Below are positions 1 to 64,000 of a stretch of 64,000 nucleotides of DNA, one piece after another (positions within the stretch are counted from its first letter, which is position 1; every line of letters begins with the position of its first letter). The position numbers and the translations under genes were made by a program. The stretch is from a virus: IMG/VR virus record IMGVR_UViG_3300042731_007874; one strand, 5' to 3'. The notes beneath the pieces are model-generated. The model was not told where the DNA came from, ran no database searches, and saw only the letters and a list, made by a program, of their open reading frames with translations.

Positions 1-24
1 TTCATAATTTCTCCTTTTGGTTTA

Positions 25-651
25 TTATAGAAATGAATCTCGAATTGAATTGTCAGGCATATAATAGATATTATAATCGCCCGCATCTAAGTAATAAATA
101 TCTGGATATTTGTCTCTTATCTTTTTGTACATACCTTTGTCGTCATATCCAATTAATTCTTTAATAGTAAATTGGCAGCCTATTTGCTCTTGGAAACCTA
201 GATAATCTTCAACCATTTTAAAAGTTGTTTTATGGGTAACAAGGTGGGTTATTCTTATTTTTGTTAGGTTTGATAAATATTCTAAGTATTCTTTATTATT
301 CTCTAGTAAATCACTTGAAAACACACATCTATTTATCTTTTCCCAGAAAGATGAAAGCTTGAACTGTTCTCGTGTATGAACGTCTACTAACATATTGAGG
401 TTGTTTGTTATTTTAAAGAACTTATTCCACCATTCAATATGATGATGATATTTATAGAGACAATCACCGCCGCCAGATAGAGAAACTTTTCCTTTATTTT
501 TGTTCTCACTTAAAAAGTTCTCTAGTTTCTTCCAGTTTGTCTTCTCATTAACATATTCAAGTTCATGTCCTTTCCATATACAATACCAACAGTTGGCTCT
601 ACATCCAAAATTAGTTATTACAGATATATTTGGGCAAGCTGTCCGCAACAC
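25..651 (-). CDS. radical SAM protein of unknown substrate
   Basis: CxxxCxxC (CRANCWYC) near the N-terminus and a VSLSGGG motif; GTG start with GAGG 7 nt upstream. Confidence 0.8.
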   Translation of the reverse strand: MLRTACPNISVITNFGCRANCWYCIWKGHELEYVNEKTNWKKLENFLSENKNKGKVSLSGGGDCLYKYHHHIEWWNKFFKITNNLNMLVDVHTREQFKLSSFWEKINRCVFSSDLLENNKEYLEYLSNLTKIRITHLVTHKTTFKMVEDYLGFQEQIGCQFTIKELIGYDDKGMYKKIRDKYPDIYYLDAGDYNIYYMPDNSIRDSFL

Positions 652-1574
652 AATCCAGCCTCTTCACATTTAGCAATTGCATCAATTACAACAGGAACAC
701 CTGCTTCTCTAAACTGATTGCCGATTTCAATCAGCTTATCATAGTTTGAATAGTTTGCTACTGTCTTTAGCTCATTCCCTTTTGCATTATTTGTACTATT
801 AAGTGGAATAAGTTTAACAGTAAACTTGTCACCTCGAAGCCCCATTTTCTTTAGCTTTCCTACAGAAACTTCTACTCCTTGCATAACAATAAAATTTAAT
901 GTAACTGTTCGGCTTGTTATTTTTTGTTTGTTCACCTCTGATACTATTTCAGGCAGAGTTATTACATCCGCGCCGCCAAATAACTCTTTTCTCTTATTCT
1001 CGTCTGTTGAATTACAAGAAATTTGTAAATGAAGTCTTCCATCATAAGTAGATTCTTTAAAATCTATTACTTGGCTTAACACATTTGCTTTTCGGGGAAG
1101 TATTGTATTAAAGCAAGGAAGCCATTTAAAGTCACGTCCTTGATGTTCTGATATTTGAGGTAGAAGTTTCATTGCATCAAGAACATTTTCTACATTCCAT
1201 GCAGGCTCGCCCATTCTAGCAAACCCTATCTTTACTTTGTTGCTTTGAGTAACATAAGGAGTATTTTTAAGTATACTAATAACTTGATCTAGGATTTCAT
1301 CTCGTGTGAGATTTCCCTTAAAAGGTAAAGGGGCAACATCACAAAACTGACAATTATGAATACATCCACGTTGTGTACTTACTGTTAGTAACCATTTTTC
1401 TTTATAGGGAACAAGATGTTTCCATATTACTTGTGGATCTTGAGTCTCTCTTACTATCTTATGAAGCTTGCCGTCTACTGCGACGTCTCTCATTTCAGTA
1501 GATTCAATTATGTAACCGTTCAAGTCACTAATAAAGATTCTACCACTAGGTAGATAGAGTACATCTTTAATCAT
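618..1574 (-). CDS. RlmN/Cfr-family radical SAM RNA methyltransferase-like protein
   Basis: VSTQRGCIHNCQFC, RMGEP and C-terminal CCGQL match RlmN/Cfr signatures; lacks the RlmN N-terminal domain. Confidence 0.8.
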   Translation of the reverse strand: MIKDVLYLPSGRIFISDLNGYIIESTEMRDVAVDGKLHKIVRETQDPQVIWKHLVPYKEKWLLTVSTQRGCIHNCQFCDVAPLPFKGNLTRDEILDQVISILKNTPYVTQSNKVKIGFARMGEPAWNVENVLDAMKLLPQISEHQGRDFKWLPCFNTILPRKANVLSQVIDFKESTYDGRLHLQISCNSTDENKRKELFGGADVITLPEIVSEVNKQKITSRTVTLNFIVMQGVEVSVGKLKKMGLRGDKFTVKLIPLNSTNNAKGNELKTVANYSNYDKLIEIGNQFREAGVPVVIDAIAKCEEAGLCCGQLAQIYL

Positions 1575-2004
1575 TGTTTACCTTCTCCACGTTCTTTATC
1601 CATTTTGGGACTGGTTGCCATTTTCTTGCCATATTATCAATAGTTGATTTAGGAACTCCATGGATATTTCTTTCAACACAGATTTTTGGATCTGCAAAGA
1701 CTTCAATAATTTCACAGCTATATCCCATTGTTTCTGCGATTCTGTAATAAGGAATCCATTCAGTTGTTGTAACATTTGTATTGTCTATTACAATAAGTTT
1801 TTCTTTGAGAGTGGTAATAAAATACAAAAATGTCTGTAAACAATGTATGTGTGCTTCTCCAATAAGACCAGGATCAAATTTGTATTCTCCATGCTTATTT
1901 ATGAAATACTTATCAGCAGAACATATTACTGCATCTGGGTAGTTCTTTTTAACAAAAGTACTTTTCCCAGCGCCTGGCAAACCTCTCATAATTATTACTT
2001 TCAT
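1567..2004 (-). CDS. P-loop kinase, AAA_33/N4BP2-like polynucleotide kinase
   Basis: MKVIIMRGLPGAGKST Walker A, CSAD, VIDNTN and RNIHGVP motifs. Confidence 0.85.
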   Translation of the reverse strand: MKVIIMRGLPGAGKSTFVKKNYPDAVICSADKYFINKHGEYKFDPGLIGEAHIHCLQTFLYFITTLKEKLIVIDNTNVTTTEWIPYYRIAETMGYSCEIIEVFADPKICVERNIHGVPKSTIDNMARKWQPVPKWIKNVEKVNND

Positions 2005-2318
2005 GATTCTTTCCTTTGATAGATCTTTTCTCTATAGATTTCTTCATCTATCTCTCTCCAGAGAGATCCAATACATGATGTAAATTTTGCTTTACGGATA
2101 ATTTCGTTATTTCCTTTCGGCAGGTTAGTTCTAGTAAAGAGTTCACCATTAGAACCCCAGAAACAACCTAATGAAAAATTACAACCACAGATCCAGGTTT
2201 CACGTGGTTCAATTTCATATTCTTCTTCATTAGGATCAAAACAGTGTTCTTCAAGGGTTTGGTACATTTCTAAAGGCCCTTGCCTTAGTTCTTTCTTACA
2301 GAATGGACAGTAATACAT
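2001..2318 (-). CDS. hypothetical protein with CxxC
   Basis: 105-aa ORF overlapping neighbours in operon fashion; CPFC. Confidence 0.65.
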   Translation of the reverse strand: MYYCPFCKKELRQGPLEMYQTLEEHCFDPNEEEYEIEPRETWICGCNFSLGCFWGSNGELFTRTNLPKGNNEIIRKAKFTSCIGSLWREIDEEIYREKIYQRKES

Positions 2319-2773
2319 TCACTTTACCTAATCCTACCGTAAAATCTTTCAAATCGCTATGCGTTTTATGAATCCACTCAACAAACTCTAGTCTTCTCGG
2401 GTTTGTCTTTGAATACATGGTAAATAAAGCTATAAAACACATCCAACGTAATCTTTCGTCTTCTGACTCGAAAGTATTTCCATCAAGAAGTACAACGAAA
2501 GCCTCTAATTGACGCCATACTCTTTGTGAAAACGAGGCTGAGGTCTTAAGAGTACTTCTTTCTATGCTATTAGAATTGGCCAGCTCTATTAAATCATTTT
2601 CAAGCTCTTTAGAAAAGATAAAACCACCATTCCATTTAAACTTGTATCCCAAGTCTATAATGAAATTCTGGACAAGATAAACTACACAGTGTGGTTCACT
2701 AGACTTATTTAAAATATCTGACGAAAATATTTTTAGTAATTGTTCTAATAAAGATAACTTAGGTTTTAGCCAT
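2296..2773 (-). pseudogene. hypothetical protein, apparently frameshifted just after its start codon
   Basis: SD AAGGAGA and ATG at 2773 give MAKT*; removing one A from AAAA (2764-2767) joins it to the open frame ending at 2296 (MAKPKLSLLEQ...FIIDLGYKFKW...). Confidence 0.55.
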
Positions 2774-2830
2774 GTTTTCTCCTTAAATATTGTTATCTTT
2801 TCCTTTCTAGAGCGCCCAGTAATGATCTTA

Positions 2831-3265
2831 TTAGTCTCTTATAATTTCAATAAACTCTAATTTTCTACAAACAAGTTCCTGAAAGTTTCCTTTCCCGAGG
2901 TCGTTTTCAATAGCAACAATATCTTCCACTCTTACTTTAAACTTAATTATTATTAAGGAGAGTAACGAGTAGTTATGCAATTTCTTTTTATCTCTACTTG
3001 CTGCCTCAAGATTAGTATAAGCATGAAAACCTCTATCGATTGATCCCAACTCTAGTTCTTCTTCAGTTGGTTTTGAAGGTCTCTCTATTTCAAAGTCTTT
3101 CTGGTTCTTAAAGTCCCAACTAAATTCATAATATGGAGATCTATAGAAGTCTTCATGCGACCACTTCTTTAAAATTTTATAAACAAACACTTCTTCTTGA
3201 TCTCCGATAAACTCTTGAAGATCTTTTTTGTTCTGTTCTTTATTAGAGTTAATACATAAACACAT
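2831..3265 (-). CDS. paralog family A, copy 1 (hypothetical)
   Basis: VYKIL..Y.SP..WDF..PT.EE..G.I..G.H.Y..FKV..E.LVC.KL.F motif shared with four other ORFs. Confidence 0.85.
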   Translation of the reverse strand: MCLCINSNKEQNKKDLQEFIGDQEEVFVYKILKKWSHEDFYRSPYYEFSWDFKNQKDFEIERPSKPTEEELELGSIDRGFHAYTNLEAASRDKKKLHNYSLLSLIIIKFKVRVEDIVAIENDLGKGNFQELVCRKLEFIEIIRD

Positions 3266-3276
3266 GATATCCCTCC

Positions 3277-3534
3277 TTAATCTTCTCTTATAATCTCAAC
3301 GAATTCTAGTTTAGTATAAACTAACCGTTGAAAATTATGTTTTTGTTTAGAACAACCGTTCTCAACAGCAACAATATTTTCTGCCTTGACCTTGAATTTA
3401 ATAATTGGTTCATCCTCTTCTTTCCAATACTTGGCTTCTTCTAAATTAGTGTAGGCATGAAGTCCTTTACAGATGAGGTAATAGCAAAGCTCTTTCTCGT
3501 TTTGCTCTTGATCCTCTAAAATCCATAGACACAT
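3277..3534 (-). CDS. paralog family A, copy 2 (internally deleted)
   Basis: Same N- and C-terminal motifs as copy 1 but lacks the central ~55 aa. Confidence 0.75.
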   Translation of the reverse strand: MCLWILEDQEQNEKELCYYLICKGLHAYTNLEEAKYWKEEDEPIIKFKVKAENIVAVENGCSKQKHNFQRLVYTKLEFVEIIRED

Positions 3535-3567
3535 ATCTTTTCTCCTTTCCCTATAAATACTTATATT

Positions 3568-3599
3568 TACGTTGGATCTAGTATTAGATAGTCAAAATA
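3568..3599 (-). repeat. upstream repeat B, copy 1
   Basis: TACGTTGGATCTAGTATTAGATAGTCAAAATA matches 4181-4212 at 29/32 nt; intergenic, upstream of 3534. Confidence 0.8.
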
Positions 3600-3628
3600 G
3601 ATATTTTTGGTAAGCTCCAGTAATGAAT

Positions 3629-3829
3629 TTATACTTTTTCTCTCATATATTCTGTAATTACAGAGTTACATTCTTTTAGTAACCCAATAAGTTCATGCCA
3701 ACAACTATCAGTAGCAGGAAGACTTTCAAAGGTCCGCCTTAGTTCTGGATAACAAATCCAATTAATAGAAACCTGACAGACCACTGCTGCTCCTATTAGT
3801 TTTGGATTCTGGTGAACATGGCTACTCAT
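3629..3829 (-). CDS. hypothetical protein
   Basis: 66-aa ORF on the coding strand with AAGAAGGA upstream. Confidence 0.55.
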   Translation of the reverse strand: MSSHVHQNPKLIGAAVVCQVSINWICYPELRRTFESLPATDSCWHELIGLLKECNSVITEYMREKV

Positions 3830-3911
3830 TCCTTCTTTACAATAATGACAAGAACATTTTTCTATTTTTTCATATCTTTTTCCTTTTCCGGAGCGCCGGG
3901 TAATGGTCTTG

Positions 3912-4097
3912 TTAGCTCCTTATAGATTTCCTAACAGGAGACCATTCTTTACTTCTATCTCTCTTACAGAGATAGTACCAGTCATATATCAGTCCTTTTC
4001 TATGGAGGTCGAGAAGAAGTTTCCATTCACCTTTGCCTGCAAATGTAGTCCAGCCTTGTACCAGTCTGCTTATCTTCTTATATATTCTTTTATTCAT
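3912..4097 (-). CDS. hypothetical basic protein
   Basis: 61-aa ORF downstream of SD AGGAGA. Confidence 0.55.
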   Translation of the reverse strand: MNKRIYKKISRLVQGWTTFAGKGEWKLLLDLHRKGLIYDWYYLCKRDRSKEWSPVRKSIRS

Positions 4098-4112
4098 TAC
4101 ATTGTCTCCTTT

Positions 4113-4132
4113 CTATATAAATATTTATATAG
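4113..4132. promoter_or_regulatory. perfect 20-bp palindrome next to an RBS
   Basis: CTATATAAATATTTATATAG equals its own reverse complement and abuts the SD of the 4097 gene. Confidence 0.6.
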
Positions 4133-4180
4133 CTCCAAATACCAAGACTAGAGATCTCTGAGGGCCAAGATCAATACTTG

Positions 4181-4275
4181 TACATTGGATCTAGTAGTAG
4201 ATGGTCAAAATACACTGAAAACATAACAAATACACTAATTACATTGGATCTAGTAAAATATGAACCAAATACACT
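4181..4275 (-). repeat. upstream repeat B, copies 2 and 3, plus three AAATACACT units
   Basis: TACATTGGATCTAGTA at 4181 and 4240; AAATACACT at 4208, 4228 and 4267. Confidence 0.75.
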
Positions 4276-4317
4276 AGGCAAAGCAAAATTTTCCCTCTTA
4301 TCTCTCTCTCAATCCAA

Positions 4318-4539
4318 TCAACGGAATCTTACAATTGTATTTGGCCGAGGCCCGAAGGGCCGAGGCAGGGGACGCTCTACGGAGATAGAAACGCTCTTGT
4401 CATTATAGGTGATCAACATATGTGGGATACTGGTTAGGAGCTGAAAACGACTGTCCGGATATGTTTTCTTAATAATATTAAACATATAGGCCATCAAGAG
4501 ATGATTATTACATGGGGCTTGGTCTAAAACTAAACTCAA
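4318..4539 (-). CDS. hypothetical protein (start uncertain)
   Basis: 73-aa ORF on the coding strand. Confidence 0.45.
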   Translation of the reverse strand: MSLVLDQAPCNNHLLMAYMFNIIKKTYPDSRFQLLTSIPHMLITYNDKSVSISVERPLPRPFGPRPNTIVRFR

Positions 4540-4974
4540 CTAATAATGACATTTCAATTCTAAGATACCTAGAAGCTCTTATAATCCATTTCTCTTCTTT
4601 AAGAGTACCGTCTATCCTAAATTTAGTTTTATAGGATTCTAGAGGTATTCTCATTATTCTGATAGAAGATTAGAGTTCTCTTTATGGGCCATCAGGGAAG
4701 AAGTTTCTTTCAAAAGACAAATATACATATTTAGGAGTAGTTTCTTCTTTAGGATCTTATATTCAGGGAATTATATTATTAGGATAGTATAGCTTCTTCA
4801 GGAAATACTATAGTCAAGAAGATCCTTAAGAGCATAACTAACACTTTTTAAACTTACTAACATTGAACATATAATAATATGTATGTTTGTAAATAATAAG
4901 TATAATGTATAATAGGTTAAGCTCTTATAGCTTCTAAATCCGTATATGCGTTTAAATAGATAATAAGTAGTTAG

Positions 4975-5139
4975 TTAGAACTTTGGGTCTTCTTCTTGGC
5001 GGGTTTCTTGTTCATCAAGATCACTCTTTAGCCAATCAATATATTCTTGTTGGCATTTCTCACTACAAACTACCTGAATATCTTCGTCCAGATATTGAAC
5101 AAATTTCTTTCCACACATACAACATCTACGCAATTCCAT
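4975..5139 (-). CDS. small acidic Cys-rich protein (CCMCG...CSEKC), not in ORF track
   Basis: Hand translation gives MELRRCCMCGKKF...VCSEKCQQ... (54 aa); SD AAGGAG 8 nt upstream; paralog at 7189-7365. Confidence 0.75.
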   Translation of the reverse strand: MELRRCCMCGKKFVQYLDEDIQVVCSEKCQQEYIDWLKSDLDEQETRQEEDPKF

Positions 5140-5352
5140 GACATTTTCTCCTTGTTTGCTATTTTCCTACAGTAATACTGTACGAATTCTTATTGTTGAC
5201 CAAACCATGACCACAAAAGCCATAAAAGCCACAAAAAATAATATGTAATAATTTCAGGTGTTTGGTTTGGTTTTGCTATATACAGCTATACAGCCGAGAT
5301 ACAGCTTTTTTAAACAAAACCAATTCCACTAATATTAAACACGAATATCGTG

Positions 5353-5724
5353 TTACGAAATAATATTCTTATGTTTAGGATAGACTATTTTAGCAGTATC
5401 AGGGAACATGTTCTTACATTTCTCTCGAACTAAGCCTAGGTACCAGACATCAGAACATACGCGATGCTTTCCTGTCTCTAGCATTCCAAAGACAAATCTT
5501 TTCCTTCCATATCCTCTTCCTCCACACCCTTGCATCTCTTCTGGATTTGACGGATTAAGAATATAAATCTCACCATCAACTATGACATAATCTTTCTTTT
5601 TAAGAAACTCCAGGTCAAAATTACAACCAAAGCAGAGTTTCTTCTCAAGCAATTCTGGCCCTGAAAGCCAATTCTTAACAACTTCTCTTTTACCACAATA
5701 TTTACAGGTAAATGTTTTCTGCAT
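5353..5724 (-). CDS. hypothetical Zn-binding protein
   Basis: CKYC...CFGC pairs; SD upstream. Confidence 0.7.
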   Translation of the reverse strand: MQKTFTCKYCGKREVVKNWLSGPELLEKKLCFGCNFDLEFLKKKDYVIVDGEIYILNPSNPEEMQGCGGRGYGRKRFVFGMLETGKHRVCSDVWYLGLVREKCKNMFPDTAKIVYPKHKNIIS

Positions 5725-5814
5725 ATCTTTTTCCTTTCTTTAGTGAATCAATTCACCAATAAATTTCATTATTCCAAATATAATAACTACTACTATTACG
5801 GCGGTTGTCATGAA

Positions 5815-5961
5815 TTAATTACCTCCATCATCACCGGCATCAACCTCGTCATCAATCTGAATGACGATAGGATTGTCAGTGTCTTCGATAAGGATATCAA
5901 TATCAATGTCATAACAACCAAGTACGATCAGACTAACAATAATAAAGATTATTGTTTTCAT
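5815..5961 (-). CDS. small acidic lipoprotein, not in ORF track
   Basis: MKTIIFIIVSLIVLGC signal with lipobox, then an Asp-rich tail (48 aa, hand translated). Confidence 0.65.
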   Translation of the reverse strand: MKTIIFIIVSLIVLGCYDIDIDILIEDTDNPIVIQIDDEVDAGDDGGN

Positions 5962-5974
5962 TTTTGTTTTCCTT

Positions 5975-6148
5975 TCAGTTGAAATCAAACATACGAACGA
6001 ATTCTATTCTTCTGTCCTTGATTTCTTCAAGGACAATATCAGAAGCATGAGTTCTTTCCGGCGCGCCGGACAAAGAATAATACAGCTCTACCAGTTCTTT
6101 ATCGTCTAACTCTTCTAAACCATTGGTATATTCTTCCTGACAGTCCAT
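5975..6148 (-). CDS. small acidic hypothetical protein, not in ORF track
   Basis: 57-aa hand-translated ORF filling the gap between neighbouring genes. Confidence 0.55.
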   Translation of the reverse strand: MDCQEEYTNGLEELDDKELVELYYSLSGAPERTHASDIVLEEIKDRRIEFVRMFDFN

Positions 6149-6150
6149 AA

Positions 6151-6477
6151 CTATTTCCTTTCTTTACAAGCTTTTAAAAGCTCTTGACAAATTACTTTTG
6201 GAGAACAAGGTTTAGATAAAACCTTGACTCCAGGAATAAATACATCTGAATTCCCTGTATGTACAACAACAGGAATATCTGCAGCTTTAACAATCTCAAT
6301 TCCATTACCATAATCTGGACAATCCCAATCCGTTAGAACAACATCAAAGTTATATTCTAACAAAGATCTAAGGCCTTGTTCTACAGAATAAGCCAATCTA
6401 ATGTTGAATTCTTTACTTAATACTCTCTTAAGCATTCTTGCCACAAGAGTATTATCTTCTACAATAAGTAGATTCAT
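6151..6477 (-). CDS. stand-alone response regulator receiver (CheY-like) protein
   Basis: LLIVEDN, phosphoacceptor VLTD, HTG and SKP motifs; likely start ATG 6477. Confidence 0.9.
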   Translation of the reverse strand: MNLLIVEDNTLVARMLKRVLSKEFNIRLAYSVEQGLRSLLEYNFDVVLTDWDCPDYGNGIEIVKAADIPVVVHTGNSDVFIPGVKVLSKPCSPKVICQELLKACKERK

Positions 6478-6478
6478 C

Positions 6479-6655
6479 TTACTTCTCACATTTATAGACA
6501 ACTAGAGGACGTTCTTGTTTTGCAATGAACGCCGCCAAATGATAATCATCTTGACAAGCAGGATGATCTTTAGGAAGTTTTTCAACAATACAACATTCCC
6601 GCATAAGCAGACAGAATATTGTAATTAAACAAGCAATTACAATAATTTTGTTCAT
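6479..6655 (-). CDS. small secreted/membrane protein, not in ORF track
   Basis: 58 aa with a hydrophobic N-terminus (MNKIIVIACLITIFCLL). Confidence 0.55.
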   Translation of the reverse strand: MNKIIVIACLITIFCLLMRECCIVEKLPKDHPACQDDYHLAAFIAKQERPLVVYKCEK

Positions 6656-6670
6656 TTTGTTTTTCTTTCT

Positions 6671-6991
6671 TTACTTTAACTGTTTATACTGTTCAATCCA
6701 ACGAGGCTTAAGTTTTCTATCAAGAATCCAAACACCTCCACTAATTCCAATTGCAGTAAAGACATTAAACACCATAAGGTTAATGCCAACTGCCATTCCA
6801 AGACCAACTAGTCCACCAATTACAATTACAAACGTAACTATAATATCAAATGGAACTAGCATTTTACAGACAACTAATCTTGGGGAATAAGACTTCCCAA
6901 AGATTGTTGACTTTAGCGGCGCATAAGACACCAGCCAGCAAATGCTGAATGCTGCCGCGCCAGCAACTAGAAATAATACAAGAACATCCAT
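6671..6991 (-). CDS. multi-pass membrane protein
   Basis: Three hydrophobic segments in 106 aa; SD upstream. Confidence 0.75.
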   Translation of the reverse strand: MDVLVLFLVAGAAAFSICWLVSYAPLKSTIFGKSYSPRLVVCKMLVPFDIIVTFVIVIGGLVGLGMAVGINLMVFNVFTAIGISGGVWILDRKLKPRWIEQYKQLK

Positions 6992-7004
6992 TTCTTTTTC
7001 CTTT

Positions 7005-7175
7005 CTACCTGTTAGTCCAGGGATTTCTAAACACTTCTTCTACTTCATTACTAAGTCTTATATCTTTAATATAAGATTCTATTGTAGGATTTTTATGGGC
7101 CGCCGGTTCTGAATCAGAACACATATAGGCTCCAATTATCCAAATAACTAATACAAATAGTATTAACCTACCCAT
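7005..7175 (-). CDS. small membrane protein, not in ORF track
   Basis: 56 aa, MGRLILFVLVIWIIGAY; SD AAGGAAG upstream. Confidence 0.55.
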   Translation of the reverse strand: MGRLILFVLVIWIIGAYMCSDSEPAAHKNPTIESYIKDIRLSNEVEEVFRNPWTNR

Positions 7176-7188
7176 TTACTTCCTTTCT

Positions 7189-7365
7189 TTAGTAAGGGAT
7201 TTCCATCTCTTCGTCTAAGAGACGTTGTTCTTCTTCCTTGTGTATCTCCTCTAGCAATGCAAATTCACATTCTTCAGAGCAGCACCGAAGATCCGAACCA
7301 TCTCCAATGTCATAGTAATAGAACTCGCCACACATACAGCAATGGCGACCTTCTTGTTCTTTCAT
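7189..7365 (-). CDS. small acidic Cys-rich protein (CCMCG...CSEEC), paralog of 4975-5139
   Basis: Hand translation gives MKEQEGRHCCMCGEFY...RCCSEECEF... (58 aa). Confidence 0.75.
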   Translation of the reverse strand: MKEQEGRHCCMCGEFYYYDIGDGSDLRCCSEECEFALLEEIHKEEEQRLLDEEMEIPY

Positions 7366-7383
7366 AATACTTTCCTTTCTTTA

Positions 7384-7800
7384 TTAGTTTACGACTCTGA
7401 CAAAAGTCAGCTTACGACAGACAAGACTTTCAAAATTCAGCCCAAAGCAACAATTATTCTCAACAGCAACAACGTCTTTCTTATCCACTTTAAATTTTAC
7501 AATTACTCCGTCACAATAGAATCTCTGAAGCTTGGCAGACTCTAAATTAGTATAGACGCAATATCCTTTATAAATTTCTCCCTTCTTCAATTCTTCTTCA
7601 GTTGGCCTTGAAGATCGATCAATCTGGAATACTTGTTGTTTAGAGAAATCCCAAATACAAGACTGATAAGAAAACCTATAATAATTTTTACTCGAACATT
7701 CTCTTAGAACTTTATAAACATAAACTTCTTGTTGATCTCCAAGAAACTCTTGAAGATCTTCTTTATTGTCTTTTTGACTTGACTTAATTTCTATTGACAT
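7384..7800 (-). CDS. paralog family A, copy 3
   Basis: Shared family motifs. Confidence 0.85.
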   Translation of the reverse strand: MSIEIKSSQKDNKEDLQEFLGDQQEVYVYKVLRECSSKNYYRFSYQSCIWDFSKQQVFQIDRSSRPTEEELKKGEIYKGYCVYTNLESAKLQRFYCDGVIVKFKVDKKDVVAVENNCCFGLNFESLVCRKLTFVRVVN

Positions 7801-7827
7801 AATACTTCCCTTTCTACTCTAGGTGCT

Positions 7828-8292
7828 CTAGAGTTCTTTACTGGCCAGAGCCAGTTCTTTAGTCCATTTCTCAACAAGAGCTGTATTAACAACATCTCCT
7901 GTTTGTTTAGTGACAATACAAATAAGATTACGGATTTTACCCATAACCTTATTGATTATTTTGTCAATCTTAGACACTACTTTACTCTTAATTCTTTTTA
8001 CTGCGGCGCGTCGAGCAACTCTCCGCTCCTCAATCTCCTCAATATAAAGCTCTTCCAAGAACAGCTCTATATCTTCAATATTCATATCGTTCATTACGGC
8101 CGAAGCCGCCATGAAGACAATCAACCTATTCATGTCGTTACCTTTTCCCTTCTTGACAATAGCCTTCTTATAAGGCGGTGTCCACTTGGAGAGGTCAAGC
8201 CTCTCCTCTACAATTCGATCTTCTTTAACACCACTTTTTACCAGAGCGCCCGCAAGCGCCCTCATTCCAGAAGCCATTCTTGTGATAAACAT
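7828..8292 (-). CDS. hypothetical protein; N-terminal ~43 aa shared with 9466-9711
   Basis: MFITRMAS...RLDLSKWTPPYKK followed by a helical region. Confidence 0.75.
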   Translation of the reverse strand: MFITRMASGMRALAGALVKSGVKEDRIVEERLDLSKWTPPYKKAIVKKGKGNDMNRLIVFMAASAVMNDMNIEDIELFLEELYIEEIEERRVARRAAVKRIKSKVVSKIDKIINKVMGKIRNLICIVTKQTGDVVNTALVEKWTKELALASKEL

Positions 8293-8303
8293 AACGTTTA
8301 CCC

Positions 8304-8397
8304 TTTCTCCTACTAAAGTAGGATAGTTAAACAGAGCAAAATTGCTCTATAGAGCCTACCAATCTAATTGATAGACTCAAAGAACACTTTTACTTTA
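8304..8397 (-). promoter_or_regulatory. 94-nt structured leader element C, copy 1
   Basis: 76/94 identical to 9930-10023; three inverted repeats; ends in the SD of the 8292 gene. Confidence 0.75.
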
Positions 8398-8893
8398 GAT
8401 TATTTAGAATGAATTCAATATCAGCATCTGTATAAGATTGAGGAGGAGAGTAAATAATACCCTCAGACATAATATCTCCAGAATGAGACACATGTTCCTC
8501 AACCCCAATATAATGAACTAGCTCATGCATTATATCAAACAGGAATTGTTTCTCAGACTTAATCTTATATGACATCACAAGGATATCGTACTTGGTTGAC
8601 ATACCTAAGGTATTGTCATCACCTCTGTAGGTTGGCGACGACAAACAATACACAACATCCTTGCCGTCGTTTGTTATATCTATATCATCCGGATGTCTAG
8701 CTGGTCTGTCCCAGCCAGCCAAATCCACCTGATAATCAATATACTCGTCACCAAGGACGTTGTTAAGTTTATTAACGGCCTGTTCAACAAGCCCATACTC
8801 TCTCTGAGAACATGAGCTATTGATATACAGGCCACCTTGTTCTTCTTGGCACGCCGCCAATACCAGAATAGTTATAATCACCAATGTTTTCAT
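8390..8893 (-). CDS. lipoprotein zinc metallopeptidase (metzincin/matrixin-like)
   Basis: Lipobox VLAAC; HELVHYIGVEEH zinc motif followed by a DIM Met-turn. Confidence 0.8.
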   Translation of the reverse strand: MKTLVIITILVLAACQEEQGGLYINSSCSQREYGLVEQAVNKLNNVLGDEYIDYQVDLAGWDRPARHPDDIDITNDGKDVVYCLSSPTYRGDDNTLGMSTKYDILVMSYKIKSEKQFLFDIMHELVHYIGVEEHVSHSGDIMSEGIIYSPPQSYTDADIEFILNNLK

Positions 8894-8912
8894 TTTCTTT
8901 TTCCTTTCTTTG

Positions 8913-9314
8913 TTAATTTGAAAACTCTACAAAAGTCAGCTTTTTGCAAACTAATTCTTCGTGAGCCTCATCAACAGCCACAATGTCTTCTCGTTCAACT
9001 TCGAATTTAACAGTTTTTCTACCATAGAAATCCCAACCCATAAAGTCGTCTTTGAAAGAAGCATAGACATGAAGTCCTTCCGCTATCTCTCCAGATTCCC
9101 GCTCTTCTTCAGTCGGTTTAGAAGATCTATTTATTTCAAATATATTGTGTTTATTGAAATCCCAAATAAATTCCCCATGACGTGGAGATCTATAAAAATT
9201 TTCCCATGAACTTTTTACTACAATTTTATAAACAAAGACCTTATCACGATTACCAACAAAATTTTGAAGGATTATATCGTTCTCTTCTTGGCTTTTGTTA
9301 ATGCTTAGAGGCAT
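8913..9314 (-). CDS. paralog family A, copy 4
   Basis: Shared motifs; the start at 9314 (MPLSINK) aligns with the other copies. Confidence 0.8.
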   Translation of the reverse strand: MPLSINKSQEENDIILQNFVGNRDKVFVYKIVVKSSWENFYRSPRHGEFIWDFNKHNIFEINRSSKPTEEERESGEIAEGLHVYASFKDDFMGWDFYGRKTVKFEVEREDIVAVDEAHEELVCKKLTFVEFSN

Positions 9315-9465
9315 AACTTTTTCCTTTCCCGGCAAACGCCGAATATTGAGACCCTTATGGCCAATCAGATACATATTCCCAGCCTTTCTTAACAGGCTGA
9401 GACTTTACTCTCTTACCTTGTTTCTCTTCTTTCATTTGTTTATTACGTTTCTTCTTTTTAGCCAT

Positions 9466-9711
9466 TTAGATTCCTCCACAATCCGGGCAGCAAAGCCACC
9501 CATTATAGTTACGGACACTAGGCTTAACAGAACCACAGTATCCACATCGGATTACATCATCTTCCAGAAACCTTCTTTGAGGCTTCTTATAAGGAGGAAC
9601 CCACTTACTGAGGTCCAACCTTTCTTCGATGATCCTGTCTCCCTTTACGCCGCTCTTAATAAGAGCACTTGCGAAAGTCCCTTTGTCTGAAGCCATTCTT
9701 GTGATTATCAT
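9466..9711 (-). CDS. hypothetical Zn-ribbon protein sharing an N-terminal module with 7828-8292
   Basis: MIITRMAS...RLDLSKWVPPYKK then CGYC...CPDC. Confidence 0.8.
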   Translation of the reverse strand: MIITRMASDKGTFASALIKSGVKGDRIIEERLDLSKWVPPYKKPQRRFLEDDVIRCGYCGSVKPSVRNYNGWLCCPDCGGI

Positions 9712-9726
9712 AGTAGTTCTCCTTTG

Positions 9727-9918
9727 TTAGTCCTTAAAAACTGATCTAGCCAAATCCTCAATACCTGCCACAGTAAGCCAACAAAACATTTGATTATTGA
9801 TTTTTCTCATTCTCGCCGCATACTCTTTCTTTGTTAGAGCCTGCCTCTTAAGCTGATCCTTAAGTGAACCACTTGCTACGAATAAATCATACAACTTCTG
9901 ATTGGTCTTCTTTGACAT
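9727..9918 (-). CDS. hypothetical protein
   Basis: 63-aa ORF with SD AGGAGA. Confidence 0.65.
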   Translation of the reverse strand: MSKKTNQKLYDLFVASGSLKDQLKRQALTKKEYAARMRKINNQMFCWLTVAGIEDLARSVFKD

Positions 9919-9929
9919 GACGATCTCTC

Positions 9930-10023
9930 TTTCTCCTATAAATATAGGATAGTAAATTAGAGCAAAATTGCTCTACAAGGCCCACCAACCTAGTTGATAA
10001 GCCCGAAGAACATTTTTACTTTA
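9930..10023 (-). promoter_or_regulatory. 94-nt structured leader element C, copy 2
   Basis: Duplicate of 8304-8397 with compensatory stem changes. Confidence 0.75.
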
Positions 10024-10702
10024 TATGTCCTTCTGGACATATACCCACTCCAAGAAGACTAAGAGCTTGTAAGGCAGGGTTATTTGTTTCTTTTGTCCCG
10101 AGCGTTTCTTTCTCTATCGCGATATTAAGCTGTCGCCTTCGTGCTACAATTTCTTTATGTCCCATGCCAGCCATGTCATAGAACTTTTCTATATTATCCA
10201 TTACTTTGACAAGGCCATCAAGGTGGCCATTATCAATAGCAACTCTGTCTGCTTCCAGTTCTATTTTGATGGTTGACTCCGCACCAAACATCCTCTTGAA
10301 CATATTCAAGGGATTAGGATTATCCAAGTGACCACACTTGATGTGACCTATCTCATGAGCGAGAATTGCTTCTTGTATTTCTTTGTCCGCCGCCATAAAG
10401 GCGTCGTTGACAACAATAACAAACTCACCATTAATTCTCCCAACAAGAGCACTTGGCATATCCTTCTGTCCTTGCAGTACAAATATACCATTGAAGTGCT
10501 TGAGGTAGACCTTCCTACCATTAATAGTCGTTTCTCCAATGTCTCGCATAGAGAGAAGCCCTTCTACTCCTTGTTCCTCTATAAGCGCCTTAGTATCAAC
10601 ATAGACCTTATAGTTCATCTTGACCTGGCCTACCATAAAGTCCTTAACAGGGCTAATCTTCTCTACTACGTCCCTCACTGCATATTTTGTTCTATCCAAC
10701 AT
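10016..10702 (-). CDS. zinc metallopeptidase, M48/HtpX-like
   Basis: AILAHEIGH plus downstream ELEAD third ligand; SD GGAGA supports a start at 10702. Confidence 0.8.
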   Translation of the reverse strand: MLDRTKYAVRDVVEKISPVKDFMVGQVKMNYKVYVDTKALIEEQGVEGLLSMRDIGETTINGRKVYLKHFNGIFVLQGQKDMPSALVGRINGEFVIVVNDAFMAADKEIQEAILAHEIGHIKCGHLDNPNPLNMFKRMFGAESTIKIELEADRVAIDNGHLDGLVKVMDNIEKFYDMAGMGHKEIVARRRQLNIAIEKETLGTKETNNPALQALSLLGVGICPEGHIK

Positions 10703-10718
10703 GATACATTCTCCATTT

Positions 10719-10772
10719 ATCCTACATATATATATAGGATAGGTTATGTAGACATACATTATGTATATCTAC
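10719..10772 (-). promoter_or_regulatory. two-hairpin leader resembling element C
   Basis: 11-bp stem with triloop (10748-10772) and ATCCTA..TAGGAT stem (10719-10740) next to the SD. Confidence 0.55.
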
Positions 10773-10802
10773 TACATTACCATTACTTATTGTTTATTTA
10801 GA

Positions 10803-11234
10803 TTAATTAGACTCTACTTTACGTACGACTATCTCTTTCTTCGCGCCGCCGAATAAACCAACAAGAATAGAATCTACTATAGAGATAGTCTTCTTAAATA
10901 CAGTACCTACTATCTTAACAACTGTCTTAACTACTCTATAACGAAGAGTAACACCACTCATCTTCTTCACGACCGGCCTGATAATCTTATTACCAACTCT
11001 CTTCTTGATAGCAACAGTCTTTTCTTTAACTTTAACATTCTTTACTTTCTTAACTGTCTCTACTGGATGCAACATAGCATCCGAGACTTTATCCGAGTAC
11101 TCTTCATACTTAATTATTTCATCCACACTCTTTCCCTTCAGACATTTCCTCTCCGCTTTCTCCAGAGAGGAATCAATCTTCTCCACTACCTCTACTGTTT
11201 TCTTGACTACTGATTTTACTTTGTCCCAAAACAT
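10803..11234 (-). CDS. hypothetical Lys/Val-rich protein
   Basis: 143-aa ORF on the coding strand. Confidence 0.7.
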   Translation of the reverse strand: MFWDKVKSVVKKTVEVVEKIDSSLEKAERKCLKGKSVDEIIKYEEYSDKVSDAMLHPVETVKKVKNVKVKEKTVAIKKRVGNKIIRPVVKKMSGVTLRYRVVKTVVKIVGTVFKKTISIVDSILVGLFGGAKKEIVVRKVESN

Positions 11235-11351
11235 GACTCGTTCCTTTCTTGCCTTATCGGCAATATTAACCCCGCCGGCTCCGAACTCTTTGGGGGGTGG
11301 GGCGATTGATTATTACTTACTAGGGTTTAGAAAAATTTTTTGATTTTAGGT

Positions 11352-12026
11352 CTATATAGGTTTTTCTTTATTCTCTGCTCTTTTTCTTCTCATATAGCAC
11401 TTTGCACATAAATTACGACTCAGGTGTTGCTTTTCTTCTCCACAGTCTTCACAGATAATAAGATTCTTCTTTTTTTCTATGTAATCTTTTTTATAACATT
11501 TTTGACAAAGGCCAAGACCTTCATGGTATTTTTCTTCTCCGCAAGATTTACAGACAATTAACCTTCTCTTGTTTGGGTTTTTTCTAGACAGCCTAGAGTA
11601 ACAAGCATTACATAGGTCTTTAGTGAAAGGGTGTTTTTCTTCTCCACATTCTTTACAGATAATAACCTTAGACTCTCGTTGGTGTTTTCTATAGCAAGAG
11701 TCGCATAAACCTCTGCCTTTCGGAGGTCTATCTCTTTTGCATCTTTTGCAATTTATTAATTTTCTATCTGGATGATATTGTGTCTTTATTTTTTGTCGTT
11801 TTATCTCAACATGGATATTTTTATGACACTCCTCGCAAACAACCATGCATTTAGATAGTTCTTCCTCTCTCCTCTCTTGGCTCCACAACCAAACTTCTGA
11901 AGCAACTTTCTGACTGGGGTCTTTGTGATGGATCTGTAAAGACTCGCTAGATCCACAAATTTCACAGGGGCCGTGTTCTTGAAGCCAGTTTGTTTTTCGT
12001 TCGTTTCTTTTTTGTTTAGTATTCAT
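11352..12026 (-). CDS. HNH endonuclease domain fused to four Zn-ribbon repeats
   Basis: CEIC..QIHHKDP..KCMVVCEECHKNIH followed by four CxxC-x10-LCxxCY units. Confidence 0.85.
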   Translation of the reverse strand: MNTKQKRNERKTNWLQEHGPCEICGSSESLQIHHKDPSQKVASEVWLWSQERREEELSKCMVVCEECHKNIHVEIKRQKIKTQYHPDRKLINCKRCKRDRPPKGRGLCDSCYRKHQRESKVIICKECGEEKHPFTKDLCNACYSRLSRKNPNKRRLIVCKSCGEEKYHEGLGLCQKCYKKDYIEKKKNLIICEDCGEEKQHLSRNLCAKCYMRRKRAENKEKPI

Positions 12027-12043
12027 TAATACCTCCTAAAAAG

Positions 12044-12072
12044 AGGTTATCAGCTTATTCTCTAAGAGTCAA
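12044..12072 (-). promoter_or_regulatory. sigma70-like leftward promoter
   Basis: TTGACT-17 nt-TAACCT with an extended -10 TG, just upstream of SD AGGAGG. Confidence 0.5.
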
Positions 12073-12351
12073 GGAGGGGGCAGCTAACCCTTGACCCCCA
12101 GGGATGTCCTGAATTACTTGCTAGGTATGTATAAAATTTTTCCCATTTTGCCCCCTATTAAGAAATTTATGTTATAGTATAAGTAACAGAACCCTCTAAG
12201 CCTCTCTTTGAAGCTCAATTCTAGAGGGTCTTTTATTATTCGGCATAATCTCCACCTTAATTCTCTAAAATCAAAGTTTTAAAAAATTTTCTCCTTGAAA
12301 CCGCCATATATAAGAAAAATTATTTTTCTACCAACCCGCCCAATAATAATA

Positions 12352-12380
12352 TTGACAATCATCTCTTGATGGCCTAATTT
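12352..12380 (+). promoter_or_regulatory. sigma70-like rightward promoter
   Basis: TTGACA-17 nt-TAATTT upstream of 12412. Confidence 0.55.
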
Positions 12381-12411
12381 AAGGAAGTGAAGAATCAAGA
12401 AAGGATCACCA

Positions 12412-12666
12412 ATGTTTGATGAAATGTTTGTTTCTCACATCCAACCAAACAAAGACTATATCCAATGTTCTCTTTATTCAGAATCCGGCCAAAACCTAGT
12501 TACCTGGGTTCTGAAAGAAACAGCCCACGAGGGAAAAGAAGTTAGACTAAAAGGATCAGATCAGACTTGGACAGTAAAGGAAGTTTACAAGAGTACTGTA
12601 AAGGGGAGTGTATTAATACAAATGAGGGATCAATATAAGTATGCCAGGAGAACTACTGATGTCTAA
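12412..12666 (+). CDS. hypothetical protein
   Basis: First ORF of the rightward arm; AAGGA upstream. Confidence 0.7.
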   Translation: MFDEMFVSHIQPNKDYIQCSLYSESGQNLVTWVLKETAHEGKEVRLKGSDQTWTVKEVYKSTVKGSVLIQMRDQYKYARRTTDV

Positions 12667-12940
12667 ATCAGAAGAATTTAAGAAAGAGTTAAAGAAGTTA
12701 TATGATCAAGTAGAAGAAGATTACGTAGGAAAGCCTATTTCTAACTATGAAAGAACAAAAGAAGAAGTAAGAGTAAAGTTTCAAAACTTCTTTGATAAAT
12801 ACTATTACAATTCTTTCTTAAAGAAACAATTTAAGGTAGTTGTTGGTAGTGGTGTAACAGCTTTATCTATTGATACAGTAGATCCTGACACTGGAGTACG
12901 GGTTGAAGACTTAAAACTACAGGAGATATTTAATGACTAA
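12659..12940 (+). CDS. hypothetical protein, tandem paralog 1
   Basis: DKYYYNSFLKK and DPDTG shared with 12933-13283. Confidence 0.75.
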   Translation: MSKSEEFKKELKKLYDQVEEDYVGKPISNYERTKEEVRVKFQNFFDKYYYNSFLKKQFKVVVGSGVTALSIDTVDPDTGVRVEDLKLQEIFND

Positions 12941-13283
12941 AGCACAAGAATTTATGAAAGAGTTAAATCTGTTATCTCGAGAGACAAACCAAGATTATCG
13001 TGGGACGAAAATTACTAAAAAAATAAAAAACGATCTAAGAGTAAAGACTCAGGCTTTAATTGACAAGTATTATTATAATTCTTTTCTAAAGAAACGATAC
13101 AGAGTAACAATTTCTATTGTTGGAGATGAATTATTCATCAATACCATTGATCCTGATACTGGTTTGTTGGTTAAATATTTAGACCATTCAGAAGAAGAAG
13201 GTAATGATAATGAAATTGATCCTGACACCAGAGATCTAGTTAAGTATCTAGTTAAGCATTTTGACAAGGCCATCAATGACTAA
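12933..13283 (+). CDS. hypothetical protein, tandem paralog 2
   Basis: As above, plus internal repeat IDPDTGLLVKYL / IDPDTRDLVKYL. Confidence 0.75.
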   Translation: MTKAQEFMKELNLLSRETNQDYRGTKITKKIKNDLRVKTQALIDKYYYNSFLKKRYRVTISIVGDELFINTIDPDTGLLVKYLDHSEEEGNDNEIDPDTRDLVKYLVKHFDKAIND

Positions 13284-13458
13284 GATAGAAACAGAGAGTT
13301 TTACGGAACCGGAACCGAACATCGTCAAACAGCTTGATTGTTTAATTGTAAGTGATAATGAAGTAAACAAAAGTTATCCTTATGTTATTTCTTTGAGAAG
13401 AGACCGTTATAATACTTATCGGTTCTATGTTTTGTGTCGGTCTCGTATATTAATATAG
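13261..13458 (+). CDS. hypothetical protein
   Basis: 65-aa ORF in operon context. Confidence 0.45.
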   Translation: MTRPSMTKIETESFTEPEPNIVKQLDCLIVSDNEVNKSYPYVISLRRDRYNTYRFYVLCRSRILI

Positions 13459-13473
13459 AGGGAGCAAACAACA

Positions 13474-14175
13474 ATGAGAATAGAAACAGTAGAAGATTTC
13501 AAGAGGGCGTTATTAAGACTAGATGATATCTTTGATATCCCTATAGATGACCCCAGGAGGGATGAGAGGGCAGCTCTGATTGATGCAATTGAAGAATACG
13601 AAGACGAGCACTGTAGTATTCAACCTCCGACTGAGGAGGAAGCTAGGGCCTTTAGAAGAGAACAGGAGCTTCTCGTTGAGGATCGAGGTCTTCCTCTACC
13701 TGTTGAGGTTCCTCCAGTGCCATTAGTGTTGCCACCAAGAAAACAACATGAGTTTGATTTTTTTGATAAATCTCCTGATAATTTAAAGGCTGTTGAGGAT
13801 CGTTTAATGAAAGTAATAGAAGAAGCATGTCGAAACCAGAGGGAGTGTTTTATTAATAAAATAAAGGACTCTTTTGAAGAAATTGATAAGTTTGCTAGAG
13901 AAAACCAGGAAGAAATTTTTATTTTAAATGATTATCGGGGCTCTAAGGTCAACTCAGCGGAATATGCTGAATCTTGGATTCATAAAGACACGATTCGGTT
14001 GATTTACGACGAATATGAAAGAGGAGAAGACTATAGTCTTTATCCTTTTGATATTCCTATTAAATATATAAATAATTTAGATGGATGGTTAGAGGATTTA
14101 AGTAAGGAGAAAGAAGAGAGGGATAAAAAGAGAGAGGAAGAGAAGACTGAGGCTTCATTAGGGAGTGGAATATGA
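13474..14175 (+). CDS. protein with a HigA-antitoxin-like N-terminal domain and an unrelated C-terminus
   Basis: IETVEDFKRAL.RLD.IFD...E.AALIDAIEEYEDEH.SI.PPT.EEA..FRREQ resembles the HigA N-terminal helices; no HTH follows. Confidence 0.65.
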   Translation: MRIETVEDFKRALLRLDDIFDIPIDDPRRDERAALIDAIEEYEDEHCSIQPPTEEEARAFRREQELLVEDRGLPLPVEVPPVPLVLPPRKQHEFDFFDKSPDNLKAVEDRLMKVIEEACRNQRECFINKIKDSFEEIDKFARENQEEIFILNDYRGSKVNSAEYAESWIHKDTIRLIYDEYERGEDYSLYPFDIPIKYINNLDGWLEDLSKEKEERDKKREEEKTEASLGSGI

Positions 14176-14594
14176 AAGATTCAAATGTACCAAAACTAAG
14201 GTTTCCTTTGAGGGATTATTTACAGGATTATAATGAAGATCGTGATGTTGATCTTACATGTCAGACCATAAAGATGGTAAGAACTCGTAAAGAGCATGAT
14301 TGTCATTTTGGTCAAATAGATGGTAAATTACACATTATACCAAAGGGAGAGTTAGCGGTAAAAGACACTGCGTTGGTAGATCATGAATTTTGGGGAACTT
14401 GTTATACCTGTATTCCTTGTTTAGATAAATGGATAGCTGAGTTAAAAAGTGAGACTTGTGAATGTTGTGAATATTGGGATTTTAAGGACGAAGACGATTC
14501 TGATCAGGCTTTGTGTTTAAACCCCAGATCTAAAGAATATAAGAAATTAGTAAATTATGATTTCACTTGTAATTGTTTTAAGGACTGTGAATAA
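14172..14594 (+). CDS. hypothetical Cys-rich protein
   Basis: Several Cys clusters; overlaps the upstream stop. Confidence 0.7.
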   Translation: MKDSNVPKLRFPLRDYLQDYNEDRDVDLTCQTIKMVRTRKEHDCHFGQIDGKLHIIPKGELAVKDTALVDHEFWGTCYTCIPCLDKWIAELKSETCECCEYWDFKDEDDSDQALCLNPRSKEYKKLVNYDFTCNCFKDCE

Positions 14595-14603
14595 GGAGAA
14601 ATA

Positions 14604-15596
14604 ATGTCAATTGATTTTCCAAGAGCGTGGCAGCTAGCCAAAGAGACTAGTTTTGAAGACCATAATCCTAAGTGTAGTTATGCGCGGACCAAAGGGGGTT
14701 TACTTTGTGATTGTGAAGTTTTAACAAAACACCCAGAATATTTATCTGATGTTTTTTATGGAAAAGATGGTATTATAATAAGAAAGACCAAGAGAATGAT
14801 TAATTGGATTTGCCAAAGCAATTTATGTGACACGACAGGGCTGGAGCAAATTAAAGAAGTTTGCGAAGAAGATGGAGGCTGTTATGTTCCTTATACGGTA
14901 ATTCCTTTTGAGAATAATACTTCTGGATTTCCTGTTGATGGAATTAATGTTTTTTATGGATCGGTAACTTGGATCAACAAGCTTTCTGAAGAGAAGAGGG
15001 CTGGGTTATTCTTTGACAAGGAGAAGTTTACCTATCTTTACTGGGGAGAAAAATATAGGGATCTTTTGGTCAATGATGACTTTAAGGTTATTACTTTAAA
15101 AGAATTTGTAACTTCGAAAGAATATAACAACATAACGAGCCGAATGAACAGAGAAATCTTTTTTGTTAGACCAGCGGCCGATAATAAAGCCTTTGACGGA
15201 CATGTCTATCAATCATTTCAGGTATTAGATTCTATTGGAGGAGATCCCGATTATCTTTCGAGTTTGCCAATAATCATAGCTTCTCCAAAAATTATTCATT
15301 TAGAATATAGGTTGTTTTTTGTAAACGGTAAAGTTTCTTCTGCTTGCCAGTATAAGTACCGGGGAAGTCTGTCTGTAAGTAAGACAATTCCGCCAGATTT
15401 AATTCCTTGGGCAGAAGACCACCTTAAAGATTTTCATGATGTGTTTGTTGCCGATGTCGCCATTATTGAAGATAAAGAAGGGTTTAGTGGTTATCGGTTG
15501 CTTGAATTTGGCTGTGCAAATGCTGCGGGATTTTATGGGGTAGATGTTAAAAAAGTAACAAAAGATATTAATAAGTACTTAGGAGAATTAAGTTGA
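14604..15596 (+). CDS. ATP-grasp enzyme (DUF4343/R2K-like) with a Cys-rich N-terminal extension
   Basis: FFVRP...KAFDG, EYRLFFVNGKV, FVADVA and EFGCANAAGFY motifs. Confidence 0.75.
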   Translation: MSIDFPRAWQLAKETSFEDHNPKCSYARTKGGLLCDCEVLTKHPEYLSDVFYGKDGIIIRKTKRMINWICQSNLCDTTGLEQIKEVCEEDGGCYVPYTVIPFENNTSGFPVDGINVFYGSVTWINKLSEEKRAGLFFDKEKFTYLYWGEKYRDLLVNDDFKVITLKEFVTSKEYNNITSRMNREIFFVRPAADNKAFDGHVYQSFQVLDSIGGDPDYLSSLPIIIASPKIIHLEYRLFFVNGKVSSACQYKYRGSLSVSKTIPPDLIPWAEDHLKDFHDVFVADVAIIEDKEGFSGYRLLEFGCANAAGFYGVDVKKVTKDINKYLGELS

Positions 15597-15720
15597 AACA
15601 AGATCTTAAAGAAGAATTTAAAAGAATAGGGTCTATCTTATTAGGAATTTTATTTATATTATTTATGATGATTATATTTTATTCTATTTTTAATACTTTA
15701 ATATAAACAAGGAGAAGAGA

Positions 15721-16146
15721 ATGTGTTTATGGATTAAACAAGATCAAGAAGAAAATAAAAAGAATCTAAACAAATGGTTTGGATCTAGAAAAAGATTTGC
15801 ATATGTTTATAAAATTCTAAGAAAATGGCCAGAGGAAAACTTCTATAGATCTCCTGTTTATGATTTTAAATGGGATTTTAAAAAACAAAAAGTTTTTCAA
15901 GTAGATAGACCTAATAAACCAACCAAAGAAGAACTAAATTATGGAGAAATACATAAAGGACTCCATGTCTATACTTCTCTTAAGAAAGCTAAAGAAAACC
16001 AAAATTTTTCTTGCGATACAATAATTGAATTTAAAGTCTCTAAAGAAAACATCGTTGCGATTGAAATTAATTGGTCTGACAAAGAAGATAACTTTCAAGA
16101 ATTAGTTTGTCGAAAGTTAGAGTTTGTTAAGGTTGTTGAAAATTAA
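15721..16146 (+). CDS. paralog family A, copy 5
   Basis: Shared motifs; the only copy on the + strand. Confidence 0.85.
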   Translation: MCLWIKQDQEENKKNLNKWFGSRKRFAYVYKILRKWPEENFYRSPVYDFKWDFKKQKVFQVDRPNKPTKEELNYGEIHKGLHVYTSLKKAKENQNFSCDTIIEFKVSKENIVAIEINWSDKEDNFQELVCRKLEFVKVVEN

Positions 16147-16186
16147 CAATATAACATTGTGTAAGTAAACAAAAAAGGAGATAAAA

Positions 16187-16603
16187 ATGTTACAAAATCA
16201 CAATGACAGGTCGAGAGAATATCGGGAGGAAGCAAGATTTGCCATCAAAGAGTCTTTTTGGACGCTCAGAAGAATTGTGCCTTTGTTTTTAGGGGTTCTA
16301 TCGGTATTGGTTCTTGTTGGCTGGGGATTAAGAAGCACCAACATTGTCGACAAAGACATTGACCGCGAAGTAGTTCAATATAGTCAACAGTATACTGAAT
16401 CAAAACAGGCGAAGTTGCAGAACTTGTATACTCAGTATACTAATTTGCAGATAAGGGTTGCTGAGGCTGAAGCTAATGGACAAAACAGTATTGTGGCGGC
16501 TGTTCATGCTCAGCAAAAAGCAATACTTGCTCAGATGAAAAGAGAAACGACAAACATTCCTTCAAGTGAGGTTCCAGAAGAAGTCGAAAGACTAATAAAG
16601 TAA
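16187..16603 (+). CDS. single-pass membrane protein with helical C-terminus
   Basis: One TM segment (IVPLFLGVLSVLVLVGWG); SD AGGAGA. Confidence 0.75.
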   Translation: MLQNHNDRSREYREEARFAIKESFWTLRRIVPLFLGVLSVLVLVGWGLRSTNIVDKDIDREVVQYSQQYTESKQAKLQNLYTQYTNLQIRVAEAEANGQNSIVAAVHAQQKAILAQMKRETTNIPSSEVPEEVERLIK

Positions 16604-16615
16604 AGGAGAAGAATA

Positions 16616-17221
16616 ATGAAGAAAAGTATGAAGTTAGTTTTGTTTGTAATTTTTATTTTTTCAATAGTTGTTTTTACGGCATGTGCTACCCAAAACGATT
16701 CGTCTGAGGCCAAGGATGCAGAGATTGTAGCAAGGCAACAGTCTATTTATCAGGACGCTCAGCCGGTGCACATCTATGATTATAGTATTCCTCGGGATAT
16801 CTACCAGCAAGTTTATGATGTTACTACGACACAGGTTGTGGCGACCTATACAATTATCGAGACTATTACCGGAGAGACAAAATACGAAGGTCCTTCTGTT
16901 GGCTATGCTCTTCCTGCTGACGTGAGTCTTACTAATCCTCTTCAGGGTTCTTATAATCGCGACGACCCTGGCGAAGATGAGTTTTCTGTTGTTGTCGAAC
17001 AAGCAGAACCTAATGGCTTGTTTAGTTCAAAGAATACTGACGGAACATGGATAATGTACGTTGATCTGAAAACCGGTGAAGTCTATCCAGTATATACGGA
17101 ACATAAAGTTACAACTTTTCCTTTTATTATGCAGAAAAGCGAAACGGGGCAATGGGTTCGTGCTGATAACAAACCAACTTCTTTCAAAATTGAAATAAAA
17201 GAAAGTCCAATAAGGAAGTAA
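16616..17221 (+). CDS. lipoprotein
   Basis: MKK signal peptide with lipobox FTAC; SD AAGGAG. Confidence 0.8.
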   Translation: MKKSMKLVLFVIFIFSIVVFTACATQNDSSEAKDAEIVARQQSIYQDAQPVHIYDYSIPRDIYQQVYDVTTTQVVATYTIIETITGETKYEGPSVGYALPADVSLTNPLQGSYNRDDPGEDEFSVVVEQAEPNGLFSSKNTDGTWIMYVDLKTGEVYPVYTEHKVTTFPFIMQKSETGQWVRADNKPTSFKIEIKESPIRK

Positions 17222-17222
17222 G

Positions 17223-17828
17223 ATGGATATTTCAGAACAGTTTAAAGAGATAAGGCAGAGACATGAGAGGAGATCTCAGGACGCTTATAACTATGTTGGT
17301 TTAGCATGGCTTGAGAAAATGTTTCTTGACAATTACGGTGTTGAATTACCAACACTATATGTTTATGAAACTCTAGACGACAACAGAATACAAGTTGAAT
17401 GGACCATTGGTAAGTGGGAAGTGACATTAGAGGTCGGACTTAACGACAAGCGCGGAGAATATCAAGCGTTACATATTGAGTCAGAAAAGCAAATAGATAA
17501 AGAATTCGATCTTGCTTTGTTGGACTCATGGAAAACAATTAACGAGATTACGGCCGAGTTAGTCAAAGAAGCCAGAGCTTCAATTACAGAGAAGAGGAAG
17601 AAGAATAGAGAGCTTTTAGAAGAATACAGGGAAAAGCTAGAAGAAGAACTTTATGAATATTGTGAGGCGAATGGAGGGCATGATTGGACTAGTTGGGAGC
17701 CAAAAGGAGAGATGTGGGTTGCGGGCTGGACGACCTGGAAACAAAGGGTCTGTATGATCTGCCATAAAGAAGAAACAAAAGATTATGTTTATCCAGGCGG
17801 ACGAGAAGACTATGATTTGTTAGCTTAG
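17223..17828 (+). CDS. hypothetical protein
   Basis: 201-aa ORF with a C-terminal C..H..C..C cluster. Confidence 0.7.
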   Translation: MDISEQFKEIRQRHERRSQDAYNYVGLAWLEKMFLDNYGVELPTLYVYETLDDNRIQVEWTIGKWEVTLEVGLNDKRGEYQALHIESEKQIDKEFDLALLDSWKTINEITAELVKEARASITEKRKKNRELLEEYREKLEEELYEYCEANGGHDWTSWEPKGEMWVAGWTTWKQRVCMICHKEETKDYVYPGGREDYDLLA

Positions 17829-17835
17829 ATTCTGT

Positions 17836-17864
17836 TTGACTCAGAAAAAGGCTTATGATATTCT
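17836..17864 (+). promoter_or_regulatory. sigma70-like promoter upstream of the tRNA cluster
   Basis: TTGACT-17 nt-TATTCT with an extended -10 TG. Confidence 0.55.
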
Positions 17865-17972
17865 TTAGATAAGATGTTAGATAAGATTCAAAATCTAACC
17901 GTTTCTTTTCCCCATACAAATCCAGTTTGGTAAGAGGACTGTCAAGGCTACATATCCTTTGATGGTCCGTAT

Positions 17973-18045
17973 TCCTCAGTAGCTCAAGCGGTAGAGCAAG
18001 CGGCCGTTAACCGCTAGGTTGTTGGTTCAAGTCCAGCCTGGGGAG
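17973..18045 (+). tRNA. tRNA-Asn (GTT)
   Basis: Acceptor TCCTCAG/CTGGGGA, anticodon stem AGCGG/CCGCT with loop CCGTTAA, GGTTCAA T-loop; no encoded CCA. Confidence 0.9.
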
Positions 18046-18073
18046 CAGATGTTCTTTTAAAACTTAATATTTA

Positions 18074-18144
18074 CCGGGATATGGTGTAATGGAAACACGG
18101 AGGCTTTGGGAGCCTCAGTCGCCGTTCGAATCGGATATCCCGGA
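18074..18144 (+). tRNA. tRNA-Pro (TGG), irregular T stem
   Basis: GAGGC/GCCTC stem with loop TTTGGGA; CGGGATA/TATCCCG acceptor; TTCGAAT loop. Confidence 0.75.
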
Positions 18145-18149
18145 CTATT

Positions 18150-18222
18150 GCCAGCGTAGCTCAATTGGTAGAGCAGGGCACTTGTAATGCCTTTGTTGGG
18201 AGTTCAAGTCTTCTCGCTGGCT
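18150..18222 (+). tRNA. tRNA-Thr (TGT)
   Basis: GCCAGCG/CGCTGGC acceptor; loop CTTGTAA; TTCAAGT T-loop. Confidence 0.9.
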
Positions 18223-18226
18223 CTAT

Positions 18227-18298
18227 CCCAGAGTGGCCTATTTGGAGAGGCGTCTGACTGTGGATCAGAAGAAGATTGTTCGAATCAATCCTCTGGGA
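18227..18298 (+). tRNA. tRNA-His (GTG) with atypical acceptor
   Basis: TCTGA/TCAGA stem with loop CTGTGGA; CCCAGAG/CTCTGGG acceptor; GATTG-TTCGAAT-CAATC T arm. Confidence 0.85.
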
Positions 18299-18353
18299 CG
18301 ATTATTCCTTGACGACCGGTCATATTTTTGCGATATTGATCCTGGAGGTTTTA

Positions 18354-18644
18354 ATGGAATGTATTAATGAAATAGGTAAAGAGATTATTGAACAGATTTA
18401 TCAAGCAACAGAAGACGCTTTTGAAGAAGTTGTTTTTGATAAATTTCAGTGTTTACCGAGCGAAGAAGAAATATTTAAATCTGTCTCTGTTATACATGAT
18501 TCAGATTTAGGCTTGAAGCCAAATGAATTTTCAGGATATCGTATTTTATATAAAGGAACGCCAGAGTTTAGAATAAGAGTTGTTTTTAATAAAGAAAATA
18601 ACAGACTAAGAATTTCAAAAGAAAGAGTAGTTAAAAATGATTGA
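18354..18644 (+). CDS. hypothetical protein
   Basis: SD GGAGG supports ATG 18354; the track start at 18276 lies inside tRNA-His. Confidence 0.7.
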   Translation: MECINEIGKEIIEQIYQATEDAFEEVVFDKFQCLPSEEEIFKSVSVIHDSDLGLKPNEFSGYRILYKGTPEFRIRVVFNKENNRLRISKERVVKND

Positions 18645-19278
18645 TTTCTTAGAGAATCTTAAAGAACAATTTATAAGCGGAGAAGAAGTTTTTCCTGAAA
18701 AGCCTAGTGAGAATTGGTTTTGGCGGCTTTTAGATAAAATTAGAAAACCGCCAAGTTATACATTTTTTAAATATAGAGACTTATTTCTTCTTGGTCCGCG
18801 CAGAAGTGGAAAAACAACTTTTATAAGATCTATAATAGATCATTATCTTCAATTTAAAACATCTATTGCCTTAGTTGCTCCAAATAGAGGTTTTCACATT
18901 ACTAGTTCAACAGGAGTAAGAATACCGGTTATTGGAAATTCTTATGAACTAAAAGGTAGGCTCTATGACCTTATTCTCGTAGAAGAAGCCGCCTTTATTA
19001 AGGAGTCTCTTCTTAAAGAAGTTATTAGTCATTCAGAAAGTAGGAAACTTTTTGTTTCTAGTCCAAAAGTAGTTAATTATTGGATTGACAGTAAAGGTCG
19101 GGTAAAAACAGGTTGTTTGTTTTTTGATCTTTGGAATTCTTATCCCGCAAATAAATTTTCTTTAGGAGGAAAATTCTTAATAAAGAATTATAGAGATTTT
19201 GTTACGGACTTAAAAGATGATGTTGTGCAAACTGAAATTTATGGACAGTGGGTTTTACAAGAAAAGGATTGTCAATGA
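18637..19278 (+). CDS. stand-alone terminase-type P-loop ATPase domain
   Basis: GPRRSGKTT, DLILVEEAAF, VSSP and TEIYGQW; no nuclease domain. Confidence 0.75.
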   Translation: MIDFLENLKEQFISGEEVFPEKPSENWFWRLLDKIRKPPSYTFFKYRDLFLLGPRRSGKTTFIRSIIDHYLQFKTSIALVAPNRGFHITSSTGVRIPVIGNSYELKGRLYDLILVEEAAFIKESLLKEVISHSESRKLFVSSPKVVNYWIDSKGRVKTGCLFFDLWNSYPANKFSLGGKFLIKNYRDFVTDLKDDVVQTEIYGQWVLQEKDCQ

Positions 19279-19637
19279 ACAAAACAGCTTTAAGTCGTGC
19301 ACTTGAAATGTTAGAAAACCACATGAATTATTTTCATGATGAATTTAAAGAAGAGCTAGAGTGGCCTTCTATTAGTCTTGGGCCAGAAAATGATTCGGTT
19401 GCTGTCTACTGGAAAGAACCGGAATATGAACTTTTGGTTAATGTTCCTGCTGAAGGAGACGCTTCTTATTATGGAAGTTCTATATTTAACAGACAAGAGA
19501 TGAACTTGCTGATTCAGCAGTTGGAAAAAATTTCCCCTAGTCTTTGTGCCTCGCTTGGTGTTTCGTTTGAGATTAGAGGCAGCTTTAACCCAAAAGAGAT
19601 AAATAAAAAGTTTTTAAAACTGTGGATAGATCTTTAA
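19248..19637 (+). CDS. hypothetical protein
   Basis: 129-aa ORF in operon context. Confidence 0.65.
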   Translation: MGFTRKGLSMNKTALSRALEMLENHMNYFHDEFKEELEWPSISLGPENDSVAVYWKEPEYELLVNVPAEGDASYYGSSIFNRQEMNLLIQQLEKISPSLCASLGVSFEIRGSFNPKEINKKFLKLWIDL

Positions 19638-19678
19638 ATAAACTTATTCTAAATTCGAGAATATAGAAGGAGAAAGTA

Positions 19679-20077
19679 ATGAATAGCAATATAGATAAGT
19701 TATTTAAGGCAATGAATTATAAAAACAATTATCTTAACGCTCTTAATGGGAACATTGACAAGCAACTGGAAATGGATCCAGAACTAAAAGAATTTGAGTA
19801 TATTTTTAGAGATTTTATGCTAGAATGTGCTGGTTGGGACGAGGTTAAAGGCTTTTTAGAAGATATTTTCTTAAAAAACTTTACAGCTCCTGAGATTAAA
19901 GAACTAACTGACTTTTTTAACTCTTCTCTTGGGAAAAAATATCTAGAAGTTTCTACTCATAGTTCAGCAGAGATATATAATCTTGGTGCAAAAAACATAA
20001 TAGAGAACCAACAAGAACTTAATAAGAAGCTAGAAGTTGCAGAGCTTAGAAGAAAGATTAAATCATTAACTGATTGA
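19679..20077 (+). CDS. DUF2059-like protein
   Basis: FTAPEIKELTDFFNSSLGKKY matches the DUF2059 core as recalled. Confidence 0.65.
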   Translation: MNSNIDKLFKAMNYKNNYLNALNGNIDKQLEMDPELKEFEYIFRDFMLECAGWDEVKGFLEDIFLKNFTAPEIKELTDFFNSSLGKKYLEVSTHSSAEIYNLGAKNIIENQQELNKKLEVAELRRKIKSLTD

Positions 20078-20090
20078 TCGGAGCGAGGTA

Positions 20091-20321
20091 ATGAATCAAT
20101 CAAGAATAGACGAGATTAGAGAAATTATAAGACAGAACGAGGTTGAACCCAATTATAGTTTGGGGTGGCCGTTCTGCGGGTCAGCATGGTCTGACCTTCA
20201 GCTTGAACCTGGCCGTTATATAGAGGTCATGTCGGACAAAAAGACTGTTGAAATGAGAATAACAACTATCGGTCATCAAAAGCATAACAGACCTAATGTT
20301 GTATCAACAGGAGGTATTTAA
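20091..20321 (+). CDS. hypothetical protein
   Basis: 76-aa ORF; GAGG upstream. Confidence 0.5.
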   Translation: MNQSRIDEIREIIRQNEVEPNYSLGWPFCGSAWSDLQLEPGRYIEVMSDKKTVEMRITTIGHQKHNRPNVVSTGGI

Positions 20322-20325
20322 GGTA

Positions 20326-20735
20326 ATGAAATACAATACTAAGATTGACGGCTATATGGCGCAGTAAAAGATGTTACACCTGAATTTATAAGAAAAAATA
20401 ATATTAAAGCAACTGTTTCTGTTTGTGAAAAAGACACTCCGGTAATTGGAGATGTCTGTCAATTCAAAGTCAAGATGTCTGATCCACTAGAGACTTTGGC
20501 CTCTGACAATCCAATCAACGAAGCTGTAGAAGTATTTAACATGGCTAAAACTATTGCTGACAACAGATCTGGAAATGTTTTTATCCACTGTGTCCATGGG
20601 CATAATAGATCAAGACTAACAGTTGCTTTGTGGCTAGTAAAATACAAACAATGGTCCTTGAAAGATGCTGCTAAATTTGTTCAGGTTAAAGACAACAAGC
20701 CCTGGATGAAAGATTTTGGTTTTGTTTGGGAATAA
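20326..20735 (+). pseudogene. dual-specificity/tyrosine phosphatase with a -1 frameshift near its 5' end
   Basis: HCVHGHNRS P-loop; the frame extends upstream to RLYG...KNNIKATVSVC; ATG 20326 is one base out of frame. Confidence 0.75.
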
Positions 20736-20746
20736 TCTGATTTTTC

Positions 20747-20775
20747 TTGACATCTATGCGTTTATTAAATAAAAT
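20747..20775 (+). promoter_or_regulatory. sigma70-like promoter
   Basis: TTGACA-17 nt-TAAAAT. Confidence 0.65.
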
Positions 20776-20789
20776 AGTTATATTGGAAT

Positions 20790-21054
20790 GTGGACGACAA
20801 AGTCAAAAAGCAGCTCGTAGAATATAAAGGCGGCAGTTGCGTACTGTGCGGTTACAAGAAATGCTTAGCTGCTCTCCATTTCCATCATATTAACCCCTTC
20901 GAAAAAAAACTTTGCAATTAGCGAGAAAGCTACCTTTTCTAAAGAAGTCATTGAAGAGCTAGAGGGGTGCGTTTTATTGTGTAATCGGTGTCACGCCGAA
21001 TACCATGCGGGGATGGTAGACTTAGAATTATTAATAGATCTTGCAGAAAATTGA
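20790..21054 (+). pseudogene. HNH endonuclease split by an extra A in an A8 run
   Basis: GTG..CVLCGYKKC..LHFHHINPFEK | NFAISEK..EELEGCVLLCNRCHAEYH; frames join if the run at 20902-20909 is A7. Confidence 0.8.
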
Positions 21055-21078
21055 CAAGGACATTTCTTGTGTTATATT
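21051..21078 (+). promoter_or_regulatory. sigma70-like promoter upstream of Hsp20
   Basis: TTGACA-16 nt-TATATT with an extended -10 TG. Confidence 0.5.
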
Positions 21079-21142
21079 TTGATTGCTAGCAATTTTGCTA
21101 GTTAGTGGCGATTATGCCAAAACATTTATGGAGGTGTTTAGA

Positions 21143-21532
21143 ATGGTTAGTTCATCTATCTTAGCAGACAATCTTTACAATTTGTTCTTTTCTTGGCCGA
21201 CAGAAGCAAAACCACCAATTGAGAAGATTCCATTTTATAATGAAGATGGAGAGTTAGAAAAGGTAGAGATTCAAATGGCTTTAGCAGGGTTTAGAAAAGA
21301 AGATATTAATATCGAATGTGATGACAAGCTCTTGTATATTTCTGGATCTAATGCCAATTGCGAAGAAATCTCAAAAAGATTTACTTGTTCGTTTTCTCAT
21401 AAAATTGCATATACGAGTCAATTGAACATGTCTGATTCTGAAATTATTTTTGAGAATGGTTTCTTGAGAATAATTATCCCTGCCATCGAGGTAAAGAAGA
21501 CCAGAATGTCCTTATTTGGAACTCGACACTAA
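21143..21532 (+). CDS. small heat-shock protein (Hsp20/alpha-crystallin)
   Basis: MALAGFRKEDINI..LYISG..F..NGFLRIIIP; SD GGAGG supports ATG 21143. Confidence 0.85.
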   Translation: MVSSSILADNLYNLFFSWPTEAKPPIEKIPFYNEDGELEKVEIQMALAGFRKEDINIECDDKLLYISGSNANCEEISKRFTCSFSHKIAYTSQLNMSDSEIIFENGFLRIIIPAIEVKKTRMSLFGTRH

Positions 21533-21537
21533 TTAAG

Positions 21538-21665
21538 TGATATAATAATCTCTGGCGAATAAGTTTAGGCCATTGCGTCAGAGGTTTCATCTCCTTCCTC
21601 TGGCGTTTTGGTCCGTCATGTGCTAAACTTATTGAGGAATCATTCTCTTTTAATAGGAGATGCAT
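21538..21665 (+). ncRNA. candidate structured 5' leader with anti-SD loop
   Basis: TGnTATAAT at 21538-21546; 11-bp stem 21558-68/21623-33; 10-bp stem 21575-84/21597-606; loop CATCTCCT complementary to AGGAGATG at 21655-62. Confidence 0.55.
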
Positions 21666-21971
21666 ATGGCAAATGGAACTAGCTCTAATTTAGTAAAAAT
21701 TATATCATTTATTGTTTCAATCATTGTTTTAACTGCCGGTGTTGTGCTTTGGGCGGCAAACTCTCATTCTGAAATAAAGGAATGGGCCGCTGACAGAGAT
21801 CATGCTGTAAAAATAGAAATTAAGGAAGATACTTCAGACAAATACGTAAGGAACAAAGACTTCATACAAATAAAGACATTGTTTGAAGAACATACAAAGC
21901 AACATCAGGAAATTCTTGAAAAGATAAATAAAATAGAAGAAAAATTAGATAAACGATCCCAAAGGCGTTAA
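21666..21971 (+). CDS. membrane protein with one N-terminal TM and a coiled coil
   Basis: IISFIVSIIVLTAGVVLW TM segment; SD AGGAG 6 nt upstream. Confidence 0.75.
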   Translation: MANGTSSNLVKIISFIVSIIVLTAGVVLWAANSHSEIKEWAADRDHAVKIEIKEDTSDKYVRNKDFIQIKTLFEEHTKQHQEILEKINKIEEKLDKRSQRR

Positions 21972-21972
21972 A

Positions 21973-22263
21973 ATGCGGAACAACAATCTTGTAAATTTAG
22001 GAAAGTTACGGGAATCTCTTAAGCTTTTGATGAACCCGGAACTTCTTGGTAAATTAGCCGATCTGCTTGAGGCTATGGGAAGCGACAAGAACTCATTTTT
22101 AAAACAATTTAATTTTTGGTTAGAGAAGAACGGGGAAGATTGTCGTTACGCAGAAATTGCGAAACAATTTTTTATAGAAGAAGAAGCAGAAGGCATTGCC
22201 AAACAGATTATAACGTTATATCATGATTGGGCGAGATATTACGAAAACAAAAAGGAGATTTAA
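21973..22263 (+). CDS. hypothetical protein
   Basis: 96-aa ORF in operon context. Confidence 0.65.
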   Translation: MRNNNLVNLGKLRESLKLLMNPELLGKLADLLEAMGSDKNSFLKQFNFWLEKNGEDCRYAEIAKQFFIEEEAEGIAKQIITLYHDWARYYENKKEI

Positions 22264-22557
22264 ATGAGTGAGAAGTTTTTTGTTAGAAATGATTACATTC
22301 TGGTAGATATTCCGACGAAGGATGAAAGGAAAACTGAGGGAGGGATAATTGTTCCTCTGACAAAAGAAGAGAAAATCAAGAGAGCGGTTATTCTTCAAAT
22401 GTCACATGACGTTGCGGCTACAATTAATGCGGAAATAGGAGATACTATTCTTATTTATTCTGCCTCTGGCTTGAAGTGTGAGGAGTTTGGTTATTTAATT
22501 CAGGCAAGTAATATTTATGGAGTAGTAAGGAAAGACGAAGACAATGTCGTTAATTAG
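22264..22557 (+). CDS. groES: GroES/Cpn10 co-chaperonin homolog
   Basis: DYILV..KTEGGIIVP mobile loop, IGDTIL and IYGVV; 97 aa. Confidence 0.85.
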   Translation: MSEKFFVRNDYILVDIPTKDERKTEGGIIVPLTKEEKIKRAVILQMSHDVAATINAEIGDTILIYSASGLKCEEFGYLIQASNIYGVVRKDEDNVVN

Positions 22558-22888
22558 AGTAAATCCCGCAGAAGAGCCTCCTCTCAAAGGTGAATCTTGG
22601 TGGGTTGTTCACCCTAACAACAAGAGATGTGTCTTTGATGCGCCTATAGGAGCAATAACTATTTGTCAAAAAAGTTATAGAGGGTTTAGAGAAGGAACTG
22701 TTTACCAGATCGCCGGGAATGATACAAATTCCGGATGGATCACAATGGCAAACCAAGAAGAAGTGGTTCAAATGCCATATTATCTTTTTGCTAGATATTT
22801 TGACGCAGAAGCCTTTGTAAGACAAACTTCTGCTTCTTTTTCTAAGAATTCCTATCAAATGCAGCAACTAGAACTGTTTGAGGATTAA
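22544..22888 (+). CDS. hypothetical protein
   Basis: 114-aa ORF with overlapping start/stop. Confidence 0.7.
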   Translation: MSLIRVNPAEEPPLKGESWWVVHPNNKRCVFDAPIGAITICQKSYRGFREGTVYQIAGNDTNSGWITMANQEEVVQMPYYLFARYFDAEAFVRQTSASFSKNSYQMQQLELFED

Positions 22889-23477
22889 AATGAGACTTTT
22901 ATCCCATACTCATATTAACGGAAATGGAATAGAGTACAGAGATGAATATGCTCGTATTCTAGCAAGAGCCTGTAGAAAAAGGAACTACTCTCATTGTGTT
23001 GTTGGTTGTCACGGGAGCTATATCGCCTCAAAAGGAACAATGAAAGAAATTAAGAAGTTAGGCGTTACTCCCATCCGATTTGCAGAATTAGATATTTCTG
23101 TTCGTAATGTTTCTAAGTACAAAACCGCACATATTGCCTTTATTAATATTCCTGAAGCGCCGATTGAAGGGTATGTTCATTCAAAAGAAGGAGTAGATAT
23201 AGATAGAGTAATTCCTTATGCGAAAAAAGTAAACTGTAGAGTAGTTCTCTGTCATCCTTATTCAACAGATGAAATTCGTGCTTTTAGTGACTATATAGAC
23301 GGCTATGAACTAACTAACGGACTAGAAACTAGAAGTTTTTCTGACAGAGACGTATCAGAAGAGTTTCTTCATTTGGTTCAGTTTTCAGGAGCAGACTGGC
23401 ATGTTTGGGAAGGAGCAGGAGATCCTAGCTACTTTACCGAGCTACCAGATGATTGGTTTGGTGAACTATATGAATAA
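22878..23477 (+). CDS. PHP-family phosphoesterase-like protein
   Basis: SHTH, AHI, CHPY, DGYEL.NG and GADWH motifs. Confidence 0.75.
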   Translation: MRIKMRLLSHTHINGNGIEYRDEYARILARACRKRNYSHCVVGCHGSYIASKGTMKEIKKLGVTPIRFAELDISVRNVSKYKTAHIAFINIPEAPIEGYVHSKEGVDIDRVIPYAKKVNCRVVLCHPYSTDEIRAFSDYIDGYELTNGLETRSFSDRDVSEEFLHLVQFSGADWHVWEGAGDPSYFTELPDDWFGELYE

Positions 23478-23721
23478 AGAAAAAGTTTTTTATCCGTCCG
23501 CAGAAGACTACCAAGAATTAGAGAATGACCTAGTTGGATCAGATTGGCAATTGACTGTCAATCCCGGTTGTCCTTATTACGAGGTATGTTCTTATAGACG
23601 ATGGTTTTCAAAGTTCGCAGAATATTCAGATAATAATGTGACTTGGCTTGACGATGCTGGCTATTTTAGGACAGAGTACGGTCAAGGTTGCCATCCAAAT
23701 TATTCTACGTGGGGTAGTTAA
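23470..23721 (+). CDS. hypothetical protein
   Basis: Likely start MNKEKVF overlapping the upstream stop. Confidence 0.6.
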   Translation: MNKEKVFYPSAEDYQELENDLVGSDWQLTVNPGCPYYEVCSYRRWFSKFAEYSDNNVTWLDDAGYFRTEYGQGCHPNYSTWGS

Positions 23722-24521
23722 TGGGAGGAAAAGGATCAGGTTCTCCTCGTGGGGAGATATTAAGACTAAATAATACCATTGAGATAAATGGGAAGATTGA
23801 AAAGACTGATTTCTTTAATTTTCTCAAGATGGACTTGGATGATTATGGCGATTTAGCCATGACCCCAGAAGAAGCCCTTGCTTTTAAGAACACTGTAGTC
23901 CGCATGACTTACGGGACTACCGCAGCAATCCCTCTGCATTGCTATGGAGTTAATTGTCTTAATAAGACTTGTCCTTTTCATAAAATGGGCCGCTATCCAT
24001 TAGGAAAACAATGCTATGTTGAAGTAGAGATGATCAAGCTTTTTACTATAAACTACATTGAAGAGCTTGGTGTAGATGTCGATTCAATGACAGAAATGAG
24101 CCTGGTGAATAAATTAGTAGAATTGGAGCTTATTGACTTTCGAGCTAATTTAGGTCTTTCTGGGAGTACAGATCAAGAAGCTGGATCTCTTTTGAAGAAG
24201 AACATAACAGAGACAGAGCAGATGACATCAGAGACGCTGGTCATTCATCCATTGTTGGACGCAAAAGATAAAATTCAAAGACAACGGAATCAAATATTAG
24301 ATTCATTTGTTGCCACTAGAAGAGAAAAGTACAAGAAGGCCGCAGCCCTTAAAAAAGAAGAAGGATCTGATGCTTCTAAAGAGTTAGCAGAACTTCGAAG
24401 AAGAAGTGAAGAGATGGCTAAAAAACAAGAAAACTTTGAAATAGAAAAGGTTGCTGAAAAAGTTAGAGAAAAGACAAACAATAAGATATTAGAAGGAGAT
24501 TGGGTGAGTGGTGAGTTCTAA
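23721..24521 (+). CDS. hypothetical protein with Cys cluster and coiled coil (possible terminase small subunit)
   Basis: C..C..CPF..C cluster and C-terminal coiled coil; position upstream of terL; function is inference only. Confidence 0.5.
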   Translation: MGGKGSGSPRGEILRLNNTIEINGKIEKTDFFNFLKMDLDDYGDLAMTPEEALAFKNTVVRMTYGTTAAIPLHCYGVNCLNKTCPFHKMGRYPLGKQCYVEVEMIKLFTINYIEELGVDVDSMTEMSLVNKLVELELIDFRANLGLSGSTDQEAGSLLKKNITETEQMTSETLVIHPLLDAKDKIQRQRNQILDSFVATRREKYKKAAALKKEEGSDASKELAELRRRSEEMAKKQENFEIEKVAEKVREKTNNKILEGDWVSGEF

Positions 24522-24524
24522 CAG

Positions 24525-26558
24525 ATGGGAAAGCTCAAGGAAGTATTTTTACATGACGAACTTCTCCAAGAAAATCTTCGATCTATTAGTTCGTGGGAAA
24601 AGACTCTTCGTGAACCTGCTCCGACTCCTAAAGTCAAAGCTGGCTTTACCCTAACCTATAAAGATTCTCAAAAACTAATAGAAAGCAATGATCTTCCATA
24701 TGGTAGACCAATGCGTTTTGTTGAGCCTTCTGGAGTTACTCCTATTTCTAGGGTTGCTCGAAATGAACCAAAAACGCTCTTAAATAAACTATTAACAAAA
24801 AAGAATATAAAAACAGCTGCTAGATATGCTGGTATCTTTACTGCTACAAATCTATTACTTCCAGGTCAGTTTTGGGCAAACGCCGTATCTTCTGCTGGTT
24901 TTGATGTCGCTAGACATGTCGCCAGCAAGAAAGGCATTACCGGATGGAAATCATTGGCAGTAGGAGTAGGAGGAAGTATTGCGGCTCATGCAATAATGGG
25001 AATTTCCTTTTCTGGGAAAGACGACTACTGGAACTCAATTGAGGGTTTATTTCATGGAGGAATGGCCGAAACACAAAGAAAACAACTAACTGAATTTGGA
25101 TCTGGTTGGGATTCTGCAAGAGCAATGGCTCGTTCTATCTATAAAGGAATGGACGAACAAGCCGCATTTGATAAATTTAGAAGAAGTGATTTGTTTAGAT
25201 CTGGTATCTCTAAAGCTTTACAAGGAGAAGGTAAGCTATTAGGTTCTGGTTTGACAGCAGATGCCTATGCCTATACGGCTTCAATTAAACACGGAATAGA
25301 AGGGGTTTCAGAAGAGCTTCCCTTCGTTGTTAAGAAAACAACAAACGAGAGAATAGAGAAGCAAATACTAGATAGGGCTGCCAGAAATATGAGCGATACT
25401 TCTATGGCGGCGATAAATAACCCAGCAAGAGAAGCAAGTTGGGCAGCGAAAGTTAAAGAAGAAGCTTCTGGATGGATTAATAATTTACAGGAAAAAACTA
25501 TTCAGGCCGAGGAAATGTCCTTGTCTAAAGCCGGGCAATATAATGCTCCTTCTCTTTATGGAACTGGAAAAGAATACGGAATAGGTAATGCAGTTATTAT
25601 GGAAAAGTTTGAAGGAGAAGTTCTTAAGGGTGGGTTATCTCTTAAAGAAGCGAAAGAAGCCTATTCTTCCTTAAAGAAAGTTCATCAAGCAGGAGTTACA
25701 CATACAGACCTTTGGAAAGAGAACTTATTCAGGACTAAAGAAGGCAATATTGGAATTCTTGACTTCGGGATGGCAAACAGATTAGAGGGAGAAGGAATCC
25801 ATGCAAAAGTTTGGAAAGGCAGAGAAGATATTATTCAAGAAGCAGCACAGTCTGTTTTAGGAAGAAAAACTTCGGATAGAGAATTTCAAGAGACTTTAGA
25901 TGTTTCTCGTCTTTACGCACATTATCTTGAAGGCCAGGGAAAGAAAACAGAAGCAGAAAAAATACATCGTTTCTATGGCTCTTTTTTGTCTTCGTCTTCT
26001 ACGTCCGGTTTAATTACAGAATCAGAAACTTTATTTAGAACCAAACTAGCAGCAGATAAAGCTTTGGGGACTGGTATCAAGGAAGAAATAGTCCCATATA
26101 TAAAAGCAACAAGAAAACCAACTGGATCTAATTTGGCTCATGCACAAACAGAATTGTTTGAGAATTCTATGGAGCGAGCGAAAACAAATGCATTTAAAGC
26201 TCCGGTCATACAGACAAAAACATCATCAGGATTAGGAACTTTAGAAGAACATGGTAGAGAAGCTTTTGCAGACACGATTCTGCAGCTTAATAGAGTTCCA
26301 AATGAGATTTTAGCCTCTCCGGTAGATAATGTTGCTTCTACTTTCGCCGCTGCACAACAATATTCTCCAACAAGAATTCAGCAGGATTTACAAATGGGAG
26401 TTAAAGCTCCTTCTGTAATGGCAAGTACAGCAGAGAGAAGAACTCAGGTAAGGAGAATAAAGAAATTTCAATCAGCCTCTATGGCTGCAACAGGACTAGG
26501 TTTTAAATCTGCAAAAAATGCAGGACGAAGACATAATAGGTTTTCAACACTTGGGTGA
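24525..26558 (+). CDS. large protein with an internal protein-kinase-like domain
   Basis: LGSGLTADAY, FVVKK, VIMEKFEG, HTDLWKEN and ILDFGMA motifs. Confidence 0.8.
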   Translation: MGKLKEVFLHDELLQENLRSISSWEKTLREPAPTPKVKAGFTLTYKDSQKLIESNDLPYGRPMRFVEPSGVTPISRVARNEPKTLLNKLLTKKNIKTAARYAGIFTATNLLLPGQFWANAVSSAGFDVARHVASKKGITGWKSLAVGVGGSIAAHAIMGISFSGKDDYWNSIEGLFHGGMAETQRKQLTEFGSGWDSARAMARSIYKGMDEQAAFDKFRRSDLFRSGISKALQGEGKLLGSGLTADAYAYTASIKHGIEGVSEELPFVVKKTTNERIEKQILDRAARNMSDTSMAAINNPAREASWAAKVKEEASGWINNLQEKTIQAEEMSLSKAGQYNAPSLYGTGKEYGIGNAVIMEKFEGEVLKGGLSLKEAKEAYSSLKKVHQAGVTHTDLWKENLFRTKEGNIGILDFGMANRLEGEGIHAKVWKGREDIIQEAAQSVLGRKTSDREFQETLDVSRLYAHYLEGQGKKTEAEKIHRFYGSFLSSSSTSGLITESETLFRTKLAADKALGTGIKEEIVPYIKATRKPTGSNLAHAQTELFENSMERAKTNAFKAPVIQTKTSSGLGTLEEHGREAFADTILQLNRVPNEILASPVDNVASTFAAAQQYSPTRIQQDLQMGVKAPSVMASTAERRTQVRRIKKFQSASMAATGLGFKSAKNAGRRHNRFSTLG

Positions 26559-26618
26559 TATTAAAAATTATTGTATAATTAAATTGTATAGATCTTTCTA
26601 CTAGGAGGATGATGAGAT

Positions 26619-27050
26619 ATGTCGTTTTTAGGAAGAGCATTAGCTGGTGGATTAGCTGGCGGATTAATGACTGGAAACTGGGGAGGAGCTGCCGGAGGAG
26701 CCGCAATGGGTGGTTTGGGCTGGGGGGCTTTAAATAAGTTTGGAGGAGGATTGGGGGCGGCTGGATATATGAGAAAAGGTCTCAACATGGGAGTTAGAGG
26801 AATGAAGTCAGCAAGGAATTGGGCCATTGGAGGCGCACTAAGGAATGCAGGTGGTAGAGCAGGGGTTGCTTTTGGATTTGGTGCCGATGCTGCTCAACTA
26901 GGAATGAGAGGGCTAGGTACGGCAAGTAGTTTTATAGGTAGAAATGCGTTAAGGACAAATCGAGTTGCTGGTTATGCGGCTGGTGCTCTTGGCGTTGGTT
27001 CTGCTGCCTATATTGGTTCTTCTGTCCTTTCCTCAAATCGCGGATATTAA
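26619..27050 (+). CDS. Gly/Ala-rich hydrophobic protein (possible internal virion/ejection protein)
   Basis: GxxxG-rich sequence; SD AGGAGG. Confidence 0.7.
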   Translation: MSFLGRALAGGLAGGLMTGNWGGAAGGAAMGGLGWGALNKFGGGLGAAGYMRKGLNMGVRGMKSARNWAIGGALRNAGGRAGVAFGFGADAAQLGMRGLGTASSFIGRNALRTNRVAGYAAGALGVGSAAYIGSSVLSSNRGY

Positions 27051-27056
27051 ATTTAA

Positions 27057-27830
27057 ATGAACTGGTTTGATACAAACCCATATGGCTCTAATCCATCTTG
27101 GAGACAAGGAGCCGCATGGAATGCCCATACTTTTGGAAGACAGCAATTTGCTTCTTCCTTTGCCAGACAGGGTTTTGCATCAACTGTTTTTGCACCGACA
27201 CCAAAAGAAGCCTTTCTTAGCCCATTTAGAAAAACTCACAAGTATGGATCTCCAGAACATATAAGCGGGTTAAAAAGAATAGCCGCTGCTTATCCAGACA
27301 ATCCTGGTGTTTTAGATAGTTTAAAGAAAGCTTCTGCTTCAGCTGGCGCTGGAACTAAAACTGGACTTTTGTCTAGGGTTGCAGGGGCTGGCCTTATAAC
27401 TGCTTTTATAGCGATGCCTGCATTTACAACTCCTGGAAGTCCGAAAGAGAAAGCCAGAGCAGTTGTTGGAGGAGCTGCTGGTTTTGTTGGTTGGGAGATA
27501 GGTTCTAAGGTCGGGATGGGTACTGGTGCTGCTATTGGTAGTCTTATCCCTGGTGTTGGAACTGCAATTGGTGCTGGGGTTGGGTATTTAGCAGGAGGGC
27601 TTTTAGGAGCAATTGGAGCTGACGAAGGATTTCAGTCTTTGTCTAGAATTCCGGATAGAATGGTAGAAAGAGAAAGGTCTAGAAGAGGACTAAATTGGGT
27701 TAATAACCAAACTGCCTTTATGACTCAAGGAGCGCACACAATGAGACAACAGTCTCTACAAGCAATGAATAGAGGTCTAATGAATTCTCGTTCTATTCTA
27801 GGAAGAGAAGGAGTAATGCTCCACAAGTAA
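27057..27830 (+). CDS. glycine-zipper membrane-associating protein
   Basis: GAAIGSLIPGVGTAIGAGVGYLAGG glycine zipper. Confidence 0.7.
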   Translation: MNWFDTNPYGSNPSWRQGAAWNAHTFGRQQFASSFARQGFASTVFAPTPKEAFLSPFRKTHKYGSPEHISGLKRIAAAYPDNPGVLDSLKKASASAGAGTKTGLLSRVAGAGLITAFIAMPAFTTPGSPKEKARAVVGGAAGFVGWEIGSKVGMGTGAAIGSLIPGVGTAIGAGVGYLAGGLLGAIGADEGFQSLSRIPDRMVERERSRRGLNWVNNQTAFMTQGAHTMRQQSLQAMNRGLMNSRSILGREGVMLHK

Positions 27831-30800
27831 TGCAAGAAGAATTTACCAGTAACGATCTGTCAGATCTGGAATTAATAGATTTACCTTTTGATATTCATAA
27901 AGTTATTCCTCAATGTCATGCTTGTGTTCGGGCACAACTTAAAAAATACGAAAAGGCTGTAGACGAACACGATCAGCCTGTTAAGGGAAAATTTCTTGTT
28001 AATTGTAAGGGAATCCCTAAAGACGTAATTGACCCCGCGCTTAAAGCATCTCTTTCTGATGAAGAGATAGAAGATCTTATATCGGTTAAAGATCCGGTCT
28101 TTTTTGCAAAAAAATACGTAAAAAATGACAAAAGAGAACCTTGGATCGCAAGAAAACACCAAGAAGATGTTCTTCGTTGTACAGCCACAAGACGTGTTTT
28201 ACGAATTTCTAGAAGAACAGGGAAAACAGCAGCTGTTGTAGTCGATATACTATATCAAGCGTTTACGAATTCGAATATTAAAATATTAGTAGTCGGGCCG
28301 TTAAAAAACCATGTTCAAGAAATTTTTAGCCGAATAAAAGATGCTCTTAATGCAAATCAATTTTTAGCAAACAGTGTCAAGCATAGTGTAGCTGCTCCAC
28401 ATCCTAGAATTGAACTTGAAAACGGAACTGAGATAAGAGGTTTTGCTGGAGGCGCAAAAGGCAAGAAAGAAGGTCTTGCTGTTCGCGGGCAGGACGCCGA
28501 TCTAATCTTCATAGAAGAATGCCTGCCTGCGGGGTCTTTGGTCAGTACATCTGAATTTGCAGTACGACCAATTGAGACACTTCAACTAAAGTCTCCGGTT
28601 TTAGGAGGAGACGAGAAGGGTGTTATTAACGGAGAAGTTTCTGCCCTGGGAACTAGGCAATCAGAAACAATAACTTTATCAACTGCTCTTGGGTCTATAA
28701 CATGTACCCCAAGCCATCCTATCTTTGATGGAAAACTTGATGTCCCAGCAGAAAAAGCAGACGAGGTTATATTTTCTCTATATCACAAAAATCTAACTTT
28801 TGATCGATCTGTAATCATTGCTCGTTTAGCAGGGTTTATTTATGGAGACGGATGGTTATCTGGAGAAACAGTTGGGTTTTCTGGACAAGAAATAGACCTA
28901 CAACAAGTAGTAGAAGACTGTGTGCTCTTAGGTGATACTAGACATGAGATAACGATTCAAGAATGTGAAAACAAAGAAAGAGGAATAAAAGGAACTGGTG
29001 CTTCTTTTAATTCTACTTATTTGTATCCTATATTTAAAGATATTTGCCCGCAAGGTAGAAAAGTTTATCAAGAACTGAAACTTCCAGATTATATTAAAAA
29101 TGGAAAACCTTATATAAAAACAGCATTTTTGTCTGGATTGTTTAGCGCTGAAGCGACAGGTATTAGATATCAAAAGAACGAAATTACTCCAAGTCAAATC
29201 CGATTAAAAATGATTAGCTCTAAAGAAGAGTGGAGTAAAAGCTGGTTTAACGAAATTTCTGTTTTGTTAGAAGAGATAGGGATTGAACATTCTCTTAAGT
29301 TTAAAAACTACACAGATCCTTTTTTAAATGAAGAACGATGGACTGGTGAAGTAGTTGTTTTTGGATCCCATACAAATTTATCTAATTTTATAAACAAAAT
29401 TGGCTATTGTTACAATGCAAAGAAGACAGTTTCTGCTAATAAGTTTATTTTATTCAATCATTACAAAAAACTATGGAGTCAAGAGTGTTGGCGAAAAAAC
29501 AGAACAGTAAGAAAATATATTGATAAATTTGAGAATAAAGAGATAAGCCAAATAACAAGAATAAAATTATCTACAATAAAATACCACAAAAACACCTATC
29601 ATCCATTATATTCAGAAAAAATTCTTTCTCCAGAAGAGTATATTAATACAATAAAATGGAAAGAGAATTATGTAAAATTGCCAATTCAAAAAGCGAATAC
29701 AAAACACAACAGTGAATTAGTTGATGTTTATAATCTAACGTCAACAGCGGCAAATAGGTTTTTTGCGGAAGGTATTTTTACTCACAACTGCGCATTCGTT
29801 GATGAAGATGCTTTGCAAGGAGCAATTCTTCCTATTTTACATACTTCTGCCGATGTTCGTTTAACGGCATTTTCTACTCCAACTCCATTTAAAAGTTCTT
29901 TTTATAAGTTTTGTAGAGAAGACCCGAACTACAAAGAATTCCATTACACCTATAAGGTTTTACCTTGGTGGCGTCAAATAGAAAAAGAAAAGATAAATCT
30001 TACTGAAGAACAATGGGATTGCGAATTCCTTGCAAATTTTCTCGACGGGGGTTCTGGTGTATATAAGCCATCTTACGTAGATAGGGCGCTTCATGATTAT
30101 CATTATGAAGAATTTACTTATGATCCGTTATGGGTTTATGCTCTTGGAGCAGACTGGAACGAAGTTCACGGAACTGAATTTGCCGTTATAGGATATAATC
30201 CATTTAGCAAGATGTTCCAGATAGTAGAGACCTTATTGCTTGAGCATGCAGAATATACACAGCTTGCAGGTGTAGAAAAACTGATTGCCTTAAATAAGAA
30301 ATGGCATCCAAGATATGTTTATGCGGATAGTGGCGGCGGGTCTACAAATCTAGAGTTGTTGCACCATACAGCCCATAAACATGCAACTACAAATGGAGAC
30401 CCAGACACAGCTAGACTACTACAGACATTAAGGGCTTATGATTCCGGCGCGTCAATAATAGTAAAAGATCCTATTACCCACAAGGAAGAGAAAAAACCAG
30501 CAAAAAGCTTTATGGTAAACGCCTCTGTTCGTTTATTTGAGCAGAATAAAATTTTAATCTCTTCTCATGACAGGATATTAGAGACACAGCTTCGTAACTA
30601 TAAAGTAGAAAGATATACTTCTACTGGGAATCCAGTCTATGGGCTAGAAGAACCAAAAGTTTTAGACCATCGGCTTGATGCGGTTAACTTAGCAATAGTT
30701 GCATTTATGTTAAACGAGAATGAGCTTTTCTTAACACGGCCTGTATTGAATATAGCGGCAGCGATCCATCCAAAAAAGAAAAAGATAGTTAATAACAAAA

Positions 30801-31021
30801 TAGTAGGTTTAGTAGAAACACCTCCGTCTAGAGATATAGAAGGAGTAGAAAGAAGAAGTCTTAGTTATGCTTCTCTTGCTGGAAAATTAGACGTAGAGAA
30901 TCTTCGTGCTTCTAATAGGCCCGGTTGGGCTACTGACACAGAAGAGATAGAGCACTTAAGATATTTACAAAGAAAACAAAAACGAAGACGGCATTCTCGA
31001 CCATCTAGGACAAACTTTTAG
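27830..31021 (+). CDS. terL: terminase large subunit (intein-containing)
   Basis: SRRTGKT Walker A, DLIFIEE|CAF Walker B, FSTP, RNase H-like GADWN and DHRLDA. Confidence 0.95.
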   Translation: MQEEFTSNDLSDLELIDLPFDIHKVIPQCHACVRAQLKKYEKAVDEHDQPVKGKFLVNCKGIPKDVIDPALKASLSDEEIEDLISVKDPVFFAKKYVKNDKREPWIARKHQEDVLRCTATRRVLRISRRTGKTAAVVVDILYQAFTNSNIKILVVGPLKNHVQEIFSRIKDALNANQFLANSVKHSVAAPHPRIELENGTEIRGFAGGAKGKKEGLAVRGQDADLIFIEECLPAGSLVSTSEFAVRPIETLQLKSPVLGGDEKGVINGEVSALGTRQSETITLSTALGSITCTPSHPIFDGKLDVPAEKADEVIFSLYHKNLTFDRSVIIARLAGFIYGDGWLSGETVGFSGQEIDLQQVVEDCVLLGDTRHEITIQECENKERGIKGTGASFNSTYLYPIFKDICPQGRKVYQELKLPDYIKNGKPYIKTAFLSGLFSAEATGIRYQKNEITPSQIRLKMISSKEEWSKSWFNEISVLLEEIGIEHSLKFKNYTDPFLNEERWTGEVVVFGSHTNLSNFINKIGYCYNAKKTVSANKFILFNHYKKLWSQECWRKNRTVRKYIDKFENKEISQITRIKLSTIKYHKNTYHPLYSEKILSPEEYINTIKWKENYVKLPIQKANTKHNSELVDVYNLTSTAANRFFAEGIFTHNCAFVDEDALQGAILPILHTSADVRLTAFSTPTPFKSSFYKFCREDPNYKEFHYTYKVLPWWRQIEKEKINLTEEQWDCEFLANFLDGGSGVYKPSYVDRALHDYHYEEFTYDPLWVYALGADWNEVHGTEFAVIGYNPFSKMFQIVETLLLEHAEYTQLAGVEKLIALNKKWHPRYVYADSGGGSTNLELLHHTAHKHATTNGDPDTARLLQTLRAYDSGASIIVKDPITHKEEKKPAKSFMVNASVRLFEQNKILISSHDRILETQLRNYKVERYTSTGNPVYGLEEPKVLDHRLDAVNLAIVAFMLNENELFLTRPVLNIAAAIHPKKKKIVNNKIVGLVETPPSRDIEGVERRSLSYASLAGKLDVENLRASNRPGWATDTEEIEHLRYLQRKQKRRRHSRPSRTNF
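28520..29788 (+). mobile_element. 423-aa intein with LAGLIDADG homing endonuclease
   Basis: Begins CLPAGSLV, ends FFAEGIFTHN, +1 Cys; LAGFIYGDG and FLSGLFSAE motifs. Confidence 0.95.
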
Positions 31022-31029
31022 GAGATATA

Positions 31030-31500
31030 ATGATTAAAGGGTATTATAAAAATAGTTCTGGTTCTTATGTAGAGATTTCAAAAGACTCAGATGTTTCTTC
31101 TCCAGTAACTACTACTCATAATGGGAAGAACGGAACCATTAATAAAGTTTTACTCTATCTTAAAAACGATGATGTTACCAAATGGTATTCGAATATTGTT
31201 GTTACTCCACGAGATCTTGTTGATGCAAACCCTTATGGGGACGTTATTTATTCTGAAACTGGTTGGGGAGTAAAATTAGCCGAAGGCGGCGGTCAAGTAA
31301 CAGAAGCTGAATGGGAAGATATTGATTGGGGTGCAAGTATTTCCCTAGATAATATTGGATCTGAATCAGCAGGAGACATAGCTACATATGTTCCGTTTTG
31401 GTATTATATAAGTTCTCCTCCAAATGCGCCTGCGGAGACAAAATTAGATATTGTTCTTAATGTAGCCTATAAAGAGAACACAGTAGCTGTTGTTGTTTAG
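31030..31500 (+). CDS. hypothetical virion-associated protein
   Basis: Beta-rich 156-aa ORF in the structural module; SD GGAGA. Confidence 0.65.
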   Translation: MIKGYYKNSSGSYVEISKDSDVSSPVTTTHNGKNGTINKVLLYLKNDDVTKWYSNIVVTPRDLVDANPYGDVIYSETGWGVKLAEGGGQVTEAEWEDIDWGASISLDNIGSESAGDIATYVPFWYYISSPPNAPAETKLDIVLNVAYKENTVAVVV

Positions 31501-31502
31501 CC

Positions 31503-31925
31503 ATGAGTGATTTAAAAACATTATTAAATCCGGACGATAAAGACATTCTGAATGCAGCTGGTGCAGTAACCTGGGTTCCAAAAAAACCTAGAGAAGTTTT
31601 ATTACCTTACGTAAAAGAATCTTCAGAAGAAACTGTTGAGCGGAACAGTATTGAAGATCGAAGAAGAAAATCTCAAGAAGTTATCGATGGGTATTCAAAC
31701 ATCATAAATGAATGTTTGAGATTAGAAGCAGAGATTACAGAGAGATGTAAAGATGTTTCTGTTACTTTAGACAAAAAGACAGATTTGCGAGTAATGGAAG
31801 CAATGGTCCGAATTTTTGGACAAGGAGAAGTAATTACTTTCCAACATTATCAAAAGTGCATAGAGGCTCTGGCTGATTTAAATAATTCTGCAGCAACGCC
31901 AATCCCGACAAAGGAGATTGTTTAA
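31503..31925 (+). CDS. hypothetical protein
   Basis: 140-aa ORF in the structural module. Confidence 0.7.
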   Translation: MSDLKTLLNPDDKDILNAAGAVTWVPKKPREVLLPYVKESSEETVERNSIEDRRRKSQEVIDGYSNIINECLRLEAEITERCKDVSVTLDKKTDLRVMEAMVRIFGQGEVITFQHYQKCIEALADLNNSAATPIPTKEIV

Positions 31926-32313
31926 AATGATGGTTTTTTCAGAAATAGATCTATCTCAAATAGATGAAAGTGACGGAGTGATAATTTACGGGAAGCTTTT
32001 CTCAAAAATACTAGAAGATTTTATTACTAGAGAAGACGCAAAACAAATGATGCAGACATCTAATTTACCGGTTACGACTTCGGTAGATACTCTTGTTAAT
32101 ACAGCGGTTCAAGTTGTTCCAGCAAGTGGTACAGGAACTGGTATTGGTAAAGGCACTGGGACAGGCAAGGGAAACACTTCTCCTATTTATAATGGATCTC
32201 AACCAAGTGCTGGATCTAGATTACTAGAGCAGCGCCGGAAAGCCGAAAAAGAACGTGGTTATGTTGAAATAAAAGCACAAACAGCTCCTATTGAGCAAAC
32301 ATCAGGACTATAA
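31918..32313 (+). CDS. hypothetical protein with GTGTG repeat
   Basis: SGTGTGIGKGTGTGKG stretch. Confidence 0.7.
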   Translation: MFKMMVFSEIDLSQIDESDGVIIYGKLFSKILEDFITREDAKQMMQTSNLPVTTSVDTLVNTAVQVVPASGTGTGIGKGTGTGKGNTSPIYNGSQPSAGSRLLEQRRKAEKERGYVEIKAQTAPIEQTSGL

Positions 32314-34229
32314 TGGCTCTTATTGACGATTCGGCCGTAAAGGTAAACTTAAATAACCCTCGTGCAGCGCACGATTATACTTTGGTTATTGGTGCTTTTG
32401 AGAAAAAGTCTACCGATCAAGTTAAAGAAAATTATGTTTTAGCTCCATCTTACAAAGACGTTTATTCTACTAGGAACTTTTCTCAACGAGTTCAAGAACA
32501 GATGAACTACTATCCAGGTATTCATCAGTCTGCCGGGCAGCCAACTTATGATCCGTTTTATACTAATGCAAAACAAGACTCTAATGAAAATTTAAACTTT
32601 TGGAATAACGCTCTTGATAATCCAAATTCTTTTATGAATGGTTTGCGCTCAAAAGAACAAGATTTTGACTATACTTCTATTTTCGGTTCAGATGCGTCGG
32701 CTGAAGAGCGAGCAAAAAATATTGGAAAGTTAATAACAGAATGTGTTCCTTGCTTTGATAGGCTTTTGGATTTAGACAACCTATTACCTAGCGGAGATTT
32801 ACTGGAAGTCCATCTATTAAACATAAAGATTAGAAGTGATCTTCTTCAACAGATTGCTGATTTGTTTAATAATCCTGGCGATTATATAGATATTTGTGAA
32901 CTCTTAAATTTATTGTCGTCTATTTGTCCTCAAGATTTATTAGCAATGCTTGCCTTGTTAACACAAGTACTTGCAAAGATGAATCTAGATGTAAAATTTA
33001 ACTTAGATTTTATAGTTAGTCTTGTTGGTCCAATCTTGTCTCCTTTCTTAAATGCTTTATCTCAATGGTTAGATAAGTGGATTCAGTTAATTTTGGGACC
33101 GATGATTTGTGTTGTAGATCACATTAATGAAACAATCATTACTGCTCAACAATTCAAGATTCCCTTCCAAGAAGCAAGAATTAGTACAGAAGCAGACTTA
33201 GGGATTTTAGGCGAAGCCGGGCAAACGATCTTTGCTTCTACAGATGATAGAGCAGGGATTACTGGCGGATGGTCTCCATCCGAACAAGATAGACTTCAAT
33301 TATTAAGAGCCGAAAAGTATAAGAATTCTCCTCCTGAATGGCCAGACGAAGAAATCGAAATGTCTCAAGACGAGATGTCGGAAGCATGGAATCCAACAAT
33401 GTCTCCTGAAGAACGAGCAAAAAGAAATGCCGAATGGGAAGCCAAAAGACAAGAAAGATATAGAAAACAAATAGCAAATTCTCCTGTAATTCCCAATCAA
33501 AGACCTCTTCGAGATGGTACTTTATGGAGTAATGACGAAATTCCTAATTCTGAAAAATACGCTAAGGGATATCGTTTTGGAGATGAATATTATCCTCCAG
33601 AAAAGCAAGCAAGAGTGTTAGATTCAGAAGCCTATTTTAACCCAGCCCCAGTAGTAAATAGTATTGTTCAGTTAAGAAATATACTACAAATGGGAATCCA
33701 ATATGTAGATGATTGGTTTACGTATATTACCCAAATGATTTATGACTTGTTGGGAACTGATGTTGGGTGGATGCAAAAGAAAACTGGATCTGCTGTTATG
33801 AGATCCCAAATTGTAAAGCTAATTATATTAATAAAATCTATCTTACAGGCTTGGTCTAAAAACGGACTCCAATGCGGAATGAATTCAAATTTAGACATTG
33901 CTCAAATGAGATATATCTTCGAAAATTCTCTTAATAAATACTCTGATACAAAATTTGAAGTCTTGGATAATGGCGATATTCGGATAACTCCTCCAGGGAA
34001 CGATCCTCCACCTGAAGTAATTGACAATACAGATTCTTCAACTGGTTCTACTGATACTATTGATGGTGGAGTTGATACAGGAGACATAACTAACCAGAAA
34101 GATGAAGAAAACGAGCAAGAAACTGAAAAATCAGGTATTATAGTAAAGAACTGTCTAAAAGATCTGTCAGCAGATCAACTTAGTGAGGCCAGACGGTGGA
34201 TTTCAGAATATGAGGAGAGGCTATCTTAA
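32313..34229 (+). CDS. large hypothetical virion-associated protein
   Basis: 638-aa ORF coupled to the portal start. Confidence 0.75.
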   Translation: MALIDDSAVKVNLNNPRAAHDYTLVIGAFEKKSTDQVKENYVLAPSYKDVYSTRNFSQRVQEQMNYYPGIHQSAGQPTYDPFYTNAKQDSNENLNFWNNALDNPNSFMNGLRSKEQDFDYTSIFGSDASAEERAKNIGKLITECVPCFDRLLDLDNLLPSGDLLEVHLLNIKIRSDLLQQIADLFNNPGDYIDICELLNLLSSICPQDLLAMLALLTQVLAKMNLDVKFNLDFIVSLVGPILSPFLNALSQWLDKWIQLILGPMICVVDHINETIITAQQFKIPFQEARISTEADLGILGEAGQTIFASTDDRAGITGGWSPSEQDRLQLLRAEKYKNSPPEWPDEEIEMSQDEMSEAWNPTMSPEERAKRNAEWEAKRQERYRKQIANSPVIPNQRPLRDGTLWSNDEIPNSEKYAKGYRFGDEYYPPEKQARVLDSEAYFNPAPVVNSIVQLRNILQMGIQYVDDWFTYITQMIYDLLGTDVGWMQKKTGSAVMRSQIVKLIILIKSILQAWSKNGLQCGMNSNLDIAQMRYIFENSLNKYSDTKFEVLDNGDIRITPPGNDPPPEVIDNTDSSTGSTDTIDGGVDTGDITNQKDEENEQETEKSGIIVKNCLKDLSADQLSEARRWISEYEERLS

Positions 34230-36352
34230 TGCCAGACGATAAAAAACCACAAAAAGGGAAGCAGCTAGATCTTAATGTAAAAACAATTCCTTCTCCTGTT
34301 AAGGTTTATACTCGAAACCAGAAACGAGGTAGAGAGCCAAACCAAACTTGGGAATCGCCTGAATGGAATCTAGCTGAATGTGGTCGAATTGTTGATGTTG
34401 ATTCTTATGCTCGGCGAGCCTTTAGAGTAAAGAAAAATTTATTTACAAAAGAAGGTTACGAATTTGTTTCAGAGAATCCTGAAAGATCAAAATATATACA
34501 ACAAAGATTTCTTCAGATGGAATTGGCGACAAAGAAACCAATGCCGATTCTTGTTTCGGAAACAGTCTCTTCTTTGATTAGATGTTCTAACGCATTTTGG
34601 GTAAAAGTTCGTAATTATAAAGCTTCAGCAGGGAGAGTCCGATATATAGGAAAAAAGAAACTTGATCCGATTGCTGGGTATTTTCTTTTACCGCCGGAAA
34701 CAGTTCAAATCAAACGTGACGAATATGGAAAGATCTTAAAATACCAACAAGTTATCCGTGGCAAAAATAGAATTGAGTTTCAGCCAGAAGATGTTATTCA
34801 TTTTTATTTTGATCGAAGGGAAGGATTTTCTGTAGGAACTCCTATCTTAACTCCAGTAAAAGATGACATTCGGGCTCTTAGGAGAATAGAAGAAGATCTG
34901 GAATTACTTCTTCACAATCACCTCTTTCCTCTGTTTCATTACAAGGTGGGGACAACGGACGCTCCGGCAACACTTCTGGCAGACGGAAGTAGTGAAGTAG
35001 ATAAAGTGTCTTTAGAAGTCGCCATGATGCCAGCAGATGGTTGTTGGGTTACTTCGGAAAGACACGAGATCAAAGCAGTTGAAACTTCTCCAGCTCCATT
35101 CCCAGTAGATAAAATAATTGCTCATTTTAAACAACGTATCTTTACTGGGCTTGGAGTCTCCTCTGTTGATATGGGAGAAGGAGCAGGGGCGTCAAGATCT
35201 ACTGCGCAAACTCTTAGTAGAAATTTAATTGACGACACAAAATCAGATCAAAAAGACTTTGGTGCTCTTTTCTTCTTAGAAGTAATCTTAGAGCTTCTGT
35301 TAGAGTCGACTTTCCCTGTAGACTCATTATTACAAGATGATAATTTAGTGTTCTTAAAATTCAATGAAATTGATTTAGAGGCCCGCCAAGCTAAAGAAAA
35401 TCACTTAATGGATATGTTTCTCAAGAACGGAATTACTCATTCTGAGCTTCGAACAGGTGCAGGCAGGAAGCCGTTTGAAGGGAATGGCTGGCTCTCTACT
35501 GGAGATGGAGATTGGGCTGAAACTAATTATGGGATTATTGAGAGAGATAAGATTCTCCTACAGTCTCTTGATGAGCCAGGAACTCCTGAATCAAAGGAAG
35601 AGACGAAGTCAAGAACGAAAGCGAACAATACAAAATCTGCTGGAGGGAATGCAGTTGAAAACAAAAACAAACCTGCCAACCAAACAGGTTCTCGTCCATC
35701 AGCGAAGTTAAATAAAGATTTCGCTGATTATTCTTCAGTTTATCCAATAATCCAGTCTAAAAAACTTCCATTATCAACTGCATTTTCTTCAGCCAGAAAA
35801 GAAATAATTACTGCTATCCAAACAGGAACATTTACAGAAAGTTCTTCTAAGGCAGTATTAGATCGATATTTCTTAAAAGCAAACCAAAACTTATTTTCTG
35901 TTTGTCGGCAATCTTTTTATTCCGGCTATCAGTTAACGAATCAAGACATTACAGAGGTAGAACTACATAATGTTTATTTTAGTATTAGACAACAGCTTGA
36001 TTTTTATTTAAATAAACTTCAAAAAGATCTTTATTCTTCGTTAATTAGAAATACTGAACAAGATATCTTATTCAAACAGGAAGACGTCACCTTTACAAAA
36101 TGGGTTTTTGATGCGCATTCAAGACGAGTGTCACAAATTGAAGACTGCGAAATAAAGAGATGTTTTAACTACGGGCTAGCAATTGGTCTTGAACAAAAAG
36201 GAGTAGAAATAGACTTTGAAGCAGCAGAAAATAATGACTGTCAGCTTTGTGCTAGCTCTATTTTGAAATATAAAGACAACAATGCTATAATTTTTAAAGA
36301 GTTACCTCCTTTCCATCCATCTTGTGGACATAAAGTGAGGAATTCGAGCTAA
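34229..36352 (+). CDS. portal protein with a C-terminal MuF-like extension
   Basis: Portal-type LIRCSNAFW, PPETVQI, EDVIHF and GTPILTPVKDDIRALRRIE segments; C-terminal CQLC...LPPFHPSC. Confidence 0.85.
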   Translation: MPDDKKPQKGKQLDLNVKTIPSPVKVYTRNQKRGREPNQTWESPEWNLAECGRIVDVDSYARRAFRVKKNLFTKEGYEFVSENPERSKYIQQRFLQMELATKKPMPILVSETVSSLIRCSNAFWVKVRNYKASAGRVRYIGKKKLDPIAGYFLLPPETVQIKRDEYGKILKYQQVIRGKNRIEFQPEDVIHFYFDRREGFSVGTPILTPVKDDIRALRRIEEDLELLLHNHLFPLFHYKVGTTDAPATLLADGSSEVDKVSLEVAMMPADGCWVTSERHEIKAVETSPAPFPVDKIIAHFKQRIFTGLGVSSVDMGEGAGASRSTAQTLSRNLIDDTKSDQKDFGALFFLEVILELLLESTFPVDSLLQDDNLVFLKFNEIDLEARQAKENHLMDMFLKNGITHSELRTGAGRKPFEGNGWLSTGDGDWAETNYGIIERDKILLQSLDEPGTPESKEETKSRTKANNTKSAGGNAVENKNKPANQTGSRPSAKLNKDFADYSSVYPIIQSKKLPLSTAFSSARKEIITAIQTGTFTESSSKAVLDRYFLKANQNLFSVCRQSFYSGYQLTNQDITEVELHNVYFSIRQQLDFYLNKLQKDLYSSLIRNTEQDILFKQEDVTFTKWVFDAHSRRVSQIEDCEIKRCFNYGLAIGLEQKGVEIDFEAAENNDCQLCASSILKYKDNNAIIFKELPPFHPSCGHKVRNSS

Positions 36353-36367
36353 GGAGTTTTAAAACAT

Positions 36368-38464
36368 ATGCCGCAAATTGCACAATTTAGAGATTTTTTT
36401 GAGTTGGTTCCTCCCACCCAAGAAGATTTTCAAGCGTTTGAGGATTCTAAAGCTTCCAGTTCAAAAAAGAAAAAAGGACTGGAGGTTACTTTTGTTGCAA
36501 CTAATTCAGGAAAAGTAAACCATAACCTTCGTTTGTATCTTCCTTCTTTGATGGAAGAGGGGGCAGATTCTTTTATAAACAGAAAGAAACCGGCTAAAAT
36601 CTTAAAACACCACAACGGGATGTCTGATCCAGTTGGTAAGATTACTGGGTCGGAATATGTTTCTAACATTCCAGATAGTCTAAAAGACGATCCTAATGTC
36701 AAGATTATGACCGATAAAGAACTTCCTATTGATGTAAAACTAAAGGCAGTTCGAAATTTTATCGCAAGTAGGGTCCCGTTGTCTTCTGATTTTCAAGGAC
36801 TTGGCTATATAAAGTTAAAAGGTCTTATTTTAGATAACGAAACCATTGAACAAATTAAAGACGGAAGGTATGACGAAGTTAGTACTTCTTTCCATTCCCC
36901 TGGATTAGTATTTTGTTCAGAATGCGGCACAAATCTTACAAAAGATGATTGTGAGCATTATCCAGGAAGGATTTATTATGAAGACGAGGAAGAGAAAACA
37001 AACGGAGCTATTTGCGTAATCGTTCCTGGGAAACATTTGTATGACGAATGTAGTCTTGTAGTAAATCCTGCAGACAGTGATACCGAAATAAAATTCGGTG
37101 ATATGAAAGAAACACTAGTCTCTTTGGGAGACACAGATAAAACTATTAAGGAGTATCAAATTGCCCGAAAGGAGATCTTTAGCGATGATGCTTCTTATGT
37201 TCTTAAAAATGACGAGGAGGAACCAATGAAGCTTTCTGATTCTCAACAGAAGGTCTTCGAGGTTATCAAGAATCTCCGACCGGAAATGTCGGAAGAAGAC
37301 GCAAAATCAATGGCAGTTAAGATAGAGGCTATGGTCGATAAGGATGGAGTTTATCCTAATCAGCTAGAAGCAGAGATTGATAACAACACTGCAATTGAAT
37401 ATATCCTTGATGATCTTGAAACATCTGAAGAAGAAATTAACGCGGATGAGGTTTATGAGGAACTAGAGAAAGAATTGGTTTCTCTTGAACTTGAAGATGC
37501 AAAACTTTCCACTAAGCAACGAAAAGATTTGCCAGCAAGTGCTTTTTGTGGCCCTAATAGGAGTTTCCCAGTTAATGACTGTGCCCATGTAACGGCAGCC
37601 CGGAGACTTCTTGGCCGTTATAAAGGACCTGGCAATAAAACTAGTATTCTTGCTTGTATAAATCGAAAAGCAAAATCACTAGGATGTGACAGCTCAGATT
37701 CTACCAAGCCTGATGATCAAGAACCAACAAATGATTTTGTTTTACCAACATGCGAAGCAATTAAAAGCTTAAATGACGAAGATATGCTTTTGCTTTTCTC
37801 TATGGCAGAGACAGAACTTATTGACAGGAAGAAAAAGCTTCCTAGAGAGTGCTCTAGTTGTGCAGAAGCTCATGCTCTCAAAGACAAAGCTGTAGCGGAA
37901 AAAGAACTTACTACTGACGAACTTAATAAATTATCTTCTAAAGTGGTTGCTCTTCGAGAAGAATTTCGGCTTCAGGCAGCTGACTATCAGAATCTGGTTT
38001 CGGACTACGCTTTACTCGGAGCAAAACTAGACGACCTGAAACGAGATAAGCTTTCATTAATGAAGGTTCTTTCTGGTTCAGGAAAGATGTCTTTGGACGA
38101 AGCAAAAGATAGTCTTAAACAGGCAGATCTGGAACGAGCAGAGATTACGATTTCTGATAATTTTGATTTAGAGAAGATTTCTGACAAGCTTTTTGACGGA
38201 ATGGATCATACTCCATCAGGAGAGCAGGTAGGAGATCCTTCGGTTCATCCTGATAATCAAGGAGAACCAGAGTTCACTGCTAGGGAGCAGATCGCGATCA
38301 AAAGAATAGAGGAAGCCCTTCGAGACAAAAATGAAACTGAAGCCTATCGGCTCTATGATAAATTTGTATCTATTGAAGTAATAAATCCAACCAAAATTAC
38401 TTTTGAGAAAATAGCGGAAGACGCTACAGAAGATAATTCAGGAGGTAATAGTAATGACAATTAA
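36368..38464 (+). CDS. prohead protease/scaffold fusion
   Basis: ILKHHN..PVGKI, EVSTSF and ECSLVVNPAD protease motifs; long coiled-coil C-terminus; follows the portal gene. Confidence 0.8.
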   Translation: MPQIAQFRDFFELVPPTQEDFQAFEDSKASSSKKKKGLEVTFVATNSGKVNHNLRLYLPSLMEEGADSFINRKKPAKILKHHNGMSDPVGKITGSEYVSNIPDSLKDDPNVKIMTDKELPIDVKLKAVRNFIASRVPLSSDFQGLGYIKLKGLILDNETIEQIKDGRYDEVSTSFHSPGLVFCSECGTNLTKDDCEHYPGRIYYEDEEEKTNGAICVIVPGKHLYDECSLVVNPADSDTEIKFGDMKETLVSLGDTDKTIKEYQIARKEIFSDDASYVLKNDEEEPMKLSDSQQKVFEVIKNLRPEMSEEDAKSMAVKIEAMVDKDGVYPNQLEAEIDNNTAIEYILDDLETSEEEINADEVYEELEKELVSLELEDAKLSTKQRKDLPASAFCGPNRSFPVNDCAHVTAARRLLGRYKGPGNKTSILACINRKAKSLGCDSSDSTKPDDQEPTNDFVLPTCEAIKSLNDEDMLLLFSMAETELIDRKKKLPRECSSCAEAHALKDKAVAEKELTTDELNKLSSKVVALREEFRLQAADYQNLVSDYALLGAKLDDLKRDKLSLMKVLSGSGKMSLDEAKDSLKQADLERAEITISDNFDLEKISDKLFDGMDHTPSGEQVGDPSVHPDNQGEPEFTAREQIAIKRIEEALRDKNETEAYRLYDKFVSIEVINPTKITFEKIAEDATEDNSGGNSNDN

Positions 38465-39863
38465 TCGCGGATTTACCGCTAACCACAAAGTTTATGACCG
38501 GATGACTCGGTTAACTCCTGTCGTGGAGAAATCCGAGTCGGAACGGCTATTTTCAAATGCAACTGTAGCTGCGTGGCTACCGGTTTCTCGACAAACAGAA
38601 GATGTTGGTGCTTATGTTGTAATCTCAACTGGTAAGGCTGTTGCTCTAGACAACGAGAATCACTATGTACCGGCTGGATTGCGAAAGACCTGGAACACTG
38701 CGACCAGCACAACCATTCTTACTTATGCTGCAGCAGACGTTACAGAAAAGACTACTGACTTAACAACTGGAGTGGCTGTTGCTGCTGCGACTAGTTATAC
38801 TGAAACTCAGGTAACAACTGCTCTTCGAGAAAGAGGTCTTATTCGAGCAACTGAACGAGCTACTGATTTTATCAGTAAGCCTATCGGGGTTGCTTCTTAT
38901 GACTTTTTGAATGCGGCTGGTTCAGATCCTAACGATCCTAAAACCTACCGTTTCAACAATCATAACCCCCAGGCGAAACAGGTTTGTACTGCTGACTATA
39001 TTCTTCAGTATCCTCTCTTCCCGGCAATTGCCGAAACAGAAGCCACTGCTGATCGTACTAGTGGAGCAGCTGGCTTGATGGAGGATATTTTTGATGGGAC
39101 AACTACTCGAAATTCTTCAGCAACTGGATTCTTTAGTTCAACTCAAATTGCAGAGGTAACTCGTTATGCTTCTGAAGTTTCTGCTGGAGACGACGTTGTT
39201 GCCTTTGTCACTGTTAATTATCCCATCTCTGCGAATACCGCGCAGACTCCGATGTCGACTTCTACTTCTAGTTGTCTTGTAAATGAAGTTGGAAGCATTG
39301 GGGCTATCCGGGCAGCTGGGGATTATTTCGTTGACGAGAAAATGGGAGTTATCTTCCTCTATGAATCTGGTGGAGACGCTGTTCCTAGTCCATGGGTTGC
39401 TGCTACTACAACCATTACCTACTACCACTACCAGACAGAAGGGACTGGCAATACACTCTCGACATTTGCTTGTGTTCTTGGTGACGTTGGTCCTGGAGAC
39501 TTTCTCACTTACGACGACAATAGTAACTTGATTAAGGCTGTTTTGGACATCTCGGCTGCAGAAGGATATGACTCTAGCGAAGCTCTTTATAGTGCAGATC
39601 CTGATTATGATGACGCTGGTGAAGATGCGGCTATTTCGTTACAGATTGAAAAAGCAGTCCAGAATTACGTAGAAGGTATTGTTGGTCAGGTTGTTGGAAT
39701 TGAAACTTTCCCTCGTGGGGGTTTAGACAAAGTAGCAACTGCTTTTATGGGAGAGACTGCAGTTAACATGCAAACTCCAGGAACAGCTACTTCTGGCCGA
39801 ACAGACAATCTAACATATGCATCAGCATCGACCAAGATGGTGCTGGTTAATTTACTGAAGTAA
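38454..39863 (+). CDS. head decoration/cement-like structural protein
   Basis: Ala/Thr-rich; lies between protease and capsid genes. Confidence 0.6.
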   Translation: MTINRGFTANHKVYDRMTRLTPVVEKSESERLFSNATVAAWLPVSRQTEDVGAYVVISTGKAVALDNENHYVPAGLRKTWNTATSTTILTYAAADVTEKTTDLTTGVAVAAATSYTETQVTTALRERGLIRATERATDFISKPIGVASYDFLNAAGSDPNDPKTYRFNNHNPQAKQVCTADYILQYPLFPAIAETEATADRTSGAAGLMEDIFDGTTTRNSSATGFFSSTQIAEVTRYASEVSAGDDVVAFVTVNYPISANTAQTPMSTSTSSCLVNEVGSIGAIRAAGDYFVDEKMGVIFLYESGGDAVPSPWVAATTTITYYHYQTEGTGNTLSTFACVLGDVGPGDFLTYDDNSNLIKAVLDISAAEGYDSSEALYSADPDYDDAGEDAAISLQIEKAVQNYVEGIVGQVVGIETFPRGGLDKVATAFMGETAVNMQTPGTATSGRTDNLTYASASTKMVLVNLLK

Positions 39864-39880
39864 ATAGGAGGCATCACACA

Positions 39881-41188
39881 ATGAGTAAATTTACACAAGA
39901 GGTTTATGCTGCTGCTTTTGGAGACGCAGTAAAGCTAAGCCCTACTGACCCAAAGGTTAAAGAGACCAACCGCTCTTTTATTGACACATGGAAGAACAAT
40001 GGTTGGAATGAGGTTGTCTCTGAACGATTCGAAATAAGTGACCTTATCGCAACTCCGAATGCGACTCACTGGCTTCCCCAGGTTATTGAAGAGATCGTTC
40101 GAGAACCAGTCGAGCCTCTGACTATTATTCCGTCTATTCTTGACAGGGTAAACTATACTTCTGGTTTGCGAATTACCCTCCCTGCGATTGGCGCTATTGT
40201 TGCAGATGACATTGCAGAAGGACAGCCTTACCCAGAAACCCAACTCCAGATTGCTCCTGGTTCTCAGACAATCACCGTTGGTAAGAGTGGTGTAGCGTTT
40301 AAGATCTCGGAAGAGATGATTAAACATTCGATGTTTGATATTGTTAACCTACATCTTATGGCTGGACGGAAAGCCCTTGATCGACATAAAGAGGTTAAAG
40401 GTTTTAACTATATTACCGGCATGGGTGTTGAGCTTTTTAATAACAGGACTCCTACAACTTCAGTGCATGGTGTTTGTACTGGTCGAGCTATTGATGGTTC
40501 TGGTAACGGCTCCATGCGAATGGAAGACCTTATTAAAGCTTATGCTCATGTAATGTTCCAGGGGTTTATTCCTAACGCTCTAATCCTTCATCCTTTAACT
40601 TGGGCGATGTGGATGGCGGATCCGGTTCTACGGATCATCGCTATGAATACCGGAAATATGGGCGCTTGGTTTAACAATCCCAATGTTGCGCGACAGTCTC
40701 TGCCTTGGCAGAACTCTTCACAGGCTCGTCGTGGTCGTTCTGGTGGTTTTGGACAGTACACTCCTGGTGGGAATGCGGCAAGTGCTACAGCAACTGCTCT
40801 TACAGCAATGGATCCTACTCTTTCTAGTCGGCCAAGCATTCCGGGTTATTTCCCCTTCCCGCTGCAGACAATTGTTACTCCTTTTGCTCCTTATAATGTG
40901 GCGAATAATACTTGCGATATTATCATCTGCGACTTGAATAGCCTTGGGGCTCTTGTTGTTGAAGAGGATGTTAGTGTGGACGAATGGGACGACAAGTCTG
41001 TTGACATGACTAAGTACAAACTTAGAGAGAAATACTCTTTTGCGGTTTATGACGAAGGCCTGGGCATCGGTGTTATGAAGAACATTCCGGTGAAAGCAAA
41101 TGAGATTGCTCTGCCAATGCAGGCTACTATTTCTGGAGCTGGAAGCTTGAGCGAAATTAGTGCTTCAACTGCAATCGCTGGACTCTAG
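39881..41188 (+). CDS. major capsid protein
   Basis: 435 aa; HK97-like pattern (LPQVIEEIVRE, AEGQPYPE, KSGVAFKISEEMI, KLREKY); followed by a strong terminator. Confidence 0.9.
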   Translation: MSKFTQEVYAAAFGDAVKLSPTDPKVKETNRSFIDTWKNNGWNEVVSERFEISDLIATPNATHWLPQVIEEIVREPVEPLTIIPSILDRVNYTSGLRITLPAIGAIVADDIAEGQPYPETQLQIAPGSQTITVGKSGVAFKISEEMIKHSMFDIVNLHLMAGRKALDRHKEVKGFNYITGMGVELFNNRTPTTSVHGVCTGRAIDGSGNGSMRMEDLIKAYAHVMFQGFIPNALILHPLTWAMWMADPVLRIIAMNTGNMGAWFNNPNVARQSLPWQNSSQARRGRSGGFGQYTPGGNAASATATALTAMDPTLSSRPSIPGYFPFPLQTIVTPFAPYNVANNTCDIIICDLNSLGALVVEEDVSVDEWDDKSVDMTKYKLREKYSFAVYDEGLGIGVMKNIPVKANEIALPMQATISGAGSLSEISASTAIAGL

Positions 41189-41218
41189 TGGCCGCTGAGG
41201 CTGAGGTGATGTGACTTT

Positions 41219-41256
41219 GAATAGGGAGGTAGGTTTCTGCTTCCCTATTCTTTTTT
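41219..41256 (+). terminator. Rho-independent terminator
   Basis: 14-bp stem GAATAGGGAGGTAG/CTGCTTCCCTATTC followed by T6. Confidence 0.85.
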
Positions 41257-41277
41257 AAACAAAAGGAGATAAGTTTT

Positions 41278-41799
41278 ATGAGGTTAGTAACAATACAACT
41301 TGGAGCTGGTACTCCGTTTTGGTTTTTGGGCGAAGACGGAAAAGTTATGCTCACTTACGAGAAGCCAGATTCAGGCTTAATAGATATTGAGGAGTTAGAT
41401 GAAGACGATATTAAGACTATTAATAGTGGTATTCGTACTCGTTCTATAAAGGTTTTTGACGAAGACAACCGACGTCTTTTCGATTTAAATTTAGCTTCTC
41501 TTGTTAATTGTGCATATAATGTCGATCTAGAAGATCTTGAAGAATCAGAGCTTCCTGAAGTCCCTTCTGTTACAATAAGAGAAGAACCGGAAGAAGAAGT
41601 CATTACTGTTTCCGAAAAAGATTATGAAGAAGCTGAAATACTTCTATCAAAAAACGGCAATACAGTAAAGAAGTCTATTCTACAATTCTCTGTCTCTCCA
41701 GACTTAATTCCGTTCTTAACAGCATGTTTGGAATTAGAACAAACTGGCAAGCAGAGGAAGGCTGTACTCGGAGCACTTCAGGAAAAGTTAAATGGATAA
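41278..41799 (+). CDS. acidic hypothetical protein
   Basis: 173-aa ORF; SD AGGAGA. Confidence 0.7.
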   Translation: MRLVTIQLGAGTPFWFLGEDGKVMLTYEKPDSGLIDIEELDEDDIKTINSGIRTRSIKVFDEDNRRLFDLNLASLVNCAYNVDLEDLEESELPEVPSVTIREEPEEEVITVSEKDYEEAEILLSKNGNTVKKSILQFSVSPDLIPFLTACLELEQTGKQRKAVLGALQEKLNG

Positions 41800-42046
41800 T
41801 AAAGAAAGACTAAGGGAAAAGTTTCTAAAAGGGTTAAAAGAATTTTCTGATAACTTAAAGCCTGATAGTACTTTTTTAGAAAGAAAAGTTCCAAAAGAAG
41901 AAGTCGATAAACTGAAAGAGATTGCAAAAAAACAAAAAGAAGACGAACAAAAACAAAAGGTTTTACAGCAAACACGAGAAATGAGTTCAAGTACAAATGA
42001 TCTTTTGGATACTTTGGTTAATGAATTTAATGTGATTGACGAGTAA
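41792..42046 (+). CDS. hypothetical protein
   Basis: 84-aa charged ORF. Confidence 0.65.
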   Translation: MDNKERLREKFLKGLKEFSDNLKPDSTFLERKVPKEEVDKLKEIAKKQKEDEQKQKVLQQTREMSSSTNDLLDTLVNEFNVIDE

Positions 42047-42054
42047 GGAGAGAA

Positions 42055-43824
42055 ATGGCAACAACTCCTAGTATTGTAGATGTCTATCCGTCAAATCAGG
42101 CTAACGGTATTCCTATTGGAGATAGTGTTACAGTTACCTTTGATCAAGAAATGGATGAGTCTTCTATTAATGCCGGGACTTTTGTTGTTAGTGGACCAGA
42201 CACTTCTAATATCTTTGGTCCTGACTTAACACCAATAGAACAAGTAGGAGTAGATGACCAGGATTCTGTATTAAGCTCTCCTTATTTTGGCGGGTTTGTT
42301 GAAGGAATAATAACTTTTGAGAAGACAAACGCTTCTGGAGGTTCTGTTGCTGATTCGGTTTTAGATCAAACAGGAGCAGGAGATCAGTGGTATACAAAAG
42401 CAATCTTCACTCCATCGATACCTTTAAGACCAAATGTAGAATATACTGTTTTGTTGGCAGGAGACGAAGATCCTACAAACGCATTTGATTCTGGAGTAAG
42501 AACAAGAACAGTTTTTGATGCAGTAGAAGTTTCTGTTTCTGGAAGCGGGACGGTTGCTTTTTCCGGAGGGTATACTGGAGCAACAACTAGAACTTATGTT
42601 TTGGAGATTACAGGTGCTGGAGCTACTGGAGTAGCCGAATATCAATGGTGGAGGCAATCAGATCCATTAACCGTTTATGACGGTACTACAACAACCGGTT
42701 ATAGAGAACTAGAAGATGGTTTAGTTGTTTCTTTTGGAGCTGATGGTTCTTTCTCGGTAGGAGATCAGTGGTCTGTTGTTGTTGTTCCGTTTATTGTATT
42801 ACCAAACACATATTCTTGGACGTTCTCAACTGGATCGGGATCTGTCTTAACACCTCCCTCTTCTTCTAGTTCTAGTGGCATAAGTTTAATTGGTTCTGTT
42901 ACCACTGGAGCATTACAAGTTAGTGAGCTTTCTCCTTCTATAGGTCAGTATGGAGTTGAGATTTCAGAAGACCCTTATACTGGAGAATCAATTACAATTA
43001 ATTTTGCAGGAACCAGCCCAATAGACGCAGACACAGTTACTTCTGACACTGTTTCTGTTATTTCGGAACCGGCTCTTGCTAGTCTCGGATTTAATTACAC
43101 GGGAGAGCTAGAAGCAACCGCTACAGTTTCTGGTACTACAATTACAATTACATTAGAACCAGGACAGCTTTACCAAAATAACATTGTCACGGTTGTTCTT
43201 GATAAAGACATTGCAAACGAAGCTGGCCAAACATTAGGAGAAGATTATACTTTTTACTTCTCAACTCCTTATACTCCTTTGTATGCCGGAGACAGAAGAA
43301 TTTATCTTGATCTTGGTTCTGTCTTATCTGATGTCTTAGAAGAAACTATTTATTTGGCCCTGTTAGAAGCAAGTCTCGCCGCAGATAAGATTTCATTCTC
43401 AACTTCTATTTCAAACACTTCTTTCTTTCAACACGCTCGCAGAGAATATGTTCTTTGTTATGCAGAATGGCTACTGGCCGCAGGTCTTACTTCTTCTTCC
43501 GGAGGAGATAAATTATCAAAGAGGCTTGGTAATCTTTCTGTTTCTAGAGGATCTCTTTCAGGTCTGGAAAAACTAAAAGACGACAAAAGAGACTGCATGG
43601 CCTATTGGGAGATTACCGTTAAAACAGGAGGAGAAGTTACTCCGGACGCAAGCTTATTACCGCAGACAACCGTTAAAGGGCTTTTGTCAGAAGACTCAAT
43701 TACTGTAGGAAGACTATGGGAGCCTATGTCAAGAGTAGGCTATACTCCTGCCGCTAATACTCGGAGAGGCAGATATAACTATAGCTCTAGAAGAACTTTT
43801 AGAACTTACAGAAAGAAACACTAA
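42055..43824 (+). CDS. Ig-like domain protein fused to a probable head-tail adaptor
   Basis: PSIVDVYP..IPIGDSVTVTFDQEMD and second Ig-like unit; C-terminal helical region with KRLGNLSV. Confidence 0.65.
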   Translation: MATTPSIVDVYPSNQANGIPIGDSVTVTFDQEMDESSINAGTFVVSGPDTSNIFGPDLTPIEQVGVDDQDSVLSSPYFGGFVEGIITFEKTNASGGSVADSVLDQTGAGDQWYTKAIFTPSIPLRPNVEYTVLLAGDEDPTNAFDSGVRTRTVFDAVEVSVSGSGTVAFSGGYTGATTRTYVLEITGAGATGVAEYQWWRQSDPLTVYDGTTTTGYRELEDGLVVSFGADGSFSVGDQWSVVVVPFIVLPNTYSWTFSTGSGSVLTPPSSSSSSGISLIGSVTTGALQVSELSPSIGQYGVEISEDPYTGESITINFAGTSPIDADTVTSDTVSVISEPALASLGFNYTGELEATATVSGTTITITLEPGQLYQNNIVTVVLDKDIANEAGQTLGEDYTFYFSTPYTPLYAGDRRIYLDLGSVLSDVLEETIYLALLEASLAADKISFSTSISNTSFFQHARREYVLCYAEWLLAAGLTSSSGGDKLSKRLGNLSVSRGSLSGLEKLKDDKRDCMAYWEITVKTGGEVTPDASLLPQTTVKGLLSEDSITVGRLWEPMSRVGYTPAANTRRGRYNYSSRRTFRTYRKKH

Positions 43825-44384
43825 TGGCAGGACGTTCTCCACATGGTGTTCTTTATTCTCAAGGTACAGAAATAGATCTTCGTGCAGAACTGTATAAAAC
43901 ACTATATGGATCTGTTGATGAGGTACCAAAAGGAAGAATAGGTCTTCTTCGAAAAATGCGCCGTAATTCTTCTGGAGAGCTTCTAAGATGTGTTTGTAGA
44001 AGTAATTTAACTGATGAACCGGATTCTGATACCTATTGCAGATACTGTTTGGGACATGGTTGTTACTGGGACGAATCAAAAATAACTTACTTTAAAGATG
44101 ATGAATCTTTTAGGCGACATGAAGGAGTAACTAAAGAATACGAAGATTCTATTTTTTATGTTGAACACGACGTTCTTGTAACAGATGATGATTATATTAT
44201 TGAAATTAGCGTTAACTCCAATGGAGATGTTATAATTCCTATTGAACGGATTGGTTTCTTTAAGATTTTAAAAGCTGATCCTATGAGAAGTGATAAAGGA
44301 CGTATCGAGTTCTTCCAGATAAGAGCAAAGGAAGAACGAAAATGGAGTGTTTATTATGGTGTCACGAATCGACAATATAACTGA
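43824..44384 (+). CDS. neck/head-closure protein (probable)
   Basis: Position; CxC...CxxC insertion; beta-rich. Confidence 0.6.
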   Translation: MAGRSPHGVLYSQGTEIDLRAELYKTLYGSVDEVPKGRIGLLRKMRRNSSGELLRCVCRSNLTDEPDSDTYCRYCLGHGCYWDESKITYFKDDESFRRHEGVTKEYEDSIFYVEHDVLVTDDDYIIEISVNSNGDVIIPIERIGFFKILKADPMRSDKGRIEFFQIRAKEERKWSVYYGVTNRQYN

Positions 44385-45084
44385 TCTACCGACAATTACA
44401 ATTCCCCATCTAGGGGTTTCTTATAATGAGTCGGATCTTTATAAAATGATTCAGGAATATTGGGATACGTTAGCACAGAAAGATAACGCCAATAGGTTTA
44501 ATTCTCCACCATCTGGGTTGACAATCGTTGATTTTTTAGAGTTAGTTAAAAACGCAGTAGAACATAAACAGACATTTGAGTCAATTCCTTCGGACAGAAG
44601 ATTATTGTTCTTGACGGAAGATCCGCCTGAAGAAATCGATACAGAAGGTATTACTTGTGAACTAACTACTCGTAGACCAGGAAGTTTTTCTCGTGGCCCG
44701 GCGGCCCAAGGAAAAATTAAAGAAGTTACTGCTCACATGAGAGCAATGATAGATCATCCAGAAAGTCCTGGTGAAAAGCTTATTACTATGGGCCGGAAAC
44801 ATGATAATTTTATAACTTTTTATACTTATGCCAAAACAAACAGGTCTTCACTTAGACGGGCTCTGTGGTTTGAAGAACTAATGGAATCTTATCGGTGGTA
44901 CTTTAGAATCTTTGGTTTTAATGCCATTCAAGAGGAGATTTCAAAAAAAGAAATCGTTAATATAGGAGAACTCAAATTAAGAAGATATCCTATTAGATAT
45001 ATCGTAATGACAGATGATACTTTCCATGTCACTTCTCAAGAACTACGAGACGTTACATTAAAGGTTACTTTGTCGAATGGTTAA
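44347..45084 (+). CDS. tail completion/terminator protein (probable)
   Basis: Position immediately before the sheath gene. Confidence 0.55.
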   Translation: MFIMVSRIDNITDLPTITIPHLGVSYNESDLYKMIQEYWDTLAQKDNANRFNSPPSGLTIVDFLELVKNAVEHKQTFESIPSDRRLLFLTEDPPEEIDTEGITCELTTRRPGSFSRGPAAQGKIKEVTAHMRAMIDHPESPGEKLITMGRKHDNFITFYTYAKTNRSSLRRALWFEELMESYRWYFRIFGFNAIQEEISKKEIVNIGELKLRRYPIRYIVMTDDTFHVTSQELRDVTLKVTLSNG

Positions 45085-45097
45085 TTAGGAGGCTAAA

Positions 45098-46978
45098 ATG
45101 ACTTTAGTATATTTGCCACGAAAATCTGTATACAAGACAGATGGTAATACTTTGGATGCCGCAACGGTTCAGGCTAAAAGAGTATTGATTATAGGGACCG
45201 CAGGCAAAGGGCTTGCCGATCAAATTGTAATTCCTTCCTCTACTTCTGTTGCCAAGTCAGAGTTTGGTTCAGATGGCTCTCTCTTGAGGGGGATGTGGGA
45301 AGCGAAAGAAGGTGGCGCGGCTCAAGTCGCGTTGTATCGGATTGGAGCAACCGCAGCTAGCTTAACAGGTGTGGGTGACACCACGGGAGCGGCTGGTTAT
45401 ACAATCGCAACTGTCGATAAAGATGCCGATGCTGGAGGAGATTATGCGCTTTATTATGACGACACTACAGACCGCCTTGTTATCCAGAGGAACTCAGATA
45501 GCCAGGTTGTTTGGGACAATAACCCAGGTGACGAAATTGACTTATTTGAGGTTAATGTTAGCGGTGAAAGAGCAGCCGCTGGAGGTGGAGACATTGGCTC
45601 TCCTTCTAGTTTCGTTAACCTAGAAGATGTTACTGCAACAGGGACTACTTTCACAGCAGGAACAGATGGACTAGATCTCAGTAAGATGGAAACGTATGAG
45701 GCTTTGTACGTCGCCTATAAGAACTTACTGGTCGGTGGATTTGATGTTGTTGTTCCGATGGATGTATTTCTTGATGACTATAATATAATTGCCCAAGGGC
45801 ATCGAAAAGGATCAGTACTCCCTGTACTTCCCAGTGCTAATACTTATCCTACTAAAGATGCGTATTCTTTGGGTTCTGATGTTGATTCTTTAGGTTCTGT
45901 TTATGTTGAAGAATACGAGGGAGACTATTACTTCTGGTGGAGAACAACTACTGGGGCTTTTACCGCTGCAGAACTGTATCCAACTGGTGTTGGTTCCGCA
46001 AGCGCAACCTTAAAGATTGATGGAACTGCTCTTACAGCAGACGATTTTCATGAAGTTAACTTTGCCTATCAATTGGCCAGATTCTTGTACGAGGTCTCTA
46101 CTGATGAAGTAGACGCTACTGGAGTTATTGGAGTTCTTCCTCCTGATTCAAATAGCCTGCGAGATAAGGCTTTGTGGCTCGGCAAAGAACCGACTTGGAC
46201 AATCAACAGCACTACTGGAGAATATACAATTACTTCTTCTGGGAATAATGGCTCTGGTTTGCTGGGGAATAAGTTTAAGGTAGGTCGCTCAGATCATCGA
46301 TCTGGTGCTTTTGGTGGCGGTTTTATTCTTACTGATAGTGAGTTTATGGACGGCACAGAAGAGACAGACGAGAATGACTATCCTATCGATCTTGGTAAAT
46401 ACATTTCCGTTGTCGCCGACAATCCGTTTATGCGAAACAACTGGTTGACATCTGGATATATTGGCTCTTTTGCTGCATCGTATGGTGGCTTCTATATTGA
46501 TCGGAAACCCTCTAGCTCTCCGACAAACAAGCCAATTCCTAAATCGATCTCAATCCTTTATGATTTCAAGCCAGGAGATTTAGATAAGCTATCCAAATAT
46601 GGCTACACCATGTTGCGGCGGAAGACTACAGGTACTGTTGTTGCTGATGCCCCTACGGCTGCTCTTCCAAATTCTGACTGGAGACGACTCTCAACAGTTC
46701 GAATTGTTAAGCTTGTTATTGACGGTGTTCGACTTGCAGTAGACAAATATTTAGGAGAAGGGACTTCTTCTTCGACTCGGGCGTCAATGTATACTGACGT
46801 AGAGAAGGTTCTTCAGAAAGCAAAGAAGAGCAAGGATCTTCAAGACTACAAAGAATTTGAGATTAAACAAACGCCTTCCATGGAGGTTTCTGGCGTAGCA
46901 CAGATCCATTTAAGGCTAGTCCCAGCTTTTGAACTGAGAGTAATTGAAGTTACAATCAGCGTTTCAAAGTCTGGTTAA
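45098..46978 (+). CDS. tail sheath protein
   Basis: RVLIIGTAGKG at the N-terminus; C-terminal LSTVRIVKLVIDGVR..YLGE..RLVPAFELRVIEVTISV sheath domain. Confidence 0.9.
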   Translation: MTLVYLPRKSVYKTDGNTLDAATVQAKRVLIIGTAGKGLADQIVIPSSTSVAKSEFGSDGSLLRGMWEAKEGGAAQVALYRIGATAASLTGVGDTTGAAGYTIATVDKDADAGGDYALYYDDTTDRLVIQRNSDSQVVWDNNPGDEIDLFEVNVSGERAAAGGGDIGSPSSFVNLEDVTATGTTFTAGTDGLDLSKMETYEALYVAYKNLLVGGFDVVVPMDVFLDDYNIIAQGHRKGSVLPVLPSANTYPTKDAYSLGSDVDSLGSVYVEEYEGDYYFWWRTTTGAFTAAELYPTGVGSASATLKIDGTALTADDFHEVNFAYQLARFLYEVSTDEVDATGVIGVLPPDSNSLRDKALWLGKEPTWTINSTTGEYTITSSGNNGSGLLGNKFKVGRSDHRSGAFGGGFILTDSEFMDGTEETDENDYPIDLGKYISVVADNPFMRNNWLTSGYIGSFAASYGGFYIDRKPSSSPTNKPIPKSISILYDFKPGDLDKLSKYGYTMLRRKTTGTVVADAPTAALPNSDWRRLSTVRIVKLVIDGVRLAVDKYLGEGTSSSTRASMYTDVEKVLQKAKKSKDLQDYKEFEIKQTPSMEVSGVAQIHLRLVPAFELRVIEVTISVSKSG

Positions 46979-46993
46979 TAACGGAGGTTAGTA

Positions 46994-47130
46994 ATGGCAG
47001 CACAAATTTCTAGTTTTCAACGTGCTTACAATAGCTTCAGTGGAGTTGATATCACTGCGGTTATTGGCACTAAAACACTTGGTTCGTTACAGGGAATATC
47101 GTACCAAGTAAGTCGCGAAAAAGCTCCGGT
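46994..47130 (+). CDS. tail tube protein, exon 1
   Basis: MAAQ..YNSFSGVDI..GISYQVSREKAP(V); SD GGAGG; not in ORF track. Confidence 0.85.
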
Positions 47131-48074
47131 TAACTAAAAAGGTATGGGCCGGAGAAGAAAAATGTCGCTCAAATCGGAGAACTCGAAAGACAACTCCGAG
47201 GGTAAGTCTGATAGCGATATCAGAATCCCGTAGAGACTTTAAAGGATTTCTCAAGTGAGTAGATTAGTAATTAGAGATAGACATGGAAGATATATTGGAA
47301 CCGAGCAAGTCTATACAGACGAAGATTTGATTGGTTCAGTAGAGATTGCTTCAAAGATTTTAGGAAAGACCCCGACTTTCCATCAAATGAAAACTTTGTC
47401 AAGATCTCAGAATCTTCCACACCCTAAAACAATCCAAGAGAGATTTGGATCTTGGGAGAACGCTATCTCGATTGCTGGGTTAAGTTCAAACAAATATTAC
47501 GAGAAAGATTTTCTAGTAAAAGAGATAGAACGCTTTATTGCAGAACATAAGCATATTCCAAGTACTAATGAATTTAGGTTTTCTGAAGGCTATCCTGGAG
47601 TCAAAGCTTATAAGCGTCTATTCGGGTCTTTTAATAACGCACTTGTAGAGTTAGGTTATACTCCTGTTTGCGTTGCTAAGAAAAACAAATATTCTTGTAA
47701 TGTGGTTGCGGACGATGGTCATATTTGTGACAGTACAGAAGAAGGGTTAGTAGATAACTTCTTATTTAAGAAAAACATTTGTCACAGTATTCAACCGCTT
47801 TATCCAAGACATGAAAAACTTAACCCTAATGGTTATATTAGAGCTGATTTTTATTTAACAAAAACAAATACTTTTGTTGAATATGCTGGCTTAATTAACC
47901 GAAAATTTTACGCAGAAAAGTTAGAAGCTAAAAAACAGCTTGCTACTGTTTTAGATATCAACTTATTAGTTGTGTATCCTTCTGAACTTGGACAACTTGA
48001 GAAAGTCTTTAAGACGTACTTAGGTACGTAACACGCGACACCTCCGTAGCTGGAGGATGGAATAGTCCAATTTG
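47131..48074 (+). mobile_element. group I intron (944 nt)
   Basis: P1: exon CTCCGGT with GCCGGAG (47148-54), G-U at the splice site; P10: GGTATGG with CTATACT; AGAGACT/ATAGTCC core; terminal G at 48074; splicing restores KAPVYTLG. Confidence 0.9.
47255..48031 (+). CDS. intron-encoded putative homing endonuclease
   Basis: Two P.....RFGS(W/F)..A repeats plus C-terminal SxEE..ADFYL..VEYAG PD-(D/E)XK-like nuclease. Confidence 0.75.
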   Translation: MSRLVIRDRHGRYIGTEQVYTDEDLIGSVEIASKILGKTPTFHQMKTLSRSQNLPHPKTIQERFGSWENAISIAGLSSNKYYEKDFLVKEIERFIAEHKHIPSTNEFRFSEGYPGVKAYKRLFGSFNNALVELGYTPVCVAKKNKYSCNVVADDGHICDSTEEGLVDNFLFKKNICHSIQPLYPRHEKLNPNGYIRADFYLTKTNTFVEYAGLINRKFYAEKLEAKKQLATVLDINLLVVYPSELGQLEKVFKTYLGT

Positions 48075-48615
48075 CTATACTCTTGGATCTGCAGACCCCC
48101 GTGCAATTGCGCGTGGTAAGAGAGCTATTGCTGGGTCGTTAGTTTTTATTCAGTTCGATTCAGAACCAGTTATGTTTGAGTTAGCGAACATAACTGACGT
48201 TACTCGGCAGCTTTATTTCCTGAGTGATATTGATGACCTTCGTCCTGAGTATAATGCCGCTAATCAGATTCCAGTAGCTGGGACAACGGTTACTCCTGTA
48301 GGAGAGACCTCTCCTAATTTCCCAGGAGCTTCTATCGATCAGGCAGAATCAGATATTACTGCAGCTGGTTCTGATCAAATCCGGGCAGTCCCTTGGTATC
48401 CGGATCAGATTCCTGCATTCGACATTGTTCTTTCGGCGGCTAACGAGTATGGCGCTCTAGCTATTATGAAGATTCTTGGTGTCGAGCTGATGAACTCTGG
48501 CTATGGGGTTTCAATTGATGACATGGTTTGTGAGCATAGTTATACCTATATCGCTCATGGCCTTATTCCTTGGACCGCACAAGGCATCCACTCAAGTATG
48601 TTGAATAACGTCTAA
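48075..48615 (+). CDS. tail tube protein, exon 2 (spliced product 225 aa)
   Basis: YTLGSADPRAIARGKRAIAGSLVF in frame with track ORF 48172-48615; 137+541 nt = 226 codons. Confidence 0.85.
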
Positions 48616-48638
48616 TTCCCTTCCCTGCGAGGCGGCTA

Positions 48639-49508
48639 ATGGCTGAGCAAAACATAGATTCTAGTGGTCGGTTAGTAGATCCTACTCTCTTGACCGCCTC
48701 TGATTATTTGGGTTATGGAACCTATAGTGGAACTGATATTAAAGTTACCGTTCATTATCCAGGCACAGAGAAAGCCAGAATAGAACTTAATTATGACAGA
48801 GAGACTACAGAACAAGAACTAAAAGACGAAGAAGCTTATTTGAATAAGCGCAGAGCTGCTGGCGCAGACCCAAGTGAGCTTCAAGAAATACAGAATAGTA
48901 TTGCTGCGATAGAGAGTAATCTTCAGTCTTTAGACGACCAAGATAAAAAGATTAGAGACCTTCCAACTTCCAAACAACTAGCTGAGCTACAAACTTTAAG
49001 TTGGTCTATCTATAGAGGTAAATCGCCAGACAGGTGTTTTGGATCTGTTTATCCAAAAAGCTATGTTCGTGGACAACGCACAATAGGCGGTTCTATGGTA
49101 TTTACCTTATTCTACAAGCATGTCTTGCACGAGATCTTGTCTTTAAACTTAGGTTTATATAGTACTGGGACTAGTGATGCTGATTCTTATGTTGAAACAA
49201 CTAATTTAATCGACCAATTACCTCCGTTAGATATTAGTATTGTTTTTGCAAATGAATATGGAGCATTGTCTCATATGGGGCTTTGGGGAGTAGAGTTTAT
49301 ACAAGAGGGAGGGACTCTGTCAATTGAAGACATATTTTCAGAATCTGTAGTCCAATATGTTGCTAGAGATCTTGATCCTATTAGAGAAGTTGCGAAAAGA
49401 GAACTTAATAGCCAAGGGGTTACCTCTCATTGGCAGACTACCGCCTCCGACTTGCTGAATAACGACAGTCTTAAAAATCACTTAAAGAGAAGGAATCCTT
49501 ATATTTAA
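48639..49508 (+). CDS. tail tube paralog 2 with coiled-coil insertion
   Basis: YSGTDI, RGQRTIGGSMVF and DQLPPLDI..ANEYGA align with tube 1. Confidence 0.75.
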   Translation: MAEQNIDSSGRLVDPTLLTASDYLGYGTYSGTDIKVTVHYPGTEKARIELNYDRETTEQELKDEEAYLNKRRAAGADPSELQEIQNSIAAIESNLQSLDDQDKKIRDLPTSKQLAELQTLSWSIYRGKSPDRCFGSVYPKSYVRGQRTIGGSMVFTLFYKHVLHEILSLNLGLYSTGTSDADSYVETTNLIDQLPPLDISIVFANEYGALSHMGLWGVEFIQEGGTLSIEDIFSESVVQYVARDLDPIREVAKRELNSQGVTSHWQTTASDLLNNDSLKNHLKRRNPYI

Positions 49509-50410
49509 TGACGATTAGAGATCCATATGGCGAGGTTTTAGGAACAAATAATGCTGGAACTACGGTATATGAATACGACAAATATACCGGGTCTCAAATA
49601 TCTGTTCTTATTGGGGATGTTGTTATTGACGACGCTGTTGGATTGAGCTTTGTCAAACAACAGTCAAAAACTCCTATTTACGGATTTGCGTCTCAATATT
49701 TTTCTTTTGTTGCTGACGGACATGTACTTGTCCAGGGTTCTCTATATATCTCTTTTAAAGAAGCCGGATATCTGTTTTATCCGATCCAAAGGTTCTTGAA
49801 TAGAACTGCCAATTTATATGCCGAAAATAGCGAAACCGATTGGCAAAATACAGCACAGACTGCTACTTCTCCTAGATATTCTGTTAATGACGACGGAGAG
49901 ATAGTAAATTACTACAAGCCTCAAGACTATACTTTTACCGAAGCTGCTGCTGCTGCAGAAACAAAGAGAGTAATGCAAGCAAATGTAGAGCAAATGTATA
50001 ACTGGCAAAGTAGGGATGGGACTCCGAGACAGCAGTCCAAATACAACCAAGCTTGGAGAGAGCTTGCTGCGTTACCTGATGATAAGTTTGAGGATTGGGC
50101 CGAAGTCTTTGAAGATACTATTTGGTTTGGTTCTGATAAATCAAATCCATTTGTTAGAGATAAGCTCTTTAGTAAAAACATTCCTCCAGGGACGATGATT
50201 AACGACGAAGACGTATTAAGCCATCGAGGAGCAGATCAATATCCTGCTGTAGATATTTTTATTACTTATGGAGATATGAGTAGAAAACCCGCCAACCATA
50301 CAGTAAAAAAACTTTTAGATGTCCATTTTATTGGACAAGCCCAAACATTAGAAGTTTCAGACCAACCAGTGTTAGAAAAGTACGATTTCCTTGCAAGAAC
50401 TCTAGTTTAG
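49508..50410 (+). CDS. tail tube paralog 3 / tube initiator-like protein
   Basis: YTGSQI, KTPIYGFA and VQGSLYI tube-fold motifs. Confidence 0.7.
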   Translation: MTIRDPYGEVLGTNNAGTTVYEYDKYTGSQISVLIGDVVIDDAVGLSFVKQQSKTPIYGFASQYFSFVADGHVLVQGSLYISFKEAGYLFYPIQRFLNRTANLYAENSETDWQNTAQTATSPRYSVNDDGEIVNYYKPQDYTFTEAAAAAETKRVMQANVEQMYNWQSRDGTPRQQSKYNQAWRELAALPDDKFEDWAEVFEDTIWFGSDKSNPFVRDKLFSKNIPPGTMINDEDVLSHRGADQYPAVDIFITYGDMSRKPANHTVKKLLDVHFIGQAQTLEVSDQPVLEKYDFLARTLV

Positions 50411-50442
50411 TTATATTATAATAAGAACAAAAGGAGAATTCT

Positions 50443-51207
50443 ATGGCGAAATACAAACTTCGTGAAGATCGGTTAGATCCAAAACTAAAACAACAGCTGG
50501 CCGCTGCTCAAAAACAAGCAGATGCCTTTAATCGAACTAAGAAAACTGATATCTATGGAAAACCTAATTTTAGCGTCAAAGAAGATTTGCATGAAATGCG
50601 AAGCACCAATCTTATTGACGTAGATTGGGAACAAACAACTTTAAAGGAGATAGAGAAAATGGGAAAAGAACAATCACTTCCAGAAGTTAATTCTGGAGTA
50701 GATGCAGCAAAAGCAGCTGGGTTCACGGTTCCAGAAGTAGAAATGCCACAACAGGGTCCTTTGCCTGAAGAGGCAAATTCTTCTCAAGAGCAAGAACCAA
50801 AAGAAGAAAAGCCTCTAACTTTCGAACAGAAGCTTGATATGGTTACTAAAGAGCTGGAGTCAATTTACAAAGGCTCTCCTTCAAAAGAGCAGCTTATAAA
50901 GCTTAAAGAAATGCACGGAGGAATTTTTATCCTTGATTCTCGCGCTTTAGGTGTCGGTAGTGACATTTTTATCTATCGGTATTTGAAGAGAGCCGAGTAT
51001 ATTCAGGTAATGCAAGCCTGGGGGAAGCTGGAACCCGACAAGCAGAATATAGCAATTGTAAATAAATGTCTCATCTGGCCGCGTTTGACTCCAGAATTTG
51101 TTGGTAGCTCTCCAGCCGGAATGTTTGAATTGTTAGCAGAACAAATACGAATCAGAAGTATGTTCTTGGATCCTACCGCAGTAGCTTCTGTTACTATGAA
51201 ACTGTAA
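50443..51207 (+). CDS. tail assembly chaperone (probable)
   Basis: Position between tube and tape-measure genes; FIYRYL.R.EY..CLIWP pattern. Confidence 0.65.
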   Translation: MAKYKLREDRLDPKLKQQLAAAQKQADAFNRTKKTDIYGKPNFSVKEDLHEMRSTNLIDVDWEQTTLKEIEKMGKEQSLPEVNSGVDAAKAAGFTVPEVEMPQQGPLPEEANSSQEQEPKEEKPLTFEQKLDMVTKELESIYKGSPSKEQLIKLKEMHGGIFILDSRALGVGSDIFIYRYLKRAEYIQVMQAWGKLEPDKQNIAIVNKCLIWPRLTPEFVGSSPAGMFELLAEQIRIRSMFLDPTAVASVTMKL

Positions 51208-51213
51208 TAAATA

Positions 51214-51897
51214 ATGTCAGTGATAAAACTACTTGAGTCAATTAGGCTTCAAGGTACAAATAGCCTATATGCCTCTATCTTCCCTGATGGGACAGAAGTA
51301 GTTTTTAGACTCCCTCCATTCAAAGAAGCAGCTAGACTTGCTTTTATCCTGTCTTTGGTCCATGAACAAGATCTCCAATATCTAATACAAAACCAGATCT
51401 TTTCTAACTATGTAATTGATGACTATTTAGCAAAACACGATAACGACATTCCTGCTGGAGTTGTTTCTTCAATTGCAAATGTAATCTTATATCTTTCTGG
51501 GGTTAATAATTCTGCAGATTTTATAGAAGAACAAATAGATCTTGCTCGTGACAATATAGATTTTTATTCCTCTATGAAGAGTTGGATTCTAACGGCTTTT
51601 AATGGATACACAATTGAAGCATTAGATAAACTTAACTATCAAGAGTTATTAGATTTATTTGCTCTCGCAGAGCATTCATTACTACAACGAGGTATAATAC
51701 AAGAAGGACTATCTCTATCTCGATCAAAAGAAGAGACTATTCCGTTAGGGAAACAAATTACCGAAGATGCTTCTGCTTTTAAACAGTTTGAACATGAATC
51801 AGCTCCTCCAAGAAGAAATAGTGCGGAGCTTGAAAGACAATCAAGACTAAGAGAGCAAGCATTCTACGAGAAGATGAGAAGACAAAGAGGAGGCTAG
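51214..51897 (+). CDS. second tail assembly chaperone-like protein
   Basis: Position; VFRLPP..E; helical. Confidence 0.55.
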   Translation: MSVIKLLESIRLQGTNSLYASIFPDGTEVVFRLPPFKEAARLAFILSLVHEQDLQYLIQNQIFSNYVIDDYLAKHDNDIPAGVVSSIANVILYLSGVNNSADFIEEQIDLARDNIDFYSSMKSWILTAFNGYTIEALDKLNYQELLDLFALAEHSLLQRGIIQEGLSLSRSKEETIPLGKQITEDASAFKQFEHESAPPRRNSAELERQSRLREQAFYEKMRRQRGG

Positions 51898-51900
51898 TAT

Positions 51901-54900
51901 TTGGTCTTACCAACAATCGCTTCAGGAGATCAGCCTCTTCCTTCAGATCAGGGAGATTTAACCCCTATTGCAAAGGCTGCGTTGGTTACTGGAAGCATAG
52001 GCGCTTCTGGTTTCATTCCTACTGCAAACGGCAGACTTTTTGATCGTTATGTAAATGCTATAAGAGCTGTTGAGACAGGATTTCCGGCTGCAATTTTAAG
52101 AACTTTCAGAACTTCTGAGTTCTTATCTCCTCTAGAATCTTGGTCTCAAATTGACGTTTCCACTTCTGCACTTCAACACGGGAAGTATGCAGAATTCTTA
52201 TCTTCTAGATTTGGTCATGCTACAGGTCTTTCTTTAAAACGTACAGGTTCTGTCTTTGGTCAAGTTACAAACGAAGCTGGAGAACTCTTAGGTTATGGTC
52301 TTCAAATCGAAGCTGGAAGCCAAAAGGGAACTGCCATCGCAGACTATTTTGCCCGGGTTTCCGGAGTCCAGCTTACAGAATTCCAATCTCTTAATGATGC
52401 ACTATTAAGATCTCAATATAGAATCGCTAATCCTGGAATTCCTTATGCTGAATGGTTAGAGTCTTTAGAACCTCAGTTAAGAAGACAAAGACTTATTCTT
52501 GGAAGCCGAATTAGAAGTAAAATAAATATACTTGGCAAAGATCTTCAGTTATCTAAGTCTTTTGCCGCAGGTCTTGCAAAAACAGAAACTGTCTTTAATT
52601 TACTTCGAGCAAAAGCAGCTTCCACTACAGGCCGTCTAAACACCCTTCTCTCGGCTCCTCTAGACATACCCTACCTGGGGGGTGTCTTATCTAAGATACC
52701 TGGACTGAGAAGCCTCTCTGTGCGTCCTGGTACAAGTACACAGATGATCAGTCGCTTCATTGGTAAGGGGTTGTTAATAGGTGCTGGATGGAAAGGGTTA
52801 GAGTATTTAGATTACTTAAGGCATGAAGGAAGTCCTCTAGCTCCAGTTTTCTCTACTGCCGCAGGTGCTGGAATTGGATCTCTAATTGCTCGTGCTCCAG
52901 GAGCAAAGTTTTCTAAGGCCGGATTGTTGATTGGTGGAGCAGTTGGACTTTTGGCAGGTATCGCTCCTAGATTTGACGAGGGTCTCTTTTATGGAGCCGC
53001 CACATTAGCTACAGATCTTACTTTAACAAAAGCAGAAATTTCAGAAAGTATTGGTTTAACAGAATCTCTTCAAGAACAAGAGAGAGTAACTCCTGGTCTG
53101 ACAGATATTTCTACTGGAATGGCATTTGCTGGTATCGGTGCCATGGCAGCTGGTTTTTTCTCTTATGGCGGGCTTTTGAAAGAATCAATTCTTAACAGAA
53201 AATCCGCATCCAGGTTTGCTGATGTTATTGAACTAACCAGAGCAGCTAGAAAAGAAAATTTATTAAAAGGAGTTTGGAAATCTAGATTTGGTCGAGCAAT
53301 TGAAGACATTCCTCTTCTAAAGAATATTACGAAAACAAAGTCCCCCATGCTATTAGGAGCTTTAGCCGGTTTTGCTGGTTGGCAACTCTTGTCTTCTGGT
53401 TTGTCTATTCTGTCTGGGAACCCTATGGCAGCTGTCCCCGGAGCTTCTGTATTAGGAACAACAGAAACACCAGAAGCACTACAAGCAATCTATTCTGGAG
53501 AAGAAGAAGTCCCTATAAGAAAAGGCAGATTTTGGGAATTCGGCCGGTGTTTGGCGGAACATACTGAAATCATTACGTTTTCTGGTATTTCCAAGAAAGC
53601 TAAAGATATTAAAATAGGAGATGTTCTTGTTGGGAGAGATTATAAAAAAGCAACGGTAAAAAATATATTTACAAGACATCACAAAGGAGAGATTTTAAAA
53701 TTTTCTTGTGCCTTTGATCGTGACTTAAAAGTAGAAGTTACTGGTAACCATAGGATACCAATATTAAGAAAATCATATTCGAATAAAGAGCATAGAGTTG
53801 AATACAAAACAAAAGAAGTTAAAGCATCTGAAATTAGACTTAATGATTATGTTGAAGTTCCTGTTAAAAAACTAGAATCAAATATTACAGATTCTGCGAC
53901 CAACCCGGCAGTTATAAACTATAAAGGGAAGATATATGCCGCAATTAGAACTATCGAAACAGAAGAATACGATGGTGTCGTTTATGACTTCGAAGTAGAC
54001 AACCCAGATCACCTATTCAGAGCGGGTCCTTTTCTTGTTCATAATAGTTCTTTCGAAGGGGATAAAATCCAATATTTCCGGCAACATGCGCTGCCTCGTC
54101 TTAGAGCAAGAGCGTATCAAAAAGGTCTCTACGGTTCTGAAGAGGAAAGATGGGGATATAGCCCTTGGCTTAACCCTGTAAAAGCTTTATTTGGTTCTGA
54201 TGAATGGAAGTATCACTATGAGCAGAAATACCAAAAAGAGAGACCTGCTCCAGTAACAGCTCCTGCTGGACAAGAGATTCCTTTTATAGGTCCATTGGTT
54301 GCAGAGACAATTGGTAAGCTAATAAAGCCTAGAAAATTAGTTCGTCCAGAAGAATGGATTACCGATACTGGAGTAAAGTATAAACCGTCAGATGAAGAGT
54401 TAGAACCCGCTTATGGAGTTGGAGGACTATCTGCTGGTCAACCTTTGTCTCCAGGAGAACCAACTCAATTATTTAACGAGCTGCTTTATAGAAGAAGAGA
54501 AGCTATTGGTTTGGTTGGTTTTACCGAAGGAGCCCTTGTCAAGTCATTATTGGGTCGTGAAGAGATCTTTCCTAACCAACAAACACTTGCACAAATGGGA
54601 AAAGAAACTGGTGGAGAAAATTGGCTTTTTCAACATTTGAATCTTGGAGGGGCCTATACTGCCAGCGAGCCCACAAGGCGATTTATTCCTAGAACTAGAA
54701 GTTATTTAGATACTTACAACCCTTTATCAAACCAAATGCCTTCTTGGATGCCGGGAGAAGATTACTTTATGGATTTTAAGACAGGAAATCCTTATCAATT
54801 ATCTCAACTTCCAGAAGCAGAGATTCGTCTTCCAGGTCCAGGGCTTGCAAGTTTATATCCTGCGTTAGAAGGAGTAGATCCTGAAAATTATCCGTTGGCA

Positions 54901-56565
54901 TATCGAGCAAAAGTATTAGGTGACGTTGCTTTTTGGAGCAATGAATACAGACAAACAATCTCCCAAGCAAAGAAGAACTTAAAATACATGTCAGAGGAAG
55001 AACAGCAAATTGTTCTAACAACAGAAGAACAAGTTAAGGCTAAAAAACAAAGAAGAAACTTTAAAGATTATGTTTTTGCCCAAGACCAATTACAACAAGA
55101 GACTGTTACCGTAACAAATGTTTTGTCTCCGCGAAGATTTAAAACAAAAGAATATGGAGATACTATATTAGAAGCAAAAGGTATTGGCGCGATTACCAAA
55201 CCACAAGAGGCTTTAGAGACGACCAGAAATGTTCTTGAAGGAAGTAGGATCTCTATTTATTCTCCAGGTCTAGAGTCTAGAAGATTTAGTCGTGTTTCTG
55301 AAGGGCCAAGAATGGAAGTTGTTCCAATGCTTGGAGATAGAGATTTAGGAACTGTTCTTACGGAAGCCGGGTATGCTCAACACAAAGAACTAGAAGATGA
55401 ATTTAGACAAATTAGATTTACTCCTTCAGAACGACTAGCTGGGTCGATCTCTGAAAAAGTACTCCATGGAGCAGAAACTCCTTTAGAATATCTGACTCCT
55501 ATCTCTCCTGCTTCTAAGTTAATTAGACAGCGATCTCCAATAGAAGAATACGAGAGAACAGAAGCAATTGGAACTGCAAATTCTTTCTGGGATCGCCCCG
55601 TAGATAACTTCTTAAAGCCTGCTTACAATATGACTAAATACGAGTTAGGTTCTAGCGAGATACCAGAAGAGATACAACAGCGGCGCGATATAACAGAATA
55701 TTTTGATAAGTTACAGTGGGTTAAAGCATCAAGACTAGAGGCCAAAGCAAAACTAACCGGAGACTTTCATTTAGCTTCAGAGTTTAAGAAACAAAAAGAA
55801 TCTACTGTTTTTGGTGTTAATGTTTTCGGCTCTCCCGTTAATGTAATGAGAGCTTTACCTCGTCGAGAAAGAGATTTCTTTAATGAATTTGTTCAAGCAA
55901 AAACAATAGAAGACAGAGAGAAAATTTTATCTTTAGTTCCAGAAGACGAAAGAAGGATTTATATTTCTCAATGGGCAAGACAAGAAGAAAATAGTTCAAG
56001 AGCTAAATTAGAAGCCAAAATTGCAACAGAAGACGACAACAAAACTCTAGGCTTAGTTGCTCAAATGAGAAAGTCAGAAGGGTTCTCTTTTGATGAGGCA
56101 ATGGCAAGACGATGGATGGAAGAGACTGGAGGTAAGATTCCTTTTGATGATTGGCTGAGAGAACAAAAAGCAGAAGAGTATTTTAGAACTCATTCATTAC
56201 CAGGTGCAGACTGGATCGGTTTTAACCCTGCGGTTAGCCTAGATGATATTCGTATGGTTGCTGTTGAAATGCTTGGGCAAGATTTCCATGAACATGATTT
56301 ATGGGATGACAGAAAAAGAATGTTAGCAAGAAAACCTTATATAAATCCCACTGTAGTATCAGAAATGCAAGAGCAGGCAGAATATCAAGATAGCTGGAAG
56401 GTTGCTAGAAACTCTAAAGCTTTAACTCAAATGTTTGGAGACTATAAGGCTTCTTTGTATCAATCAAAGATTGCTGCTAATATTGGCCCGCCGCGATATA
56501 ATATAGAATTAAGAGATGGAAGACAAGATCTTGTTGACAAAGCTTATGAGAGGATTACCGGTTAA
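51901..56565 (+). CDS. tape-measure-like / ejected large virion protein (intein-containing)
   Basis: 1554 aa; Gly/Ala hydrophobic segments; follows the chaperones; TTG start with GGAGG 7 nt upstream. Confidence 0.7.
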   Translation: MVLPTIASGDQPLPSDQGDLTPIAKAALVTGSIGASGFIPTANGRLFDRYVNAIRAVETGFPAAILRTFRTSEFLSPLESWSQIDVSTSALQHGKYAEFLSSRFGHATGLSLKRTGSVFGQVTNEAGELLGYGLQIEAGSQKGTAIADYFARVSGVQLTEFQSLNDALLRSQYRIANPGIPYAEWLESLEPQLRRQRLILGSRIRSKINILGKDLQLSKSFAAGLAKTETVFNLLRAKAASTTGRLNTLLSAPLDIPYLGGVLSKIPGLRSLSVRPGTSTQMISRFIGKGLLIGAGWKGLEYLDYLRHEGSPLAPVFSTAAGAGIGSLIARAPGAKFSKAGLLIGGAVGLLAGIAPRFDEGLFYGAATLATDLTLTKAEISESIGLTESLQEQERVTPGLTDISTGMAFAGIGAMAAGFFSYGGLLKESILNRKSASRFADVIELTRAARKENLLKGVWKSRFGRAIEDIPLLKNITKTKSPMLLGALAGFAGWQLLSSGLSILSGNPMAAVPGASVLGTTETPEALQAIYSGEEEVPIRKGRFWEFGRCLAEHTEIITFSGISKKAKDIKIGDVLVGRDYKKATVKNIFTRHHKGEILKFSCAFDRDLKVEVTGNHRIPILRKSYSNKEHRVEYKTKEVKASEIRLNDYVEVPVKKLESNITDSATNPAVINYKGKIYAAIRTIETEEYDGVVYDFEVDNPDHLFRAGPFLVHNSSFEGDKIQYFRQHALPRLRARAYQKGLYGSEEERWGYSPWLNPVKALFGSDEWKYHYEQKYQKERPAPVTAPAGQEIPFIGPLVAETIGKLIKPRKLVRPEEWITDTGVKYKPSDEELEPAYGVGGLSAGQPLSPGEPTQLFNELLYRRREAIGLVGFTEGALVKSLLGREEIFPNQQTLAQMGKETGGENWLFQHLNLGGAYTASEPTRRFIPRTRSYLDTYNPLSNQMPSWMPGEDYFMDFKTGNPYQLSQLPEAEIRLPGPGLASLYPALEGVDPENYPLAYRAKVLGDVAFWSNEYRQTISQAKKNLKYMSEEEQQIVLTTEEQVKAKKQRRNFKDYVFAQDQLQQETVTVTNVLSPRRFKTKEYGDTILEAKGIGAITKPQEALETTRNVLEGSRISIYSPGLESRRFSRVSEGPRMEVVPMLGDRDLGTVLTEAGYAQHKELEDEFRQIRFTPSERLAGSISEKVLHGAETPLEYLTPISPASKLIRQRSPIEEYERTEAIGTANSFWDRPVDNFLKPAYNMTKYELGSSEIPEEIQQRRDITEYFDKLQWVKASRLEAKAKLTGDFHLASEFKKQKESTVFGVNVFGSPVNVMRALPRRERDFFNEFVQAKTIEDREKILSLVPEDERRIYISQWARQEENSSRAKLEAKIATEDDNKTLGLVAQMRKSEGFSFDEAMARRWMEETGGKIPFDDWLREQKAEEYFRTHSLPGADWIGFNPAVSLDDIRMVAVEMLGQDFHEHDLWDDRKRMLARKPYINPTVVSEMQEQAEYQDSWKVARNSKALTQMFGDYKASLYQSKIAANIGPPRYNIELRDGRQDLVDKAYERITG
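53548..54045 (+). mobile_element. 166-aa mini-intein
   Basis: Begins CLAEHTEI, VTGNHRI block B, ends VYDFEV..FLVHN, +1 Ser; no endonuclease. Confidence 0.92.
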
Positions 56566-59500
56566 TGCCAATTGACAATAGATATTATGAAGAAAGAAGT
56601 CCTTTATGGAGTTTGGCTTCTGCCAGTGCTCTTGCTGGCGGAATAGGATATTCTTATATTCAAGGGAAAGAAGACTTTGCCCGCGCTTTAAGAGCAGGGT
56701 CAAATGATATTTCTGAATCGATTATTTCAAGAGCAGCACAAGTTTCTGATTTTAATGTTGGTTCTGTAATGTCTTCTAATATAGACGAAGAATTCTTACG
56801 TTCTAATGTTCTCTCAATGGTTGGAGGGCCAGGAATTGTTAAGGGAAATCTTCATCAAGCAGCTTACGAATCTCTTCTTGCTACTGGAACAATAACAAAT
56901 GAAGAAGCTTTGTTGTCTTTAGCAGAAATTAACAAACAATCAACTCCGTTAGACGCTTACGAAGCAGCGATGTCTGTAATTAGAGGAAAAGGAGATCTTG
57001 ATGTTTTCGGAAACAAAATAGAAGAGATGACTACAGCTGGAGAAGCAAGATTAGCTTTACTACAAGACGCGGTAATGCCTTCGTCTCGTTATGGGGTTTT
57101 GGGTCCAAGGAATGTACCTTTCTCTGAACTATCAGCCACTGCACAGGAAAGGTTTGGTTCGTTAAAAACAAACATAACAGAAGCTGCTGGTAGTGGTTTT
57201 GATATCAACTGGAAGTTCAGAAACGTAGAAGACCTAATTGGAGGCAGATCTGTTACAACTCCAATGGCAATGTTAGAGATCAGTGGAGAAAGATTTGCTT
57301 TCCCTTTAGACCCATCTAGTAAGGTTGTTTATGGAGGTAAGAACCTATCCACAAGATATATGACAAGACAAGCATATACTACTGGTGGACAGCTTATGAA
57401 CTATGCGGATCTTGCCGAAGCAACAGTTGTTGATGCAATTCGCAAATCTCGTAACCAACAGGAATTAAAGAATAATTTATTTAACGCCCACAAAGGCTTA
57501 ATTGAGAACATATGGGAGTCAGATTCTGCCGCGAGGTCTGCTGCTATTTGGACTCCACCAGAACCAGTATTAACATCCGGAGGAAGAGCAAGAGCAAGAT
57601 TAACACTAAAAGAAGCGGTCGCTTATAATATTCCAGAAGAAGAAAGGATCGCTTTATTAGGAGAGAATCTTTATCCTTTTACCAGCCCAAATACAGCAGG
57701 GAAGGGAACTTTTGTTACGGCAAACATAAGAGAAGGTTTATTTGGTCCGCTTGGGAACTTAATAACTCCGGAGCAAAGACCTACTCAATTCATAAGATCT
57801 GAATGGGGAGTTACAGAAGCTGCCAAGCAAGCTGCTTCTCCATTTAGAGGAACTTTTGGATCGGCGTTTGATAGAGTTGATAGGAAGGTTCAAGGAGCTG
57901 ATTATAAAGCCCTCTTGTACGGAACGGCAGACCCAAGATCTGCTAAGGCATATTCAGCTCCTCAGCCATTGACTTTTTACGCTCGTCCTGGCGACAAAGT
58001 AGGCTATCAAAGAGAAGCGTTAAACAATCTTTTATCAGCAGAAGAAGGGGCCATATCGTCTTCGGCTAGAGGGATGTTCGAATACGAAAAATTACTACAA
58101 AAGAAAATCTCATTAACAAGCAACCTTCCTTTAAATAAACAATTAGCCTCTAAACTAGAAGGAGTTGCTCGTGGAACATTTGTTCCGATTGAAGGGATTG
58201 GAGCAGGAGCATTTTTAGGAACAGAGCTAGAGACTGGTAGAGAGTTAGCCTTATTGGCTGATGACGCAGTTGCTCAATCTGTTATAGGTGCAGAGATAAC
58301 AGAAGAAGGACAGGCTACTTTATTTCTTAAAGAGCGCCGCAGAATGCAGAAAAATGAACTTTGGAAATTCTTCTCAGAAGAGAATAAATATATGCTTGGG
58401 CTAGCAGACGATCTTAAGTTTAGAGAAATAGCTGAAGCTGCTGGTGCAGAATTAACTATAGGAGGTCAACGACTAGAGGCTATTCAATCCGGAAAATTAG
58501 TTGGAAGAAACCAATTCTCTCTATTAACTCAACAGATAGAAGCGGCTTCTGTATTTGCTGGTAATATTATAGATTCTGACGTAAACAATACTGTTAGGAG
58601 GAGAATAAGAAACCAAGAAATTCAAGCTTTTCTAGCAGACCCGGCTAAAGCCTTAAATGTTTCTGGGTTAATGGCCAATAGAGAGATTGATAGTGCCTAT
58701 GCAGTTCAAAAAAACCTTATTGGCCTCACAAAGGGATGGGGGTTCTCTGAACAAGAGATGCAACGTACATTTGGCTTAATGTCTTCTGGCCACTTAGAAC
58801 AAATGGTTTCAGAAGGAATCCTGTCTCCTGCAGAGCAAAAGTCAATTTTGAGTTCTAGTGGAGTTATTGGACTAGGCAAAGGTAGATTAGGGGATCTTGC
58901 TTCTGGTAACTGGGGACGAGGATCTTTCGAGCAATCCGGGTTTAGGCTTTTGACAGCCAAAGGAGAAGAAGGAGCTGCTTTTGCCACAGAATTAAGTAAA
59001 CGTATTTTAGGGAAAGGAGAACTTGGCGCAATCGCCAAAATGGAAGAATCTGTTTTAGGGCAAGAAAGCTTTTTGAAAAAATTCTCTAAAATGACTTCGA
59101 CTCCTATCTCTAAGATAGAAGATCTTGTTGGAGAAACAGGTAGATACGTTTCTTTAGGAAGAAAGTTTAAGGCTTTTGGCGGATCGAGTAGAATATATGT
59201 TCCTGGTACTTCTGAAGCATCTGGGTTATTAAAGCCAATTATTTCTAGAGGAGAAGAGATTTCTGCACCATTAATTTCTGAGCTAAGGTCTTTTCAATCT
59301 CTCTTAAAAGCCGGACGACCAGAGGAAGAACTTGAATCTGCAGCTGAAAGACTAAGAAACCTAGTTGTTCAGCTTTCTGAAACTCAGTCTGCCGCTAGAG
59401 GAAAAGTAGTTGGTTCTGAGATATTGACTGGCGTTAGAAGAACTTTTAAAGAACAAAGCGATACCTTTAGGATCTCTCAACAATCTGCAGATAGAATGTT

Positions 59501-60968
59501 TAACGATCTGATTAAGCGTTCTGCTGTTGGAGAAAAAGAATTTCTAGAACAACAAAGACAAGCTCTTATGTCTGGAGAAACCCTCATGGGAGGAATGTGG
59601 CGTCATCCAACAACCGGACCCGAGTCTTTTCAGTTTGTTAAATACAAAGTAGATAAACAACTAGCAGATGGAATGGTCGCTGCTCCAACCAAATTTGGGA
59701 CCTTAGCTTTCAAGGGAGGAAGATCATACAAAGCTGATATTTCAGAAATGGTTGGTTTTGCTGGAGACTTTGATAGAGACCAATTTGTTTTGTCTGCTAT
59801 TGCGGAAAAAAATACCGCTAATAAAGTTAGACGAAATATAGATACAAAGATGAGACAGCAATATACTAATTATGTATTTAATCATTACGGGATGAAAGAC
59901 ATAATTGACCAAAAAGTTAGTAAAAGCGCAATCTTAGATACGTTATCCAGAGAGGCTCTTCAATCTGGATACAAAAAACTAACAACAGCCAAAACAACAA
60001 CTGGGCAAGTTAACCTTGCTCTTCAAAAACTAAAGATTGGGTTACAATACACTGCACCAGAAGAATACAGACCATTAGCGGATCTGTTCTTCCATCTAGA
60101 ACAAACTGCTATCGGTGGTAAACATGGTGTCTTAACCTCTGATTTGTATCAAGCTATTGCTGCATCCACTAAGGGAGGAGAACAAGGTCTTCGAACAATG
60201 ACAGATGTTTTGACTACTTTGTTTGGTGGAGATAAAATTAATCTTAAAGGACAAGTTACTGATTCTTTTGGAAATGTTACTTCTCATGCTTTTAACATGG
60301 ATCTAAAACAAGCTGCGCAAGTTGCGATTTCTTCTTATGACGCGGTTAGTCAAGATGTTGACATTGCGGTAAGAGCAGCCTCTATGGCAAAAGGAAAATC
60401 ATCTGACTTTGTTACTTTAAACAAACTAACAGAACAGTTTTATGCTCGACGACAAGGATCTATTGACATTGCCCAACAATACATGCAGGCAAATGCCGAA
60501 AACCTAGAGACTCTTACGGGTAAAACTTCTCGACTAATTCGCAAAGCAGAAGCTAAATCAAAGTCATTACTAAGTGCAATTAGAGCACACAAGAAACCAA
60601 TCTTGATTGGAGCAGCTGCGGCAGTAGGGATTGCAGCTTTGTCCCCAAGTGTTTCTGGTGTTTTAAGGCCGGTTACTCCTGTTCCCAATAAGAGAAGAGA
60701 GATTACAGCAGAACACATTACCCCTGAAGGCCCGCCAATGAACCCGCCGGAACCTGGACCTAACATTGCACCTAGAGTTTACGATTTTGGTGGCGGTGAC
60801 GAATCAATCCGTGCTAATATTAGAACTAGAATCAATGACTTACAACAATCAGAAAACTTCATGGATAAAGTCAAAGGTTTTGGAGGACAATCCTCTCTTC
60901 GAATCAAAGATGATCGTTCTGTATTAGATCCTCATTTGTTGGCAAACAAGATACATGAAAGATTGTAA
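56565..60968 (+). CDS. candidate single-chain two-barrel DNA-dependent RNA polymerase (virion-type)
   Basis: WRHP (R1013), AGDFDRD (D1068/1070/1072), GQVN, AIGGKHG; upstream K601/K608 and LEAIQSGKLVGRN. Confidence 0.7.
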   Translation: MPIDNRYYEERSPLWSLASASALAGGIGYSYIQGKEDFARALRAGSNDISESIISRAAQVSDFNVGSVMSSNIDEEFLRSNVLSMVGGPGIVKGNLHQAAYESLLATGTITNEEALLSLAEINKQSTPLDAYEAAMSVIRGKGDLDVFGNKIEEMTTAGEARLALLQDAVMPSSRYGVLGPRNVPFSELSATAQERFGSLKTNITEAAGSGFDINWKFRNVEDLIGGRSVTTPMAMLEISGERFAFPLDPSSKVVYGGKNLSTRYMTRQAYTTGGQLMNYADLAEATVVDAIRKSRNQQELKNNLFNAHKGLIENIWESDSAARSAAIWTPPEPVLTSGGRARARLTLKEAVAYNIPEEERIALLGENLYPFTSPNTAGKGTFVTANIREGLFGPLGNLITPEQRPTQFIRSEWGVTEAAKQAASPFRGTFGSAFDRVDRKVQGADYKALLYGTADPRSAKAYSAPQPLTFYARPGDKVGYQREALNNLLSAEEGAISSSARGMFEYEKLLQKKISLTSNLPLNKQLASKLEGVARGTFVPIEGIGAGAFLGTELETGRELALLADDAVAQSVIGAEITEEGQATLFLKERRRMQKNELWKFFSEENKYMLGLADDLKFREIAEAAGAELTIGGQRLEAIQSGKLVGRNQFSLLTQQIEAASVFAGNIIDSDVNNTVRRRIRNQEIQAFLADPAKALNVSGLMANREIDSAYAVQKNLIGLTKGWGFSEQEMQRTFGLMSSGHLEQMVSEGILSPAEQKSILSSSGVIGLGKGRLGDLASGNWGRGSFEQSGFRLLTAKGEEGAAFATELSKRILGKGELGAIAKMEESVLGQESFLKKFSKMTSTPISKIEDLVGETGRYVSLGRKFKAFGGSSRIYVPGTSEASGLLKPIISRGEEISAPLISELRSFQSLLKAGRPEEELESAAERLRNLVVQLSETQSAARGKVVGSEILTGVRRTFKEQSDTFRISQQSADRMFNDLIKRSAVGEKEFLEQQRQALMSGETLMGGMWRHPTTGPESFQFVKYKVDKQLADGMVAAPTKFGTLAFKGGRSYKADISEMVGFAGDFDRDQFVLSAIAEKNTANKVRRNIDTKMRQQYTNYVFNHYGMKDIIDQKVSKSAILDTLSREALQSGYKKLTTAKTTTGQVNLALQKLKIGLQYTAPEEYRPLADLFFHLEQTAIGGKHGVLTSDLYQAIAASTKGGEQGLRTMTDVLTTLFGGDKINLKGQVTDSFGNVTSHAFNMDLKQAAQVAISSYDAVSQDVDIAVRAASMAKGKSSDFVTLNKLTEQFYARRQGSIDIAQQYMQANAENLETLTGKTSRLIRKAEAKSKSLLSAIRAHKKPILIGAAAAVGIAALSPSVSGVLRPVTPVPNKRREITAEHITPEGPPMNPPEPGPNIAPRVYDFGGGDESIRANIRTRINDLQQSENFMDKVKGFGGQSSLRIKDDRSVLDPHLLANKIHERL

Positions 60969-63900
60969 TGCCTAAAGAGTTAATATTTCCACAAAGCATA
61001 GAAGAAGAAGACTGGGAGAAAGATGTCTCTTTAGAGATTGGGACTTCTTCTCCAAGTGGCTTAGAACTTGAATATGCCAAAGGAGCCGAAAGAGAAGACT
61101 TATTTGTTTCTTTTGTGGGAACTGATATTTTCCCTGATGATGTTATAGTAATTAATGATGTATATTTAGATAATATTCCTACAAGCGCAATAAAAATCCA
61201 ATCTAGCCCAGATGTCTTTGTAGCAGAAACACTTAGAACTAAATCTCCTATAGTTACCTCTAAAGGTAAACAAGATTTTATTTTAGATTTAAGTTTGGTT
61301 TTTAAGCCAGGAAAAGCACAACAACAAAAGCTTCATCGATTAATTGCAGAGCTGTCTAAAACTCCTTTTACATTTATCTTTAATAATAAAATTAAGAAAG
61401 CCTTGGCTGTAAAAGATTTTGAAACAACTTTATTTGTATTAGAATTCGGCAACTTAAGATCTGTCTCTGACGCTGTCGGAGTCGTTGCTTTAGACTTAAC
61501 TTTTCATTTATGTAACTATAAACCTTTCAGTAACCACTGTTATTATAATGCTCGTTTAGGAGGACTAGAGAAAGAAAAAGAAACGAAGGCCGAAGAGGTT
61601 GGAACCCCTATTGAGCTAGGAGGGCTACAAGGTTTTGAAGCTGACGAATATACAATAACGAAACATACAGAGAAGGTAAGAGCTAATATTCAAAAAGGGC
61701 TAGAGGCAACTAAATCTGCTTCTCAAGGTAATATTCCAGTTGCTTTCCCGTCTGAATCAGATGCTTGGATGTATTACGCCAATAGACTAGAGTCTCAAGT
61801 TCAACAAATTACAGATTCTCCTTCTGATTATATTGGGTTAGCTGTCCAAGAATATAAATATATTTCTCCTCCAGACGAAGCAAAAATAGGTAAGTCTTTA
61901 AAAGACTTTTCTTTTGATAATCCTCTTCATCCAATTAGGGCTCCATATGTTGCAAATAATCCAGATTCAACTAGAACAATTAACCAACAGTCGGTTGATG
62001 AGCTAACAAGCTTAGAGTCTGATTCGTCTATTAAAACAAAATTTATTAACACTAAAACAGGACAGAGTATTAGTGTTAAGTTACTAACTGATCAAAACGA
62101 ACCGTCTGCAGAAGCTGCTTATCAGCTAAGTAAATTATGGAGAGTAGGAAAATATAGCGATTGTGCCTATGTTCAATTAGGGTTAGTAGGGAAGTTAGCT
62201 TTATTATCAAATAGGTTCCCAGGAAGAACAATTCGAATTATTTCCGCGTCTAGAAAACAAAAGAACTTATCAAAACCGCCTAGCAAACATGCTATAGGTC
62301 AAGCAATGGACCTAACCATTGATGGTGTTCCAAATGAAGAAATTTTTGCTTTTGCTAAACAACAACATAAAACAGGAATTGGCTTTTACCCAAACTCAAC
62401 TTTTGTTCATATCGATCATAGGGAAAAATCAACCTATTGGATAGACTTATCTGGACCAGGAGAAAAGGCCAACTATGTTTCTTCTAATGATAGGGCTAAT
62501 TGGTTAAGAGATTACTATCAAACTCATAATGACATAGAAGAAGACACTGATGAAATAAATCATAAACCAGATTATTTATCTGAACTAAACAACTCCAAAG
62601 GAGGAGAAGTATCTAAAACTCAAGAAAAGATAGACAGAAAAAAAGAACAAACTTCTCCAAACGAATCTAGAAAAAAATCTTTAGAAGCTAGAGAGCTTTG
62701 GATTAAAGCACAAGAAACTGAAGGTTGGTTTTATTACAGCAAAGACAAAAAGATAAAGAATCTTTTCTTTCGCAAAATCGCAGCAAATGTGTCTGGAGAC
62801 TTTTCTGCTCAACAACAAGGACTAGTTCTTCCCAATATAGTTTGTTCTGCTTTGTCACTTTCTTTTGGACATAGAATTTCTCCTCTTCGTCTTGTTGGCC
62901 AACCGTACTATTCTTATCAGTTTTTAGGAGCAGGCAATAGAACAGGTCAAATTGTGTTTACTTATGCGGGAAAGACTGGTCAGAAATCTGCTGATATTAT
63001 TAAAGAAATAATTTATAAAGCCCAAGAGAACTCTCGTAAATTTGGCGCTTTGGTTAAAGAAGCAGGAGCGGTTAATGTTGCTTCTTTGTCTTATCTGACC
63101 GGCGATCAGAATATTTTATTAGCCTTGCTTGGTGTTGAGAATATCGTTGTGACAGGAATAGAAGATGCTTCCTCTCCGGATTCCGCTGATAAAAATCAAT
63201 TGCTTATTGAGTTTATTGTACAGGATTTTGCAGAAGAAACAATAGAAAAAAGATTAACGACCACACTTTCTTCTAAACAACGAATTATTAAAAGCATTAT
63301 GGGAATGTTGTCTTCGCGCAAAGCAGCTGGACTAACAAATGACATTACGTCAATTTACCCAAATCGATCTATTGCAAAAGTGAATTTAGGAACTGGAAGA
63401 GCTTATGAAGTCGTAGAGGGGACTCCTTCATGGGTAGCTAATATTGCAGCTAAAGCTGCGGAACTTTGCCAAGACATAAATAACAAGATGCCTCCAGTTA
63501 AATGGAGAGCAAATAAGCTTGCTGCTAAAACTTGGAAAGATAATTATTCGGAATGGGGAGCTGGAAATCTATTTAATGGCCGAGTCAAGAATATAGATTC
63601 TGAAGAGAAGAACGGAGCTGGACCAACTTTTGGAACTTTACCCGGTAAAGAAATATACGAAAGTGTAAATGGTTCTAGTAATGCTCCTTCTCCAGAGTCT
63701 ATGTATAGTGGAGTATTTCAATATGATGGCGGCTCAAAGACTAATGAAATCCACGAACGAGTCTTCTTGGAATGGCTCAGCAGGATGGATGTTTTAGTTA
63801 AAGAAGTCAACCAGTATGCGGCAGACGAAGAGAATTTCGAAAAATATTTTGGCAACATAGGGCTAGAACTACTAGACGAGGTGAGTGATTCGTTAGGCGA

Positions 63901-64000
63901 TTGTTGTTCTGATTTAGATTTACCTAATGTTCCTGGTGCACGAGTTCCTCTCCCCCCAGAGTTTTACTTTTATGATGATTCAGATGAAGATCCATTAATA
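60968..64000 (+). CDS. baseplate hub-like protein with M15 (YcbK/MepK-like) peptidase domain; truncated by window end
   Basis: Hand-translated open frame of at least 1011 codons from ATG 60968; SKHAIGQAMD..GIGFYPNSTFVHID..SGPGE at ~62280-62465; tube-like motif near 62840-62960. Confidence 0.8.
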   Translation, partial: MPKELIFPQSIEEEDWEKDVSLEIGTSSPSGLELEYAKGAEREDLFVSFVGTDIFPDDVIVINDVYLDNIPTSAIKIQSSPDVFVAETLRTKSPIVTSKGKQDFILDLSLVFKPGKAQQQKLHRLIAELSKTPFTFIFNNKIKKALAVKDFETTLFVLEFGNLRSVSDAVGVVALDLTFHLCNYKPFSNHCYYNARLGGLEKEKETKAEEVGTPIELGGLQGFEADEYTITKHTEKVRANIQKGLEATKSASQGNIPVAFPSESDAWMYYANRLESQVQQITDSPSDYIGLAVQEYKYISPPDEAKIGKSLKDFSFDNPLHPIRAPYVANNPDSTRTINQQSVDELTSLESDSSIKTKFINTKTGQSISVKLLTDQNEPSAEAAYQLSKLWRVGKYSDCAYVQLGLVGKLALLSNRFPGRTIRIISASRKQKNLSKPPSKHAIGQAMDLTIDGVPNEEIFAFAKQQHKTGIGFYPNSTFVHIDHREKSTYWIDLSGPGEKANYVSSNDRANWLRDYYQTHNDIEEDTDEINHKPDYLSELNNSKGGEVSKTQEKIDRKKEQTSPNESRKKSLEARELWIKAQETEGWFYYSKDKKIKNLFFRKIAANVSGDFSAQQQGLVLPNIVCSALSLSFGHRISPLRLVGQPYYSYQFLGAGNRTGQIVFTYAGKTGQKSADIIKEIIYKAQENSRKFGALVKEAGAVNVASLSYLTGDQNILLALLGVENIVVTGIEDASSPDSADKNQLLIEFIVQDFAEETIEKRLTTTLSSKQRIIKSIMGMLSSRKAAGLTNDITSIYPNRSIAKVNLGTGRAYEVVEGTPSWVANIAAKAAELCQDINNKMPPVKWRANKLAAKTWKDNYSEWGAGNLFNGRVKNIDSEEKNGAGPTFGTLPGKEIYESVNGSSNAPSPESMYSGVFQYDGGSKTNEIHERVFLEWLSRMDVLVKEVNQYAADEENFEKYFGNIGLELLDEVSDSLGDCCSDLDLPNVPGARVPLPPEFYFYDDSDEDPLI

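Follow-up and report, generated by a model that had tools for sequence, protein, structure and literature searches.

The closest described systems to the element presented here are the RNase III signals of T7 and T3 early genes (R0.3, R0.5, R1, R1.1, and R1.3) and, in Bacillus, the RNase III sites of phage SP82 early RNA. Like the predicted fold of the present element, these are hairpins between cistrons that span about two helical turns, they lie in polycistronic messages for small genes, and their copies inside one genome are related in sequence; they have an internal loop, which most copies of the present element are also predicted to have. T7 carries ten RNase III sites, five of them early, compared with one to three copies of the present element per genome, a low number that counts against a role in processing. 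In SP82, a purine-rich stretch resembling a Shine-Dalgarno (SD) sequence just past the cut reportedly stabilises the downstream RNA, a finding attributed to Hue, Cohen and Bechhofer in 1995. The known sites are cleaved, whereas the present element is known from sequence and predicted folds; its lower stem holds the upstream stop codon, a second small hairpin can form when its 3′ strand re-pairs, its sequence does not resemble T7 sites, and it belongs to no Rfam family.

The PeSLs (promoter-early stem-loops) of T4-type phages are also conserved composite spacers, located in small accessory gene regions where gene gain, loss, and exchange take place between close relatives (Arbiol et al. 2010, PMC2839356; Comeau et al. 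2014, PMC4122927). The present element shares with them a 3′ end that holds the SD and start codon, a filled spacer, and a position at insertion, deletion, and replacement junctions. It differs in having neither a sigma-70-like −35/−10 pair nor an effective-looking terminator, in a conservation that acts on RNA pairing (G-U wobbles, sense strand), and in a far lower copy number.

N4 early promoters, which the N4 virion RNA polymerase reads, are hairpins with a three-base loop, present in two or three copies in an early-looking arm. The present element is alike in both respects, but its stem is 12 bp rather than 5-7 bp and is well formed on the non-template strand only, its loop is variable, and a virion RNA polymerase was looked for without any recognisable candidate being found. 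Integron attC sites and attC-like phage cassette sites are likewise imperfect palindromes at the cassette 3′ end with variable cassette content. In contrast to these, the present element folds better on the top (coding) strand and has no extrahelical bases in its stem; no R′/R″ cores and no integrase or Xer-like gene were found.

We describe this element in IMG/VR virus record IMGVR_UViG_3300042731_007874, an uncultured large tailed phage. The window is the whole stretch of 64,000 nt that was analysed, from a record of 120.5 kb. The portal, head, and sheath proteins match distant PHROG families only, and the phage is not recognisably T4-type.

Extent and copies of the element

A preliminary description made from the window reported 76/94 identity between 8304-8397 and 9930-10023, a value that was reproduced on re-alignment. 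The true repeat is longer than the 94 nt noted there, at 108-112 nt (core 8293-8400 and 9919-10026), and a 112-nt alignment of 8289-8400 with 9915-10026 gives 78.6% identity. It starts with the final codon and stop of the upstream gene and ends at the ATG of the following gene. The 120.5-kb record contains exactly two full copies:

8293 to 8400, minus strand: leader copy A (repeat family D4; covariance-model match of 133.7 bits; alignments A2 and A4)
9919 to 10026, minus strand: leader copy B (repeat family D4; covariance-model match of 132.2 bits)

Copy A runs from the final codon and TAA (8392-8390) of a lipoprotein-like gene to the base preceding the ATG (8292) of a 154-aa gene, and copy B from the final codon and TAA (10018-10016) of an M48-like peptidase gene to the base preceding the ATG (9918) of a 63-aa gene. 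The flanking genes are as follows:

8390 to 8893, minus strand: 167-aa lipoprotein-like gene upstream of copy A, with an HExxH motif
7828 to 8292, minus strand: 154-aa gene downstream of copy A, which shares 73% identity over its first 44 residues with the 81-aa gene at 9466-9711
10016 to 10702, minus strand: M48-like metalloprotease gene upstream of copy B (Pfam PF01435, 23.2 bits; PHROG metalloprotease)
9727 to 9918, minus strand: 63-aa gene between copy B and the 81-aa gene, missing at the corresponding place in contig L016

Seven further copies were found in close relatives (80-86% nucleotide identity), distributed over five metagenome contigs. The resulting nine-copy set covers six DNAs, namely the window and contigs L016, L017, L018, L020, and L021; the relatives' contigs with enough sequence hold one to three leader copies each. 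Models R1 and R2 gave no credible match on four more distant relatives (portal 44-58% identical), where two marginal matches were unstructured (z about −0.3). Near and distant DNA searches of public phage records with 7800-10800 returned zero matches. An exact 17-mer of the invariant block described below had two chance matches in IMG/VR, in unrelated contexts; a gapped pattern had a single unrelated match in the JGI metagenome collection; and IMG/VR locus searches that used a single protein, of 154 aa or 247 aa, had none. Contigs L022 and L023, reached via the 81-aa gene, contain no leader. Distant lipoprotein-like homologues found by profile search belong to different phages, with canonical TTGACA-N17-TATAAT spacers and no leader.

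The element had been said to match no recognised motif, and no Rfam family was found at it. Rfam matches across the genome, window included, and on contigs L016 and L017 were tRNAs only, with no ribozyme family, and at E values up to 5 nothing fell over the long hairpin, hairpin 2, or hairpin 3 (defined below). A weak PYLIS_2 match at the leader edge (8231-8309; 16.8 bits against a gathering threshold of 36; E 1.3) lies mostly inside the 154-aa gene. A trans-acting ribozyme target was rejected, as the genome and its relatives contain no ribozyme family.

The predicted folding energy of either 94-nt copy is −33 kcal/mol (z about −5). When both genome strands were scanned in some 60,000 windows of 66 nt, the elements ranked third and fifth for the stability of their local folds. 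The window copies belong to an old collinear duplication comprising the leader, a gene with a common 44-aa N terminus, and a dispersed-paralogue gene of ~133-138 aa, as would be expected of a neutral leftover of segmental duplication with no function of its own. Within this duplication, however, the non-coding leader is the best conserved part (78.6%, against 67% and 63% for the coding segments), all stem changes across the nine copies preserve pairing, and a 16-nt block is invariant. The neutral reading is already disfavoured, and we consider it extremely improbable.

Upper stem and strand specificity

Hairpin 1, described as a 12-bp stem with a UAG loop on the minus strand, is present in both window copies. 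As had been claimed, two compensatory swaps (A-U to G-C and U-A to C-G) separate the copies, and the remaining differences are four one-sided changes via G-U, with zero pairs broken. Over the nine copies, 5 of the 12 pairs show two-sided change, 4 show one-sided change via G-U, and 3 are invariant. Every pair is kept in all nine copies, a result matched by 0 of 500 shuffles. Variable columns of the upper stem are transition-only in 14/14 cases versus 14/32 elsewhere (Fisher p = 2e-4). Taken by themselves, the two window copies make a no more than moderate case for compensation (P = 0.05 when the null allows transitions only, 0.003 with a ts:tv ratio of 2:1, and 0.18 under the most conservative null); with the seven relatives' copies added, the alignment argues strongly for it.

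Folding energies are −25 to −29 kcal/mol for the sense strand, which forms 24-27 bp, versus −8 to −13 kcal/mol for the antisense strand. On the template strand, 8-10 of the 12 stem pairs are kept, each copy has 2-4 A.C mismatches, and the fold is 15-20 kcal/mol weaker. The core 12-bp hairpin is kept by compensatory change and is formed solely on the gene-sense strand. Its loop varies among copies (UAG, CUA, and UGG).

These properties bear on a DNA-level element, which might be a virion RNA polymerase hairpin promoter (the second option of the preliminary description, as a single-stranded DNA hairpin), a palindromic operator with the sequence AGAGCAA-TT-TTGCTCT, or an attC-like site for single-strand recombination. 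Its 16-bp inverted repeat is invariant, as expected for an operator, the element sits at cassette junctions, and the hairpin resembles N4 early promoters in its three-base loop. The promoter option is nevertheless not supported, given the A.C mismatches of the template strand, the varying loop, and the candidate virion RNA polymerase ORF, which matches no Pfam or PHROG family. The fall in folding energy on the template (bottom) strand, the absence of a tyrosine recombinase (PF00589) in the 120 kb searched, and the absence of a GTTRRRY core at the cassette boundary also count against a DNA-level role, which we rate as very unlikely.

A seven-codon mini-ORF (GUG or AUG to the UAG in the loop) was considered and rejected; it has no SD and is not retained in L017 or L018, with loop CUA or UGG.

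Predicted long hairpin and hairpin 2

The near-invariant 5′ flank of the upper stem, AGUAAAAGUGUUCU, is complementary to an invariant block, AGAGCAAUUUUGCUCU, and the predicted pairing of the two lengthens the stem to 24-27 bp. The features in the window are as follows:

8335 to 8394, minus strand: long interrupted hairpin of copy A, 25 bp (RNAfold −25.9 kcal/mol sense versus −8.0 antisense)
9961 to 10020, minus strand: long interrupted hairpin of copy B, 26 bp (−27.1 kcal/mol sense versus −8.1 antisense)
8333 to 8348, minus strand: invariant block AGAGCAAUUUUGCUCU of copy A (hairpin 2), invariant in 9/9 copies
9959 to 9974, minus strand: invariant block AGAGCAAUUUUGCUCU of copy B, from the alignment; a weak terminator-like site in a consensus scan

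Copy A has a lower stem (AGUAAAA/UUUUGCU), a middle stem (UGUUCU/AGAGCA), and an upper stem (8378-8367 with 8363-8352, loop UAG). In copy B, the upper stem pairs 10004-9993 with 9989-9978 around a UAG loop, and the middle and lower stems have pair probabilities of 0.73-0.76. The upstream stop codon sits in the 5′ flank, inside the lower stem. All eight copies complete across the long-hairpin span have 24-27 predicted pairs, about the two helical turns associated with RNase III reactivity (PMC1540722). Most copies have a small internal loop: it is 2×3 in 5 of these 8 (window copy A, L016 4317-4424, L016 3756-3843, L017, and L020), window copy B has small bulges and no 2×3 loop, and L021 and L016 2749-2856 have almost no internal loop.

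Hairpin 2 (AGAGCAA/UUGCUCU), reported as conserved, has the same sequence in both window copies. The 16 columns of AGAGCAAUUUUGCUCU are invariant in all nine copies, while the adjoining stem and linker are variable, and the sole change in a paired column of the 5′ flank is A-U to G-U. Since the 5′ arm and loop of hairpin 2 double as the 3′ strand of the longer fold, the two structures are mutually exclusive. A choice between two partners would account for this invariance.

The original picture of three hairpins is incomplete: in five of six complete copies the long hairpin is predicted to take up at least about as much of the ensemble as the local hairpin 2 (pair probability 0.46-0.97, against 0.22 in window copy A). 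Covariation is limited to the upper 12 bp, and the near-invariance of the lower 13 pairs neither backs nor contradicts the long hairpin. When 40 nt of the 154-aa gene are included in the fold, the 5′ flank pairs with codons about 10-13 of that gene and hairpin 2 forms, which makes the lower stems context-dependent in prediction. From these folds we infer a probable quasi-continuous helix of 24-27 bp, with the 12-bp stem atop two stems formed by the flank and the AGAGCAAUUUUGCU segment.

Two further candidates were rejected. A −1 frameshift or readthrough at A-AAG-UAA is at odds with a hairpin spacing that is too long and with upstream genes that are mutually unrelated. A boxA-like reading of UGUUCUU and UGCUCU was dropped because the 7-mer occurs 44 times on the same strand and UGCUCU is followed by variable sequence; the literature searched offered no help.

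The element could also act as PeSL-type transcriptional punctuation, in which a stem-loop terminates or attenuates transcription and an internal promoter restarts it; in one variant, the long hairpin would act as an antiterminator to a weak terminator formed by hairpin 2. The layout is the same (stem-loop, conserved block, SD, and start codon), the spacer is filled, and the sites are points of gene gain and loss between close relatives (PMC4122927). Hairpin 2 of copy B, and of that copy only, passes a loose terminator scan, and GUUUUAUU or GUUUUACU follows hairpin 2 in some copies. However, the minus strand of 8293-8400 and 9919-10026 contains no −35/−10 site with at least 9/12 consensus matches, and the one stretch that resembles a −10 box (columns 69-77) falls in the linker, where variation is greatest. 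Hairpin 2 is just 6 bp with 3 G-C pairs, and in a test for intrinsic terminators the long hairpin and hairpin 1, which has no U-tract, were followed by mixed sequence with no clear U-tract, whereas canonical GC-rich terminators with U-tracts occur elsewhere in the genome (gaps g91838 and g96251). Punctuation of this type is rather improbable.

Ribosome-binding region

Four features lie between hairpin 2 and the downstream gene or overlap the start of that gene:

8308 to 8323, minus strand: hairpin 3 of copy A, UCCUAC-UUUA-GUAGGA (pair probability 0.98; one compensatory pair relative to copy B)
9934 to 9949, minus strand: hairpin 3 of copy B, UCCUAU-AUUU-AUAGGA (from pair probability and comparison of the copies)
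8301 to 8311, minus strand: purine tract of copy A, AGGAGAAAGGG, read from the sequence
8284 to 8302, minus strand: predicted hairpin around the start codon of copy A, GGUAAAC/GUUUAUC, its 3′ arm being coding sequence

Hairpin 3 has a probability of 0.9-0.98 in five of six complete copies. Of the two compensatory pairs attributed to it, one (C-G to U-A) stands; the other is impossible, since it would leave a 2-nt loop. The reported overlap with the SD is correct insofar as hairpin 3 holds part of AGGAG, but AGGAG is 14 nt from the ATG, and the usual spacing in other leaders of the same phage, our yardstick, is 7-8 nt. GAAAGGG, at 7-8 nt from the ATG, is the likelier working SD; its predicted unpaired probability is 0.6-0.7 (0.5-0.7 across tests), versus 0.17 for AGGAG. 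The start-codon hairpin is retained, via wobble changes, before the 154-aa gene and the 79-aa paralogue in relatives. At L016 3756-3843, hairpin 3 is missing and the long hairpin is intact, and the two modules are therefore separable. Translational coupling reaching the ribosome-binding site was rejected after constrained folding, in which forcing the first 24 nt open, to mimic a terminating ribosome, or removing the 5′ part left the predicted SD and AUG accessibility unchanged.

A leader that controls translation without cleavage would use the 12-bp hairpin to insulate the cistrons and hairpin 3 and the start-codon hairpin to set or repress initiation; the recurring UAUCCUA...UAGGA motif may be bound by an RNA-binding protein of the phage or the host. 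Such a leader would account for a well-formed hairpin 3 that holds AGGAG and for the small hairpin around the AUG of the 154-aa and 79-aa genes. The pattern TATCCTA-N2-14-TAGGA occurs at 4 distinct sites within ~6 kb of the arm and nowhere else in 120 kb, and a reversed control pattern occurs 0 times. The fourth site lies in the same arm, inside a 435-nt non-coding stretch:

4613 to 4636, minus strand: UCCUA...UAGGAUA hairpin motif

Against translation control are the natural copy at L016 3756-3843, which keeps the long hairpin without hairpin 3, and the predicted accessibility of SD and AUG, which is unaffected by opening the first 24 nt, GAAAGGG being mostly unpaired. It also leaves the invariance of the 5′ flank and AGAGCAAUUUUGCUCU unexplained. 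We regard it as unlikely, though it is the foremost of the rival explanations.

Cassette exchange

Three gene families occur upstream of the element (lipoprotein-like, M48-like, and an unrelated 80-aa family) and four downstream (154-aa, 63-aa, 79-aa, and M48-like). The 3′ end of the lipoprotein-like homologue is followed by the leader in 5/5 contigs reaching there. In L016, a cassette of the M48-like gene and a leader is bounded by two leaders. Types of hairpin 1 and types of linker are found among the copies in all combinations, as recombinant haplotypes, which points to exchange inside the invariant block. Comparison of the contigs shows the conserved, self-contained element as an apparent homology site for gene cassette exchange among related phages.

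Proposed function

The first option of the preliminary description, a conserved cis-regulatory RNA, is supported by the homologues, the covarying upper stem, the sense-strand specificity, and the lack of an Rfam match. For its specific role, we tentatively favour, as the most likely reading of the predicted folds, a cis-acting intercistronic RNA that is an RNase III-type processing and stability site as well as a cassette junction. It would most likely be a lineage-specific version of a common phage device, marking a site of cutting and stabilisation and of gene swapping. RNase III reactivity is described as depending on a helix of two turns, on coaxial stacking, and on loops that restrict cleavage so that a protective 3′ hairpin is left, and in known cases that hairpin remains on the upstream message (PMC1540722). 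The length of the long hairpin, and its internal loop in most copies, fit these features and were counted for the processing reading.

The element fills the spacer between two cistrons of an operon that runs leftward and is made up of small genes of early appearance. In the proposed mechanism, a double-strand-specific nuclease, either host RNase III or one like it, would cut near the internal loop; no RNase III or dsRBD gene was found in the 120 kb searched, so a host enzyme must be assumed. The 12-bp hairpin would then form the 3′ end of the upstream message and protect it. The freed AGAGCA could pair anew with UGCUCU as a 5′-terminal hairpin on the downstream message, to be followed by the UCCUA/UAGGA hairpin and the purine-rich ribosome-binding region.

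A two-state device is a doubtful alternative that we place below translation control and above transcriptional punctuation. Here AGAGCA would toggle between the upstream UGUUCU, in the long hairpin with the stop codon, and the downstream UGCUCU, in the small hairpin, switched by cleavage or by a ribosome that terminates on the embedded stop codon, and the element would also provide homology for cassette exchange. If so, translation of one cistron would decide what becomes of the neighbouring cistron's message.

With this element, the short list of phage intercistronic signals gains a structured RNA that has covariation support and no Rfam entry. It also indicates that a spacer defined by RNA structure, not by a promoter-terminator pair, can be a junction for accessory-gene exchange in a phage that is not T4-type. 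Its practical value is modest, as a defined 60-nt substrate for RNase III cleavage assays and as a marker of cassette boundaries in this lineage.

A related spacer in the same arm

A third, sequence-divergent spacer precedes the M48-like gene, whose true start is the ATG at 10702:

10703 to 10802, minus strand: third spacer (fold −25 kcal/mol, z −3.5)

It contains an 11-bp hairpin with a UAA loop (10772-10748), a UAUCCUAUAU/AUGUAGGAUA hairpin (10741-10718), and then GGAG, and it scores just 15-18 bits with models R1 and R2. The 11-bp hairpin is too short for a classical RNase III site, which counts against the processing reading. In the L016 orthologue of this spacer, a G-C pair at the stem base is changed to A-U.

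Two copies of a structured leader, A and B, lie in a minus-strand arm of the genome, together with the following features.

8293-8400 (-), leader copy A
9919-10026 (-), leader copy B
7828-8292 (-), gene of a 154-aa protein
8390-8893 (-), lipoprotein-like gene
9466-9711 (-), gene of an 81-aa protein
10016-10702 (-), M48-like metalloprotease gene
7384-7800 and 8913-9314 (-), members of a dispersed ~133-138-aa paralogue family
10703-10802 (-), spacer before the M48-like gene

The window corresponds to 24529-88528, on the reverse strand, of a linear 120.5-kb IMG/VR record (G000; estimated completeness, 63%), from which it differs by a single base across 64 kb (window 36649), and its G+C content is ~36%. 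Portal, major head protein, and tail sheath matched distant PHROG families only, and these matches indicate a large phage whose tail is contractile. From ~12026 down to 1 and past the window start, every gene is on the minus strand, in a closely packed run of small genes, most of them unannotatable, that is early-looking and putatively early.

Each leader copy begins with the final sense codon (AAG) and TAA of one gene and extends to the ATG of the next. The 94-nt stretches 8304-8397 and 9930-10023, noticed in the preliminary description, are 76/94 identical as reported there, and the repeat extends beyond them to 112 nt at 78.6% identity; the 120-kb record contains no further full copy. Hairpin 1 (a 12-bp upper stem) and hairpin 2 (AGAGCAA/UUGCUCU) have the form described, while of two compensatory pairs proposed for hairpin 3 (UCCUA/UAGGA, which holds part of AGGAG) one stands and the other was rejected, since a loop of two bases would result. 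The predicted free energy of the 94-nt copies is about -33 kcal/mol apiece (z about -5; 0/200 shuffles equally stable), and a scan of every 66-nt window on either genome strand (~60,000; mean, -8.8; SD, 4.1 kcal/mol) placed the elements at ranks 3 and 5. The top-ranked 66-nt fold of the whole 120-kb record (8775-8840, minus strand; -31.8 kcal/mol, ~27 bp) sits within the lipoprotein-like gene toward its 5′ end, a short distance upstream of leader A; relatives conserve this region, which is coding, and structural and protein constraint are indistinguishable there.

DNA searches of public phage records, IMG/VR, and the JGI contig collection returned no leader homologues. Close homologues of the 154-aa and lipoprotein-like proteins were found in a large protein database, on strongly mosaic metagenome contigs with 80 to 86% identity to the window in shared segments. 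A covariance model (R1) built on the two window copies found seven additional copies at 71 to 121 bits: three in contig L016 (2749-2856; 3756-3843, without hairpin 3; and 4317-4424), one each in L017 and L021, and one cut copy at the contig end in each of L018 and L020. There were none in more distant relatives (portal, 44 to 58% identical) or in phages with distant homologues of the lipoprotein-like gene, and the family, as judged from these searches, is restricted to one narrow lineage.

The hairpin-1 stem is the most variable part of the leader (mean pairwise identity, 72%), and its loop varies as well (UAG, CUA, or UGG). Across the nine aligned copies, 5 of the 12 pairs have changes on both sides, 4 change on one side via G-U, and 3 are invariant, with every cell paired. 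No column shuffle (0/500) matched the observed pairing or covariation score, and sliding the partner by 1 to 3 columns reduced pairing to 37 to 54%. Variable stem columns are exclusively transitions (14/14, versus 14/32 variable columns elsewhere; Fisher p = 2e-4). Compensation statistics for the two window copies alone are moderate (P = 0.003 to 0.18, depending on the null model); the case for RNA-level selection is made by the aligned sequences from relatives. DNA-level readings of the element are a rival that the strand comparison disfavors: the opposite strand of the 94-nt DNA folds at -20 kcal/mol, the complementary strand loses 2 to 4 of the 12 pairs per copy, and the 60-nt core reaches -25 to -29 kcal/mol in the sense orientation versus -8 to -13 on that strand. 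Upper-stem structure, the strand on which it forms, its conservation, and its portability are established by comparison of the copies.

Below hairpin 1, a 16-nt block, AGAGCAAUUUUGCUCU, is invariant in 9/9 copies, and the 5′ flank, AGUAAAAGUGUUCU, is nearly so. The two are complementary (UGUUCU with AGAGCA; AGUAAAA with UUUUGCU), and stacking these predicted lower stems under hairpin 1 gives a long hairpin of 24 to 27 pairs. The long hairpin and hairpin 2 are mutually exclusive, since AGAGCA pairs with either upstream UGUUCU or downstream UGCUCU, and the invariance of AGAGCA fits a need to serve two partners. Window copy A, where the long form has an ensemble probability of 0.22, is the exception among six complete copies; the other five range from 0.46 to 0.97. 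The lower pairs carry no covariation signal because they do not vary; a single flank substitution falls in a paired column, where it converts A-U to G-U. Predictions that include 40 nt of the 154-aa gene pair the 5′ flank with codons ~10 to 13 of that gene instead. This pairing, of AAGUGUUCUU (8381-8390) with ~8252-8261 over 10 bp, tolerates an AAC/GGC difference among relatives by wobble, is missing when another gene follows the leader, and may be due to chance.

The likeliest role, which we propose tentatively, is an RNase III-type processing and stability site. The predicted helix length, the internal loop predicted in five of the eight copies complete across this span, and the intercistronic position agree with RNase III site requirements (PMC1540722). 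The upper hairpin would act as a protective 3′ cap, needing only to be some hairpin; after the cut, AGAGCA would re-pair with UGCUCU to cap the 5′ end of the downstream message. Such cleavage and refolding would also accommodate the purine-rich tract that comes after the AGAGCA/UGCUCU region. A rival reading is a translation-control leader that undergoes no cleavage. The AGGAG taken for the Shine-Dalgarno sequence in the preliminary description lies 14 nt from the ATG, versus 7 to 8 nt in other leaders of the phage; the adjoining GAAAGGG is better spaced and mostly unpaired in the prediction. A coupling switch reaching the ribosome-binding site was unsupported by constrained folding. Searches of the 120 kb for ribozyme, tyrosine recombinase, RNase III, and dsRBD genes found none, and a virion RNA polymerase candidate ORF had no Pfam or PHROG match.

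Rfam searches of the window, the remaining genome, and the relatives gave no family above its gathering score other than tRNAs, and none of the hairpins was overlapped by a match at E values up to 5; a weak PYLIS_2 match at the leader edge (E = 1.3; 16.8 bits versus 36) lies mostly within the 154-aa gene. Transcriptional punctuation like that by the promoter-early stem-loops (PeSLs) of T4-type phages is a further rival. Neither copy matches a sigma-70-type promoter, and the one stretch resembling a -10 box coincides with the most variable linker. No U-tract accompanies hairpin 1, and some copies of hairpin 2 are borderline terminator candidates; canonical GC-rich U-tract terminators are present elsewhere in the genome. 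The leader resembles PeSL cassettes (PMC2839356; PMC4122927) in exchange behavior, although the defining PeSL promoter and terminator were not found in it. The gene upstream is lipoprotein-like in five contigs, M48-like at two sites, and in one case an unrelated 80-aa gene; downstream are the 154-aa gene (five times), a 63-aa gene, a 79-aa paralogue, and an M48-like gene. Two leaders flank a cassette made up of an M48-like gene plus leader in L016, at a position where the window has one leader. Hairpin-1 types tend to be associated with the gene upstream, as the 3′ flank is with the gene downstream, and all combinations of hairpin and linker types are present, indicating exchange inside the invariant middle. 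The sequence family is new, with an architecture unlike that of both T7 sites and PeSLs. Structured spacers that recur among phage early genes as punctuation and as markers of cassette borders are already known, and the present element is a low-copy example.

Leaders A and B head collinear duplicated segments, with identities as follows.

Identity between the duplicated segments
Leader: 78.6%
Gene start, first 146 nt (shared N-terminus M-F/I-ITRMAS...): 67%; 44 aa at 73%
Gene of the ~133-138-aa family: 63%

By these alignments the spacer is the best-kept part of the duplication. At copy B, the leader and the paralogous gene are separated by a 63-aa gene. Similarity between the 154-aa and 81-aa proteins is limited to the first 44 residues (73% identity), after which the 81-aa protein has a CxxC...CxxC zinc-ribbon-like tail; few close homologues are present in a 5.8-billion-protein database. 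The two ~133-138-aa family members are absent at the same places in L016; at one of these sites, L017 has an M48-like gene and L020 lacks the member. Genes of this family are gained and lost independently of the leaders.

The spacer before the M48-like gene has a leader-like layout with little sequence similarity (z = -3.5): an 11-bp hairpin with a three-base loop, a UAUCCUA...UAGGAUA hairpin, and a Shine-Dalgarno sequence, in that order; a G-C pair at its stem base is A-U in L016. The UAUCCUA...UAGGA hairpin occurs at four sites within 6 kb of the arm and nowhere else in the genome, and one natural leader copy lacks it, which makes the leader a composite of two modules. A ~165-nt noncoding stretch 3′ of the M48-like gene in L016 (2350-2516) and L022, a contig without the leader (1252-1417), is absent from the window; it contains a tRNA-like piece (GTTCGATTC T-arm and acceptor-like CCCTAG/CTAGGG pairing), followed by an AT-rich run and a GGCCGTAAGGCC hairpin, and drew no ARAGORN or Rfam calls. 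In the tail module, a 1,554-aa ORF (51901-56565) has a subthreshold match to the intein splicing domain PF14890 (residues 581 to 715; E = 2e-5; 24.8 bits; cutoff, 35.8). A 36-nt intergenic repeat occurs three times in noncoding stretches of the same arm (3568-3603, 4181-4216, and 4240-4275; minus strand, ...TATTTTGAC..ATCTA.TACTAGATCCAA.GTA); its copies do not match -35/-10 spacing, and it may be a promoter class of the phage. Noncoding stretches at 4540-4974 (435 nt) and 5140-5352 (213 nt) break up the otherwise tight gene array, and the former contains a CTATCCTA motif and the fourth UCCUA/UAGGAUA hairpin.

What the first reader, a model, noticed from the sequence alone, without database searches (positions are those of the whole stretch)
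56565..60968. Candidate single-chain two-barrel RNA polymerase inside the tail-morphogenesis module
Seen in sequence: the 1467-aa ORF carries, in order, K601-x6-K608, LEAIQSGKLVGRN (638-648), WRHP (R1013), AGDFDRD (three Asp), AKTTTGQVN and EQTAIGGKHG. Established knowledge: two-barrel polymerases use a beta-type barrel with two Lys and a D-x-x-x-N...R segment, and a beta'-type barrel with R-x-P and DxDxD. Single-chain forms are known (SPbeta YonO, crAss-like gp66, QDE-1). Inference: this is a divergent virion-packaged RNAP, co-translated with the tape-measure-like gene and injected for early transcription. The DFDRD variant and the position between tape measure and baseplate hub are unusual.
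Basis: partly seen in the sequence, partly recalled or inferred. Interest (0 to 1): 0.9.

Follow-up and report, generated by a model that had tools for sequence, protein, structure and literature searches.

The report
Hidden RNA polymerase among phage tail genes
An unannotated 1467-residue protein in the tail-gene block of an uncultured contractile-tailed phage folds like the two catalytic subunits of cellular RNA polymerase joined in one chain and keeps their active-site residues, so this phage lineage probably carries its own, possibly injected, transcription enzyme.

Summary
Window 56565-60968 (+) is one 1467-aa ORF, and every quoted motif is there.

Sequence libraries find nothing: no match in Pfam, PHROGs, PDB sequences or 50,697 isolate phage genomes. 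A profile search found 131 relatives, mostly about 1450-1550 aa. In 113 of them (down to 17% identity):
- R1013, D1068 and D1070 are invariant.
- D1072 is kept in 112, P1015 and K601 in 111 each.
- K608 is K or R in 100.

The AlphaFold2 model of residues 230-1340 has pLDDT 90.6. It matches only RNA polymerases:
- phiKZ and AR9 beta-like subunits on residues ~386-782.
- Rpb1 on residues ~832-1310.
- Generic double-psi barrels on residues 950-1079, which carry RHP and DFDRD.

So it is a single-chain two-barrel RNA polymerase. It lies in a gap-free late operon, joined by TAATG to both giant neighbours. This gene order is kept in ten close relatives, and the block of giant genes in two distant family members. 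The protein ends in a family-wide hydrophobic segment and tail motif. No other polymerase or sigma factor was detected, including in a complete 197.7-kb relative.

Virion packaging and injection are inferred, not shown. The upstream "tape-measure-like" gene does not look like a tape measure.

This scan had already noted the same family on other genomes.

The parts
56565..60968 (+). Whole gene: 1467-aa single-chain two-barrel RNA polymerase. Its ATG shares the A of the upstream TAA stop (TAATG).
   Evidence: homologs
56565..57251 (+). N-terminal region, aa 1-229: the least conserved part, with a Gly/Ala-rich segment around W15. It was not modelled. A distant member (P0057) carries an RNase_T exonuclease domain in its N-terminal region (residues 201-354), before the conserved core.
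57720..58910 (+). Beta-like half, aa ~386-782. It aligns with the beta-like subunits of the phiKZ and AR9 non-virion RNA polymerases.
58362..58388 (+). W600-K601...K608 beta-hairpin, the candidate pair of basic active-site residues of the second barrel.
   Evidence: K601 kept in 111/113, K608 as 95 K plus 5 R; strands at model 370-374 and 379-385
59058..60494 (+). Beta-prime-like half, aa ~832-1310. It aligns with Rpb1, A190 and archaeal RpoA.
59412..59801 (+). Catalytic double-psi beta-barrel, aa 950-1079.
59598..59609 (+). W-R1013-H-P1015, the R-x-P motif (equivalent of beta-prime NRAPTLH).
   Evidence: R kept in 113/113, P in 111/113; hhalign register with E. coli beta-prime
59766..59780 (+). 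D1068-F-D1070-R-D1072, the Mg-binding DxDxD loop.
   Evidence: Kept in 113, 113 and 112 of 113 sequences; lies between a short helix and the last barrel strand in the model
59949..60053 (+). A 35-residue helix, aa 1129-1163, containing AKTTTGQVN. Bridge-helix-like (inferred).
   Evidence: Model helix 900-934; conservation of K1143, T1146, G1147 and S/N1150
60057..60167 (+). Helix-loop-helix, aa 1165-1201, containing E1179...K1186-H1187-G. Trigger-loop-like (inferred).
   Evidence: Model helices 936-958 and 963-972; E1179 kept in 109/113, K1186 in 110, H1187 in 94
60594..60665 (+). Hydrophobic Gly/Ala-rich segment, aa 1344-1367, a predicted membrane helix.
   Evidence: Kyte-Doolittle 1.87; a segment at the same relative position passes the threshold in 71 of 108 full-length relatives, with similar sub-threshold segments in sampled others
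60762..60965 (+). Conserved C-terminal tail ending ...DDRSVLDP...KIHERL.
51901..56565 (+). Upstream coupled gene, 1554 aa, with a mini-intein at about aa 552-716. It is not tape-measure-like. It is a compact, mostly helical protein with a nuclease-fold OB domain and two hydrophobic segments.
60968..64000 (+). Downstream coupled gene (2034 aa in full, runs off the window) with an M15 peptidase and lysin-like regions. Its ATG again overlaps the stop (TAATG).

Best explanation
The gene encodes a single-chain two-barrel, Mg-dependent RNA polymerase. A beta-like half (aa ~386-782, with K601 and K608) is followed by a beta-prime-like half (aa ~832-1310). The second half carries R1013-x-P, the D1068-x-D-x-D loop, a bridge-helix-like helix and a trigger-loop-like element.

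The gene is expressed late, inside the tail and baseplate operon. It is translationally coupled to two other giant proteins, one of which bears a peptidoglycan peptidase.

The most likely reading is a virion cargo or ejection protein. It would leave the particle ahead of or with the DNA, associate with the inner membrane through its C-terminal hydrophobic segment, and transcribe the first phage genes independently of the host polymerase.

Shown here: the fold, the conservation of catalytic residues, the operon position and the conserved gene order. Inferred: DNA-templated RNA synthesis, packaging, ejection, membrane anchoring and early-gene specificity.
For: - **Residues.** R1013, D1068 and D1070 are invariant. 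D1072 is kept in 112/113, P1015 and K601 in 111 each, and K608 is K or R in 100.
- **Colinearity with E. coli beta-prime.** The motifs RGKvvGS, RISxxxAxxMF, RHP and GDFDRD fall in the same order as beta-prime regions 339-346, 366-377, 424-430 and 458-464.
- **Context.** There is no gap of 40 bp or more from window 48172 to past the window end. Both junctions are TAATG. The order sheath ... 1554-aa gene, polymerase, 2034-aa peptidase gene, wedge is identical in the seven relatives whose loci span it, and three cut loci agree over what they hold. Two distant members keep a giant gene on each side, one of them cut by the contig end.
- **No other polymerase detected.** No sigma70, Rpb1 or Rpb2 Pfam match appears in this record or four relatives, including a complete 197,730-bp genome. 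There is no paralog. No other large ORF has R-x-P followed by DxDxD.
- **Terminal features.** The C-terminal hydrophobic segment and the tail motif recur widely in the family.
- **Precedents.** P23-45 gp96 (PMC10770324) and crAss-like virion polymerases and cargo proteins (PMC10172136).
Against: - There are no virion proteomics, no cultured host and no transcript data.
- No repeated early-promoter motif was found in intergenic regions.
- The fourth active-site carboxylate (equivalent of Rpb2 D837 or QDE-1 D709) could not be assigned. Candidates are E590 (61/113), E638 (E or D in 82/113) and an acidic residue in the G552...G558 loop.
- Active-site geometry could not be measured.
- A folded ~160-kDa enzyme cannot sit in a tail tube, so gene position does not fix its location in the particle.
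- The record held here is only 63% complete.
- Divergent polymerases escape Pfam, as this one does, so 'no other polymerase' is weak evidence.
Confidence: 0.6

Rival explanations
1. It is an active two-barrel RNA polymerase but is not packaged. It would be made in the infected cell and transcribe late or middle genes, like P23-45 gp64 or SPbeta YonO.
Against: The gene sits mid-way in a gap-free, translationally coupled block of tail and baseplate genes, in every relative whose locus spans that block. A polymerase needed to switch on late genes should be made before them. The conserved C-terminal hydrophobic segment and tail motif are not expected in a soluble cytoplasmic enzyme.
Confidence: 0.17
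2. It is a two-barrel polymerase used for something other than mRNA synthesis. Options are RNA-templated synthesis as in QDE-1 and RDR enzymes, priming of replication, or mainly pulling the genome into the cell.
Confidence: 0.1
3. It is a structural tail or ejection protein that descends from a polymerase but no longer catalyses anything.
For: It lies in the tail module and is flanked by giant structural-type genes. It has hydrophobic segments like tape measures and ejection proteins.
Against: Catalytic residues stay invariant through divergence to 17% identity, which is the signature of selection on catalysis. The residues between the aspartates vary freely while the three aspartates do not.
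Confidence: 0.04

Closest known systems
Neurospora QDE-1 and plant RDR2 (cellular single-chain two-barrel RNA polymerases)
   Different: No detectable sequence similarity. This is a phage protein in a tail operon with a C-terminal hydrophobic segment and tail motif. It probably uses a DNA template. The dimeric RNAi role of QDE-1 does not apply.
Thermus phage P23-45 gp96, the tape-measure-fused virion RNA polymerase (PMC10770324; PDB 8H2M, 8H2N)
   Same: A two-barrel polymerase encoded with tail genes. gp96 also combines the polymerase with transmembrane and metallopeptidase parts. Here those parts are spread over neighbouring coupled genes. This is the closest precedent for function.
crAss-like phage phi14:2 gp66 and PhicrAss001 polymerase cargo proteins (bioRxiv 10.1101/2020.03.07.982082; PMC10172136)
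   Same: A single-chain two-barrel enzyme with a DFDxD loop, packaged in virions and ejected. Predicted crAss proteins appear among the viral structural matches (cr50_1, E 8.6e-4).
   Different: gp66 is a domain of a protein of over 2000 aa in a podovirus-like particle. PDB 6VR4 is not among the listed matches. There is no sequence similarity.
SPbeta YonO (PMC5467207)
   Same: A single-chain, two-barrel, DNA-dependent RNA polymerase of a phage with very low similarity to cellular enzymes.
   Different: YonO is about 840 aa, is not in a virion module, and transcribes late prophage genes.
phiKZ and AR9 multisubunit phage RNA polymerases
   Different: Those enzymes are split into four or five subunits and are recognisable by Pfam. 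This one is a single chain that Pfam does not see.

Membership tests
Two-barrel (double-psi beta-barrel) RNA polymerase superfamily | Beta-prime-type barrel carrying R-x-P and the DxDxD metal loop | tested here: met
   R1013 113/113, P1015 111/113, D1068 and D1070 113/113, D1072 112/113. Generic DPBB domains and Rpb1 align on aa 950-1079.
Two-barrel (double-psi beta-barrel) RNA polymerase superfamily | Second, beta-type barrel that supplies two basic residues | tested here: met
Two-barrel (double-psi beta-barrel) RNA polymerase superfamily | Fourth invariant carboxylate of the beta-type barrel (Rpb2 D837, QDE-1 D709; PMC2919709) | tested here: inconclusive
   No single invariant Asp or Glu. 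Candidates are E590 (61/113), E638 (E or D in 82/113) and an acidic residue in the G552-G558 loop in most sequences.
Two-barrel (double-psi beta-barrel) RNA polymerase superfamily | Bridge helix and trigger loop after the catalytic barrel | tested here: inconclusive
   A 35-residue helix at aa 1129-1163 and a helix-loop-helix at 1165-1201, with conserved E1179, K1186 and H1187. Rpb1 alignments run to model residue 1081. Residue-level equivalence was not available.
Two-barrel (double-psi beta-barrel) RNA polymerase superfamily | Asp triad, Arg and Lys pair clustered at the interface of the two barrels | not testable with these tools
   Model coordinates are not returned.
Pfam RNA_pol_Rpb1_2 (PF00623) and RNA_pol_Rpb2_6 (PF00562) | Score above the curated profile cut-off | tested here: not met
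   No Pfam hit at E<=1. No match in this or four related genomes, while the controls matched. The relation is visible by structure only.
P23-45 gp96-type tape-measure-fused virion polymerase | Polymerase domain fused to a tape measure protein | tested here: not met
crAss-like gp66 virion polymerase | Structural or sequence similarity to gp66 (PDB 6VR4) | tested here: inconclusive
   6VR4 is not among the 50 rows shown. Predicted crAss proteins match weakly in BFVD.
Virion-delivered RNA polymerase (functional class) | Gene expressed with the virion structural genes | tested here: met
   Gap-free operon, TAATG coupling and conserved gene order. Timing itself is inferred.
Virion-delivered RNA polymerase (functional class) | Protein present in particles; early transcription independent of the host polymerase | not testable with these tools
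   No cultured member. No match in 50,697 isolate phage records.
Virion-delivered RNA polymerase (functional class) | A dedicated promoter motif upstream of early genes | tested here: inconclusive
   K-mer searches of 42 intergenic regions gave nothing clear.
Tail tape measure protein (label given to the upstream 1554-aa gene) | Extended, largely helical protein without a compact fold | tested here: not met

The most novel reading that the evidence does not exclude
The three translationally coupled giant proteins would form a transcribing ejection machine in a contractile-tailed phage. The three are the 1554-aa nuclease-fold protein, the polymerase and the 2034-aa peptidase protein. The polymerase would be threaded out of the virion and anchor at the inner membrane by its C-terminal helix, beside the channel. 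As the lineage's only polymerase, it would both start the early programme and pull the ~185-200 kb genome into the cell by transcription. This would be a myovirus counterpart of the N4 and T7 internalisation strategies, built on a two-barrel enzyme.
Probability: 0.3. Interest if true: 0.85.

Novelty: new variant of a known kind. Interest (0 to 1): 0.72.

Why it matters
Two-barrel RNA polymerases carried in virions are known from only a few phage groups: phiKZ-like, AR9-like and crAss-like phages, and P23-45.

This family extends the idea to a diverse clade of uncultured contractile-tailed phages of about 175-200 kb. It has 131 clusters at 50% identity. Pfam, PHROGs and BLAST do not see it, so such genomes are currently read as lacking any polymerase.

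The family offers a compact enzyme (a core of about 1100 aa) for studying the minimal two-barrel transcription machine. It also offers a natural case where the polymerase, membrane and peptidase functions that are fused in P23-45 gp96 are separate genes.

The result also shows that gene position alone mislabels neighbours. The supposed tape measure is a compact protein with a nuclease fold.

Tried and rejected
**Sequence searches that found nothing**
- Pfam, PHROGs and PDB by sequence for the protein.
- A 113-sequence profile against PDB sequences gave only chance hits at E>0.1.
- tblastn of P0001, P0061 and P0097 against 50,697 isolate phage genomes.

**Weak or failed comparisons**
- hhalign of the family profile against single E. 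coli rpoB gave no meaningful alignment. Against rpoC the support is weak (P 0.008, probability 5%), although the register is sensible.
- Pairwise BLAST among the three giant neighbours found no shared terminal signal.
- The ESM Atlas feature search for the upstream protein gave no usable hit.

**Promoter search**
- Genome-wide frequent k-mers turned out to lie in a dispersed paralog family. Intergenic k-mers gave only AAAAGATAT in 5 of 26 regions.
- The sigma-70 and terminator scan of 45000-64000 was at or below shuffled expectation.

**Limits of the negative searches**
- The T7-type polymerase family search matched nothing, but its controls matched nothing either, so it is uninformative.
- PDB 6VR4 (crAss gp66) and PolD did not appear among the listed structural matches. 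This does not exclude similarity.

**Reading rejected**
- The gene is not itself a tape measure, and the upstream gene is not one.

Full report
**Observation**

Window 56565-60968 (+) is a single 1467-aa ORF. All quoted motifs are present. They are K601 and K608 in WKFFSEENK, WRHP with R1013, GDFDRD with D1068, D1070 and D1072, AKTTTGQVN at 1142-1150 and EQTAIGGKHG at 1179-1188. LEAIQSGKLVGRN is at 637-649, one residue off the stated range at each end.

The gene lies in a phage structural block. A major head protein is at 39881-41188 and the tail sheath at 45098-46978. The portal, an intein-size-expanded terminase and a baseplate wedge gene downstream were identified.

**Invisible to sequence libraries, but a real family**

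Pfam, PHROGs and PDB sequences give no hit. Nor does tblastn against 50,697 isolate phage genomes, for this protein or for two distant relatives.

The word-indexed search found 16 relatives at 38-49% identity, all 1457-1500 aa. An exhaustive profile search with residues 230-1340 found 131 cluster representatives, 105 of them at E<=1e-10. Nearly all full-length ones are about 1400-1650 aa.

In an alignment of 113 sequences (mean column identity 15%, down to 17% identity to the query), the only invariant columns are R1013, D1068 and D1070. D1072 is kept in 112, P1015 in 111, K601 in 111, Q656 in 109, E1179 in 109 and K1186 in 110. K608 is K in 95 and R in 5, and H1187 is kept in 94.

The residues between the aspartates vary freely. 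The second position is F, Y, T, L, K or V, and the fourth is A, G, R, K, D or N. So DFDRD is one variant among many, not a peculiarity. An R-[H]-P...DxDxD pair about 40-85 residues apart is present in nearly every full-length member.

**Structure**

AlphaFold2 on residues 230-1340 with a 52-sequence alignment gave mean pLDDT 90.6 and pTM 0.89.

- **Foldseek against the PDB.** It returned 75 hits at E<=1e-3. All listed hits are RNA polymerase second-largest or largest subunits (bacterial, plastid, poxvirus, Pol IV/V) or QDE-1.
- **ESM Atlas.** The listed nearest cluster rows all carry Rpb1 and/or Rpb2 Pfam domains. The best are single-chain fusions of both, at TM 0.51/0.55 over 689 residues.
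- **BFVD.** It adds unannotated or mis-annotated viral look-alikes. They include a 'minor tail protein' of an uncultured siphovirus (E 2.8e-10), proteins of Acinetobacter phage ME3 and of Microcystis phages, and crAss-like proteins.

Model numbering plus 229 gives protein numbering. The beta-like half is therefore about 386-782 and the beta-prime-like half about 832-1310. The catalytic barrel is 950-1079.

In the model, R1013 follows the first barrel strand. The Asp loop sits between a short helix and the last strand, as in beta-prime. K601 and K608 lie on consecutive strands of a hairpin. A 35-residue helix (1129-1163) and a helix-loop-helix (1165-1201) follow, where a bridge helix and trigger loop would be. 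Their identification is inference.

**Sequence-level register**

hhalign of the family profile against E. coli beta-prime alone is statistically weak (P 0.008, probability 5%). It does place four family motifs against beta-prime 339-346, CGLPKKMALELF (366), NRAPTLH (424) and NADFDGD (458), in order and with similar spacing. The beta side gave nothing.

From my own knowledge of beta, [K/R]648-N649...Q656 downstream of the Lys pair resembles R1106-M-N...Q1111. This is a lead, not a test.

The fourth active-site carboxylate required by the eight-residue signature of PMC2919709 could not be assigned.

**Context**

- There is no intergenic gap of 40 bp or more between window 48172 and well beyond the window end.
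- The gene's ATG overlaps the stop of the upstream 1554-aa gene, and its own stop overlaps the ATG of the downstream 2034-aa gene. Both junctions read TAATG.
- The order sheath, four smaller genes, 1554-aa gene, polymerase, 2034-aa gene, wedge is identical in the seven relatives whose loci span it. Three loci cut by contig ends agree over what they hold.
- Two very distant members have a giant gene on each side of the polymerase, though in one the downstream gene is cut by the contig end.
- The downstream protein has an M15 peptidase and lysin-like regions.

Its family is larger and more conserved than the polymerase family, and it often hosts inteins. The copy in the window has a mini-intein.

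**Only polymerase detected**

The record held here is an IMG/VR fragment of 120.5 kb, 63% complete. A 184-kb contig carrying the identical protein exists in the protein collection.

In this record and four relatives there is one copy of the family and no paralog. The relatives include one of 197,730 bp with terminal repeats, rated 100% complete. None has a Sigma70_r2, Rpb1_2 or Rpb2_6 match, while the controls matched. In the complete genome no other large ORF has R-x-P upstream of DxDxD. The T7-type search was uninformative because its controls matched nothing.

**Extensions**

- A Gly/Ala-rich hydrophobic segment at 1344-1367 has Kyte-Doolittle 1.87.
- A Pro-rich linker follows it.
- The C-terminal motif is ...D-D-R-x-x-L-D-P...K-I-H-E-R-L.

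A hydrophobic segment at the same relative position passes the threshold in 71 of 108 full-length members. Sampled others show similar segments just below it. The strict tail motif is present in 38 of 108, with looser forms in others.

One distant member has an RNase_T 3'-5' exonuclease domain in its N-terminal region (residues 201-354), before the conserved core. This again points to nucleic-acid chemistry.

**Mechanism**

The best reading (about 0.6) is a virion cargo or ejection polymerase. It would be made late with the tail proteins and packaged, either in the head or around the tail lumen, and necessarily at least partly unfolded during exit, as proposed for crAss cargo (PMC10172136). 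It would be delivered with the peptidase-bearing neighbour, tethered at the inner membrane, and transcribe the first genes. The closest functional precedent is P23-45 gp96 (PMC10770324).

That it is a two-barrel RNA polymerase I put at about 0.9. Packaging is inference. Rivals are a non-virion polymerase (0.17), a non-mRNA role (0.10) and an inactive structural relic (0.04).

**Comparison and novelty**

Structurally it is nearest to QDE-1 and RDR as a whole chain, and to phage and cellular beta and beta-prime subunits half by half. It is less like gp96. It fails the Pfam profiles and is not a tape-measure fusion. It is best filed as a new, free-standing family within the known kind 'single-chain two-barrel phage polymerase'.

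This scan had already flagged the same family on other genomes. One follow-up there (e1-5743155) reached the same reading. My structural ranking differs from its 'closest known' only in that gp96 is the closest in function, not in fold.

Noticed in passing
window 51901-56565 (intein about 53527-54066): The upstream 1554-aa gene carries a mini-intein (C...HN|S) inside its most conserved motif (RKGRFWEFGR|C). Its family of more than 135 proteins is an intein hot-spot, with many members carrying LAGLIDADG or Hint domains. An intein-free homolog folds compactly with an SNase/Tudor-SN-like OB domain. It is not a tape measure.
   Followed up: yes
window 27830-31021: The large terminase is 1063 aa. 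Its PHROG matches split into residues 73-234 and 654-972, which suggests an intein or other insert of about 400 aa.
   Followed up: no
window 47255-48031: An ORF with homing-endonuclease-associated HNH repeats (PF18780, E 1.8e-24) lies between the sheath and the following tail genes.
   Followed up: no
window 60968-64000 and beyond (L021:7457-13561, minus strand): The downstream 2034-aa protein has an M15 peptidase (aa ~408-484) and lysin-like regions (phrog_20474 at aa 1730-1902). It is a candidate cell-wall-opening ejection or hub protein.
   Followed up: partly
P0057 / L033:7298-12388: A distant family member (1696 aa) carries an RNase_T DEDD exonuclease domain at residues 201-354, ahead of the polymerase core. 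It sits in the same trio of giant genes.
   Followed up: partly
BFVD matches: Cultured phages have unannotated structural look-alikes of this polymerase: Acinetobacter phage vB_AbaM_ME3 (A0A172Q021, A0A172Q0S6) and Microcystis phages MaMV-DC and Ma-LMM01. An uncultured siphovirus 'minor tail protein' (A0A8S5SD80) is the second-best match, possibly another tail-fused form.
   Followed up: no
window 12027-12411: A 385-bp divergent intergenic region separates a long leftward block of small genes from the rightward block that ends in the structural genes. It is a likely control region. No repeated promoter motif was found.
   Followed up: partly
window 48639-50410: Two adjacent genes after the tube region (289 and 300 aa) both match phrog_9206, which is labelled 'major head protein', although they sit in the tail block. 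The PHROG label is probably misleading.
   Followed up: no
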